Source: Hamiltosporidium tvaerminnensis FI-OER-3-3 (lineage: Eukaryota > Fungi > Microsporidia). From it: 64,000 nucleotides of DNA. Below the pieces are notes generated by a model. That model was not told the DNA's origin. It saw only the letters and a program-made list of their open reading frames with translations, and did not search any database. Positions 1-64,000 of the stretch are shown here, in pieces. Numbering within the stretch: position 1 is the first letter of the stretch; each line of letters opens with the position of its first letter. A program made the position numbers and the translations under genes. The stretch is taken from the NCBI GenBank assembly GCA_022605425.2, contig CM061246.1, positions 124,001 to 188,000 of the forward strand, in the 5' to 3' direction.

Positions 1-457
1 GCCTTGCGCACTCGATTTAGAAGACTTAACGCTTGAGAGATATAAAAATAAAACCCTTTGAAGCAGGAAAAGCTAAGTAGCAGGTTATACCTGTTGGTAT
101 GACATTGCACTGTCTAGGTGAAACCCATGTAAGTCTCCGAAATATATCTTATATGAAGCTTATCGGTTTCGAAAATGTAGAATAAATGGTACTGAGCATA
201 GTCTTGGTAAACTCAAGTGAGTTTTTAACTAGGATTACACTTCATGTAACTGACATTAACGAACTCTGGACACCTGAACCGCTCATTGAGTTGGTTCCAT
301 ACGTACAGATGAAAGGCTTCGAGATTTAGGTATCTTAGGGGTACTAATAGAGTGCTGGGGCTGCTATTAGATGTAAACCCGAAACTGCGTAATGTCATGA
401 AAACAAAAATAACTTATGTCACTGTTTTAAAAAGATGTGATATTTTTATATAAAGTC
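1..457 (+). mobile_element. Family A non-coding retroposon, 3' part (cut by window edge)
   Basis: Aligns to 39260-39731 (cactcgatttagaagactt ... tatacctgttggtatgacattgcactgtctaggtg ... aaagatgtgat...taaagtc). Confidence 0.9.
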
Positions 458-1548
458 ATTATTTTTTGAAATAGAAAACCTTTGTATTAAAATAATTCAA
501 ACATGTTTAGGATTCAGTAAAGACATTAAATATGTAACTGATATACATTCTAACTTGATTTTTATATGACATGAACATTCTCTTATTTTAATGTAAGAGG
601 ACGGTTTGGTAATATTTTAGTTCTAGTAAAACCGGTTTGAATTTAAGAATTGCCGTATATTACATATGAACATATTTTAAGAAAATGTGTTAAATCTTTT
701 TCTTATAAATATTTACACAGTTTAAGTTAATCCAATTTTATATTTTTAAAACGAATTAGGAGTCACTCTGTTCAATAAATTCTTGAAAATGAATATGTGA
801 AATAAAAGTAAAAACCAGGTTAAAAACTGATGTCAAGATTCGGAATAATATACTAAATGAATTTATTTTAGATAAAAAATTATAATTGAAAGCACTCATC
901 GGAATAAAAATAGTTCTTTAGTTGATATTTAAGTCAAATTTCCAAAGCTGAAAATTTGAGAGGAACACTATGGCAAATCTCTTTTGTCTTATCCTTGATT
1001 ATTTTTCTAATACTTCTTATGAGATAAGCATATATGGTAATACTACTAATAGCATAAAATGCATCTTAAGGAACTTTATTATCATACAGAATAGAGATAT
1101 ACATATAAAAGATAATATTTAAATAAATAAATAAATTCGATTATTTCAATCGAAGAAAGGAAATTTTATAATCAGCATAACCGAAGATTTTGAAGGATAA
1201 GGAAATTATTCATTTAAAATTTGTGGGATAAGAATGTTTTCTAACTAAATATTTACAGGACCAGTAAAGAATCAAAATTCCTTCAACATAGAAAGTAACT
1301 ATAGCTTATGAAACTTCTAGAAATAATATGACAAAAAACAAACCTAAAAAATATTAATTTTAAGAACTACAAGACAGAGAAATAAAGTTCGTAAAAGTGT
1401 GAAACCACGGAAAACCATTTATATACAAAACTATTATATATATAAAATAATTTGGTATTATTTAATTTCTTTTTAATTTTTGTTTAGTCTAGAACTTTTA
1501 AGTGGGTTTTAATTTGGTTTTAATCATAAAGGTTGCCACCCTTTAAAA

Positions 1549-3014
1549 ATGAAAATTTCAAAGAAAATGTTAACAAAATCCGAAAAAATAATTTTTAAAA
1601 AAATAAGAAAATTTGTTACAAATACCGGAATAAATGTTATACCGCGAGTTGCTGGTGGATGGGTTAGAGACAAACTGTTTGGTAACAATAGTAACGATAT
1701 CGATATAGCTGTGGATACAATGTCTGGTTATGAATTTGCTACAAAATTAAAGGATTATTATTCCGAAGATCTTTTTTTTCTAGAATTGGCAAAATTAAAG
1801 AAAATCCCGAACAATCTAAGCATTTAGAAACTGCGGTAATGAAAATAAATTGTATTTTTGTCGATTTTGTTTGCCTAAGATCAGAGCTATACATGGATTC
1901 AAGAATTCCTCAAATAAAAATAGGAACACCTAAAGATGATGCATTAAGAAGAGATTTGACAATAAATTCTTTATTTTATAATTTAATGACTCAGGAAATA
2001 GAAGACTTTACCGAAAAAGGTATTCAAGATTTGAAAAATAAAATTATAAGAACACCTTTATGTCCGTTAATAACTTTTAGAGATGATCCTTTAAGAATAT
2101 TAAGAATAATGAGATTTGCTGCTCGATTTAATTTTAAAATTGTTCCCGAAATAAAAATAGCATTACAAAACAAAGAAATACACGATGCTTTGCTCACCAA
2201 AATTTCAATTGAAAGAATACAAATTGAGATTAACAAAATTATAAACTTTAAAAGATCTTCAATGGTCTTCCTTTGGGTTTTCAAGTACAATCTTTATAAT
2301 TCTATTTTTAAAGATGATACCGTATATGATAATAAAAAAGCAAAATTATTTATAAAAATTATTAGTCAAATTAAAAGTATATTTGTTTTGCCAGTTAAGA
2401 AAATAAAAAGTACCAAAAAAAATAATTCTTACCGTATTCAAGACAAAGATTTGGATTTAAAGGATGTATTAGAACATCATCATCCTGTTAATTGTGTGAT
2501 TTTAAATATTTACAAAGGAATATTTTTAAATATTGGTGTTATTGTTCAATCAAAGAAACCAACTTTTAAAAATTATTTGATTTGCAAAGAAAATTTGAAG
2601 TTTCCCAACAAATTTTGTGATTTAATACAGAAAATTGAAGAAAACTTTCTTTTTTTAGAAAAAAACATTGCTATTTTTGATTTAACTATTTTAAACTGTA
2701 TAATATTAATAAGAAAAATGAAAAATTCATGGTTAGAGACTTTCCTCTTGTTTATTTCTATTCAAAAACTAAATGAAAATGTAGTTTTAGAAGAAAAAGC
2801 AGTACTTTTTCTAAGCTTTATATGTAAAAATAACCTATGTCATTGTTATGATATTATTCCACTCGTCAGAGGTAAAGATGTAGGCAGATTAACAAATGAT
2901 AAAACGAAATATTCTGTATTATTAGAAAAAGCCATTGAACATCAAATTTTACATAAAAGTAAATCTAAACGTGAAATATTAGAATATTTAAGAAGTGAAT
3001 TGAATAATATTTGA
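1549..3014 (+). CDS. CCA1: CCA tRNA nucleotidyltransferase, split by a 1-nt frameshift at the T8 run 1772-1779
   Basis: Motifs RVAGGWVRDKL, DIDIA, DALRRDLTIN, DDPLRILR. The second frame reads SRIGKIKENPEQSKHLETA right after the T run. CCC motif before ATG. Confidence 0.92.
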
Positions 3015-3249
3015 ATCACATATCTCGAACCCATATTTTTCGAAAATTAATCTATTTGTATTTTTTGAATTATTTATATATTAATTAAAGTATAAACATA
3101 TATTTGGTTAAACTATAATTTCTTTTTTAAATGACATTTTTTTTCTTAGTTAACGATCGAATACATGTCATAGATGATTTATATATTCGCTATATTTCTT
3201 ATTATCTTTTCTTAACATCGATTCTTTATGTTGAATGTAGTTAGCTTAA

Positions 3250-3770
3250 GATGAAAAACAAGGTCTACTTTATACTGCATAACTTAATTGATGTAAGATA
3301 TATAAGAGAAAATACAAAAAAGTTATATAGAGCTAACAAACGATCGTTTACAATATACTGGTTTAAACTTGGTTAATGACGAAAATAGATGAAACTAACC
3401 TGAACACATGGCAAAGAAAGATACTTCATGGAAAAATAAGCCCAAGATTATCAAAAACGTGTGGAAAATAGGAAAGAAACAATAATTCATGATCTCTATC
3501 CTAAATTAAATTTGGTTGCGGGAATATAAAAAGGAAGGTTAGGATGACTAGGACACGTGGTAAGAATGGCACCAAATCGGATTTAAGTCAATTATACGAA
3601 TAAACTCAATTGAAAAGGAAGGAAAGATAGACCACGGAACAAAATGAATTGATGCTGAAAAAAATAGTTAAGAATGCTTAATCTGAGGCAATGGAAGACA
3701 AATGCACAAAAAAAGTAGAATAATGAAAGATATTTAAAGAGGCACAAGCTCTTTAGAAGCCGTAGCGCCA
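3250..3770 (+). mobile_element. Decayed RTE-clade LINE 3' fragment
   Basis: Broken translation gives W..TK.DE..L..W.RKIL, GRLG*LGHVVRM (RLRWLGHV.RM motif) and DRPR. Ends in gccgtagcgcc, an RTE-type 3' end. Confidence 0.7.
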
Positions 3771-3857
3771 CTTATTTGTAATGGTACCTAGCTTAATAAT
3801 CATCTCGTATTTAAAGAATAGGGTTTATATTGCCAAAAAAAACAAATCCTAGACATT

Positions 3858-4081
3858 CCCCACCATGCCAGAAGCAGAATTGGCTTGTTGTATTCTTCTT
3901 GTCGTAAGAGGCGACTAAAAGGGACTGATCCTCCATGTTGGGGTTGGGCGTAGGGCTAACAACTCACCCTTTAAAACCATCTTGTTACGAAAGGCGATAA
4001 GTAAACAAACCCACTGGAAAAAGACCGGTGGGCGATATTACTGAGGGAGGACAGGGCTGTAGTGCCAAGGATAAATGAATG
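3858..4081 (+). mobile_element. Family B ~230 bp RTE-derived SINE-like element
   Basis: tgtcgtaagaggcgactaaaaggg head motif, gggctgtagtgcc plus (TGAA)n tail, 13 bp TSD aatcctagacatt at 3845-3857 and 4082-4094. Confidence 0.88.
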
Positions 4082-4320
4082 AATCCTAGACATTATAATA
4101 TACTTTGTTTTCGTAAACATTCAATCATTAATACGTTTAATGGCAATTAATTGCACAAATAAATTTTTTATGGTGCCATAAACTTTCTATAATATTTCCT
4201 AAAAAAAGGTGTATTTTTTTAACATATATTCTATTCTCAAAACTACAAACTATTTTTGGTATTAAATTCACGCCAAGAAATATATTTTCTATTAATATTA
4301 TATGCAATTATTTTTATTTT

Positions 4321-5010
4321 GGTGGAAAGAGAAGCACCACATTAAAAATTATTTGCTTGCTAATGTTTATGTGAAATGAATGAAAGACATTGCTCGGGTT
4401 TTTTCTATGATTAAAATAACACTAAATTTTCGGTTGATCCATAGAAATTTTTGAATGAGAAGAAGTTCTATAAAATGATGATTTTTTTCCTACAACCTTA
4501 GTCTAATCTTTTATGTGACTAGATTGCAAATCTCTGCTCAACTTTTAATTACTTTTCACGTAACAACATGGATCCTAGCTTTGCTCAATTTGGTGAGAAT
4601 ACTTGGCGCTTGGGAGATACGGCAATAAAACTCTTAAAAATACCAGGAAAGCCAAGTATTATGTTCACTTTTGGTATGAAACAGCAATGCCTTGGTAGAC
4701 AAATGTAGGAGGCGTGGAAATATACATTAGCTGGATCTTTATTCGGTGGGAAAGTGTAGATTACGTAAGAGCACTGGTGATTTTAGAGGCCAAAATGGGT
4801 TGAGCTTCACTATCACACCGAACAACTTCCCTTTTGGAAAAGAGCTATACACACCTTTTAGATGAAATGTCAAGAGATGTAGATATCGTAGGGAATACGA
4901 ATGGAGGTTTAGAGGAAAGTTTATTTATGTTGAATACAGAACTACGTTAATATCATGAAAATAATGTAGCACATACCGCTTTAATAAAAAGATGTGAATT
5001 TATCTATTAA
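4321..5010 (+). mobile_element. Family A, old full-length diverged copy
   Basis: Starts ggtggaaagagaagcaccacattaaaaa; ends agaactacgttaatatcatgaaa...aaaagatgtga. Confidence 0.7.
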
Positions 5011-5650
5011 ATATACATTTAATCATAGAATAATGAAATGAAACATTAAAAAATTTTAATTTATCGATTAAATTCTATTGAAGATAATTGCAAATAAATA
5101 AAAACACAATTTTTGTAAATTTTTGATTCTTGTTTATAGTTTTTTTTTAGGTTACGTTTTACGATCAAAACAACCAAATTTCTGTTTTGTTACATATTTG
5201 ATAGAAAGTTTATGATTAGAACTTTTCTTTAAATTTATTAGTTACATTCTTGCTTCCTCCTTTTTTTGAAAATTTTTTCTTTCAAACTTTTTATAAATTT
5301 AATTTAATCACTAAAATAATCATTAATGTTTTACTTTAAGATCAAATTCTATATTTTTTATATTAAATTTATATTTAAAATAGAAAAGAACTTTTATATT
5401 TCTTTGACCAATTAAGTATCAAAAGAACAAATGGGTTCTAGACAAATTTGTTTTAGAATTATAAAGGGACAATAAATAAAATAAAAGTAAAGTAACACGA
5501 TATAACGTATAAGCAAAAATAGAAATATTTTTTTCTTAAAACTTCTTTTTTTAAAAAAAACATATTTCTTATTTCTTAAAAATATATGAAGAAATAGAAT
5601 GAAAAATCATAAAAAACAAAAAAATTACTTCAACTTTTTACTGACTAATT

Positions 5651-6079
5651 TTACCTTGCAAATGCTTTAAGTTCTCTTCCACGTAACTTAGCAACCAATT
5701 GAATATCCCGTGACATAACAGTGACCCTTTTTGCGTGTGTTGCGCAACAATTTGCATCTTCAAATATTCCGACAAGAAAAGCTTCTGTGGCCTCATGGAG
5801 AGAGGCAAGGGCAGATGCTTGGAAACGAGAGTCGGTTTTAAACTGTTGTGTTATGGCTCTACAGAATCTTTGAAATGGAAGTTTTCTTATCAATAATTCT
5901 GTACTTTTTTGGTAGCGTCTGATTTCCTTCAAGGCAACTGTTCCCGGCTTATATCTGGGTCTCTTTATTCCAGTGGTTGGTACTGCCACCGAACTCTTTC
6001 GTGCTGCCTTCGTTGCCAGCTGCTTTCGTGGTGCTTTTCCTCCTGTCGATTTTCGTGCTGTCTGTTTTGTTCTCGCCAT
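5651..6079 (-). CDS. H3: Histone H3
   Basis: [28 protein letters not shown] tail and histone fold; CCC motif upstream. Confidence 0.98.
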
Positions 6080-6949
6080 TTATGTGATGGGTATTTTGAT
6101 TTATTTTTATAGTTTTAGAAAAAAATAAATTGCAAAAAAGGAGAAACTGATAAGAAATGTTTCAGTACGAAACAATAAAATTTATTATAATTATATACAA
6201 AAGGGTCCTTTTATTATTGAAGGGGGGGTAAATTATATTTTTCTTTTTTACTTATTTAAATTAAAATTAAATATTTAATTTTCTAAAAAAAAATACGAAA
6301 TAATATTTTTTCTTATTTCTTTTTGATTTGCTTTTTCTTTATCTAACAAATGATTATGTTTCATTCTTTTCAGATGTAATTTTATATAATTTAAAATTAA
6401 AAGATTGCATTTTATTTGTTTATTCCTCTTCTAATTCTATTCTAATTATCTTATATTTCTGATTTGTTATATATTTCAGCTATAATTCTCATTTATTTCG
6501 TTTATATTACGTTGCTGTTTCCATTTAAATTTACAATTTATTTTGTTCTTTATTTATATTTTAATGGAAAGAATTGTAATTTATTTTACGTTTTTAGATA
6601 TTTTTTAGTTTTAGATTAAGAATGATTTTATTCAGCGGGGTTAGATCGAATTGCTCATGTTGCCTAGTTTAATTTATTGGAAACTTAGTTTTATTAGAAT
6701 TTAACAAAATAATAATATTTTTTATTTTTATTGTTTGATTTACTATAAATAGAATAGAAATGTATTTTGATTAAAAATGTTTTTTTAAAAAAAATTTGAT
6801 TAGAAATATAAAAAAGAAAAAATTGCTTGAGTATTCGTTAAAAAAGACTTTGATTAAAATGATGAATATCAAAGATAAAATATATATAAAAAATGTTTTT
6901 TTGCGCCAAAAATTTCAAATTATTTTTTTAGAAGGGTGAAAAATTTTAT

Positions 6950-7545
6950 TTAATAAAATTCTGGGTTAAAATGATTTTACGATTTTTTTATGCATTTTGT
7001 TCTACCTCTTCTACCTCTATCGTTTCTTCTTCCAAATCCGACTCTTCATTTATATTTATCGGCGGTTCCTCCTTCTGAAATAAGGGATGTATTTTTTCTT
7101 ATTTTCTGTTTTAACACCATCTTCCCCTCTACTTGCTTGTTTTAAAGGGGGTGTTGGTTCCTCATGCATCTCTGCTCTCATAATAACACCCATTGACGCT
7201 CTCTCCCAGCTCTCTTCGGCATTTAGTCCTGACTCAAGTCCTCTTCGTCGATCAAAGGAAATTGTTTCGACTGTCATCTTAATTACTATAGACTGAATGT
7301 ACGCCTCTACATTCATGGGTATTTCTAGTCTTTTAAGATGTAACTTATGGTATTTTGTCACAATACCGTCCCAGGTCATCACATAAGGGATTATCTCAAC
7401 ACTACACTTATAAATAAGACCCAACTCATTGGCTAGCAAGTCATACTTCCTAACTTTCTTTGTTTAAACCATTTGAAGTGAATCTTGGGAAGTAATTCCT
7501 ACTTCAATCAGTGTTATCTTATTCTTCTTATCTAATATAAATATA
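6950..7545 (-). mobile_element. Family C RLE-type non-LTR retrotransposon, 5'-truncated 3' end
   Basis: EVGIT and RKYDLLANEL C-terminal RLE region; shared 3' terminus (+ strand ttaataaaattctgggttaaa) with 49038 and 56720. Confidence 0.88.
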
Positions 7546-7952
7546 TCAAGGTTCGAAAAAAAACATCATCTTGTGTTATAAATTGAGCTTATATGCCCGA
7601 ACAAACAAGACTATCTAGAAAGTAACAAAGTAACTATTGAGATGGTGTTATAGCAAGTGTAAACCCAAATTAAGATTTTTGTTTTTAATGCAGGCACCAT
7701 TTTTAAAGAGAAGCAAACTAATATCAAGGGCCTCATTTAGAAAGATTTAAATAAGGCGATTAAAGCGTTGGAAAGAGAACATATAAGCAGAGGAAAACAT
7801 TTGGTTTAACTCAAAATTCTATTAAATAATCATTCATGCGTAAATTTTTTTTATTGAGAAAAAAATCAAACAGAATATAAATTACACACCATTTTAGTTT
7901 TTTGTTAATTAAATTTAAATAAAAAATTAAAAAGTTTCCCATAAAAAAATAA

Positions 7953-8954
7953 ATGAAAATTTTCTTTTTATTTATCGTGGTTTTTACAAATACAAAAGTA
8001 TATTCTTCTATAAAACAAAAGATTATATCATTCAATTCGGAAATACATGGTGATCTTAAAATTTTGTGTGAATCTGATTTTTTTTCTAAAATACGTATAA
8101 ACTTGAATGGTAAATGTAATTATAATTTTGGAAAAAAATGTGGATTATTTTCATGTAATGTACCGGAGCAAAGTAAAATAAATCAAAAAATTAATAATAA
8201 TGATTTATATTGTAAAAATGATGGAACAGAAGGTGTATGTATTGACCTGATAAAAATCAAAGAAATATTTACTGGCTATAAAAAAGAATCTGGCGAGGTT
8301 TGGAAAAAAATATATGAATTAGCTTGTAAAAATAAAGATATAATGAAAATAATAAGTGGAATACATTATTCAGTATGTATTCATATGTGTAAATTTTATA
8401 GAATCAATAGAAAGGGTGAATATATTGCAAATACATGGATGTTTCATAAAAAGAAAAATTTAAATTATGAAATCAATCTATACTTCGCATTTTTATTTAT
8501 TTCTAGTTTTTTTAAGGCAAATAATTTCAATGTGGAAATTTTGAAAAGCAGTTTGAAAAACAACGAATTGAAATCGTTTTTTAGAGTTTCTAAATTAGTA
8601 GACCTTCATGTTTGGACCAATACAAATATAAATTTATCAAGTATTTCAGAAATTCTCAATCTTTTAAATTGTCTTGGATGTGAGAGATGTAAACTTTGGA
8701 GTAAAATACAATTTGGTGGCGTAGAAACAGCAATAAAACTTTCAAATGAAATTGAAATATCAGAGAACGATTTGATTTACTTTGTAAATCTTTTATATAA
8801 ACTAAGCAGTTCTATAAAAATCAGCCACGAATTTGAAAAAATTAAGTTTCCTTTTATGTGTTACTTCAATATTTACAAAATTGAAATCTTCACTATTATA
8901 ATTTCATTAAGCCTTTTCTATCTTCTAAGAGATAAAAACAAATGTACGGAATAA
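7953..8954 (+). CDS. ERO1: ER oxidoreductin Ero1
   Basis: Signal-peptide-like N-terminus, CxxxxC (CGLFSC), ISGIHYS, C-terminal CLGCERCKLWSKIQ (CxxCxxC active site). Confidence 0.9.
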   Translation: MKIFFLFIVVFTNTKVYSSIKQKIISFNSEIHGDLKILCESDFFSKIRINLNGKCNYNFGKKCGLFSCNVPEQSKINQKINNNDLYCKNDGTEGVCIDLIKIKEIFTGYKKESGEVWKKIYELACKNKDIMKIISGIHYSVCIHMCKFYRINRKGEYIANTWMFHKKKNLNYEINLYFAFLFISSFFKANNFNVEILKSSLKNNELKSFFRVSKLVDLHVWTNTNINLSSISEILNLLNCLGCERCKLWSKIQFGGVETAIKLSNEIEISENDLIYFVNLLYKLSSSIKISHEFEKIKFPFMCYFNIYKIEIFTIIISLSLFYLLRDKNKCTE

Positions 8955-9454
8955 CAAAATGTAAATAAAGATTTATAAATATTTAATTCTATATTTTATC
9001 GCTTTTCAAATTTCTTTAAAAAACCCAAATTAATATTATAATCTTGCTCCTTATTTTTCTTATTCCTAAATCATGACACTATTTAAAATAAACATATCTA
9101 GTTTGTCCTTTATTATTTTGGAGTAATATTTTATTTTTTTCTATTGTTTCTATAAGAATATACTGTCAAATTCGTATGTATTTTTTCAAACTATACTTGA
9201 TTAAAGTCAGTGAAAACTTTTTATTTATATTTTTTGTAATCTAAAAAAAAGCATAAAAATAATTCATTTAAAAATCTTAAAGAAAGTTAGAAGAAAGTAT
9301 TTTTTTTTATTGTTGCTTACTCTTATACTATAATTTATTTATATCAAAATTTAAAATCATTTCTTACCCTGACATGATGAAACCCAAATTTCATTAAATC
9401 AGTAAAATTAAAATAATAACGAAAGTAATAATGAAAGACAATGGTAAGAGTAAG

Positions 9455-9589
9455 TAGATTTTAAATATTGGAATTCATCTAATTCAATAATTCGTTTATT
9501 GGATCTGTGAATAACAAAATTAGTAAGACTAAATAGATTTTAATAATTGAAGATCATCTAATTCAATATTCGTTTATAGGATCTGTGAA
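9455..9589. repeat. Imperfect direct repeat, ~55 bp x2
   Basis: tagatttta...tcatctaattcaata.ttcgtttat.ggatctgtgaa at ~9455 and ~9534. Confidence 0.8.
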
Positions 9590-9711
9590 CAAAAAAAGTT
9601 TACCAAATGTAAGATTATGTGTATCCGTATCGGCTCGCAAAATTCAAAAAGAAGAAGAGTGTCTTATTGGTTTGATATAAATTGAAACGCTAGAATTTTT
9701 TTTAGATCCAA

Positions 9712-9909
9712 TCAATGAATAAAGTTTGATGTGAAGGCATGATAAGCTGAATTTCTATGTTTATTTGGCATGCTGCCGTAATTTTCGGGAAGGCAGCTAA
9801 GTTTGAAGTACGTCTCTAACAAGGAGATCGCATTCCTGCTCACTCTTCCTCTGTTGTTGTAAAGTAAAGAATTGTTTTTTTGAAAGTTGTCTTTATTAAT
9901 TTTGTTCAT
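9712..9909 (-). CDS. Small ORF (65 aa) with homeodomain helix-1-like segment; possibly a truncated gene
   Basis: RGRVSRNAISLLETYFKLSCLP; GGGG motif before ATG; decayed paralog at 17576-17720. Confidence 0.4.
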   Translation of the reverse strand: MNKINKDNFQKNNSLLYNNRGRVSRNAISLLETYFKLSCLPENYGSMPNKHRNSAYHAFTSNFIH

Positions 9910-10099
9910 GATGGCACACCCCTCCTTTTTATTTTAAAATATAAAATAAAAATATTATATTTTGTGATATAAATAATATCACACATGCAAAAACAAGATT
10001 ATCTACCAGATATACAACCGATGTCAAATTCAGAATAATATTTTGATAATAATTATTTAGAATAAAAATTGATTGATGATTTATTTATTAGGTCGTAGT

Positions 10100-10660
10100 A
10101 TACGCATGAAATTTGCTTCGAATTGATAGAACAGAAAAGCCAAAGGATTATAAATTATTAGCCAATGATTTGGGTCTTATTTATAAGTGTAGTGTTGAGA
10201 TAATTCCTTATGTGATAACCTGGGACGGTATTTTGACAAAATATATAAGATTATATTAAAAGACTGCAAATACCCGTCTATATAGAGGCACTAGTTAGTC
10301 GATAGTTCACAATAAAACAGTCTAAATCATTTCTTAGGTTGAACAGAGGCTTGAAGTTATGACCCAATTCCGATGAAGGTTAGAAGAGGGTATCATTGTA
10401 TGCCATAGAAAAAACTGAGAGACACGAAAACTCATATTCTCACGCCAAATACATACAAATGAGGATGGCAGGCGAAGAAATACCTAAATTTATGAATCTA
10501 GATGTGGGAATACGATGACCAAATCAATACATTTATTCAAAATATAGAAAAGTAGTCAAAACAAAGAATAGGCAAATGTAAAGAATAGGGAGAATCGGGA
10601 GAAGGGTAGAATAAAACCAGTAATATAGAGTAGTATTCCAGTATTTAATAAATTTTAATA
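10100..10660 (+). mobile_element. Family C decayed 3' fragment
   Basis: ttagccaatgatttgggtcttatttataagtgtagtgttgagataattccttatgtgataacctgggacggt matches the reverse complement of 7365-7437. Confidence 0.8.
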
Positions 10661-10707
10661 AAAATTTACTTAATTAAATTAACTTTAGAAGGTATAAATT
10701 TGTTTTA

Positions 10708-11412
10708 TTAACTGAACTTCCAAGTATTACCACATACGCAGTAAACATATGTTGTCATCGGTTCATCAGCCGACCGTGTCTGTAGTTGACGATAAGTTGC
10801 TTTTCGTTGCTTACATTTAGTACAGAAAAACATATCTGTTTCGGCTTCTTTTTTCGCAATTTGAGAATCAAACAAGCTTTTTTTAATAAAATCTTCTTCT
10901 TTTTCTTTTAATAAATCGCTTTTCATTTCTTCCTGAGACATTGAAATAAATTTTTCGGGCGATATGATGCCCTCGTAAACACTCTTACATAATATTGGGT
11001 TACTTTTGTCTTTTAAATTTAAATATTTACTCCTAACAAGTTTTGCGTCTTTAGATTTATTTAAAGAAGAAATAACAGCCTCCAATTTAATAGAAACAAA
11101 AGCCACCTTTTCGTAGTCCGGCGAATCAATATTATTCGAAATCGCCTCAAAAAAAAGTGAAATAATTTTATTTTTAGTTTGATCTGCTCCAAAGTATTTA
11201 TTAATACATTTTATATCACCTTTGGAAACCCCACTCTCACTCGATATACTATACATCCAATCCTTTACAATGTCAGTAATTTCTTTTGAACTTGTCATTG
11301 AAAGAATATCATTACAAATTTTTGGATCTTCAACATTTTTAATTTTTCTTTTTATTGCAACAATATCATTTTCCAGAATAAGTCGTTTGAATTCTTCTAT
11401 TTCCTTTACCAT
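10708..11412 (-). CDS. DST1: Transcription elongation factor TFIIS (start likely ATG 11412, directly after CCCC)
   Basis: C-terminal Zn ribbon CTKC...QLQTRSADEPMTT...CVCG. Confidence 0.95.
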   Translation of the reverse strand: MVKEIEEFKRLILENDIVAIKRKIKNVEDPKICNDILSMTSSKEITDIVKDWMYSISSESGVSKGDIKCINKYFGADQTKNKIISLFFEAISNNIDSPDYEKVAFVSIKLEAVISSLNKSKDAKLVRSKYLNLKDKSNPILCKSVYEGIISPEKFISMSQEEMKSDLLKEKEEDFIKKSLFDSQIAKKEAETDMFFCTKCKQRKATYRQLQTRSADEPMTTYVYCVCGNTWKFS

Positions 11413-11949
11413 TGGGGTCATGAAAAAATAAATTTTTATATTTTTGCAATGACTTGTCAAAAAAACTTATTGATTGTATATAAAACCATGCATCAACTGT
11501 ATCGTTAAACAATTAAAAAAAAACGAAATCTATAAATTAAGATAAAGGTGTTTCAAAGTACACAAAACAAATTTTATTCAATATTAAATGTTTTTTGAGC
11601 AAAAAAAAGTATTTTTTCAAACTTTAGTAGATCGAAATAAATGTAAATTTGCACCGAATTTCAATATTATATTTCATTTATTTTTACAAAATTTGTAATC
11701 TTTGTTTGAAATTTATTTTAAAGTTGATATAAATTTTACTTTAGCTCTATTAAAGCTTTCTTTACTAAAAACTAATTTTCTTGATATATCATTTGATATT
11801 TACGGCTCTAAATATATAATTTTTAGAAAAATAAGATTCTTTAAAAGTCTTTTTACTCCACATCTTACTTCATTTTATTTGTCTATTATTTATATTTGAC
11901 TATTTTTATATTTTTTGGATCAAATCTTTGAATTATCATCCTATTTACA

Positions 11950-12250
11950 AGTATGACATTGATTTGGGCATTTACTTTTTTAAAGTTTTCTTCGTTATTT
12001 GTGTGTAATTGTAACAGAGTTATGAGTTGTCTGTATCCCTGGCTTCTTCTATGGCATCCAATAGTACCTTTTCTAGCCTTTTTCGGAATCAGGTTATGAA
12101 TCCAATCCTCTTGTTCGAACAAAGATATAGTTATAATTTTATTTTTGAGTAAAATCGATTAAATATTTTTTCTCTATTCTTACTGATTTGAAGCTTTTTA
12201 AGATGGATCATATGGTATTTAGTTAGAATAACTCCAGCTCTTTGCTAAAA
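11950..12250 (-). mobile_element. Family C highly decayed fragment
   Basis: Reverse complement aaataccatatgatccatcttaaaaagcttcaaat resembles family C aaataccataagttacatcttaaaagactagaaat. Confidence 0.55.
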
Positions 12251-12476
12251 GATTATATATCATTCATATGATAAAAAAACATTTTTTTATCGCTAATAAG
12301 TCTTACAATTCTTATTTGCTAAATTTGAAGCCATTTATTGAAAAAATGAATTTTTTTTAAATTTTTGCATAATTCTTGTGTGAAAAATAAATGGAAAAAT
12401 AAAAATAAATTGCATTTTTTTAAAAAAGAAAGAAAAATATTAACCGTATTCGAAGATATATAAATAAAAGAATTAT

Positions 12477-12851
12477 TTAATTCAAATCCAACTTTTGGAA
12501 CAACCAAGGAACTTTCTTATTTATAAGAGCAGTTTCAAATACTTTGGTGACTTGCATAACAGCAGTCTTCTTACTAGCTGGTGATTCAAATGCTCCATCA
12601 AAATTAATATTAGAAATTCCAGTATCGCCTTTGTATCTTGTAGCTAGTAAATGAATTTTGTTAATTTTCTTGACGAAAACATTCATTCTCTTTTTTAACA
12701 CCTTTTCTTCTTTATCGGAAAATTTTGGAACTTTGGCTATTCCTGCTACAACTACTCTATCGGAATTCTCATCTGCTTTGATGACAGTTGCTTTACAACC
12801 GGCAAAACGACCACGAGTCATTACAACAAACATATTTTTTTTAAATATCAT
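12477..12851 (-). CDS. RPL27: 60S ribosomal protein L27 (eL27)
   Basis: GRFAGCKATVIK, VAGI..., FVKKINKIHLLATRY, WLFQKL; CCC upstream. Confidence 0.95.
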   Translation of the reverse strand: MIFKKNMFVVMTRGRFAGCKATVIKADENSDRVVVAGIAKVPKFSDKEEKVLKKRMNVFVKKINKIHLLATRYKGDTGISNINFDGAFESPASKKTAVMQVTKVFETALINKKVPWLFQKLDLN

Positions 12852-14654
12852 TTTTAAGGGTAAAAGATGCTTGCTAAAATATATTTTTTTAAAAATGTGG
12901 AATTTTACAGTTTTGGTTTTTAAAAATACATGAAAATATTTATAAAAAAATTATAAAAACTTGCCTATTTTTAAAAACTTAATCTGGTGCAACGATTAGT
13001 ACATTTAAATGAGATTTATTATTTTTATTGTTTCTCTTATATTCAAGGATATTGAAACATAAGGTGTATTTTGAATATTTCAAATAGTACCAAAAATCAA
13101 AATATCTAATTTTATAATTCATTACAAATATTTAAATTTGCATTTATTTGAGCGAAAAAAAATTGTCAATGTGAAAATTATGGTCTGTAATTACCAAGTA
13201 ATTTTGTAGTAGTACGGTTTAGATGATATTTTCCCTACTTTTTATTCAATTTTTTTTTATGTACAAAGATTTTCTGAATTCACATAGTATTTCATATATA
13301 ATAACATCGATATATCAAATCATTTGAACAAATTCAGATTAATTATATCTTTCTTTCAGATATTTCTTGATAAATTAGAAAATTTTTTGTGGAAATTAAA
13401 CAGACAAAATAACCAAAAATAAACAAAGCAGCATGTTTTACGATTTTGATATTAATTTTTTTCGTAGATTAATGAAATTATTGTTACTATCTTTTAAAAT
13501 GCTATAGACTTTATTGATTATTGGCTGACCAATAACTTAGATTTCTTAAGATTGGCTCTCGAAACTTGGTAGCTACATAATCTGAAATAATCACATATGG
13601 ATTTATTCCAACATGGAATTCGAAGAAACTTGTTCATTAGTAAAAATTGTGCAACTGAAGGATATTTTAATTGAAAAAATAGAATAGATCGAGGATTTTG
13701 AGAAGTGATTTGTTTTATATAAGCTTTTTTTTATTAATTTAATAATTCACTCCTTCACTACAGAAGGAACCCAATTCAACGATGAATCATAGCTTTGCCG
13801 AGTTTTAGGCGTTCCAAAGATAATTTTTTTTGATAGATTAGGTTGTAAGTCTCAAGCAAACTTTTCGTACGAAAGATAAAGAGTGCACCAACCGAAAAAC
13901 GAATCATTTATATAAGCCTTGCCCAATTTAATTCTTATTTAAAACATATATATCAAATCATTTTCTAATTTAGAAATAAGTTCTTACCATGATATATACT
14001 ATTCCTAATCCTACTTTTATTCGAAAAATTTTCGAATTTAATAGCACCGGATTAAATTCGAAAGCTAAATCTGTATTAATTAGGAAAAGTGTATAAACAT
14101 AGGATACTTTTTTTTGGTATCCGGTATGTATATTTTTGATATTATTTTTGCAAGCGGTTACCTGTTATTTATCTAAAATCTAAATATTTAAATATTGCAA
14201 GTATGTATTTTGCCTTCTAATAAGAATTTTTGTATTTGATTTAGTAGAAATGTTTTGTTCTGTAGTTTAATTTCTTAATTCATAAGTTAAAGGAAAGTAT
14301 CTTTAAAACTATTAATCATTTATTGTAACCAAATAAGATTATTTAATTAATTTTTTGTTTCCTGTTTATTTTCATGAGATATGTTCTGGTAATATGAACG
14401 GTTGAATTTGCGTTTCCTACCACAAGTTTCATTCATTGTATACAAAAAATTTTCATAAAAAGACATATATATTTGAAACTCACGCATTTAAATCTATACA
14501 TGATCAATAGAATAACTTAGCATTCATTATCTTTTTAATCGAATTCAGATAATTAAATGCAGATTCAATAATGAAGCAATTTAGTTATATCTGAACCAGA
14601 TATTCAGCTTAGTGATGCTCATTAAGAACATGAATTAGATTCATATTTTTTAAT

Positions 14655-15350
14655 GTATTTATTAATATCACACTATTTTATAACGAAAATAAGCTATATT
14701 TTTTTCATGATATTAACGTAGTTCTAGGTTTAACATTTCCCCAAACTCCATCAATGTCAAAAAAATTTTTACATTTAAAGCTTTTCATTTAGAAAGCGTT
14801 TAGAACTTGTGTAATGAGCAGGGTAGTCGCCTGAAGTTCGTTAATGTTTGTTGCTGGGAATGTGAGTGCAGATCGAAACTCACATTTAGATTCTCAAGGA
14901 CAGTAAAATTCACATTTACTCAAACCATTTTTAATCGAATATTCTCCAGAAATATTTACTCTAATCCGACTTACATAGGTCTACTAGGCTTAGTAATCTA
15001 ATACCGATAGATATAACCTTCAACTTGGCTTTTATTATAGAGAGCATGTTTTTCTGTATTTCCCAGATGTTCGTCTTTTAATCCGAGTATGTAAAGCCGA
15101 ATTTTTATGCTTATAGATGCCGTTCCCTATAATTTTCAGTTGTATCACAATCAAGTTACATAAAAAACGCAACCGGTCTTCTTAAAAAGTGTCACCATTT
15201 TGTAGACTATCTCCTCCGTATATAATCCCCGATATAATTAGGTAAAATATAATGTTTTTCATCCCATCAAGATTTAAACATAAGAATTTGACATTAATTT
15301 TACTTATTATTGCTAAACAGATGTTTTCTATCCTATTATGATTCTTCCAC
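14655..15350 (-). mobile_element. Family A, old full-length diverged copy
   Basis: Reverse complement begins gtggaagaatc at 15350; near the 3' end it has atgttaaacctagaactacgttaatatcatgaaa. Confidence 0.72.
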
Positions 15351-16822
15351 TTATGAAATACACAAATTTCGATGTTTGTAACATTTTTCAAACCGTCTTG
15401 CTTTAGATATAAGAACCATTTGAATTTAGTAAGAAGTCTTGGTTTTTATTTGTTTGCAGATTTAATAATTTTTGTGTTTAAAATTAGACAAAAAAATGTT
15501 ATAAGGATTTCGAACATAATACTCAGCTATTACGGTAAAGCAATAACTCTATTATTTCGTTTTTTAATCATCATATATAGAATTGATTTTTACAATCATA
15601 GGCACTGATGTGTTAAAATTGAAGAAAAATTAATTGGTTGCTGGATTAAATTTAAATGGTTTCTATTGTTTATATGAAAATACACGTGGGAAAATATTTA
15701 TGAATTATTTGTTCATTATTTAGCAAATGCTATTTTAGTTGAAAAAGCCAAACTATTCAAGTTATTTGAAATGTATATTTCCTCACAATGTTTATGATAT
15801 TCTCATCGCTATGTAAAAACGATCATTTTTATTAGACTTATATATTATTTTATGATTTCTTTTGGTTAGCAAATATTTATAATGTAGTATATATTAAAAA
15901 AAATCGATCCACAAAAAAGGTGTTATTACTCCATTCTCAGTCATTTTTGTTGTAATTTTTGTTTTTTTGCAAAATAAGAGTCTGTATAAAATTATTTAAA
16001 GTTTAAAATACATTTTTTTGGCATTTTTATTGTAACTTGGAAGAAAAATATTTAGTAAATTTTATAAACAAAAAATGAATAAAGAATGTTGATGGAGTTG
16101 GTTAAATTGATATCATAAATAATTATCAAAAAAAGCATATTTTGCAAAAGAAAATAGAATATAAAATTGATCATTTAATATTATATACTTCAATTCACCC
16201 CTCCTCCCAAAAATTACAATATGTAGAAAAATAAAAGTAAACTCAAATTATATATTTGATTCAAAACAAGGTAAAGGCAAATGAAAAAAACTAGCTTACT
16301 GCATAAAAATCTATAAAAATACTGACCCTATATACATTTCGATATAAACATATTAAAAACGTGGTGAAAAACAAGGTTATAAATCTAATACGGAAAATAA
16401 TATTTATATTAAAGAATAATCTTTTCCTAAAATTTGCAAAGTTAGTACCAGCTTGTGATATTGAGCCGCTTCTCTACTTTATACATGACAAGATTAGATT
16501 TGAAGAAAGCAAAACTGCAGATATTTCTTTTTAAAATTATTCATGGTTTTACGGCTAAATGTAAAAAAAACACCCGAACAGGACTGTGCTAGGCCTCGCA
16601 ACAAAGTACTAGATATAGATGCAAATTTCGTGCAGAATGCCTATATCAATGTTCACTAAATTCTTTTTAAGGCGATTTTTCGAGCGATTAGTTAAAATAA
16701 TTATCCGGGAATTGAATTTGACTTTGAATAAAAATATATCAGTCTTTTTGATAGCAAACTGAAAGTTTATCAGAATGTAAGATCTAACAAGATAACCCGT
16801 GATATCTTATATCACAAAATAT

Positions 16823-17526
16823 CGCTTCTTTTTAAAACAATGAAAGTTTTATATTCGTTTTCATGGTATTAACGCAGCTCTAGGTTTAACATAATTAACT
16901 GCTCCCCATGACTCCATAAGTATCCTCTGCGATAGCTATAACCCAAAGCCTTTCATCTAAAAAAGGTATAGAACCTATTTAATAGGCGAGATAGTTGCCT
17001 GCTGTCTGTTAATGTCGTTGCATGGTGTTGATTGCGACCGAGTTCTACCCGGGTCCTCTAAGACTATGCTACATGTTTACTTACTCTACAATTACAAAGC
17101 CCAATAAAATTTCAGCCAAGATATATTTCAGCGACTTACATGGAATCCACCTAGATAGGAAATGCCATACAAACAGGTATGACCTGCATCTTAGCTTTCC
17201 CGGCTTTAAATAGTTTTTATTTTTATATCTCCCAGGGCTAAGTCTTCTAAACCGAGTGTTCAAGCCCAAGTTTCCATGCTTTTGCATCATAATTACCTAC
17301 AATTCCACTGCGATCTACAGTCTGGTTACATAAAAAACTACAAAATATATTTATCAAAAAGGTTCGCCATTCCATAGACCTTCTCCTCCTCATAACAAAT
17401 CCCATGGAACAAGCAAAAATGTAGTGTGGTTTTATTCCCACTAAAAATCTAAACAATGATTTCACACTTCAACTTCACCAATTCATTGCCAAGTAGAAAG
17501 TCTTTATTGTGGTTATTCTCACTCAA
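16823..17526 (-). mobile_element. Family A full-length copy with 16 bp TSD
   Basis: Colinear with 39000-39731; ttatatcacaaaatat at 16807-16822 and 17527-17542. Confidence 0.92.
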
Positions 17527-17575
17527 TTATATCACAAAATATAAATACATTTAAAAATTTAAAGGGAGTACCAGA

Positions 17576-17720
17576 ATGGATAAAATAAGAAAATCAATTC
17601 TCTTGTTTCTACAAATAAACAATTTCATTTTAATATATGAACTTTGAGCAGGAAGGCGATCTCTTTATTAAAGACGCACTTTAAATTTAACGCCTTCCAA
17701 AAAATTTGGCATAACTTTGC
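17576..17720 (+). pseudogene. Decayed paralog of the 9712-9909 small ORF
   Basis: gagcaggaaggcgatctctttattaaagacgcactttaaatt vs gagcaggaatgcgatctccttgttagagacgtacttcaaact; upstream region also shared. Confidence 0.6.
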
Positions 17721-18399
17721 AAAGTTTTAAAAACAAAAGATCTCACTTATCTTGTCAAAAGAAATATGTTAAAGGAGTCTACCCGCGAACAATAACCTGT
17801 ATATTATTTGTTAATGAGTCTTGAAATTACACTGTATCTGATAAACCAGGATGTTTTTTTTAATGAATTATAACAAAAGGCACTATAGAAGATACCGGTT
17901 ACCTTTCAAAATAGAAGAATACATTTAGATATATAATACCCGAAAAGATTAAAAATTAATATTTTAATTAACAAAACGAAATATTTAAAACCTATTTTAT
18001 AGCAGAGCATAACCATCGGCATAAATCTATTCTTCTTTTACTTAATTACTTCATGATGGGATCTACCTTGATTTACATGAAATTGATGGATATGATAAAC
18101 AGTAATAAGTTATTCTATTAGTAATTAATTATAAATAAAAATGCATGATTTTCTTAACTAAAGATGTTTTTTCTTCAGAATTTATTATTTTATAAAAAAG
18201 AAGCTTAGAATAAAAATTGCAGATTCAATCCTCGATTCGACAAAAAATGAAAAAAATATATTAAAAAATCATAACACAAAGTTTGCTAATGTTATTACCC
18301 ATTTATATTATTTTTGAAAATTTTTTCGAAATCCCAATAAAAAATTAGGTCATAATTACGAATCATAGACCTAAGATATAATTTAGGTTAGAGTATACA

Positions 18400-18740
18400 C
18401 ATGATATCATGGATCAAATTCCGAGGTACTTACTAAGACTCCTTTAATAAATTTATCTGTAAAACAGAGGTTACGTGTTTTGACCAATGAGTCAAGTAGT
18501 ATTTATAAACGTAGTTTTGATGTAATACGTTATGTCATAACCTGCGATGGTATTTTTACAGAATAAAATAAGAGTTAGATTAAATATTTCGAATACTCAT
18601 GAATATAAAGACATAAATAAAATAAATTGTGTTCAAAAAGACAGTCAAGACAACATAATTTTGGGGTGAATAAAATTTGATTCATGACTAAATACTGATG
18701 TGGGCTGGGAAAAGACATCCCTGTGAATTCATACAATAGT
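18400..18740 (+). mobile_element. Family C highly decayed fragment
   Basis: ccaatgag...atttataaacgtagt...ttatgtcataacctgcgatggtatt...aaagacagtc matches the family C core. Confidence 0.6.
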
Positions 18741-20385
18741 CGATAAACACATCCAATCTATATAATATTTAAAAATAATAGCATCTGCCCGATTATTTTA
18801 AGCCGTAAAGACGCAAAATATCGAATTTTTGTTTTAGATGACATATACACATTATAGAGCTTGAAGATACATATAAATAAAGAATAGTATATAGGAAAAA
18901 GTGAAAAAAAATTTAAAATACGAATATTATGTGTAAAAATAGAAAACACACCTGACCAAGTATTTCATTAAATAAACACGAAGATAATTCTCAAAATTTT
19001 TAATAGAAAATAAACTTCAATAAATTATTTTGCAAGCATTATATAATTGACCTGAATTTTTTTATTTCTAACGGATTTTATATCTGATCTAAAAGAGCAA
19101 ATTTGAACATATTGATTCTTTATTTTCAAAAAGTAAACATATTTGCACTCCTTTTGGAATAAAACAAACTTTTACTCAGTCTACATTTCTTACCTTAAAT
19201 TATTTTATCTATTCAAACAGTTTTTTTTGTTTTTTCAGTTTAAATTGATATTTATTTATTTTAAATAGAAAAAAATTCTTTGTAATTTACTTTTTCGTCT
19301 AAATTACAAAAAAATATAAACAGTTATTTTTTTATTTAATTTTCAATAACTTTGGTTAGAATTACCTGAAAAAGAAAATTTGTTAATATTTTTGAGGTAT
19401 ATTCAAATTTTTTCTTTCTTTTCTTAGTTTTATACAAATTTAAACATACTTTTCTACAATTGTTTTTTTTATTGATAAAATTTTAAAATATAAAAATATT
19501 TCGTTAAATCATTCTTAAATTTGGATTTTTTCAGTAAAAAACCAATTAATATTTTTTTAAAAAGAATTAACAGAAATTTATACAATTTTTTTATATTTGA
19601 TAAATTAAATTTAAATTTTTTTTAATTTAAAATATTTTTTCAAGATCATTTTTCTTGATTTACTTGTTAAATTTTTTTTTAAAAAAACCTAGGTTACTTT
19701 TTATTTTTTATGTTTTTCTAAATTTTTAATTTAATTCATAAATTATCTTTGAATATATTTTTTGACATAAAGTGTTTTGATATAAACATATTTTAAACCA
19801 TATATTTACACTTTCAAGACATAATAATGTTTATCTGTAATAAGATCTCTCTATAAATTACACTTTTATAAAGAATTTATATTTTCAAAATTTTTTCAAT
19901 AAGATTAGAAAAAGACAGATTTTTTTAATTTAAACATACACATCTTTAGGTAACAAAATATTTATTAAATCATAATATTTAGATTTCTGTCATAAATACA
20001 ATTTATTATATTTATATGTCTACCTTATAACCACAAATTTAATTATTTCTTTCTATCGTTTATGTTAGTATGTATATCTTTAGGAATGCGTATAAGAAAA
20101 CATTCAAGTCGTAATATATCTATTTCTTTGAGATCCAAATAATAAACATTTATATCATCATCTATTCAAATATAGAAATTCAATTTGGTAAACTTCACAG
20201 TATGAAATCACATAATTTCTAATGCCTTTCCTCATCTTTATTTGACTAATAATTTATTTTAATTAACATTACAATATATTGTATATTAAAAATAATAATT
20301 AAATTACTAGAATCGTAAATTAAATAATTTTTAAATTAAATTTGTTTTATAAAAAAAGATATTTCATACGAAATTTAAAATAGAA

Positions 20386-20534
20386 AAACAATTTGTTTGT
20401 TTTAAGAATTTGCGCAATATTCGTTGATTTCTAGTTTGTGAAAAGATTTATATAAAGAAACAATTTGTTTGTTTTAAGAATTTGCGCAATATTCGTTGAT
20501 TTCTAGTTTGTGAAAACATTTATATAAAGAAACA
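20386..20534. repeat. 72 bp tandem duplication
   Basis: aaacaatttgtttgttttaagaatttgcgcaatattcgttgatttctagtttgtgaaaa x2, nearly identical. Confidence 0.95.
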
Positions 20535-21095
20535 TTTTTTTTTACAAAAAAATTTAATTAAAAATATTTTGTAGTTTGCAAATATTCTAACAAATTTTCT
20601 ATAAATTTCATACTGACTTATACAAAGCATATTAAAGCTTAAAAAAAGGCAACAAAAATTCATTTACTTCACTATCAAAGACTGAAAACGATCAATTAAA
20701 TATAAAATAGAAAAAAACTTTTAATAAAAATTTTAAATTACTTTAATTAAAGATAAATAACTGTTTTATAATTAAATTACTTAAATTAAAAAAGGTAAAC
20801 TAATTATTTATAGAATATATTTATTACTAGAACTATACATATATGTCTAATTTATAAATAATTATACTTAATTGTAAAAACATCTGTAATATATGTTTCA
20901 TAGTAATTTATTAAGTTTTTTGTTGTTTATTAATTTTTTTTGGCTAAAAAGTTTGATAATTTTATCTTTTTAATTTTTTTTTATAAATCACACTAAGTCA
21001 GCTTTTCTAATAACGTGGTGACAAAAAAGGTAATATTTTATATTTTTTTTTAAATTTTTGTATTTTAAATAGGATAGGGTTTAAAATATAAAAAA

Positions 21096-23033
21096 ATGAA
21101 AAGTAACTTACCAGCATCAAATAAAAAAAAGTATAGAAAAGTAAATGAACAGAGAAAAAGATTCAATTGTAGAAAAATAGAAAATGGATTGAAAGTAATT
21201 GAAAAAATATTTACACGTCCTGAATTGAATAATGAAGAAGTAAAAAAAGAGACGAAAGGTTCAAAAAATGAGATATGTAAGAAAAAAATAGAAACGAGGT
21301 GTGGCTTTTCTTACATAAACAATGAAAATAATAATTGTGGTAAAATTGAATCGAACCTGAAAAACTATAATCACAATGATGAGGAAAATGAATTTGGAAT
21401 AAGTCAAAAACGAAATGAGGCAAATAAATATTGCGAGGAACAAGAAAATAAATCAAAATATTCCATTCCTGTAAATCAATTGATTTCAAAAAATTATTAT
21501 TTTATTGAAGATGAAAACAAAAAGGAACATTCCATTTCGGTAGATCATTTCATTGATAATAATGAAAATATCAAAAAAGAAGGTGAAAATCAAATGGAAC
21601 AAATAATTGAGATTCGTAAGTTAATTAAAGAAAACACAAATTCAAATGAATATAATAAGGAAGAAGAGTCGATTATGGTTGGTAATTTTATGAATAAAAA
21701 AAATTTTGCAAAACAAACCAATCAATCTATTGAAAACTCAAAAAATATGATGCGTAGTAAATCACCTTTCAAATTTAAAAAACACATTTCATCAGATGAA
21801 ATGTACATTGTAGAAATTCTAAAATCACAAAACACACAACAAATTCTTCCGATTTTAACCAACATAATTCTTAACGTAAATTTATCCAAAGATTTAGAAA
21901 CAAAAATTTTAAATTTTTTGAAAGATAAATTATCAAAAATATCAAACAATATTACAATTCCGTTTTTATTTGATCATCAAAGTAAGGATGATAGATTTAT
22001 TGTTTTTGACGAATGGCCAGTTTTTTATAATTCAATTTTGATTTTAAAAAAATATTTGACACGAAATTTTTTTTCAAAAGAAATATTTTTCCAAATATTT
22101 ACCGAAAATGTAATTTCAAATATTTTTGAAAGAATAGTAAGTCGAGATGTAAAAGAAAGAACGGTGGTATTTCTTTTATCGGAACTTATTGTAAATAGAA
22201 TACCGGAATACACCAAAATATATTTAAAGTGTTTGATAAATGAGATAATAAAAATAATTCATTCCAAAACAGCAACAGTTGGAATTCAAGAAATTTTAAA
22301 ATTTTCCATTTTTTCACTTCAAAATTTTACAGATTTAAATATTGATATATTTCTATTTGAATGTATTTTACCATTATTTAAGAAAAATATCAATCAAAGT
22401 AATGGAATAGAATTCATAGAAATTTTAAAAATATTTATTTCTAAGAAATCTGAGACTATTAAAATAATTTTAAGTTATATTATTCGTTCTCTCGATTCCC
22501 TATCTGGATATTGTAAAGAGCTTATCGTTAAGTTTTTAGAAATTATTATAGAATACAATGGAAATATTTTGATAGAAAATGATCTTCTTAATCATTTTTG
22601 TATTATTTTGTGTCATTCAATAGAAAGTTCTTATTATTCACTTGTAGAATCCGTTTGTAATTTATTTTTGAATGAAAAATGCTATTTATTTCTTAAAAAT
22701 AACTCTAATTTCATTTTAACAAAAATCTTTGATTCTATTTATAATCTTTCTAAGAAATATTGGAATAAAAAAGATATTTGTCAGGTTTTGAATGTCATTA
22801 ATCTTTTAATGGTTATGAATAGAGAATGCTTTGAAAATTGTTTAAGAAATTACAATTTAAAGAAATATCAAGAAAAATATCCTTCTAAGTTTCTTAAAGA
22901 AAATATTGTACTCGAATGTTTTAAAAATGGATTGCTTAGGAATAATTCTGAGACTATCAATAATGTAAGAAAAAAGAGTACAGTACAGTTAAATGAAGAT
23001 GTATTAAAGAATTTGAAGAGAAGAAAATATTAA
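21096..23033 (+). CDS. RTS1: PP2A regulatory subunit B'/B56, divergent, with low-complexity N-terminal ~230 aa
   Basis: DEWP (WPHL), SRDVKER (SEDPRER), GIQEIL (GIAELL), SKKYWN (SKTHWN), MNRECFENC, C-terminal RKKS. Confidence 0.8.
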   Translation: MKSNLPASNKKKYRKVNEQRKRFNCRKIENGLKVIEKIFTRPELNNEEVKKETKGSKNEICKKKIETRCGFSYINNENNNCGKIESNLKNYNHNDEENEFGISQKRNEANKYCEEQENKSKYSIPVNQLISKNYYFIEDENKKEHSISVDHFIDNNENIKKEGENQMEQIIEIRKLIKENTNSNEYNKEEESIMVGNFMNKKNFAKQTNQSIENSKNMMRSKSPFKFKKHISSDEMYIVEILKSQNTQQILPILTNIILNVNLSKDLETKILNFLKDKLSKISNNITIPFLFDHQSKDDRFIVFDEWPVFYNSILILKKYLTRNFFSKEIFFQIFTENVISNIFERIVSRDVKERTVVFLLSELIVNRIPEYTKIYLKCLINEIIKIIHSKTATVGIQEILKFSIFSLQNFTDLNIDIFLFECILPLFKKNINQSNGIEFIEILKIFISKKSETIKIILSYIIRSLDSLSGYCKELIVKFLEIIIEYNGNILIENDLLNHFCIILCHSIESSYYSLVESVCNLFLNEKCYLFLKNNSNFILTKIFDSIYNLSKKYWNKKDICQVLNVINLLMVMNRECFENCLRNYNLKKYQEKYPSKFLKENIVLECFKNGLLRNNSETINNVRKKSTVQLNEDVLKNLKRRKY

Positions 23034-23330
23034 TAATGAAGAATACGATTACTTTTAAATGAAGATGTATTAAAGAATTTGAAGAGAAGAAAGTGATTTT
23101 TTTTGTTTTAAGTGCGCCAGATTTCTTCATTTGAAATTTGAAGAACTTTAAAATTGAAGAAAAAAAAAGAACAAAATTTTAATTTTGTTCGTTGTAGTAT
23201 ATTTTTATAATAAATTGATTTTATTGAATTCGGATTTAATTTTCTTTATTTTTCAAATCAAAATTTATTAACGACTTTAAAATTTTAGGCATTTAATTTC
23301 TGTGTTTGAAACTTTTTTGGTATGCAATCT

Positions 23331-25184
23331 TTAATTTTCTTTGATATCTTTGTAAGCCATACATAGATTACCATCCCCTTCGTTTTCCAAAAAGTAATCA
23401 AATGATTGTAGCAAATAAGTAAAAAAATGATGAAGAAAACAAAATCTACTGATAATGATTTCTTCAGAAAATGATTTATCAACTTTCTTGATAAAAATTG
23501 GTTCTTTGATATTTGAAGGTTTGAAAAGCCCAAAAAGGAAAAATTTTGATTTTGGAACGTTAAATTTTCTGAAATGGAAAATATTTCCTGGTAAATAAAG
23601 TTTTTGATGTAAATTAGATATTTTCAAATATTCTTTTATCATTTTTATGTATTCAGAAACATTTTTGTTGAATAGGAAGTAGCCTTTTGATCCAACAGAA
23701 CATGTCAAATATTTTAAATCCAAAAATGAACCATAAGATATTCTTGAAACTATATCATCTCCATAAATGAAGCAGGTAACGTTTAAATTTGACAAGATTT
23801 CACACAAATTAGAAGAAATTACTGGTGGTGGTGAATATGCTATTATTTCTATTTCATTTTCCGTTAAAACATTTTCCTTATAGAGTATTATTCCCACAAT
23901 AATTGCTATTCCACCTCCAAGTGAATGACCTGTAATTTTTAAACCTTTTAGGTCATAAATTTTTATAATCCTGATTATAAAATCTTTCCAGTCCTTTATA
24001 AAACACAATGCAAGATCTTTTATTCCTTTGTGCGAATATCCTTCATAAAAATTTGAATATTCGCAATTTAAATCATTTAAAGCATCCATAGAATCTGTGG
24101 TTCCTTTAAAGGAAATAACCAAATTGTTTTCATCAGAATCAATAAATATTAAATGAGGAACACTATGATTCAAATTTATTCGAAGTAAAAGTTCTTCTGG
24201 TATATTTAGATATTCAAGAATTGTTTTAGTTGGTTCTTTTACTTCGGGATCTACTTTAATTTGTTTCTTTATAAATTTTAAAATTAAAAAAGCCTGTCCG
24301 TAACTTGCAACTGAAAAATAGAAATTTTTTCTATATTTTATAATGAAATCACGTGGCATCGTTCCGTAACCTAAATTTATATCTTCATGGCCCAATTTTT
24401 GTAGTAAACCCGCATCTTGATCCAATAAAGGCACAGCATCGCCTGTTTCGGAAACGAAATCTTCATGTATATTTGTTTTTTCATAATTTTTATAAGAGCA
24501 ATCTGTAGAAACAGATCCATTTTGATGTAATAAAATTTTTGAATGCCCATTCTCCTTCTCCATGCCTGTATCTTGAGACAAGCTTCTGGTTTCCAGTACA
24601 GAGCCCGGTTCAAATCTAGTCAGTATATTTTCATATTCAAATGTATAATACTTCTCCAATGGAATCAATCCTCGTAAAAAATTAAATCTACAGGAGACCG
24701 AACCTTTTATAGCCGAAAGTAAAATATTTTTAATTGCTACAATTCTATTGAAATAATCCGAACTTCCAAACATTTTATAAAGCATTCCCATAAATAAAGG
24801 ATGTGTTTCTGTCGGTTTATCATCAGAATTATCTATTGCTTCAATATTTATATCAAAACAAATTTCGCCAATTCCTTTCTCACATACCTCTTCATAACTT
24901 ATATAATCATATGCATAGCAACCATGAAGTATTTTATATTTATTTATTCCTTTAAAAATACTAGAAACCATAATTATTACTGTGCCAATTACGTTTGCAT
25001 TTATAAGTCCTTCTTCATAAAATATTACTTCCAATGAAGAAAATAACTGGTCGTGGAGTGTAAGAAGTTTTATTGTAAAATTGTTTTCAATTTCATTTGA
25101 TTTATCTTGAAATACAAACTTTCTTTTGCATTTTGTGGTTATTAAATCTGATTTGATTTCTTTTATTTTCACTTGTATTTCCAT
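23331..25184 (-). CDS. Class 3 lipase (DAG-lipase-like)
   Basis: ISFKGT, SHKGI, ITGHSLGGG nucleophile elbow, YSPPP, DDIVSR. Confidence 0.9.
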   Translation of the reverse strand: MEIQVKIKEIKSDLITTKCKRKFVFQDKSNEIENNFTIKLLTLHDQLFSSLEVIFYEEGLINANVIGTVIIMVSSIFKGINKYKILHGCYAYDYISYEEVCEKGIGEICFDINIEAIDNSDDKPTETHPLFMGMLYKMFGSSDYFNRIVAIKNILLSAIKGSVSCRFNFLRGLIPLEKYYTFEYENILTRFEPGSVLETRSLSQDTGMEKENGHSKILLHQNGSVSTDCSYKNYEKTNIHEDFVSETGDAVPLLDQDAGLLQKLGHEDINLGYGTMPRDFIIKYRKNFYFSVASYGQAFLILKFIKKQIKVDPEVKEPTKTILEYLNIPEELLLRINLNHSVPHLIFIDSDENNLVISFKGTTDSMDALNDLNCEYSNFYEGYSHKGIKDLALCFIKDWKDFIIRIIKIYDLKGLKITGHSLGGGIAIIVGIILYKENVLTENEIEIIAYSPPPVISSNLCEILSNLNVTCFIYGDDIVSRISYGSFLDLKYLTCSVGSKGYFLFNKNVSEYIKMIKEYLKISNLHQKLYLPGNIFHFRKFNVPKSKFFLFGLFKPSNIKEPIFIKKVDKSFSEEIIISRFCFLHHFFTYLLQSFDYFLENEGDGNLCMAYKDIKEN

Positions 25185-27234
25185 TTCTTTTAATAAAATT
25201 TTTGTTTTTTATTTTTTAAAAAAAAATTGAAAATTTAAGAGTCAAAGAAAAAAGTTTTATATCTTAAATACATAATTTATTTTACGAAGGAAATAGAAAT
25301 TGTATCCCTAGAACAAGTTGAAACAACAATTTGAAATGTTAATCAAATAATAATTAGGAAAACTTCTTAAATCAACCAGAATCAGTAATATTGACTATAC
25401 AAGAAACTAGAAACTCAAGAAATAAATTAAATAGGTGAACAGAAATTAAAAATTTTAAAAAAAGGGAAAAAAGTATTTAATCTTATTTCTTAGATAAAAA
25501 AATAAAAGGAGATCTTGTATCTCAATTTTTAACTTAAAAGACCGTTTTCTAATGCCGATATTTACTTTAATAAGGTTTTTGAATATTTCTATCAAATTCC
25601 TATAAAATTTGCAAGTTTTCTGTAAAAGGAAATATTAAATACATTTTTTGTATTTTTTTATTAACTTATTTTAGAAATAATTTAAATTACTTTTTATATC
25701 TTAAATAACTTTTATTTTTGGAAATAAAAATTAAGGAATTATTTTTGTAAAACAGTAAAACATTTATTTTAAATGTAAATCTGCTAAAAGTTTGTTGAAA
25801 TCTTAAATTAAATATTTGTAAATAATTTAAGAATTATTATTCCATTTTTTTTTATTAATAATTACTGCAAAATATTTATTTAAATTGGAGGCTTACATAG
25901 AATTGTGTTAAATTTTATTTTTGTAGCACTTTTAATTTGAAGTTTTATAATGTTACTTAAAAGAATTTGTTAACTTCTGATAAATTAAAGAATTCAAAAT
26001 TTTTAAAATAATAGATTTAAATGCAGAGAAAATCATTAAATATAAAACATAGGATTTGAATTAAAATACAAAAATAGTTTCGATTAGAATCTATAATGTA
26101 AACAGACCACAAATCTACATTTATACATCGGTTAAATTTAAACTAGAAAACATATCTCAATCGATGTTATAAGTAGTCAAATACTTCGTACTTTTATTTT
26201 TTTACCTTTATACCAGTAGAGTATATTATGATCTACAGAGGAATCTTGATTTCACGATTCTTTAGTGTTTTGGCTGGTATATATGTTTTTCTTTTTATCG
26301 ATTGAATTGCTGATATAACACAAACCTTGTTTTTTAATTTGAATAAAGATTGTGCCAACCCATAAAAGTCCCGGCTTTTCATATTTAGAGGTCTGATATT
26401 TCTTCAGTTAGACTATTAACATCGCAGGTTTAATTTTTTTTACAGATATATATTCAAAATTCAACACGAAAATAAACTACGAGATCAATAGGTTTTTAAA
26501 CTGTAAGTAAAAGGTGGGAATCGATATTAAATAAAGAAACTATCAGAATTTTAATTGTGATATTCACGTTATATCAAATTTTATTAATATATTAAATATG
26601 AAAATGCATTTTTAGAAAAATAATTTATAAAATTTGAACACAAAACACAGGCAGAATATTTTTGCTACAACGTAAAATTTAATCTCATACTTTGGTTTCT
26701 GAAAAGATTGTTTTTAACAAAATATCAACCGTGGTTTTATGAAAGATAAAACGTGTACCATTTATAGAGCAAACGGGAGCTTTTCAATCGAAAATTTGCC
26801 ATTTTAATTACTATTTTACGGTAGAAAATAATGTTGAGAAAAATAACATTTTTTTTAACAAGATTGCCTCTGCAATTTGAAAACGCAGATGCTTATCGAT
26901 TTTTAGTTTGTATAAATTCAAAGTCTATCTATAAATTTAGTGTTGAGATGATTTTTCATATTTTCAATTGTTTTCTTCATTTCAACTCAAATTTATATCA
27001 ATAAGGAAATCAAATATACGCTAGAATAAAAACTATAATAAAATTTCTACGTTGCAAGGAGAAAACTTATATGAAATAGTTGAATATCGAAATAATACTA
27101 AATACAAGATTCCGAAGACATTCAAAACAAATTTAAGATTTGATTAGAATAACAGAGAAACAGATCATCTTCATGCTCAAAAAAAACAGAAAGAAACGAG
27201 ATTATTCAATGTTTATAATCGTAACTTATTTTCA

Positions 27235-27440
27235 GGTGGAGGGAGGATAAACACAATAAAACCTATTTTTTTGGCAATGAGTGTGTATCATTCGTATGAA
27301 AATCATTGCTGTTATTGTGGTGGGATTTAAACCACACCGGATCTATAGGCGGATCCCCTATAATTTGAGTTAAGACATTTTTAAGAAACAAATGGTGATT
27401 TTCTTTTGTTCATCCTTGACACTAAGTAATAAAAGAAGTT
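27235..27440 (+). mobile_element. Family A-related element (A' subfamily: shared head, different body)
   Basis: ggtggagggaggataaacac...ttggcaatgagtgtgt...ggtggga then ggatctata...atccccta, shared with 42250. Confidence 0.7.
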
Positions 27441-27932
27441 TGAAATGAATACGTACGCAAGATTGGTCTTGTTCAAAACTGGAGATAAACACGATTTGTT
27501 GATTATAAATAAAAATATTTTTATTTACCATAATGGAGACGTAAGTTAAGACTAAAATGGTGTCATATATACAGAAATACAAATTACACATATAATTTAT
27601 TTCATTTAACCAAAGCAAACCTTGTTATTTCATTGCCAAATTGTAATAAATATATCGAAATCTTTAGATGATTTTGCAATTTGAATAACTTAGAAGTTTT
27701 CTCGGTTTTATTTATTATTTTAGGTAAATTTCATATTTTAAAATTAATCCAAGTAAGTTTCTTTTTAAAGTATTCTATCAGACAAATTATCGTTTGCAAT
27801 TCATTTTTAACAATATGCTGCGATTTATATTTAAGATTTAAGACTGTGCAATAGAAAATTAGAAAACCCGGAGTTTTATTTTTAAAATACTTAATAAATA
27901 AACTATCTCCCTCAAATAAATTAAATAAACAA

Positions 27933-28790
27933 ATGAAAATCGCATTTTATGGTGAAATAATTTACAATGAAATACCTAAAGACTGTAATTATATAGAAAT
28001 AATATCAAACGAGGAAACTGTATATTATAAAGCAAATATTCCTTATCATATAAAACCCTTGGATTACATTTCTCATCTTAATGGAAATATATGTAGATAT
28101 GAATGGTACGAGAGTATAAAAATCATATTTAATTTTGTATTTGTAGAGAATTTTCTGGTAAAAAAAGGTTTATTGAATTTTAGAGAATTTGAGAATGAAG
28201 AAGTACTAAACAATAAAATTACTATAAAAGGAAATAATATTTATCAAATATATAATCCAATAAGAAAATTATATGAATATTTTGATGGTAAATATATTTA
28301 TTTAGAATGTGAATTTGAAAGACAATTTATTCCTAAATATTCTAATTTAAATCTAATTATTGAAAATACAGAATTTGATATTCTTAAAAAGGTTGTAGAA
28401 AAAAACAAGATTTATTATAAAATAAGAATTTCTTTAAATGAAAGTCATTTGATTTATTTGTTTAGCGAAAATAATTTTTTATTCAGAATTGAATCTAAAT
28501 TAAATTTAAAATATAATTTTATATTTCATTTTTATACAAAGAAGAATAAAATGTTAAATATTTTTGTTGGAAAAATATGTGAGAAATGGAATGATAAGAC
28601 TTTGATTATTAAATTAAATAAAAATGATGATGCATTTGAAGAAGATATTTTAGAAGTAAAGAAAAAATTTTCTGAATATACTTTACCTTTTAAAGAAATA
28701 CACAAAAATCAAATAATTATCGAAATAGAAAATAACGAATTTCATTTGACAGAAGAACTTATCAGATTACAATTTTTTTTAAAAAATTAA
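27933..28790 (+). CDS. Hypothetical protein (285 aa)
   Basis: Long ORF in very AT-rich DNA; CCC motif upstream; no motif recognised. Confidence 0.7.
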   Translation: MKIAFYGEIIYNEIPKDCNYIEIISNEETVYYKANIPYHIKPLDYISHLNGNICRYEWYESIKIIFNFVFVENFLVKKGLLNFREFENEEVLNNKITIKGNNIYQIYNPIRKLYEYFDGKYIYLECEFERQFIPKYSNLNLIIENTEFDILKKVVEKNKIYYKIRISLNESHLIYLFSENNFLFRIESKLNLKYNFIFHFYTKKNKMLNIFVGKICEKWNDKTLIIKLNKNDDAFEEDILEVKKKFSEYTLPFKEIHKNQIIIEIENNEFHLTEELIRLQFFLKN

Positions 28791-30269
28791 TGTAACTTTA
28801 TTTCTATGGAATATAATGGTAAATACGTTGTAAAAAATATGCACAAACATAATATTTGTTAAACAATTTTTTAGATTTATGGAAACAGAGAATTAACAAT
28901 CGATTGAATAAAATAAAATCTTAGTTATTTAAAATTATTTTAATGATATAATTGGCAAATTAGGAAAACAGGGAGTAAATTTGCAAAGCAAATTTTCTTT
29001 TTAACAGAAATTTCAATCAATTAAAATAATTTCAGTTGATTTTTTTACATTTAAATTATACGGCAAAAAGTTTATTTTTTTGTCTTATTTGTTGTAAAGT
29101 AATATTCAATAGTCAAAAAGCTGCCTATTCCTCTGATTTATATAATATTGTAAACTAATGAGTTATTAAAATTAACATTTTCATTAAATTAAAATTTTCT
29201 AAATGTGGCTTATTTGTATTTTATACCTTCTGTTTTATAATTGCTTTTTTTAGATTGAAACGAAAATCATAAATTTCTTTGAATTCGTTTAAGTTTTTAA
29301 ACTTATATTTTTATGAATAAAAACGCGCAATGAAAACAATATCCTTGTATCATGGTTCATAATTTCTTTCATCATTATTGTTTCGTATAAAAATGTCTAT
29401 AAAATAGGATGAAAAAATATTTTTGTTTGAATCATAAAAATAAAATAATTGGAAATTCTTAATCAAATGCAGACATCGAATAAAACAACATGTTAATTGA
29501 GATATATCATTTGAGACAATAGTATTTGTAGAAATCTAATTTTTTTTAGATTGAACAATATTGTATATAAAAAAAGTCGTATAATCTGATTCAAATTATT
29601 TAAAATCTAGAGCTAATTTAAAATGCAATTTGTATTTCTTCGCAACTAATGGTTAAAGAATGTTCAAAATAAATTTATAGGTTCAATTTAACAAATAGCC
29701 GTTTTCTACAATATAGTAATAATTTTTAGCTTTTTTATTCATATAGCCAATCATAAATATGCTAATTATTTCTTTCAGTGTAAAATTCCATCTTAAAAAC
29801 AATCATAATTACGATTTAGATTTTAAACGTGTTAGAATATGAATATCTAATTATGGAATATTCAACTACTAAAAACTATTTACAAAATAGGAAAGAAAAT
29901 CCGAATGTAAATTTTTTTAGCAAATATTTCATAAAAGAAAACCTTATAAAATAAGCCGAAAATAATATCCTAAATAAAGTTCTACGCAATATTTTATGGT
30001 TTTATGGAAAAACATGTTTAAATCTTCATTTAATCTTCTCAAGCTATTTTTTATTTTATTTCGTAAAGTATCACGAAAAAAGAAAGGATTATTAGATCAA
30101 ATAGAATGTTTTTTAAAAATATTTCTCGATATTCTTTGATATCGATAAGAAAAGTCTCAAATCCATAAAATTTTTATTTAAAGACGTGGAACTGCGAAAG
30201 TATATATGTGTAATACTAACAAGAAAATACAATACTAATAGAGAAAGGTATAAATATTTATTTGTTTTA

Positions 30270-31229
30270 TTAATCAATAAACAGCTTTTTTAAAAAAATA
30301 AATATTTTTTTTAATCTGCTTTGTCTCTTTATTTCTTGAAGACTATTTTCTATTTTTCTGACCTTGTTAAGAGAATATTTATGTCGTTTAATATAACTTT
30401 CTGGCAGTCTATAAATATTCAGATCATCATATGTCTGTATTTTTACATGATTGTATTCTTTATATTTTACACAACAATCTTCCAACTTTAATATATCTTT
30501 CACTCTTTTGTTGAAAGGAAATAAAATATCTTCTTTACTTACTTTATTCCCTTTATTATCTTTTCCATTATAATTATAATTTTTATCGTTTTTTTGTTTT
30601 TTGTGCCAAATATAATCAATGAAAGAATGATGATGCCAAAATATAGGATCATTCGTACTATACATCATTGACATATCACCATCATCTCCACCTACAAATG
30701 CATGAACCAAAGCATGTGGTACAATTTCCAATGCTTCTCTGAATTCCTTATAATCTTTTTTTATTTTTAAAAGTTTATTGATTTTTGATTTATTATAAAA
30801 AGGATTAATGATTCCCTCTTTCCTTTTAAGGCAATGTTCACTTGGAAAATATAGTTTTAAACATTCGTTGAAACCCAAATATTTTTCACTAAAAATTATT
30901 GAATCACTTGGATTTTCTGCATCTAATGTCCAGTCCCAATATGGAACACATAAAGAGTCGTCATTCGAGATGAATTGCAAAATAGATTCAAAATACAATA
31001 AAAACATTCGGTGCCAAGGTAAAAACCTATCGTTATTATGCGCATAGTCATCTACAAATACGTGTATTTTGGTTATTTCCTCTATTAATCCTTCTTTATA
31101 TACTTTTAATAAAGCATCTTTATATTTCATCCATTCTTTTTCTGTCATATCACGTATTTCCTTTCTTATAACGTATTTTTTACACAAATCATACATAAAG
31201 ATTTTTAAAATAAACAGTAAAAAAATCAT
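30270..31229 (-). CDS. Tyrosinase / type-3 di-copper protein, probably secreted
   Basis: RKEIRDMT, CuA KIH..YAH..FLPWHR, PYWDW, CuB PHALVH..DPIFWHHH; hydrophobic N-terminus. Confidence 0.93.
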   Translation of the reverse strand: MIFLLFILKIFMYDLCKKYVIRKEIRDMTEKEWMKYKDALLKVYKEGLIEEITKIHVFVDDYAHNNDRFLPWHRMFLLYFESILQFISNDDSLCVPYWDWTLDAENPSDSIIFSEKYLGFNECLKLYFPSEHCLKRKEGIINPFYNKSKINKLLKIKKDYKEFREALEIVPHALVHAFVGGDDGDMSMMYSTNDPIFWHHHSFIDYIWHKKQKNDKNYNYNGKDNKGNKVSKEDILFPFNKRVKDILKLEDCCVKYKEYNHVKIQTYDDLNIYRLPESYIKRHKYSLNKVRKIENSLQEIKRQSRLKKIFIFLKKLFID

Positions 31230-31534
31230 GCATTTTTTTTTATTTCATTGTATTAAAGAACTCATTTGGATTTAATAACAATAAAAATTTTAGCATAAAA
31301 TCTATAAATTGAAAAAAGAAGCTCATATCTATGGTACTTTAATAAAGAAAATTCATTTTAATCTTTCTAATATATAGCCTCGATTATCAATTTTGCTTTT
31401 GACTCGGCAATATAAAAATAGATCTAGATTATCAGGTATATCATATTTAAATAATTGCAGTTCCGTGTCATAATGTTTTTCTAATTATATATTATTTATT
31501 TTCCATTCAATGCTTGGAGGTAAAATTCATATAT

Positions 31535-31770
31535 ATTCATTCATTAATCCTAGGCACTACAGCCCTGTTCGAGCCTGGCTTCCCTCGGTAATAACGCCCA
31601 CAAGTATTTTTCCATTTGGTTCGTTTACTTTTTTGGGTTTAGAAAAAAAGGTGTTTTTAAATAGCTGGTTGTATACCTTAGCCTAACCTTAGGGACCAGT
31701 CCCTTTTAGTCGCCTCGTATAAAAAGCAGAGAATACTCCAGGCCAATGCTGCTCCGCCAGGATGTGGAAG
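31535..31770 (-). mobile_element. Family B copy
   Basis: attcattcatt..ggcactacagccc..cccttttagtcgcctc on + strand. Confidence 0.85.
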
Positions 31771-32559
31771 TGTGCTGAATAAATTTGTTAATTAAAAATT
31801 AAATCATAAACACAGAAGCTGTAATGTAGCAAAAAAATATTGCAAATTTCCATTTATTTCTGATCATACCACATTTCAAGCTCCTTTTAAACAACTAATC
31901 CCTGTTAGGCATGGCAATAACTTAGTTCGAAAAATGATTGTTAACGTAAACTTAGGATTTAATTTGGAATCAAGCGACAACCGACAGTTTTGTCAAAAAA
32001 AGAAATTTTATGGAAAAATTAGTGTTTACATATCTTTGGAAAGAATACTGAAAAAATACAGATATGTAGTTATTTAAATAGCTAAAATAGAATTTTATTA
32101 TAGAGAAGAACCATAAACGCTAAATAAAATGTAACAGAATAATGTTATGTAATTTATAAAAATTCAATATAGGGATTAAATGCCGGTGAGATAATTCTAT
32201 TTGAATTGGAAGCGCTTTGAATAGTTAATGCGTTATGCGCAGTGTTTGTTTGAACGAAAGTAAGTTTTGACGAGAAAACAAAAATATATCTATTTATCAG
32301 TTTAGTTTTATGAATCTTTGAATTGTAGAGTTGCAAATTTATATGTTTTAGAACACTTGGATTATATGAAGAAATAAGGAAATATCTACCAGAAGAATCT
32401 TAAGAGTCGAAATACAAAGATAAAATAGTAGAAAGGATGAATAAAAACATATAGGTTTAATAGAGATTAAGAAGAAACGCTAAAAAAGGTTTAATAAAAT
32501 TTATTGGCGAATTCATACGATAAATAGAAAATTACATACAAGGAATCTAAAAAAAAACT

Positions 32560-33250
32560 GCATGTTAAAGCCGGTGAAATGACAAAATGGCTTAAGAATG
32601 CAAAAAGATCAAATTAATCTTATATATACTGCTTTATTTTAGATAGAAATGTATACAGGTGCAAATAAGAGTATCCAAATTCTAGAACCCCTTTAATTCA
32701 GCATGATTTATGGTAGATTAGTAGAGTGAATGCTCCTAAATGAACATACTAAAAATCAAATAGAAGTACAATTGCTGTAAACTCTCTTTTATGTAGAAAT
32801 CTGAACTCAACTCAGCCAAACAAAGTATAACTAGCTTATTTGCAAAAATTTACATATCGAATAGTGGAAATGAAGGCAGATGTATAAAATAAAAATAATA
32901 ATCAAGATATGTTTGTTTTCCACATAAACGTACATATATAACGCCTGCTGAAGAGTTAATTAATTCTATGACTCGCTCTGAATCGTTGAAACTAAAATTA
33001 AAGAATATTTGACATTTTGGAAAATAAGTTAAGTAATATTCAAAGTCAGTATAAAATTATTCTTTATCCAGTGATTTAAGATTATATTTTTCAAAATGGC
33101 ATATGATGTGTTTTAGAAGGTTTTTTATACTGATATAATTGACTTTAATTTCATGAATAGAGCAAAAACCGACTATCAAAGCATTTCATTGCCCCGAAAA
33201 GGTTTACAAAAAATATATAACGACAAGTCTTGACATGGCAGCTAAAATGT
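32560..33250 (+). mobile_element. Very decayed family C-like fragment
   Basis: aaatggcttaagaatg..tttagatagaaatgta and later remnants colinear with family C. Confidence 0.4.
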
Positions 33251-33504
33251 GATGAAAAATACCAACAGGCAAAGGCAACACACCTTTATATTTCATATAC
33301 AGTCCAAAGAGAAAGACTGAGCTTAACTGACAAATAACAAATTTATTTAACCTAAACTTTGGTAAGATTATCGAAATAAAAATACTGAATAAAACATGAA
33401 AAAGAAATTTACTTCAAAGAACTTTAAATAAATATGCCAGGATAAAAGAAAGAAATGGAAATAAATGGCGATGTAACTAACATTGAATATAGAAGATTTT
33501 ATTT

Positions 33505-34311
33505 TTAAAATGAAGTTGTTGACATCACATAGAAAAATATGCTGGAATGAAAATTGTCAAAATCTTGCCTTTCTACTTCAACTTTGATTTTTTGGAATGT
33601 AATAAAATCTATATCAGAATTTATTTCGGGAAGATATATGGTAATTTTGTTAGGATAAAAGATAATACATGATATATTCAAAATATCTTTTTGCCCAAAT
33701 ATTGAAATGAAGTTATGGTCAAAGGGTATTTCTTGGGTTAAGTCCAATATTCTTTTAAAATTGGTTTTGAATTCAATATATTTATTGATATAGTATATGT
33801 TCTTATTGAATTTTTTAAAGGCGTTTAACAAAAATTTTCTGATTCGTTTTCTATTATGAGTTTCATTTTCGCTATAGCTAAACAATCGAGTAAAATTGTT
33901 TTTATCAAATAAGTACTTTCTAACAAATGATATTTTTGTAAAACTATTTACTAATCTATCCCGATAAATCATTTTGGTAGGTAAGTTTAGATTCTCGCTT
34001 TCCACCATGCTTCCCAAAATTCTCTTAAAATTTATTTGAGACATATATATAGAACTATTTTTTGCTTTCTTATTTACATAAAACCGGTCTTTAAACTTTA
34101 TAATTAGAAATATTTCATTTTTTCTAATTTCTTTAAATATTTCGAATTGCTCTTCAAATTCGCTTATATGTATACCATTTAGTCCCTTTTGAATACATTT
34201 GCGAATTTTATTTTCTTTTTCAAGATATTCATGGTACAATGTAAAAATAACCAATATAATTATGCTACTCATTCCAAAGAAAACATGAAATAAAGCAATT
34301 TTGATTTTCAT
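33505..34311 (-). CDS. Orphan protein with N-terminal transmembrane/signal anchor
   Basis: 268 aa ORF from ATG 34311 after CCCC; hydrophobic residues ~4-26; paralog at 38136-38938. Confidence 0.75.
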   Translation of the reverse strand: MKIKIALFHVFFGMSSIIILVIFTLYHEYLEKENKIRKCIQKGLNGIHISEFEEQFEIFKEIRKNEIFLIIKFKDRFYVNKKAKNSSIYMSQINFKRILGSMVESENLNLPTKMIYRDRLVNSFTKISFVRKYLFDKNNFTRLFSYSENETHNRKRIRKFLLNAFKKFNKNIYYINKYIEFKTNFKRILDLTQEIPFDHNFISIFGQKDILNISCIIFYPNKITIYLPEINSDIDFITFQKIKVEVERQDFDNFHSSIFFYVMSTTSF

Positions 34312-35099
34312 CACGGGGCAACATAATGGTTCAAATAATAATTCTAAATTCTTTCAATCAATATGCCATTTATTTAAAATTTGCAAATAATCCAAAATTG
34401 TATAAATTATTTCAAAAAAAATACAACGTTTAAAGTAATTATTTGAACCATACACTTTCATTATATATTCTAAATAATCAATTGTTTTTATAAATTACCA
34501 AATATGGCATGTGAAAGTCCATTTATCGAAATTAAATTATTGGACCAATTTTTTTAAAAGAAAAAAAAATTAATTTGTGACTTAAATGGATAAAAAAAGA
34601 TCATTTCTTAAATTTTTTTTAAAAAAATCGCTAATTTTATTTACCAGAAACCAATATAATTAAAGGAGAAAATATAAAAATTTAAATGAATAAATACAAT
34701 TTACAACGGCTTTCTTTAAAAAATGAGGTGAATTTCAGTAAAATATTTTAACTCATTTATTTACAAATTCTACTATATATTTTAACAACTCAAATATATG
34801 ATTTTTCTATAAAACTACATATTTATTATCTATAGCCATACAAGCCTTTTTAAGTTCTTATTTTACATAAAATTTGTCTACCGCTATCAGGAAAAAAACC
34901 AGGAAAGGCTGCAACTAAAATATTAACATTTCAATAAAAAAAAATTGCAATCATTGTTCTGTTGTTTGAGGTCATACTTTTCACAATATTATTTTTTAGA
35001 AAATTATGTTTTGGCTATATAAAGCCGCCTTTATGCTATGACATACGGCCCCTTATGCTATGCCAAAGAGGCTTTAAAATTAATTAAAGATTTGCCCTT

Positions 35100-36870
35100 T
35101 TATTTTAAAAAATTTCGGTTTAAAACCATTCTCACCTCTTTATTATTTTCTTCTAACTCTTTCAGCACAAATTTTCTTTTTTTAAATTCGACTCTTCATT
35201 TATATTTAGTTTCGGTTCCTTCGGAATCCCTTAATCTGAAATGAGTAGTGTGTTATTTTTTGTATTAAATTGTTTAGCCCAATCTTCTTTTTTAATGGCA
35301 TGTTTTGATGAGGTATTAATTCCTCATGCATCTAAGATCTCTTAATAACAACATTGACTTGCTTTCCCAGCTCTCTTCGACATTTTATCCCGACTCAGTT
35401 CCTCTTCGGCGATCAAAGAAATTATTTTGACTGTCTTCTTAGGTACTATCGGCTGAATTGATGCTTCAAATTTTTGTATATTTGTAATCTTTTAAGATAT
35501 ATCTTATGGTATTTTGTCACAATATCGTCCCAAGTCTCCACAAAAGTAATTATCTCAATACTACACTTATAAATGAGATCCAACTCATTTTCTAATAGCA
35601 CACACTTCCTAAGTTTCTTTGTTTCAAGTATTTGAAATGAATCTTGGGACTGATTTTCACTTCAATTAGTGTTATCGTTTCTTCTTCTACTCTGAAAAGA
35701 ATATATCGAGTCTATTACGCCAAATTTTGACATCAGTTTTTATCCAGGTGTCCACTCTTATCTCTGCTACTCCTTATCAAAAATTTCTTGAACTGAGTGA
35801 CCCCATATTCGTTTTAAGGCTTGAATTTATATCTATTTAGTAGGAGTAAGTATATGCATCGTACCACTTCATTATGCCGTCGAGTATAGTCATGACCAAG
35901 CATTTTTTCAGATTGAGTTACTAAATGATCTACTGTTTTTCTAGACTGATTTTAGTGTTGGCACACACCGTCTGCTCCCCATTTACATTTCTATCCTAGA
36001 TATAACAGAAAACTGCTTCATTACGCAACCTTATATTTCCTTTCTTTAGTATCTTGAAGAGTCACTAAAACTTACAAGCACATTTTTTTCTTGTATTATA
36101 TAACTTTGAGCAAATTTTCTATTTCATTAAATAGTTTTGCCAGCTGGGCTTCTTCAGGTTCCTTCTTTCTGACTTTCTCTTCCAACCTATACTTCACTTT
36201 TATGAAGCTTATTATTAGTATTTTCACTTTTAGGATTGCTGCTTGTCACGTCGATATTTCTTTACATTTTTTCTGACAATCCAAGAGTTGCAAAAGCATT
36301 CGTTCGCTTCGCAGCTCAACACTATCTATATATCTTGCAAGTTCTGTTCTAGGAAAGTATGTCCGCTCTTTCCACCCTGGTCGAAGATGAATCATATTCT
36401 TTACATACCGCACGATCGCCTCTTCTAACTTAGAGAAGTCAGCCGGCTCAAGACGAAGTACAACTATGTGTTAGTTTGGCAACGATATCACAGGTTGATA
36501 TATTGCAGAGAAAATTTTTATTGCGTTCAATCTAGTGTGACACAGTCTTTAAACTTTTGATATCGTTTGCCTTGTACTTCATCAAATAAGCTACGTGTAG
36601 GATAACCTCTACTATTATTATTCACAAATATTTGCGAACATCAACACTATCTAGAAGAGTAGCAGTATCTGCGCAAATCATATCATTTATGGCCGACCTC
36701 TCTTTGTTAATCTCTAACCCAATCATTTTATAAAACTTCTTTCATCTCACCTGTTATAGCACTTAATGTGGAGCTTTCTGTTGCAGAGAGCTTAAGATCA
36801 TTAATTAAAAGGAGATGATTTATAGTATGAGAGTCTGCATCATTATGTATGTCACTTTTGTGTAGTTTTC
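35100..36870 (-). mobile_element. Family C, longest copy (RT C-terminal part, CCHC and RLE), pseudogenised
   Basis: Decayed NHLLLINDLKL (RT catalytic DD region), DYTRRHNEVVRC, same 3' terminus as other copies. Confidence 0.85.
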
Positions 36871-36899
36871 AAAAATATAATACAAATGACATAAATCTA

Positions 36900-37900
36900 A
36901 GATAAATAAAAGGTGTTGTTATTATAAAAAGGTGTAATACAAATAACAGGGAATACTATGAACATGAGGGGGCCCTATGGACCATGATATAAAATCCTTA
37001 TTGACTTAAAGCAACAGAATCAGCAAAGATTAGGTTAAAGATAAATTAGAACAAACCGAGGTATATATGAAGTGATTTTTCGTGAAGTAACTCAATAGAC
37101 TCCCCAGAAATTGACTTAACCACATTTTAGCAAGGCATCGAGCTTGAAATATTCAAGAACTCTATGACTGAAAATGTTAAAAGCAGTGAAGAATCAAGAA
37201 ATGACTAAGGTCGAAAAAATAAGTCTAGTTTGTGATGTGACCTAACTTAAACTAGTTATATATGCAGGAAATTAAAAAATTATATATATTAGGTGATCAT
37301 AATACCAGTAATTATATATGAATTCGAGACTTGGGTTATAAAAAACCGAAATGAAACTCTTTTAGCCATTTGGGAAAGAATGATACTTCGCAGAATAGAT
37401 TACCGATAAATCATATAAAATGTATAAAGAATATGATCAAATATAGAAATTTTAACTCTATTCTGAATCAATTTTGGTCTCTGAAATAAAAATAGAAAGA
37501 TTAAGATGTCTATTAAGTGCAATACAGACAGTTCTCGGTCGAGGAGTAAGTCAAGTTAACAGAACAAACCTAATGAAAATAAACAAACAAATCTGCCACA
37601 AAAATAATTAATAGATTCTATTCAAATTAGGCAAGATGGCTAGATAAGGTGGAAAATTTTCTAATAAAACTCAATATTTCAATAGAAAAACTTGGTTCAC
37701 AATAGAGAATCTTAAAGGAGAATTGTTAAAAAGCATCGACCTCTAAAAAGACTATGGCGTGGCAGAGTTAGTAAGTTAGTTATTTGAATTAGTCTGAAAA
37801 TGCTTTATGTAATATATTGGAAGACAAAAGCGCAAGATAGAGAAGAATTGCGAAAGATGGTCAAAGTCTTTTGTATGTTTGAAGAGCCGTAGTTAAATTA
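36900..37900 (+). mobile_element. Decayed RTE-clade LINE
   Basis: AKIRLKIN*NK, IIPVIIYEFETWVIK, LAIWERMILRRI, ARWLDKVE, WKTKAQDREE; ends gagccgtag. Confidence 0.75.
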
Positions 37901-38135
37901 TGAACTATTTATCAATATGATTTAAATAAAGATTTATAAAAAATTTTCTGTTCGAAAATATTTTTGATGAAAAAGATACATTTTCTGAGGTTTTTAAATG
38001 CTGTAAAATCGTTGGTTTTTTTGCAAAATGAAATAATTGCAGATTTGAGTTTTATTTAAATTTCCAATTCAAAATGCCATATATTTTATTACAATATTGC
38101 TAATACAATTTAAATTTTTTGAAAAAACAAAATTT

Positions 38136-38938
38136 CTATATAACGTGCAAGTAAAAATATACCATGGAATGAAAATTTGCGAAATCTTGCTTTTGCGTTA
38201 TAAATTTGAGTCTTTTGGATGCAAAAAAACCTGCCCCTGTATTTTCTTCTGGAATATATAATGAAATTTTTTTGTTATGAAATACCATGAATGCTATGTT
38301 AACCACCTTAAATTTATCCTGTTTATATTTTTTATTTCCTAATGAATAATTTTTCTGGTGCATATATAGGGCTTTTTAAATAAGTAGAGAGTATTCCGAA
38401 GTTCTACCGATATAATATACATTACTGTTTAATTTGCGAAATTGTGTAAGTAACCATCTAATAAATCGATATTTCGAATATTTTCCCGTGTTATTAAAAA
38501 TAACCATTGTAGAGATATTATTTTTATTTGATAAATATTTTTTAATAAATGATGTTTTTGAAAATCGATTTACTAGTGTATCGCTAAAGAACAATTTATT
38601 TTTTAATTTAAATCTTTGAAATCCATAGTGTCTATTAAACTAGACGTAAAATCAAAGGAAAAATGTGAACAAATCGTTAGGCTTCTTGTAATTTAGACGT
38701 AACGTTTTTAAGCTTGGCTACCACACAAAATTCATTTTCACTAAGTTGTTTCAATGTTTCAAACATTTCATTATGGGTTTTGCTACTATTCATATCTTTA
38801 AGAGCTACTAGTCTTTCTTCTATTTCTCTCGTGTTTTGATTTCTAATGTTTCATATTTTGAATGCATATAAGTGAGTATTGCTGAAATTTTATTGCTAAT
38901 TATAAGGAAAACACCAAGAAAAATCATTATTTTTTCAT
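38136..38938 (-). pseudogene. Frameshifted paralog of 33505-34311
   Basis: MFETLKQLSENEF vs QFEIFKEIRKNEI; DTLVNRFSKTSFIKKYL vs DRLVNSFTKISFVRKYL; KISLYIPE vs KITIYLPE; QDFANFHS vs QDFDNFHS; several stops and shifts. Confidence 0.82.
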
Positions 38939-38999
38939 AATGGTTGAAGGGAAGAAATTGTAAAAAATATGATGTGATAAGTATATCCTTAGGTGAAAT

Positions 39000-39731
39000 G
39001 GTGGAGGGAGGATAACCACATAAAAAACTTTCTGCTTGGCAATGAGTGTGTGAAACTGGTGTGAGGTCATTGTTTGGATTTTTGGTAGGAATACAACCAC
39101 ACTACATCTTCGGTTGTTCCATGGGAGTTGTTATGAGGAGGAGAGGTCTAAGAAATGGAGAAACTTTTTCTACAAATTTATTTGTAGTTTTTTATGTAAC
39201 CAGATTGCAGACCGCAGTTGAGCATGTAGGTAATTGCCGTGTAAAAGCATGGAAACCTAGCTTTGTTCACTCGATTTAGAAGACTTAGCGCCTGAGTGAT
39301 ATAAAAATAAAACCCTTTGAAGCCGGGAGAGCTAAGTAGCAGATTATACCTGTTGGTATGACATTGCACTGTCTAGGTGGACCCCATGTAAATCCCTGAA
39401 ATATATCTTAGCTAGAAGTTTTTCGGGTTCAGAAAGTGTAGAGTAAGTGGGAATGCTGCATAGTCTTGGGGGAGCCCAGGGGGGGCTTCGGCCTTCGATC
39501 ACACTCCATGCAACGGACATTAACGAACTCCGGGCAACTGCCTCGCCTATTAATTAGGTTCTACACACCTGGTAGATGAAAGGCTTTGGGACGTAGGTAT
39601 CGCAGGGGTTGCTGATGGAGTTTTGGGGTAGAAGTTATTTATGTTAAACCTAGAACTGCGTTAATGTCATGAAAACAAATATAACACTTGCCACTGTTTT
39701 AAAAAAGATGTGATGCTTTTAAATAAAGTCT
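39000..39731 (+). mobile_element. Family A reference copy with 11 bp TSD
   Basis: ttaggtgaaat at 38989-38999 and 39732-39742; no TIRs and no long ORF. Confidence 0.95.
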
Positions 39732-39881
39732 TTAGGTGAAATATTATATAATTTTCAATAACGAAAGCTAATTTCAAAACATCAATTTGATTAAACTGAT
39801 CATTTGATTTACAAACAGCTTTAGATATTCTAAATGATCAATTTTTTAAAAAAACGAACAAATAATTCTTTATAAGGTCTA

Positions 39882-40108
39882 ATTCATTCACGGCACTACA
39901 GCTCTGCACGAGCCTTGGCTTCCCTAGGCAATACCGCTTAGCTGTCTCTTTCCAGCGGGTTCGTTTACATTTTCGGGTTTCGTAACAAGGTGGTTTTAAA
40001 GGGTGAGTTGTTAGCTCTACGCCCAATCAGAGGGATTGGTTCCTTTTACTCACCTCTTAAGACAAGCAGAGAATACACCAAGCCAAATCTACCCCCGGAA
40101 TGGAGGAG
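39882..40108 (-). mobile_element. Family B copy
   Basis: attcattcacggcactacagc...gggtgagttgttagctctacgcccaa; degenerate TSD tataa(a)ggt. Confidence 0.85.
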
Positions 40109-41468
40109 AATATAAAGGTTTTATTAGAAAAAAGTAAACGATCAGAATCAAATTTCTTAGCATCAAACAAATCGAATGAAAGAAACTATAAGAGATAATG
40201 AGAAATAGGAGGGTCAAATTGATTTAAAAAACCATTAGAATTCAATCTTTAAAAAAATTACACTTTTAAAATAAATAATAAAAACCAATATATTCTACCA
40301 AAAAATAAAAAAATTCGAATTTTTACAATTAAATTAACTGATTAAAATATGTGTGAAGATTTTAGTACGTTTTAATACATGAATTAGTATTTTATTGTGT
40401 CTACCTAGATCATAAGACCTTTGTCAAAAATTGTAGATTTATGAGACGAATACTCTAGCTCATACTTGCTTTGATTTTTTCGTTTTTAAAATGTTTGATA
40501 CCTACAAATTTCATCAGATTTTTATATTTTTATGCTAGTTTTGGTACATTTTTTCACTAAAAAATCACGTAATTTCTATTTGCCTTTTTTTGTTCTCATC
40601 TTTATCCTCATGTAATTTACATTTTTAAGTGCATAATATAAAGTTACAAAATATTTATAAAAAATAATAAAACATTTAAATTTCGTTATAGCCTTTTATT
40701 TATGTGTATTTTAGCAAAGTAGGTCTATTGTGTTAAGAATATCCATATTATTAGAGTTAAAATACAGAAAAAGTGTCATATATAAAGGAATTGTAAAAAA
40801 CCCAGAGCGTAATATAGAACACGGGGATAAATAAAATAAATTATTCTCTCAAATCTTTCTTTAAATTTTTTATGCGCTGGAATTTTTTTTCTTTCAGTTC
40901 CTTTCTTTCTATTTTTATTTCTATTTTAATTTTTTCTCATTTTCATATATCATTTTATAGAATTTTTTATTTGCTTTTACATTTTCTTTCTTTATTTACT
41001 TTTTTATTCTTCCTTTTAATTTTCTTACTTTTTTGATTTTAGTTTGAACTATTTGTTTTTTTTATTAAAATCGTTTATTTCTTGCAATGTGTTGCTTTCC
41101 ACCTAAAACACTTGTGTTTACCATTAAAAAAAAACCAAATTGAATTTTTCCAGCCTTCATACGATGTATCCTTTGTAACGATCTACTAAAATATACTTTT
41201 AGCCAGGATAAAATTCATATGGAGAGAGACTCAGTTGCTGATAGGTTTTGTTTTTAAAAAGGAATAAAATAAATTTACCGCGTAGCTTTTAGTTAATTTC
41301 CGTTCAAATTCTATACCTTTCTCATAGAAACATTATTTTCTTCTTATATTAGCCTTATATTAACGGTATAAAATTTTTCAATGACTACTCCTCCATTTAG
41401 ATAATTCAGTTAAATTTAACTTTATATTTTTTTAAATTTGATTTTTTTTCATATCCAACTAAAATATA

Positions 41469-42199
41469 TCGATTTATAATTCCATTTATTAAGAAAATAT
41501 CACATCTTATTAGAAATTGGCATATGTTTTATTTGTATTCATAACATTAACCATTCTAGTTTTTGCCTAGATTATTTATCACACACAATACCCTGGTTAT
41601 CCCTTAGATACCAGCATTGGAAAGCTTTCCATCCTCATATGTATAGAACTCATTAAATGAGCGAGTTAGTTGCCTGAAGTTTGTTTAATGTATGTTATGA
41701 GGAGTTTGAACTCAACATGCCCGGATTTAAGCTTTCCTAAAACCAGAGTCATTCACACCCACTCTATACTCCAAGCTGAATGAACTTCGAGCTAAAATAT
41801 ATCTCGGCATTTAGACGGAGTCCACTTAAAGATTATAATGTCATACCAACAGGTGTAAGCTGCTATTTAGATTTTATCGCTTCTTAAAAATCCAATTTTT
41901 TGTATCTGCCACGCGATAGGCCTTCTAAAAAGAGTGAGAAAGGTTAGGTTTCCATGCTTTTACATAGCGATTACCTACAAGTTCTCTTGCGGTCTTCAGT
42001 TTAGTTACATAAAAAACTACAAAATAAATTTATAGAAAAAGTTTTGCCATTTCTTAGATCTTCTTTTTCTCATACAAATCACATGTATAACCGAAGCTGT
42101 AGTGTGTTTCTATTCCAACCAAAAATCCAAACAATGACCTCCCACCATTTCGCATACTCATCGCCAAGCAGAGAGTTTAAAATTTATATTCATCATTCC
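41469..42199 (-). mobile_element. Family A full-length copy with 16 bp TSD (1 mismatch)
   Basis: atccaactaaaatata at 41453-41468 and atccaaccaaaatata at 42200-42215. Confidence 0.88.
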
Positions 42200-42249
42200 A
42201 TCCAACCAAAATATAAGCTAATTTTAAATTTTAGAAAATAATTAAGGGG

Positions 42250-42455
42250 TTAAGAGAGGATAACCACATTAAAAACTATCTGGTTGGCAATGAGTGTGTG
42301 AAATTGCTGTGAAAATTATTGTTGACATTTTGGTGGGATATTAAACACGTTGGATCTATAGAACAATCCCCTACAATCCCTAATTAAAACATATTAAAAT
42401 GATTGGAAAATTCCCACTTGTTCATCTACTACACCGAAAGATAGAAGAGGAATGT
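42250..42455 (+). mobile_element. A' subfamily copy, head-to-head with the 41469-42199 copy
   Basis: gaggataaccacattaaaaactatctggttggcaatgagtgtgtgaaa then the same alternative body as 27235. Confidence 0.7.
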
Positions 42456-42640
42456 AATAAGTTAGCTTAGTATAAAATAATTGAGAATCCTTAAGAATCC
42501 GTAAGAATAATTTAAAATCATTAAACATAAAATTCCACACCCATCCTTTTAGCACCTACAACTTTTTTTCTTATAACCTTTTTAAAACATAAAAGAAATA
42601 AATATTAAAAGAAATACTCCATTAATTTAAAACCCCTTCC

Positions 42641-45600
42641 ATGAAAATATCTCCAACCTTTAAAAAACATATTTCTACTTTCTATCCATTAAACACCGAC
42701 ATATCCATACATATAAATACAATATATTCTATTTTAACAGACGACTTACCAAATAAACATCTACGCATTGAACAGTACATTTCACAACCCATCACACTAT
42801 CTGTATACACCACTCTCTACAATCTAGCACAAGAAAATCTAACACATACCGAATCACAAAATATTCTTTCTCACAATAAATCTGATTCTTCTTCAAATGA
42901 ACGATCAAACTCAAATTTTATTCCCAAAAACCCAAATAATTATTTATACCCAACTATAAACTCAAACAATTCTTTAAAGCCGAATATTTCTTTAAACCCA
43001 ACTATAAACTCAAACAATTCTTTAAACAAAACAATAAAATTACCGCCAAATTCCACAGTATTTCCATCAAAAAATTACCTTTCAATAAAAATACCACCAA
43101 ACCCAACCAAAATAGAACAACCTAACCCTATTCTAACAGATTCTAATTCATCACAATTGCTTAATTTACTTTACCAAGTCATGCCATCTTCATTCTCCTT
43201 AACACAGTTACAGAAAAGTGTTATACCATCTGTTCTTTCCAATAGAAATTCTCTTTTTATTTCTCCTACTTCTACAGGTAAAACTATAGTACTTCTACTT
43301 TTTCTATTACAAGAACACATATCACTAACCAATGGCAATAAAGATAGTAATAGCAATAAAGATAGTAATAGTAATAGCGATAGAGATTGTGATGGTAATA
43401 AATATAGTAATAGTACAAATACCAATCCTTATATTAACCCTAATGTTAACCCTAATATCAATACTAATCCTACTAATAAAAATCCTTGTATTAACCCTAA
43501 TACTAATACTAACAATCCTTATATTACTAACAATAATACTACATTTGTTCTTGTTGCACCGTTCAAAGCACTTATTCATCAACACTACAAATTTTTTAGT
43601 AAAATTTGTAATAAAATAGGTGTAAGAGTTATTGAAATAACAACTGACAGTGACATAAACAATACTAATATCTTTAATAGTTATAATTATAATAAAACAC
43701 ATAGAAATAATAATACGTTCTATAGTAATTCATCTTCTAATTCTAATCCTTTCATTTCTTCTGATACGTGCATAAAAAGAAATAATATTATTAAAGAAGT
43801 AGATCAATGCATAAACAGAACCGATAATGATTATATTGCTGATAGAGAGGGTTTTAGTAATAGAGAGTATATTACTAACCCTAACCCTAACCCTAATAAA
43901 TGCATAAACACTTTTAATACTAATACTAATACAAGTAGTAATTCTAACCCTACACCTAATAAATGCATAAACACTTTTAATACTAATACTAGATCTAACC
44001 CTACACCTAACCCTAATAAATGCATAAACAATACTAATCCATATACTAACCCTACACCTAACCCTAATAAATGCATAAACACTTCTACTCTTATAATAAC
44101 AACACCAGAGAAATTAGAAATATTAACGAGAAACAAAAATATATTTTATAATTTACTATTAATTGATGAAATACATATTATTTCATCTAAACGTGGTGTT
44201 TATTTAGAAAGTATAATATCTAGATTAATATATAATGGTATATCACGTATTGTAGGTGTAAGTGCTACTGTTAGTAATTGGAAAGATTTTTGTAATTTCT
44301 TACGTGTTGAAAAGAAGGATTGTTATGTTTATGATGAACGGTACCGACCTATTAAAATAGGATATGAGTTTGTAGAGACTAAGGGTGTTAATAACAGTAT
44401 AGATGATTATAGGGGTGTTAGTGACAAGAGTAGTAATATAAAGGGTGTTAGTGACAAGAGTAGTAATATAAAGGGTGTTAGTGACAAGAGTAGTAATATA
44501 AAGGGTGTTAGTGGCAAGAGTAGTAATATAAAGGGTGTTAGTGACAGTATAGATGATTATAAGGGTGTTAACACCAGTACTAATAAACAACAGGGTGTTA
44601 ATAACATACCTTATAAACAACACCCTTTTAATACTAACAATACCCTTTTAAACAACATACTTATAGAAATAACTTTAAAACATATAAATTGTAATTCTAT
44701 TCTTATTTTTACACATTCAAAAAAAGATACATATGATACTGCTTTATATATTATTAATAATAAAATACTAAATAATATACTTAATAAAGAAGATAGAAGT
44801 AAGACTGTTAATAGAGCATTGTTAATGTTTAACGTGGAAGAAGAAGTAAGTAATTATAAGGGTCTTAATAACAGTACTAGTAATTATAAGGGTCTTAATA
44901 ACAGTATTGGTAATTATCACCCCATTAACAACACTATCAATTATCACCCTCTTAACCACAGTACTAATTCTAATATAAGTCATTTATCTATTAACTGTAT
45001 AATACCCCTGTTATATATAGGAATAGGTATACATCACGGTGGGTTACAATCTAACGTAAGAAACCTTATAGAATATTTATTTAAGAAAGGTGTTATTTCT
45101 ATATTAGTAAGTACTTCTACATTAGCATGGGGTGTTAATTTACCTGCTTGGTGTGTTATTATTAAAGGGTGTTTATATAAAAACAGTAAAGAATTGAGTG
45201 ATGTAGAGGTTATGCAGATGTTTGGGCGGTGTGGAAGAACAGGATATGATAAGAGTGATAGTAATAATAATTATAGTAATGATATAAGTAGTAAGACAAA
45301 TAACAACAAAAATGAACCTAACCCTAGACTAACCCTAAATAAATGCATAAACAGTAATACTGCTAATAATAACACCCTATCCAACCCTAACCCTAGCCTA
45401 ACCCCAAATAAATGCATAAACAGTAATACTGCTAGTAATAACACCCTATCCAACCCTAACCCTAGCCTAACCCTAAATAGATGCATAAACAGTAATACTG
45501 CTAGTAATAACACCCATTCTAATCCTAACCCTACCCTAACCCTAAATGGATGCATAAACAGTAATACTACTAATAATAACACTATTAACACCAGTACTAC

Positions 45601-47554
45601 TAACAATATCCCTACTGCTATTCTTATTTCCAATACTAACATATATAAATACATATCTCTAATAACTAACACCTTACCTTTAATATCATATCTTAACACT
45701 TATTTTATAGACTTTTTTAATAGTCTTATATTTACAGGTGTTAATACTTATAATCAGTTACTTTTACATTTAAAAAATACTTTTTATTATTTTACTACTT
45801 ATAAGAAGGGTGTTAATTATAATAGTATAGTAGAAGAGGGTGTTAGGATATTAATAGAGTTAAAGTATGTTAAACAGTGTTATAATTATAAAGGGGAGGA
45901 TATAGAGAGAGTAGGGGGTGTTAATAACAGTATAGATTATTATAAGGGTGTTAATAATAAGGATAGTAATTATAAGGGTGTTAATAATCTATCTAATAAA
46001 CAACAGGGCGTTAATAAGAAGGATAGTAATTATAAGGGTGTTAATAATTTATCGAATAAACAACACCCCTTTAATACTGGTACTAATATACAACACCCCT
46101 TTAATAACAGTACTACTAAACAACACCCCTTTAATAACAGTACTACTAAACATCACCCTCTTAATAACAATACTATTAACAACACTGTGTTATTTCCTTT
46201 GGATAAATGTGTCTTATCTTGTAAATATTTTATATCTGTTAATGACTTTAACATATTATACAACAATCTAGAAATAGGTGTTTTAGAAGAGAATATTGTT
46301 ATTTACATATTAAGTAGATTATCCTTATTTAACGAGGAAGACAGTTTGGATGATAATTCTTACTCTTCTAATAATAGGGTTACCACTAATAACTCTAATA
46401 ATTCATATATTAGTAATCCTATTAATTACCCTTCTATTAATACTTCTATTAATACCTCTGTTAATAACACACTATCTGATAACCCTATTAATACCTCTAA
46501 TAATACCTCTTCTAATAATAATTCTATTAGTAATACCTATCCTAGTAATAATCCATTATCTGATAATACCTATCCTATTAATATTAATACATTAAATAAC
46601 CTTAGAGATACTCTCTATGGATTATCTTATATCTCTAAAACTATTAAAAATAATTTAATAAGAATACTTAGGTGTTGTTTAGATATTTGTATAACTAAAC
46701 ATATATTTAGTATTTTTAAAATTATTATACGATTTATACGATGTATTGAGTATAATTCTTTATATGGTAAATCAATACTTAGAAGTATTAATAACAGTAA
46801 TAATAGATATAATGGAGATAATATTAGTAGGGATAGAGATAGTAATAGGGATAGAGATAATATTAGGGATAGAGATAGTAATACTAGAGATAGTAATAGT
46901 CGGGATAGAGATAGTAGGGATAGAGATAGTAATAGTAGAGGTAACTTATATAGTAATAATCTATATGGTAATCTATATGGTAACAACTATAATAGTGTTA
47001 CTCTGGCTATAGAAAGACTGGAGAAACTTTGTATACCGTTTAGTGTTTTAAAAGAATTTACACTTAAAGATTTAAAAAGTGTATTACCTGTTGGTTATAA
47101 AGAAATATACTCATTGATATCTAAAGTACCTTGTTTTAAAGGGATAGTAAGGAGAGGTGAAAGAGGTAGGGACCATGATTATAAGGATTATAAAAATTAT
47201 AATAATGATTATAAGGATAATATGGATAGTAAGGATTATAATAGTCATATATTAACTAATAATAGTAATGATATATTAACGAGTAATGATTATTCTGTTT
47301 ATAGAGTATGTGTTACTCTGTACTATCGTAAGGATGAAGGTGTTTTTGAAAGTAGAAATACAGAAAATGTACATTTATGTGTAACAGATGGGTTGGATGT
47401 GTGTATGTTGGGTTATAAGTATTTAAGGCTTGTGGAAGGAGATAATTGGTGTGAGGTATGTGTTTTAAATGTTAAGTGTAGTGTTTTAAGGTTTGTTGTG
47501 TTATGTGATAGGTTTAATATTGAAGAGGAGATTTGTGATTTGGAGGTTTTATAA
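42641..47554 (+). CDS. BRR2: Ski2-like DExH helicase, Brr2-type, single cassette, with ~10 low-complexity inserts
   Basis: PTSTGKT, VAPFKAL, TTPEK, IDEIH, SAT, GIHHGGL, STSTLAWGVNLPA, QMFGRCGR. N-terminus resembles the Brr2 plug region and LPxxS..Y..I.IP. Slh1/Mer3 not excluded. Confidence 0.7.
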   Translation: MKISPTFKKHISTFYPLNTDISIHINTIYSILTDDLPNKHLRIEQYISQPITLSVYTTLYNLAQENLTHTESQNILSHNKSDSSSNERSNSNFIPKNPNNYLYPTINSNNSLKPNISLNPTINSNNSLNKTIKLPPNSTVFPSKNYLSIKIPPNPTKIEQPNPILTDSNSSQLLNLLYQVMPSSFSLTQLQKSVIPSVLSNRNSLFISPTSTGKTIVLLLFLLQEHISLTNGNKDSNSNKDSNSNSDRDCDGNKYSNSTNTNPYINPNVNPNINTNPTNKNPCINPNTNTNNPYITNNNTTFVLVAPFKALIHQHYKFFSKICNKIGVRVIEITTDSDINNTNIFNSYNYNKTHRNNNTFYSNSSSNSNPFISSDTCIKRNNIIKEVDQCINRTDNDYIADREGFSNREYITNPNPNPNKCINTFNTNTNTSSNSNPTPNKCINTFNTNTRSNPTPNPNKCINNTNPYTNPTPNPNKCINTSTLIITTPEKLEILTRNKNIFYNLLLIDEIHIISSKRGVYLESIISRLIYNGISRIVGVSATVSNWKDFCNFLRVEKKDCYVYDERYRPIKIGYEFVETKGVNNSIDDYRGVSDKSSNIKGVSDKSSNIKGVSDKSSNIKGVSGKSSNIKGVSDSIDDYKGVNTSTNKQQGVNNIPYKQHPFNTNNTLLNNILIEITLKHINCNSILIFTHSKKDTYDTALYIINNKILNNILNKEDRSKTVNRALLMFNVEEEVSNYKGLNNSTSNYKGLNNSIGNYHPINNTINYHPLNHSTNSNISHLSINCIIPLLYIGIGIHHGGLQSNVRNLIEYLFKKGVISILVSTSTLAWGVNLPAWCVIIKGCLYKNSKELSDVEVMQMFGRCGRTGYDKSDSNNNYSNDISSKTNNNKNEPNPRLTLNKCINSNTANNNTLSNPNPSLTPNKCINSNTASNNTLSNPNPSLTLNRCINSNTASNNTHSNPNPTLTLNGCINSNTTNNNTINTSTTNNIPTAILISNTNIYKYISLITNTLPLISYLNTYFIDFFNSLIFTGVNTYNQLLLHLKNTFYYFTTYKKGVNYNSIVEEGVRILIELKYVKQCYNYKGEDIERVGGVNNSIDYYKGVNNKDSNYKGVNNLSNKQQGVNKKDSNYKGVNNLSNKQHPFNTGTNIQHPFNNSTTKQHPFNNSTTKHHPLNNNTINNTVLFPLDKCVLSCKYFISVNDFNILYNNLEIGVLEENIVIYILSRLSLFNEEDSLDDNSYSSNNRVTTNNSNNSYISNPINYPSINTSINTSVNNTLSDNPINTSNNTSSNNNSISNTYPSNNPLSDNTYPININTLNNLRDTLYGLSYISKTIKNNLIRILRCCLDICITKHIFSIFKIIIRFIRCIEYNSLYGKSILRSINNSNNRYNGDNISRDRDSNRDRDNIRDRDSNTRDSNSRDRDSRDRDSNSRGNLYSNNLYGNLYGNNYNSVTLAIERLEKLCIPFSVLKEFTLKDLKSVLPVGYKEIYSLISKVPCFKGIVRRGERGRDHDYKDYKNYNNDYKDNMDSKDYNSHILTNNSNDILTSNDYSVYRVCVTLYYRKDEGVFESRNTENVHLCVTDGLDVCMLGYKYLRLVEGDNWCEVCVLNVKCSVLRFVVLCDRFNIEEEICDLEVL
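44411..44546 (+). repeat. Coding minisatellite, 30 bp unit (KGVSDKSSNI) x~4.5
   Basis: aagggtgttagtgacaagagtagtaatata repeated. Confidence 0.95.
45315..45590 (+). repeat. Coding minisatellite, 69 bp unit (NPNPSLTxNKCINSNTAxNNTLS) x4
   Basis: aaccctaaccctagcctaacccyaaataaatgcataaacagtaatactgct repeated. Confidence 0.92.
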
Positions 47555-47949
47555 GAAATATTATTTAAGAATTTGGTTGAAAATATATTATTTTATTGGA
47601 AATATAGTTAAGAATTATAGTTGTAAGAATTATGGTTGTAAGAAATATGGTTTTATGAGAAATATGATTCTTTAGGAAATATAGTTTTATGAGACAAGTT
47701 ATAAATGTAAGATTATGAAGGTAAAATTGTGATTATGAAGTACCTAGAATGTCTTTAAATGTGGAAATTTTGTATTAATTTGTTGTATTTATGATTTTGA
47801 AATATTTTTATTTGAAAATAAAGTTATAGATTTTTTTGTTGCTTTAAAATGTAAATCTTTAGAATAAATATGTATTTTGGATAATAAATTAATCAATGAT
47901 GTAATTAAATATAGTTAGATACTAATTTTATTGTTTTTAAAGATTATTT

Positions 47950-48560
47950 TATAAACTAAATCCGACTTCTTAGAGCTATAGCTTTTGAAGAGATTGAGTT
48001 TATTTAATGATTATAGTCTATGCTTCTTCTTAAAGTAATAGAAATTTCAATTGCCATGCATTAGAGTTGTTATGTTCTTTTCAGGTCATATAGTCATTTT
48101 TTTGCAATCTACTTTGTCCTCATATACCCTCAGATGCAGATCTACGAATTTAAATAACACATTTTTCGGTCCGATTTCTTTCTATACTTCCTAGCAGTTT
48201 AAATCTTTTTTTTTCATACTGTTGATCAAATTAGCTTCTTCATAATATTCATATACTTCATGATTCAATCTAATTCTTGACTTGTCATTATCCAATTCAA
48301 ACCATATATTCTTCTTAGTATCTTTCTTTCTTATATATTGGGGTGTTTTGTGCTTTTCCTCATAACTAATGTTTCGGAGGCATATGTACCGTAGGTCCAA
48401 GAATAGTTTTATAATTTTTTTTTCGTATTTCAATTTACCAGCTTTAGCTTCAGTAAGCGTTGCAGAGCAAAGTAGATCTTGTTGTCTGGTTTTATTCTTT
48501 TATGTGATTTTATTCTGAAGGGTCATTTGCATTTGTAGTCATTACTTTATCTTGCCATCG
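47950..48560 (-). mobile_element. Possible decayed N-terminal portion of an RLE LINE ORF
   Basis: NIWFELDNDKSRIRL resembles the N..FE.D.K.FYR.L segment upstream of R4-like RTs. Confidence 0.3.
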
Positions 48561-49037
48561 GAATACAACGGTTCGAAGTAAAAACTAAATATACAAAAAG
48601 AAGACAGTTTTAATAGAAAAATATAAATTAAATGTCTTGGAAATAATTCTGGTTTATATTGTATATATAAAAACCAAATGTATCTTGAATTTAAATTATA
48701 TGTAAGATTACTTAGAATTTTATTATAACAATTTGACTTCTTTAAGAAAATATAAATTGATGTAGAAGATTTATCAATTTATGAAAGTAAAAAACATTTC
48801 TAGCTTCTTATATAAAATTTTATCGTTAAATTATAGGTTTTCTATTTAAATATTATGATTTAAAATAGAGCGATAATGGTTTTGTCTTTAAACTCAGATA
48901 CATCATTTTTGCAGTTTTCCTAAATTTTTTCAATAAAACTAAATAAAATACCTTGTGGTAGATTTTTAAGCTTAATATTTTTTTAGTTTCATACTTTTTT
49001 ATATTTGAAGTTTTAGTACGATTTAGTAAGTTTTCTA

Positions 49038-49570
49038 TTTAATAAAATTCAGGGATAAAATATTTTTACCATTTTTATGTATTTTCCTCTACCTCTTTAA
49101 CCACATCTGTCTCTTATTCCAAATCCAACTCTTCATTTATGTTATTGATCGGCCCCTCCTTGTGAAATAAGGGGTGTAGAATTTTTTGGTTTTAAATTTT
49201 TTGCACCATCTTCCTCTCTCTTCGCTTCTTTTAAAGGGGGTGTTGGTTCCTCATGCATCTCTGATCTCATAATAAGACTCATCAACGCTCTCTCCCAGCT
49301 CTCTTCGGCATATAGTCCTGACTCAAGTCCTCTTCGTCGATCAAAGGAAATTGTTTCGACCGTCTTCTTAAGTACTATAGACTGAATGTATGCCTTTACA
49401 TTCATGTGTATTTCTAATCTTTTAAGATGAGATTTATTGTATTTTGTCACAATACCGTCCCAGGTCATCACATAAAGGATTATATCAACATTACACTTAT
49501 AAATAAGACCCAAATCATTGGCTAGCAGGTCATACTTCCTAAGTTTTTCAGTTTCAACTATTTTAAGTGA
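49038..49570 (-). mobile_element. Family C 5'-truncated copy
   Basis: Near-identical to 6950-7480; degenerate TSD acgatttagYaa at 49018 and 49571. Confidence 0.9.
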
Positions 49571-49799
49571 ACGATTTAGCAATATTTTTAAATTAAAAAA
49601 GAGTTTTTTGCAATTATTTCGGTCTAAAAACAATAAATATTTCATTGTCGTGGGATTTGTATAAATATTTTGTTTTTTTAGTTTTGATTTTTAATCATAT
49701 TTCTATTTATACTTTTTACAGTTTAACTAAGAATTATTCGTGATTTTAAAAACAATATTAAATAAAATGAAAAAAATCCATTTTTGAAGAATAATATAC

Positions 49800-51060
49800 C
49801 GTGTATCTCAACTAGTAATTGCATCTAATGGTCCTTAAAGTGTTTTTTTCTAATATTTTATCACAAACCATCCCAGGTTATAAATTTGTACTTATAAATA
49901 ATATATTATCTTTCTCTACATTATTTCCATAAATATAAAAGCTCTACTCATATTCACACTTTCTTGGGTTTTCAGTTTTCTTCATCTGAAGCAAATATTC
50001 ATTAAAAAAACAATTGTCTATCTCAATATTTTTAATTTATTTCATTTCTATTTATAACCATAGTGGAGGGAGGATAACCACTTAAAAAACTTTCTGCTTA
50101 GCAATGAGTGTGTGAAACTGGTGCAAGATTATTGTTTGGATTTTTGGTGGGAATATAACCACACTACATCTTCGGTTGTTCCATGGGAGTTGTTATGAGG
50201 AGGAGAGGTCTAAGAAATGGAGAAACTTTTTCTACGAATTTATTTGTAGTTTTTTATGTAACCAGATTGCAGACCGCAGCTGAACATGTAGGTAATTGCC
50301 ATGTAAAAGCATGGAAACCTAGCCTTGCTCACTCGGGTTAGAAGACTTGGCGCCTGGGAGATATAACAATTAAAACCATTTAAAGCCAGGAAAGCTAAGT
50401 AGCAGGTTATACTTGTTGGTATGACATTGCACTGTCTAGGTGAACCCCATGTAAATCTTTGAAATATATCTTAGGTAGAAGTTTATTGGGTTCAGGAAGT
50501 GTAGAGTAAGTGGGAATGCTGCATAGTCTCGGGGGAGCCCGTGTGAGGTTCGGCCTTCGATCACACTCCATACAACGGACATTAACGAACTCCGGGCAAC
50601 TGCCTCGCCTATTAATTAGGTTTTACACACCTGGTAGATGAAAGGTCCCGGGACGTAGGTATCGCAGGGGGTACTGCTGCTGTTTTGAGGTAGAAGTAAT
50701 TTATGTTAAACGTAGAACTGCGTTAATGTCCTCAAAACAAATATAACACTTGCCACTGTTTTAAAAAGATGTGATACTTTTAAATAAAGTTATTTTATAA
50801 TAATTATATCTTTTCTAATCATCAATACCGAGAGTACGAAAGGACTGGAATATGTAATTAAGAATATCTTATCTATCAACAAATTTGACATTAAATATCA
50901 TATTTTCCAATTCTAAAAACCATTTTTTTAAGAATTATTTGAACTGAGTAACTCCTAATTCGTTTTGAGGACTTAAATTTATATATATTAGTAAAAATTT
51001 TACTTTTCAATATAATATCTAGTATAGTCATGCCCAAGCATTTTCTCACACCGAGTCATA
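49800..51060 (-). mobile_element. Old family C copy interrupted by a family A insertion
   Basis: tcacaaaccatcccaggt (49861) and tgaactgagtaactcctaattcgtttt...tagtcatgcccaagcatttt (50940-51045) are colinear with 57140-57540. Confidence 0.65.
50063..50790 (+). mobile_element. Family A full-length copy
   Basis: Highly similar to 39000-39731 end to end. Confidence 0.95.
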
Positions 51061-51380
51061 CACATATATTCAGAATAATAAGGTATTTGTGCATTAATTG
51101 TTCTAAAATATATGCGTATGACTCTTTTTATTTCTTACATTCATTATATTTCATATTTTTCTATACATTTCATATATATCTCATCACCCATCGCTAACCT
51201 TCTTTCTTAATATTCATTACCCTCCCTTCATATTATATTCATTACCTCTTCCTTACTTTTCTTCCATATATCTTTCTTTCTTTATATCTCATTACCCTTA
51301 TTCTTCTATACATCGCATTACCCTTACATTTTTCTTAAAATTTATATTTTTCATTTAAAATAAAATAAATAAAAACACTC

Positions 51381-51389
51381 AAACCCATG
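51381..51389 (+). promoter_or_regulatory. Microsporidian CCC start-proximal motif (representative example)
   Basis: aaacccATG. CCC also lies within ~25 nt of the ATG in CCA1, H3, ERO1, TFIIS, RPL27, 27933, 34311, BRR2, ELP2 and RPT5; GGG in B56. Confidence 0.8.
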
Positions 51390-54214
51390 GAAAAACAAGA
51401 TGAAATAGAACTAATCCTTACCAGATTATCAGAAGCATCTCCTCAAATACAAACCACATCCCTACAATGCCTACAAAACCTAATAACAACATCACCCATC
51501 GTATTCAACCACCCATCCTTAAAACAGACACTTACTGATATTCTTCCTTCTCTAGACACACAAAACCAAAAATATTTATCAGATCTTCTTAGTTTTCTGT
51601 ATGTCGTTGAAGAAAACGACAGAAGTCTCCATTACAGACTGAATGGTGGTGTTGTTCCTATTTATACGTGTAATCATCAATATGTTGTTAAATTGTTACA
51701 TTCTATTCTTGAAATATCACCACGTACGAGTGTAGAAGACATACCGGTTAATGAACTACGTGAAATAGCCAAGCATTACAACATAATAATGTCATCTTCT
51801 ACTTCCTCTTCCACTTCAAATACTTCCTCTTCTTCTGTTTCTCTCCCTCCATCTTCCTCTCTTCCACCCTCTTCTTCCCTCCCTCTTAATAATCTTTCAA
51901 ATAATTTGCTTATTCTTGCAGTTGAATGCATTTCTTTTTTATTTTCTCACAATTCTGAATGTGAAGGAATAGATTTTCTTTTGGAATTAAATTTACTTTT
52001 TCTTGTCACAGAATATATAAACAGTCACAATTTTCAAAGAATAAAATTATATTTAAGTGAGATGTCTTATTATATACCAATAGGACACGAATTAATTTCA
52101 ATTTATACTGAACATAAGTGTTATGTAGATTTATTATTATTACATCTCAAATCTAATGACATATCTCATTGTATTCATGTGTTTAATATGGATATGCCTT
52201 ATAAAACGAGGTTACAGTGTGCTTTTATATTGGGAAGACTTGGGTTAGGAGACAGATTATTGGGGGTGTGAATAACACCCCGTTAATTACTGCAGCTTTA
52301 TCTAACACCCTTCTTTCTAAGACATTAAATTTTGTATTTGAAGATTTAGAAATAACACCTCCCAAACACATAACCGAATTTATAAAAGGAACCAATTTGT
52401 TGAAGCAGGACAAGGATTTAGCTTTAAAATCCTTTGTGTCTGTTTGTATTTCTAATGGGTTGGTACATATGGGATATACAAGAGATTTATTGTTTTTTCC
52501 TGGAGAAGAAGACAGTCACGAGCATCAAATAGAAGCGGGTCTTTTAAAAAGTGACAGAACCGAGTTAATCAGTTTACTTGGGTCGATGGGACTGATTTAT
52601 AGTTTTACAGGTAAAGGAATTGAAATTTTTAATGATGCAATATTTAATGGCGGTCCTTTTAGAAAAATGGGTGGTATTTTAGGTATGGCGATAGCTCAAG
52701 GTAAATTATACGATGAGAGTCACACTTTGATGGCAATTGTTAACGATTTAGAAAGTACAGAAAGTTTTATAGAAAAGCTTGTAATTCTTCTTTCTATAAA
52801 TATTGTGTATTGTAATACCAACAACGAAATGGCCGCAGAATTTATTGTAGATTTTATTTCTTGTACTGACAGCAGTGAAGTGATTGGTTATGGAATATTT
52901 GTGTTAGGCAGTGTTAAATGTGGTGTTGGTGATACAAGTATATTTGTTATTATGAGAGAGTTGTTGAGTAAGATTGATGTTAGTAATGGATTCTATTCCT
53001 ATGCACTTCTTGGTATGGGACTTCTATTTCTTGGATGTGGTGGTGAAATATTGGCTGATCAGTTTGGTTTAAGTATATCTGAGATACAAAACCAAGCTGT
53101 TATTTCAAATTGTGGTGATATAGAAGAAGAAATTAAGAGTGAAGAATCTGAGAACAAGTATTTTGGGAGTAAATCTGAGAATAAGTCAGGGAATAAATCT
53201 GGGAACAAATCTGGGAATAACAAAGACAATAACAAACCCAATAACAAACCAAATAACAAAGATATTAAAGATACCAAACATAAAGACAATAATGATGAAA
53301 ATATTCTTCACAGCAGTGACAATTTCATTGAAGGTGAAAATTCCTTTTCTTTTTTACCTCGTCCTGTACAAGTAATAATCAAGGGATGTGTATTTGTAGG
53401 AACAGGAAATACAACTCTTATAGAATCTATTCTAAGTGAGTGTATATCTTGTATGGATGATAAAATATTAATCGCTTGTTCTTTTATTTCTATTGCCTTA
53501 ATTTCTATGGGAGATGATTTGTGTGTAAAAATGGTTTTTAGATTATTAACTAGTTCTTGTTTATTAGAGAGTGGATATGTAAAACAAATGGTTAATATAT
53601 GTCTTGCCTTGTTATTTCCTAGTACCTGTGATTTAGATGTTATAGATTTTATAGGTAAACAAATTCATAGTCCTGATGAAGATATAATGTTAAGTGCTAT
53701 TGGTTCTTTAGGTGTTATTGGTAGTGGAAGTAATAACAGTAAAATTTCTAATTTATATGAATCTCTTTACAGTTACCATGGAAAGAATTTAAAGGTAATT
53801 TTTCTTGTTAAGGTAGTTCAAGGGTTATTACACTTAGGTAAGGGAATTTATGGGTTAAAGTGTTGGGGGTATGATAAGAGGGTGTTATTTAAGAGAGGTA
53901 TTATAGGGGTGTTATCTTACTTATGGTTATTTATAGGTGATGGTAGTTTAGGTGTTAAATATCCTTTTATGTTATATAATATAGTAACAGGTGTTAGTCC
54001 TAAGTATGTTGTTACAGTGGATGAAGAGGGTAATTATTTGAAGGGAGGTGTTAAGGTAGGTAATGATGTTAATGTTGTTGGAGTAGCTGGGCATCCTAGA
54101 AGGATATGTGGTGTACAGGTTCATAATTTACCTGTTATATTGGGAGAAGGTGAGAGAGCTGAGGTTGAGGATTGTGGGGATGTTGTTTATGTTGAAGATG
54201 TTGTTGTTGTGTAA
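51387..54214 (+). CDS. RPN1: 26S proteasome subunit Rpn1 (PSMD2), split by a 1-nt frameshift at the G5 run 52262-52266
   Basis: HQYV.KL, HNSECEGIDFLLE, QCAFILGR, PC repeats, GSGSNNSKI, QGLLHLGKG, VKVG..V.VVGVAGHPRRI.G.Q.H..PV.LGEGERAE. Confidence 0.92.
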
Positions 54215-54313
54215 TAAAGAGATGTTCTTTTAGATTTTATTTATTTATATTTGTATGATGTGGAGCTTTGTCTTAGGTTTTCTTGTATTTTGTTTATTTA
54301 TTTATTCTTTTTT

Positions 54314-54478
54314 TTGTCTTATATTTTGTTTATGCGTTTGTAAGTTTAAATTTTTTTTAAAGTGGTTTTTTTATAGGTTCGGTAAGAGTCTGTAAGGTTG
54401 TCTTATATTTTGTTTATGCGTTTGTAAGTTTAAATTTTTTTTAAAGTGGTTTTTTTATAGGTTTGGTAAGAGTCTGTA
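54314..54478. repeat. 84 bp tandem duplication between convergent RPN1 and ELP2
   Basis: ttgtcttatattttgtttatgcgtttgtaagttt...ggtaagagtctgta x2. Confidence 0.92.
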
Positions 54479-54621
54479 GAGTTAAATTTTTTAATAGTTT
54501 TTTAGTTATAAAATTGGTTTTTTTTTAGAATGTTTTATTTACTTAAAGATTATTTATATAAGAGTTATATGTTTAATACAAATTAAAGTGTTTTTAAAAA
54601 TATAAAATATTTTTTTATTTT

Positions 54622-56595
54622 TTATATGGAAATTTGAAAAACTTGTATTAAAGAATCTTTACCACCGGTGGCTAGAAGAGTACCATGTTGATCAAATTCC
54701 AAAACATTGATACGGTTGGTGTGTGCTTGTATCTTACTATGGAATACTATTTGATTATAAAATGTGTATAAAAATATCTCGCCGTTTTCTGTTCCGATTG
54801 CTAGTATTTTATTACCGAATGAGATTGTGGTTGCTTCGGATGTAAAAGTATTTTCAAATATTAATTTAAGTGTTGGTATTTGATAAATGAATACTTTTTT
54901 GTCTCGAGACACTGTGGCAACTAAATTTTCGGTTGGTGAGAAACTACAGTCCCATATGCATCTTTTATGGTCAGTGAGTGTTTGGAGAAGAGATATGTAT
55001 GGGTATGTGGTGGTTACTTTATAAATACTTGCTGTTTTGTCTCTGGAAACTGCCATTAAATAGTTGAATTGGGGTGAGAATCTTATACGTTGGATTCCTA
55101 GTCGGTGAACTTTTATGTAATTTAATTTTTGAAACGAATGAGAAGTAATAAAAATGCCTGAGAAATCTAAAGACGAAGATTTGTTGACTGATGCGATGAA
55201 ATATGGTGAGACGGCGATATCTTCAATTTCAAAGTAATGAATAAATATTTTGGATATTTCGTGAAAGAGTGTGGAGTGTGTCAGAGTGTATTCGTTTATT
55301 TGTAAATCCGATGTGTGATAGTCATTGGATATTTCGTTGGTCAGTGAAAGTTCTGAGTGGATGGATTTTGGTTTATAAATTTTTAAATCTGATTGGTGAC
55401 TGATCGTTGAAAAATCGAATTCGTGATTCTTTATAAAAATTTGTGTGGCCTGGAAAACACGAAGTTGGGTTTCTTGGCCGGCGCTGATAAAACTAAAGGT
55501 GTCTTTTTTTAGAAACCGTGCTACTTTTAAAGGATATCCGTGTATTTGTGCGCGTGCTATTTCTTTTTGCGAATTTATATTAAATATACGGGCTGTGGAG
55601 TCCAAGGATGTAGAGAGAAGATAGTTGTTGTACCAATCGAGACTTGTTATTTCGTCTTGGTGTCCTGAGGTGCAGTAGACCAGAGAATTTGATGTGTATT
55701 TGTAAAAACCACCAAAGTAGGATAAACAAAATAGACTGTCTTTAGATTTTACGATGTCAAAAAAACCCTGGTTTTTCGATGCGATCCCGCCTAATCTAAT
55801 ATCGTTGGACCAATCGTTGTTTTTATATTTCCATAAAATACAAGAATCATCTTGAGAAACAGAATAAATGTCGTCTTCTTCTGTCCAAATACAATTATAA
55901 ATCCAATCTCTATGGCCAGAGAGTGTCTTTACGAGTGTAATTGAATATGATGTGTGATCCATAATAAATAATTTATCACCGTTTTCATTTCTGTTTATTT
56001 TCCATATTTTTATAAATTTGTCTTGAGATGCTGTCAAAAAATATATATCTTCTTTGATATAGTGACACTTTATAGTTGTAATACTGTCTTTATGAGCATT
56101 AAATGTAAGTTTTGGTGTAAAATTTGAATTATTTATTTGAAAAACAATAATATTGCCAGAATATGTTCCAGTCACTTGTAAATATTCATTGTTTAGGTAA
56201 AATATGTCTCCACAAGTTATAAGTTCGTTTTTAATTTCAAAATATTTTACTGCTTTTGATTCTAGAAAATATATTTTGTTAAAACTTCCACAAATATAAA
56301 TATCTTTGTGTGGTATTTTAGAGATTAATTGGACTGAGTCATCAAGTTTAAATGTTTTTAACTGTTGATGTGTATAAAAATCGTAAACGTTTATGTTTCC
56401 TTGATCGTCACCAGCGATAATCATATCATCTATACAATTCAAAACAGTTATAAGAGATTGATTGGTGATTATTACTTCCTTTTTATTTTTAAGAAGAATG
56501 ATATTATTTTTTGCTGCAAATATAAGTGTATCGTTATAATAACAAGTTACATGGTTTCTTCTTGTAGAGCCAGCAGCTAAAAATATATTTTCCAT
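54622..56595 (-). CDS. ELP2: Elongator complex subunit Elp2 (WD40)
   Basis: TASQDKFIKIW, GHRDWI, RLGGI, ARAQIHGYPL, LSLTN, HRLGIQRIRFSP, AVSRD, HKRCIWDC. Confidence 0.9.
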   Translation of the reverse strand: MENIFLAAGSTRRNHVTCYYNDTLIFAAKNNIILLKNKKEVIITNQSLITVLNCIDDMIIAGDDQGNINVYDFYTHQQLKTFKLDDSVQLISKIPHKDIYICGSFNKIYFLESKAVKYFEIKNELITCGDIFYLNNEYLQVTGTYSGNIIVFQINNSNFTPKLTFNAHKDSITTIKCHYIKEDIYFLTASQDKFIKIWKINRNENGDKLFIMDHTSYSITLVKTLSGHRDWIYNCIWTEEDDIYSVSQDDSCILWKYKNNDWSNDIRLGGIASKNQGFFDIVKSKDSLFCLSYFGGFYKYTSNSLVYCTSGHQDEITSLDWYNNYLLSTSLDSTARIFNINSQKEIARAQIHGYPLKVARFLKKDTFSFISAGQETQLRVFQATQIFIKNHEFDFSTISHQSDLKIYKPKSIHSELSLTNEISNDYHTSDLQINEYTLTHSTLFHEISKIFIHYFEIEDIAVSPYFIASVNKSSSLDFSGIFITSHSFQKLNYIKVHRLGIQRIRFSPQFNYLMAVSRDKTASIYKVTTTYPYISLLQTLTDHKRCIWDCSFSPTENLVATVSRDKKVFIYQIPTLKLIFENTFTSEATTISFGNKILAIGTENGEIFLYTFYNQIVFHSKIQAHTNRINVLEFDQHGTLLATGGKDSLIQVFQISI

Positions 56596-56719
56596 TAATA
56601 ATGGGTTTTCTAAATATTTTATTTTCCAAGAATTTAAATCAATTTTAATTTTGCGAAATTATAAAAAAACTATTTAAAAATAAAAAATTGAAGATTTTTG
56701 TTTCAAGATACTTAAATTA

Positions 56720-57671
56720 TTTAATAAAATTCTGGGTTAAAATATTTTTACCATTTTTATATGTTTTCTTCTACCTCTTTAACCAATTTTGTTTCTTCTT
56801 CCGAATCCGACTCTTTATTTATGTTATTGGTCGGTTCCTCTAAAGTGGTTCCTCCTTGTGAAATAAAGGGTGCTTTATTTTTTGGTTTAAAATTTTTTGC
56901 ACCATCTTATTCTCTCTTCTCTTCTTTTGAAGGGGGTGTTGGATCCTCATGCATCTCTGCTCTCATAATAACACCCATTGACGCTCTCTCCCAGCTCTCT
57001 TCGGCATTTAGTCCTGACTCAAGTCCTCTTCGTCGATCAGAAGAAATTGTTTCGACGGTCTTCTTAAGTACTATAGACTGAATGTATACCTCTACTTTAT
57101 GTGTATTTCTAGTTTTTTAAGATAAGATTTATGGTATTTTGTCACAATACTGTCCCAGGTCATCACATGGGATTATCTCAACATTACACTTATAAATAAG
57201 ACCTAACTCATTGGCTAGCAGGTCATACTTCCTAAGTTTTTCCGTTTCAACTATTTGAAGTGAATTTTGGGAAGTGATTCCTACTTTAATGTGTGTTATC
57301 TTATTCTTCTTCTTATCTAAAATAAATATTTCGGGTCTGTTATTCCGAATTTTAACATCAGTTTTTATTCTGGTGTTCACTCTTATCTCTGCATACTCAT
57401 TATCAAAAATTTCTTGAACTGAGTGATACCTAATTCGTTTTAAAGACTTAAACTTATATCTATTTAAGAGATGTAAGTGTAGGCATCTAACCACCTCATT
57501 ATGCCGTCTGGTGTAGTCAGGACCTAGAATTTTTTCACATTTAGTTGCTAGATGATCTACAGTCTTACCAGACTTCCCGCATTGTTGACACATACCATCT
57601 GCTCCCCATAATACATTTCTATCCTGGATATAGCAGAACACTGCTTTATTTCGTGGCCTAATATTCCCTTT
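56720..57671 (-). mobile_element. Family C 5'-truncated copy with CCHC and RLE domains
   Basis: CQQCGKSGKTVDHLATKC, YTRRHNEVV, RPEIFILD, K..KY; TSD aagatacttaa at 56705-56715 and 57672-57682. Confidence 0.92.
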
Positions 57672-59197
57672 AAGATACTTAATAATTTTATTAGAAAATA
57701 ATATTTACTGAATAATTATAAGTATTAATTTGAACGAAGTTCTTAGGAAATGGTTTGGAATAATTAGATCAATTTTTATTTAAATATTTGTTATTAACCT
57801 ACTATTTACCCGAAATAATTAATTTGTATTTGGATGGTATAAGAACGAGTCTGGATTTAAAACCAATATTGATTTAATAGATACAAAATAATTTTAATGA
57901 TTTAGTTAAAATTTTTATGTTAAAAATACGACTGCTATTTTAAAGAAAGATATCTTATCTCTAGATAAGTCAAATTTCAAAAAATTAAATAAGAATTTGT
58001 CACTTACGGCGATTTCCTGGTCCTTAATACTTTTAAAAAAACGAATTTGTGAGATCAACTTTTTTATCAAAACTGATAGTTTTTTTCAAATCGTAAAAAA
58101 TGATAATTTACTCATCTATGGCTAAATTGAAAATATTTCGGTTGAGGCTAAATAAAAAAAGAGTAATCGTTCAAAGTATTCTTTATGTTAAAAGAAGAAA
58201 CCTTCTATTATTGTTTATATCTCTTTAATAAAAATTATTTTGTTTTTAATACAATTAATTAGATTTTAGAATTTTTTAATAGAATATATTGAGTCTAATT
58301 TTAATGATAATACGAATTAATTTATTTCTGAATATTTTGTAGAAAAAAATTTAAAAAAGAGAATTCTGTTAATATTATTTCATTAAGCTGTTGGTTTAAG
58401 TCTATAATTAACCAAAAAAGAAAAATAAAATAATATTTCTAATAATCTATCTTTAATTTATATTTGAGTTACTTTAATTTATATACTTCGATTTATAAGA
58501 TCTTTTTTTTCGATAATCTGTTGGAAGATAGACGACCAAGAAATATCGTTAAGAAAAAGGATTAATGAAAAAAGGATTTTAACAAAGACTAAAGTCATAT
58601 ATATATGTAACACAGTCTATTTTATCATTGGTTTGCCGCAAAACACAGTATACCATCTTATTTTTGTTCAATGATGTGTTTGTCTGGATATCGAAATTTA
58701 ACTACGACGGACTTGCGTCTGACTTTTGGCGTTCACTTTTTTTCGTTTTAATTAGATGCTTTGTATTGGGCTGAAAACTGAACTATCGAGATCAAAATTT
58801 GAAATGCGCTTTAATAAAATGGGAATGATTTAATTCTTTTCGAATCTTGTTCGTATCTGTAGTAAAAAAAAACGATTAAAACAGTGCAATTATGGGTTGG
58901 TGCAAAATTTTTGGAAAGGATAAAGTTTCCACGATTTCATTTGTACAGTAAAGTACTGAGAATAATTTTTAATTACTTATTTCAAAATTCTTTGAATTAA
59001 AAGATCAGAAACCTCATAAAAAATTGTAAAAAAAGCAAGAAAAGTTTGTTCGAACCAACACAAAAAAAATAATTATTTATCTTTCATTTTTTGAAACGAA
59101 AGCGATTAATAATGTCTACTTAGAATTTCATTTGTTAATAATTTTGAAATATATTTTAAATATACTTTAACTGAAGAAATATTCCTTATCTTTGTAT

Positions 59198-59430
59198 ATT
59201 CATCATTCATTCATCCTTAACACTACAGCCCCGTAAGCCTTGGTCTCCCTTATTTATACCGCCCACCAGCCTTTTTCCAGTGGGTTTGTTTACTTATCGG
59301 GTTTCGTAACAAGGTAGTTTTAAGAGCGGGTTGTTAGCCCTACGCCCAACATGAAGGATCAGTCTATTTTAGTCGCCTCTTAAGACAAGCAGAGAATAAT
59401 ACATGCCATTCTGCTCCCTGCATCGAGGGA
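59198..59430 (-). mobile_element. Family B copy
   Basis: (attc)n tail, cactacagccc, ttagccctacgcccaac, tttagtcgcctctta on + strand. Confidence 0.88.
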
Positions 59431-60164
59431 AACCATTATAATCTCATGAAACTCTTAATTTTAGTAATTTCTAGTCTATTAATTTTAGGATTTTTTTTAT
59501 TTAAATCAAAATTCTTTTCGTCATACTAATACTATAAGAAGAGGTTGTTCAGATTCATGTTTACAGGTTGTATATTTATCGTTCTTACTTTTGTAAAGTA
59601 TCATGGGCTCTAAAATTAGCTTCTTAATGAAATTCAGAAATTATCTTATCGAATAACGTTTTAAGCTTAACTCAACTATAGTATATTTCTTCTCGGTGAT
59701 TTTATAATTCGTCGAGAGATAATTAAAAACAAAAAAAATAACTATCTTATCTTTGGCATAAAATATTTAATAATTTTTTAGGTGTCCGAATATTTTGGCA
59801 TTTTAAAAAGATATCAGTCCAAATGTATTACTAGAGGCTATAAACAAACGCAATAAGGAACAATATAGACAGAAAATATTATAACTCATTATTTCCAGCA
59901 AAAAGATTTAAATTCTTATTAAAAATATTATAAAAATTTAGAATATTTTGTGTGTCCGGATATTTATTTGACATACAATACAGTATTTGAAAAAATAATC
60001 TAACAAAAAATTTCTCAAGAGTAATATATAAAGTCATTATCTGATATTTTCAAGAGCTAGTGTGTTTGAACTGTTTAAAGGGTTCTTTATATTTTTTTTG
60101 AAAGGGTTATCTTCTTTAATCCAAGGCTTATCTTAAAATTGCTTATTATCGTCAAAGGTTTCAG

Positions 60165-60875
60165 GTAATAAAGGAAAGATGACCACATTTCGAGCTATCT
60201 ACTAGGCGACGATTAAGTAAAATTGGTGCAAAAATCATTATTTTGGTTTTTTGGGATGAAAAATACACCATGTTTTGCGGCTCTATATGGGAATTAGAAA
60301 TGAAAAGTAGATCTAAAAAATTATGAAAATTTTTGTGAAAAGAAATTAATGGCTTTTTATGTTACAAGAATGAAAAAAAGTTCTTGGCAGTAATCTCTAC
60401 CTAAAATAATGAACCACTAGCTCTTGCTCACTCGGGTTTAAAGGCTTAGCTCTTAAGAGAAACAAAACACCTTCTTTCGAAAGCCAAGAATCTTAACCAA
60501 CAGGTTATAATAGTTATTATGTCATTGAAACCTCCAGACTATCTTCATATAAGTCATAAGAATATTACCTATGTGGTAGTTAATTCGGTTCGGGAAGCAA
60601 AGTGAAGGCAGCAGGGGTGCTGGTCTTTGGATACAAGGGTAATATTCGGCAAAAATCGCATACCATGCACCTATATTAACAAACTCGGATAATTTCCGCA
60701 TTCATTAAAATATTTCAATGATTTTTTAAAGAAAATCTCTGAGATATAGCTATTTTTAGGATACCGATGGAGTTTTGGGTTAGGAATTATTTATGTTAAG
60801 CCTAGAACTGCGTTAATTTCATGCCAACCATATAGCTTTGTTATTTTATAAAAGGATTTACTTTTCGAATAAGGA
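60165..60875 (+). mobile_element. Family A, old full-length diverged copy
   Basis: cttgctcactcgggttta and atttatgttaagcctagaactgcgttaat conserved; head remnant gaccacatt at ~60181. Confidence 0.78.
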
Positions 60876-61942
60876 GATTAGCGTGTGTATTTACGTTTTT
60901 TATATCAATTTTTCGGAAAAGAGTTTTTGATTTTAAATTCTACCTTTGATCATAAAAATCGGTCTATTTTAATTGTGTCACATGACCAAGGAAATTACAA
61001 GGCGAATTTATAAACTTCTTATTCTTTGGTAAGTATATTTAGTTCCATCATTTCATATACACTTAATCAAATAAAAAACAGAGTTAAAAAATGTATCCAA
61101 TATATTTAAGAAAAAACATTCAATACAACTCATTGGTTTGACTTTAAGATATAATATTTAAAAATCATATTAAATAATTTACAGATTTTATTATTGTGTT
61201 GAACAATTTATATCTTTTAAATTGAAAATATTTCTAAAATGAATGTATCAATTGGTCCAATTAAATTCAAAAGATCAAGTCAATTTTGGTTTAGTAAAAC
61301 TAATTAGAGCTAAAAAATACCAAATATATTCAAAAATATCATGCAAGGATGTAAATGAATGAAAACATATATATAAACTCTCTGTATTCTCTGTATATAT
61401 GCCCGAATTTATATGAGAATACCAAATTAAAATATTTGGAATGGTTATATGTATCAAGAAAGATTTCTAATCAATAAAGTCGATTAAAAGTATAAAATGT
61501 GAATTCAACATAATTAGTAGGTTTGTAGCTAAAATATTTAAATTTGAAATAAATTTTAATTTTGAATTACATGCAATATATGTAGCTTTTGAAACTTTTA
61601 AATAATTTAACTAAATAATTATAAATAGATTTATTTTTAAGGTTTTGAAAAGATTTTCTACATTCCTCAAAGCTAAATATAATTGCCAGGTGTGTCGTTT
61701 TTTTAGTATCTGATTTGCCTAATCTAACCAAATGGTTTATTTATGTAGCAAAATGAATAAATAAATAATAAATAAACAAAGAAACCTAAGAGTAAAAGTC
61801 TCTTCAAAAATATTTTTTTATAAAAAAACAAATCATTTTTTTCTATAAAATTCTTTAAAAAAAAATAACAAATAAATTTACTTTTAAAATCGATTTCTGA
61901 ATAAATAAAACCTTTTTTAAACAAGAAATTGTGTACCCCTTT

Positions 61943-63157
61943 ATGTCTCTAGAAAAATTGAAGGATGTAATTTCAAATATTGCAAACGAAGATCCCGAAA
62001 TAGTTGATGAGCGAATTTCACTTTTAGGTTCTGAGTTGCGTGGTTTAAAAGGAGAAGTAACAAATGTAGACTATGAAATCGGTATTAGGCGTACATCTAC
62101 CAGTGAAAACTATGAAAAAATCAAACTTCATAAAACATTACCATATCTTGTTGCCACTGTCATTGAAGTTCTGTATTGTGAAAAAACAGGAGATGTTAAT
62201 GTTGTATTGATGACATCTACTCGTGTGAATATGCTTATTCTTAATCCTGGACTGGTTGATCCAGCTAAACTTTTACCGGGAACACTGGTTGGTGTACAGA
62301 AAGAGAGTAACGTAATTTTGGAAATAATCGAACCGGAATTTGATACAAGAGTCAAGGCTATGGAGTTAGAAGAACGGCCGTTGGAGAATTATGAAGATAT
62401 TGGTGGATTGGAGAGGCAAATAGAGGAACTTAATGAAGCAGTCGTTTTGCCATTTTTGCATCCTGAAAAATTCATAAAAATGAATATTCGCCCACCAAAA
62501 GGTGTTTTAATGTATGGACCACCTGGTACAGGTAAGACACTCATGGCCCGTGCATGTGCTTCCAAGACCAAGGCAACATTTATTAAATTGGCTGGTACTC
62601 AACTGGTTCAGATGTATATCGGAGAAGGTGCACGCCTCGTTCGTGATACATTTGCACTTGCAAAGAAAAAGAAGCCGACTATAATATTTATCGATGAAAT
62701 TGATGCAATCGGTACAAAAAGAGTGGATTCCGATCGTAATGGAGATAGAGAAGTACAAAGAACCATGCTTGAACTTCTTAATCAATTGGATGGATTTGCG
62801 GTCAACGATGACATAAAAATAATTGCAGCAACTAACCGGCCTGATATTCTTGATCCTGCGCTGTTGCGAAGTGGAAGATTGGATAGGAAAATAGAATTCC
62901 CTCTTCCAAATTTGGAAGGAAGGAAAAGAATTCTACAAATACATTCACGTAAAATGGTTGTTCAGGATAATGTTAACTATGAAGAATTGGCGCGATCAAC
63001 TGAAGGTTTTAACGGGGCTCAATGTAAAGCTGCTACCGTCGAAGCTGGTATGCGTGCTTTAAAAAAGAAAAGAGAGGAAATAACTCAGAATGATTTTATG
63101 GATGGAATACAAGACGTATCTGCTGCAAAAAAATCCAGATATCATTATTATACGTAA
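61943..63157 (+). CDS. RPT5: 26S proteasome AAA ATPase Rpt5 (start likely ATG 61943 after CCCC)
   Basis: [56 protein letters not shown]. Confidence 0.96.
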
Positions 63158-64000
63158 TAAATATCTTTTTTTCAGTTTAATTTATTAATTATTTTGTTGT
63201 ATTTTCATATTGTAAATTTTAGGTTAAAAACATGTTTTTTTCCTGTATTGTTTTGAAAATTGATCATTTGATACACACGGATAAATATTTTTGTAAAAGA
63301 GATTTTTTTGTTTTTCCTTTTTTTTTCAATACTTTTTAGTTACAATTGTAAATCTTTTGTTTTATTTTTCAACTTTAAATGTTTAAAGTGAAAACTTAAC
63401 GTGATTTCGAAATATTTTTGTTTAAAAATATAATTTGGTTTATAAGCATTCTCATAGAAAGTAATTTGATAAATTTTCGTTTAAACTCGTTTTATAGAGA
63501 AATTTGAATCAAAATAATGTGATATTCCGTATTTTAAACAAATGATTTTTTTTCCTGAAGTCGGCCTAGATTTCAGAATGTAATTTACGATGGTTATTAA
63601 AGAGATTTCGTTAGATTTGTTGAGCAAAAGATAAAAATATTTTGAATTAAAATGCATATTAGATTATCCATAAAAAGTGAAAAACCTAAAATATTTATTA
63701 TTTTTTTAGATTTATTAATTTTTTTTGTGTGTTTTCCTAATTTATGATAAATTTAAGATTTTGGAATATTAGATTCGTAATATGAGAGCTAAGAAGATTA
63801 TTTCAATTAAATTTTTCTTTTATTTTAGGATGTTATTTTTTTCAAATATATTCAACAGATTTGCTTAAGTTTTTATATTTCTATGTAAGTAGTAATTTTT
63901 ATTAAAAGAATGTGAAAATCAATCATTAAATTCTTTGTATAATTATCTTTAACAGTTATATATTTTACAGAATTGAAGTTTAAATTGCACTTAGTTTATA

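What the first reader, a model, noticed from the sequence alone, without database searches (positions are those of the whole stretch)
51100..55700. Sharp C-rich to G-rich strand-skew switch independent of gene direction
Seen (hand counts on selected 60-nt lines, + strand): 51421-51480 C21:G4; 54121-54180 G22:C4; 54961-55020 G20:C3. The last lies in ELP2, which is on the opposite strand, so transcription direction does not explain it. Flanking non-coding DNA follows the same skew, and amino-acid composition shifts with it (Rpn1 N-terminus T/P/S/Q-rich, C-terminus G/V-rich). Established: a C-to-G skew switch is the mutational signature of a fixed bidirectional replication origin. Inference: a strong fixed origin or other bidirectional mutational focus near 52-53 kb.
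Basis: partly seen in the sequence, partly recalled or inferred. Interest (0 to 1): 0.7.

Follow-up and report, generated by a model that had tools for sequence, protein, structure and literature searches.

The report
Mirror mutation scars in microsporidian genes
In a water-flea parasite, some long housekeeping genes are C-rich at one end and G-rich at the other on the same DNA strand and carry inserted repeats whose G-type units nearly always come before their C-type units, likely the scar of repeated short, error-prone DNA repair synthesis rather than of an ordinary replication origin.

Summary
The skew is real and mutational. The window is from the microsporidian Hamiltosporidium tvaerminnensis. 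The three hand counts are exact. The bias holds at synonymous sites, in non-coding DNA and on the opposite-strand WD40 gene, and it has pushed Rpn1's amino acids beyond its homologues. The switch is not sharp: 52.0-53.8 kb is neutral at third positions and the extremes lie at the gene edges. It is not unique: a second domain spans the helicase gene at 42.5-47.9 kb. It is local: genes at 1-34 kb show no positional skew. Inside such genes, inserted 30-nt repeats have the opposite polarity, G-type before C-type, in 89 of 91 mixed arrays from 39 Hamiltosporidium gene clusters (read from proteins). An ordinary fixed origin explains neither the amplitude, the short range nor the nested reversals. 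Best reading (0.4): recurrent short outward repair or fork-restart synthesis inside long genes. Rivals: origin-proximal mutagenesis (0.25), Candida-like centromeric chromatin (0.12), transcription (0.1), telomerase (0.08). No description was found in six literature searches.

The parts
51100..51386 (+). C-rich low-complexity non-coding left edge of the Rpn1 domain; cut on the left by repetitive DNA ending near 51,050
   Evidence: C66:G6; loose contig ends at 51,050 and high depth left of it
51387..54214 (+). Rpn1 proteasome subunit gene (950 aa in P0001); the window copy lacks one base near 52,261, probably an assembly error
   Evidence: Pfam RPN1_RPN2_N and RPN1_C; P0001 98% identical, named H. 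tvaerminnensis; 3 of 3 runs laid have the extra base
51387..52000 (+). C-ward rewritten 5' part of Rpn1, with a Ser/Pro low-complexity insert (aa 117-166)
   Evidence: third positions C33:G12; insert and z -2.3 against homologues
52001..53800 (+). Neutral core of the ramp, with two nested G-then-C junctions
   Evidence: third positions C59:G72
52263..52281 (+). Miniature G-then-C hairpin resembling the array junction motif
   Evidence: -7.7 kcal/mol, 4 of 200 shuffles fold as well (1 of 5 stretches folded, the other 4 not significant)
53141..53320 (+). Low-complexity insert (aa 580-660 of P0001), G-rich left half and C-rich right half, length-variable between isolates
   Evidence: sequence; insert absent in homologues; +12 and +15 nt in run X17; differs in P0001
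53801..54621 (+). G-rich right edge: Rpn1 3' end plus intergenic DNA with an 84-bp tandem duplication
   Evidence: third positions C2:G30, intergenic G63:C14; duplication D17
54622..56595 (-).
   Evidence: Pfam; sense third positions C82:G16 near half, C59:G21 far half, difference not significant, p 0.14
42519..47918 (+). Second, stronger domain spanning a 1637-aa DEAD/DEAH helicase gene: C-rich left edge, G-rich right edge, 15 alternating blocks
   Evidence: HMM blocks and counts; Pfam DEAD and Helicase_C
44370..46170 (+). Three arrays of a 30-nt unit, each with G-core units followed by C-core units in direct orientation
   Evidence: 22 units listed, 15 G and 7 C; repeat families D1, D2; 20-35 times single-copy summed depth in 4 runs, a crude sign of a genome-wide family
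43430..45545 (+). Telomere-like CCCTAA units in C-rich halves of helicase inserts
   Evidence: 14 in the ORF against 1.6 on average and 9 at most in 1000 codon shuffles; telomere repeat TTAGGG in this species (PMC10542269 passage)

Best explanation
The Rpn1 switch is one mild example of a family of few-kilobase mutational domains in long Hamiltosporidium genes, likely left by recurrent short tracts of break-repair or fork-restart DNA synthesis that start at many points inside the gene and run outward in both directions. Shown: near every boundary (array junction or domain edge) the strand whose 3' end points at the boundary is G-rich and C-poor. Inferred: that strand is the newly made or single-stranded one and gains G (and some T) at the cost of C and A. 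Summed over a zone of start points, the middle cancels, the left edge turns C-rich and the right edge G-rich, and the bias spills 2-2.5 kb into the next gene. Where opposite tracts stall or are joined, slippage would add 30-nt units on both sides, and template switching in the short inverted repeat around the three-base core would flip GGG to CCC, giving G-then-C arrays that age outward. Weak selection in a drift-prone genome would let this rewrite essential proteins.
For: Neutral centre with extreme edges. Short range: no skew in genes at 1-34.3 kb, neutral DNA right after the helicase domain. Skew coincides with tandem insertions in both window genes. G-before-C in 89 of 91 mixed arrays, 77 of them strictly G..GC..C; 20 of 21 in the clusters found only by the second search. 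Flanks of units get more G-coded with distance left of the junction (-0.14 at rank 1, +0.72 at rank 5 or more) and stay C-coded on the right. G and C units are direct repeats with an in-place core flip (mean flank identity 0.56 direct vs 0.46 inverted; best match direct for 7 of 7 C units). C-terminal 100 aa more G-coded than N-terminal in 16 of 16 array proteins not labelled partial (about 14 genes), against 3 of 9 ordinary window genes; the amino-acid proxy tracks third-position skew (rho 0.86 helicase, 0.75 Rpn1). Inserts vary in length between isolates. Precedent: break repair gives strand-asymmetric C>G and A>G changes, duplications and template switches within about 2 kb (PMC7615360 section 8 and passages); break-induced replication exposes nascent single strands and promotes slippage at inverted repeats (PMC9262586 abstract).
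Against: No direct evidence of breaks, forks or repair. The 40 of 83 variant rows shown are unpolarised and uninformative (right zone: 7 involve G, 6 involve C; variant density not raised). The human precedent leans on translesion polymerases that E. cuniculi lacks (Rev1, zeta, eta; PMC1851970 passages); Hamiltosporidium was not checked. Simple resection around a two-ended break would give G-then-C everywhere and cannot give the C-left, G-right edges or the G-rich ELP2. Why long genes host the zones is unexplained, and the first protein search was limited to 900-2865 aa. G units outnumber C units 651:319, which may be search bias, selection or a transcription-linked asymmetry. All evidence outside the window is from proteins, not DNA.
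Confidence: 0.4

Rival explanations
1. Replication origins or initiation zones lie inside these genes. The leading strand is G+T-rich and mutagenesis is strong only in the first 2-3 kb; arrays are barriers where forks from either side stall.
For: C-to-G polarity with opposite AT skew at the helicase left edge and Rpn1 right edge; extends across ELP2; the cumulative maximum at 48,074 lies between the two domains as a termination site would; E. cuniculi ends are G+T-rich outward (PMC4704409 passages); E. cuniculi keeps only replicative polymerases (PMC1851970 passages).
Against: Amplitude ten times that of yeast origins and no long arms (PMC3459929 section 16); 41 kb of the window has no domain while two lie 8 kb apart; the G share of arrays does not rise along genes as a fork-direction ramp predicts (14 up, 13 down, 4 ties of 31); budding-yeast polarity is the reverse.
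Confidence: 0.25
2. The domains are dispersed centromere-like chromatin sites, as the small regional centromeres of Candida, in a possibly holocentric genome.
For: Same polarity (negative to positive), amplitude and about 3-kb range as C. albicans centromeres, which also have raised GC (PMC2924309 passages, PMC3459929 section 16); Rpn1 domain GC 0.307 vs 0.265; no centromeres found in microsporidia, holocentric or epigenetic ones proposed (PMC12449221 passages).
Against: Candida sites are intergenic and about one per chromosome; these lie in essential genes, two within 8 kb and at least 39 gene clusters; helicase domain GC is 0.269, not raised.
Confidence: 0.12
3. Transcription-linked damage: cryptic divergent transcription from inside long genes, plus read-through into ELP2, leaves the non-template strand single-stranded and G+T-rich.
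For: Domain edges lie 120-290 bp before the start and 360-400 bp after the stop of both genes; the bias ends at the ELP2 5' end (56596-56716 C8:G10); the 3' G bias is more regular than the 5' C bias.
Against: Needs antisense transcription through each 5' end; ordinary genes of the window show little sense bias (C354:G429); does not explain the sharp G-to-C junctions in arrays.
Confidence: 0.1
4. Telomerase or a similar enzyme adds G-rich repeats to both 3' ends of breaks, which are then joined head to head; the arrays are decayed interstitial telomeres.
For: G-then-C order is what 3' addition at both ends gives; 14 CCCTAA in the helicase ORF, above all 1000 codon shuffles; the unit core resembles the telomere repeat.
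Against: C units are not whole-unit inversions of G units; only 1 TTAGGG in the helicase against 14 CCCTAA; no CCCTAA or TTAGGG in the Rpn1 domain; cannot explain synonymous skew in conserved cores and ELP2. Plausible only as a source of some seeds.
Confidence: 0.08
5. Assembly artefact, codon bias or selection on protein or RNA structure.
For: The window has one probable single-base error in Rpn1; part of the G/V richness of Rpn1 is shared by the family (homologue means 0.11-0.29).
Against: Contigs of 4 runs from 3 studies match the domains; bias is present at synonymous and non-coding sites and on both gene orientations; the shift exceeds all homologues tested.
Confidence: 0.03

Closest known systems
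Skew jumps at small regional centromeres of Candida albicans and relatives (PMC2924309; PMC3459929)
   Same: C-to-G polarity, very large amplitude, about 3-kb range, opposite AT skew, disputed origin explanation
   Different: Here inside essential genes, many per genome, with nested G-to-C minisatellite arrays; no centromere evidence
Replication-associated skew at bacterial, human and yeast origins (PMC3459929)
   Same: Mirror symmetry independent of gene direction; bacterial/human polarity
   Different: About ten times the yeast amplitude, no arms of 10-20 kb, extremes at edges not at the switch, reversed relative to budding yeasts
Mutagenesis at human meiotic break hotspots and break-induced replication (PMC7615360; PMC9262586)
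   Same: Strand-asymmetric gain of G from C and A within about 2 kb, with duplications and template switching
   Different: Known as rate excesses in rare variants, not as fixed 60-90% skews that rewrite proteins; relies on translesion polymerases that at least E. cuniculi lacks
Subtelomeric G+T skew of Encephalitozoon cuniculi (PMC4704409)
   Same: Microsporidian strand asymmetry; local skew inversions were there suggested to be origins
   Different: One-sided, at chromosome ends, no polarised coding minisatellites described in the passages read
Interstitial telomeric insertions at breaks (recalled, no call)
   Same: Head-to-head G-rich then C-rich order; CCCTAA units present
   Different: Dominant unit is a 30-nt repeat with an in-place core flip, not the telomere hexamer

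Membership tests
Efficient fixed replication origin | Skew switch at synonymous and intergenic sites, independent of gene direction | tested here: met
Efficient fixed replication origin | Abrupt jump with maximal skew next to the switch | tested here: not met
   neutral 1.8-kb centre, extremes at gene edges
Efficient fixed replication origin | Skew persists or declines slowly over the replicon arm (about 20 kb in yeast) | tested here: not met
   genes at 1-34.3 kb p 0.94; 47,961-48,600 neutral; 34.3-42.5 kb has no long ORF; the one gene on the right (61.9 kb) is mildly G-rich, C37:G69
Efficient fixed replication origin | ORC/MCM binding, nascent strands, Okazaki switch | not testable with these tools
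   no such data
Candida-type small regional centromere | Large C-to-G skew over about 3 kb each side | tested here: met
Candida-type small regional centromere | Intergenic, about one per chromosome | tested here: not met
   two coding domains 8 kb apart; 39 gene clusters with arrays
Candida-type small regional centromere | CENP-A chromatin | not testable with these tools
   no ChIP data
Break-repair mutagenesis hotspot | Strand-asymmetric substitutions within a few kb, with tandem insertions | tested here: met
   as fixed composition:
Break-repair mutagenesis hotspot | Mirror asymmetry in polarised new mutations and raised variant density | tested here: inconclusive
   40 of 83 rows seen, unpolarised
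Break-repair mutagenesis hotspot | Mapped breaks or single-stranded DNA; translesion polymerases present | not testable with these tools
   no genome held; E. cuniculi lacks them (PMC1851970 passages)
Interstitial telomeric insertion | Head-to-head (TTAGGG)n/(CCCTAA)n arrays | tested here: not met
   CCCTAA enriched but no matching TTAGGG halves; none in the Rpn1 domain
Known structured RNA | Rfam match | tested here: not met
   0 matches in 41-58 kb

The most novel reading that the evidence does not exclude
The domains are the functional chromosomal landmarks that microsporidia lack on their maps: dispersed initiation zones or holocentromere-like units that sit in long genes, run a strand-specific mutator strong enough to rewrite essential proteins, and can be mapped from sequence alone by C-to-G ramps and G-to-C minisatellite junctions. 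A similar C-then-G block in Conglomerata obtusa Rpn1 would make it a feature of several large-genome microsporidia.
Probability: 0.25. Interest if true: 0.85.

Novelty: new variant of a known kind. Interest (0 to 1): 0.6.

Why it matters
Origins and centromeres of microsporidia are unmapped (PMC12449221 passages on centromeres). These domains give exact, sequence-defined candidates to test, and population data for this species already exist. They also offer a second natural case of the unexplained short-range, high-amplitude skew known from Candida centromeres, and a mutational, non-adaptive route by which essential proteins of a parasite grow by hundreds of residues and shift in composition, which can also mislead phylogenetic and selection tests on these genes.

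Tried and rejected
No whole genome was held, so no genome-wide DNA skew scan. Repeat motif scan of viral contigs gave 6 loci, all unrelated on inspection; an exact motif in metagenome contigs gave 0; an Rpn1 homologue scan of metagenome contigs gave none. Prediction that the G share of arrays rises along genes failed (14:13:4 of 31). Core residues after arrays were not clearly C-shifted beyond 25 aa (skew 0.27-0.45, near the ordinary 0.3-0.55), whereas those before arrays were G-shifted (0.73 falling to 0.08 over 100 aa; part may be older insert). Whole-unit inversion as source of C units rejected. Hairpin folding of array junctions was not better than shuffles in 4 of 5 stretches. Variant spectra inconclusive. 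Rfam: nothing. The Rpn1 frameshift is not part of the phenomenon. Earlier-finding look-ups by place, by sequence and two by words returned nothing.
Full report
Identity. The window is AT-rich eukaryotic DNA. The window's Rpn1 is split by one missing base near 52,261 that 3 of 3 runs laid possess, so it is probably an assembly error. No whole genome was available.

Observation. The three hand counts are exact. Outside 42.4-56.7 kb, 192 1-kb windows have GC skew 0.02 +/- 0.12; inside, values reach -0.59 and +0.66, and all 20 skewed blocks found by a three-state HMM lie in 42,519-55,398. The bias is in non-coding DNA (C66:G6 before Rpn1, G63:C14 after it), at third positions (Rpn1 start C33:G12, end C2:G30; ELP2 sense C141:G37; background of 11 genes C354:G429) and at strictly synonymous twofold sites. 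Against 45 Rpn1 homologues (the first 45 of length 780-1160 aa among P0070-P0140, from 149 listed), the core of the last 70 residues is more G-coded than 45 of 45, the first 100 less than 43 of 44, and the N-to-C difference is the largest of 46.

First, the switch is a ramp: third positions in 52.0-53.8 kb are neutral and the extremes are at the gene edges; the G side continues to the ELP2 start and stops there. Second, a stronger domain covers the helicase gene from 120 bp before its start to 360 bp after its stop, and DNA directly beyond it is neutral (C105:G91). Third, the effect is local: ten genes at 1-34.3 kb show no positional skew (p 0.94). Fourth, inserts inside both genes have the opposite polarity. 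In the helicase, three arrays of a 30-nt unit run G-core units then C-core units (22 units); the Rpn1 insert at 53,141-53,320 and a small hairpin at 52,263-52,281 do the same. G and C units are direct repeats differing by a GGG/CCC flip between short inverted repeats, not whole inversions. CCCTAA occurs 14 times in the helicase ORF, more than in any of 1000 codon shuffles.

A genus-wide pattern. Two searches with the repeat returned 30 and 37 proteins, all named H. tvaerminnensis or H. magnivora: RNA polymerase subunit, Prp8, AAA ATPases, Sec7, IKI3, USP7, CPSF, Mtr4, Snf2 and others. Collapsed to 39 clusters with one protein kept per cluster, 89 of 91 mixed arrays have G-type units first; 43 arrays are G-only and 7 C-only, many at contig ends. 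Units become more G-coded with distance left of the junction. All 16 proteins not labelled partial have a more G-coded C-terminus than N-terminus (about 14 genes; some look like pieces of split genes), against 3 of 9 ordinary window genes. The amino-acid proxy follows third-position skew in the window (rho 0.86 and 0.75; 0.33 in ordinary genes). This part rests on proteins only. Conglomerata obtusa Rpn1 (P0085, named) has a C-ward block (residues 1-115, 9 G-ward against 33 C-ward changes relative to Binucleata daphniae) followed by a G-ward block (20 against 9; p 8e-5; boundary chosen by eye), a hint that the process is wider.

Mechanism. One rule describes all that is shown: near a boundary, the strand whose 3' end points at it is G-rich and C-poor (about G 0.24, C 0.05, A 0.33, T 0.38 against 0.13, 0.13, 0.37, 0.37; blocks were chosen by skew, so this is descriptive). 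The inferred cause is short synthesis or single-strand tracts starting at many places inside the gene and running outward. This gives a neutral centre, opposite edges, spill-over into ELP2 and, where opposite tracts stall or join, G-then-C insertions. I favour break repair or fork restart (0.4) over true origins (0.25) because of the short range, the amplitude, the dense nested reversals (median array spacing about 245 codons over 72 intervals), the tie to insertions that still vary between isolates, and the failed fork-direction prediction. Against it: no direct data, inconclusive variants (40 of 83 rows), and loss of translesion polymerases in E. cuniculi. Centromere-like chromatin (0.12), transcription (0.1) and telomerase (0.08) remain open.

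Literature seen. PMC3459929: passages and all of section 16: yeast leading strand A+C-rich, origin jump 9%, Candida centromere jump 74% fading in about 3 kb and judged non-replicative. PMC2924309: passages. PMC7615360: passages and all of section 8. PMC9262586: abstract and outline. PMC1851970, PMC4704409: passages. Term look-ups in PMC12449221 and PMC10542269 found no 'skew'; in PMC6944219, PMC12558613 and bioRxiv 10.1101/2021.11.02.466881 the single hit was unrelated; PMC12134460 and PMC11878562 do not mention Hamiltosporidium. Searches listed no paper describing these domains or arrays; I saw listings and abstract starts only, no supplements were read, and subscription journals are largely missing, so absence from print is not proven.

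Verdict. Real, mutational, direction-independent; not a sharp single switch and probably not an ordinary fixed origin. A new variant of localized strand-asymmetric mutagenesis, with an unusual nested polarity. Interest 0.6.

Noticed in passing
window 52261: One base missing relative to 3 of 3 runs laid; splits Rpn1 into two ORFs; probably an assembly error.
   Followed up: yes
window 42519-47918: Helicase gene with a stronger skew domain, many inserts and telomere-like units.
   Followed up: yes
P0085 residues 1-200: Conglomerata obtusa Rpn1 shows a C-coded then G-coded block and long Asn-rich inserts; DNA not available.
   Followed up: partly
window 49036-49645 and 56718-57593: Two related copies of a high-copy repeat (87-95% alike in pieces; very high depth) flank the Rpn1-ELP2 pair; they look like fragments of a retroelement (recalled, no Pfam match).
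   Followed up: no
window 41809-42357 and 50067-50456: Related repeat fragments in direct and inverted orientation, each ending shortly before a skew domain.
   Followed up: no
window 34311-42640: 8 kb with no ORF of 100 aa or more from ATG and locally raised GC at 35-37 and 39-40 kb.
   Followed up: no
window 30270-31229 (-): Tyrosinase-domain gene with a hydrophobic N-terminus.
   Followed up: no
window 61943-63157 (+): Proteasome AAA ATPase gene 8 kb from Rpn1, mildly G-rich at third positions (C37:G69).
   Followed up: partly
P0032: Record annotated as acetyl-CoA synthetase begins with a Ser/Ile-rich stretch unlike its relative P0017; possibly a mis-called frame.
   Followed up: no
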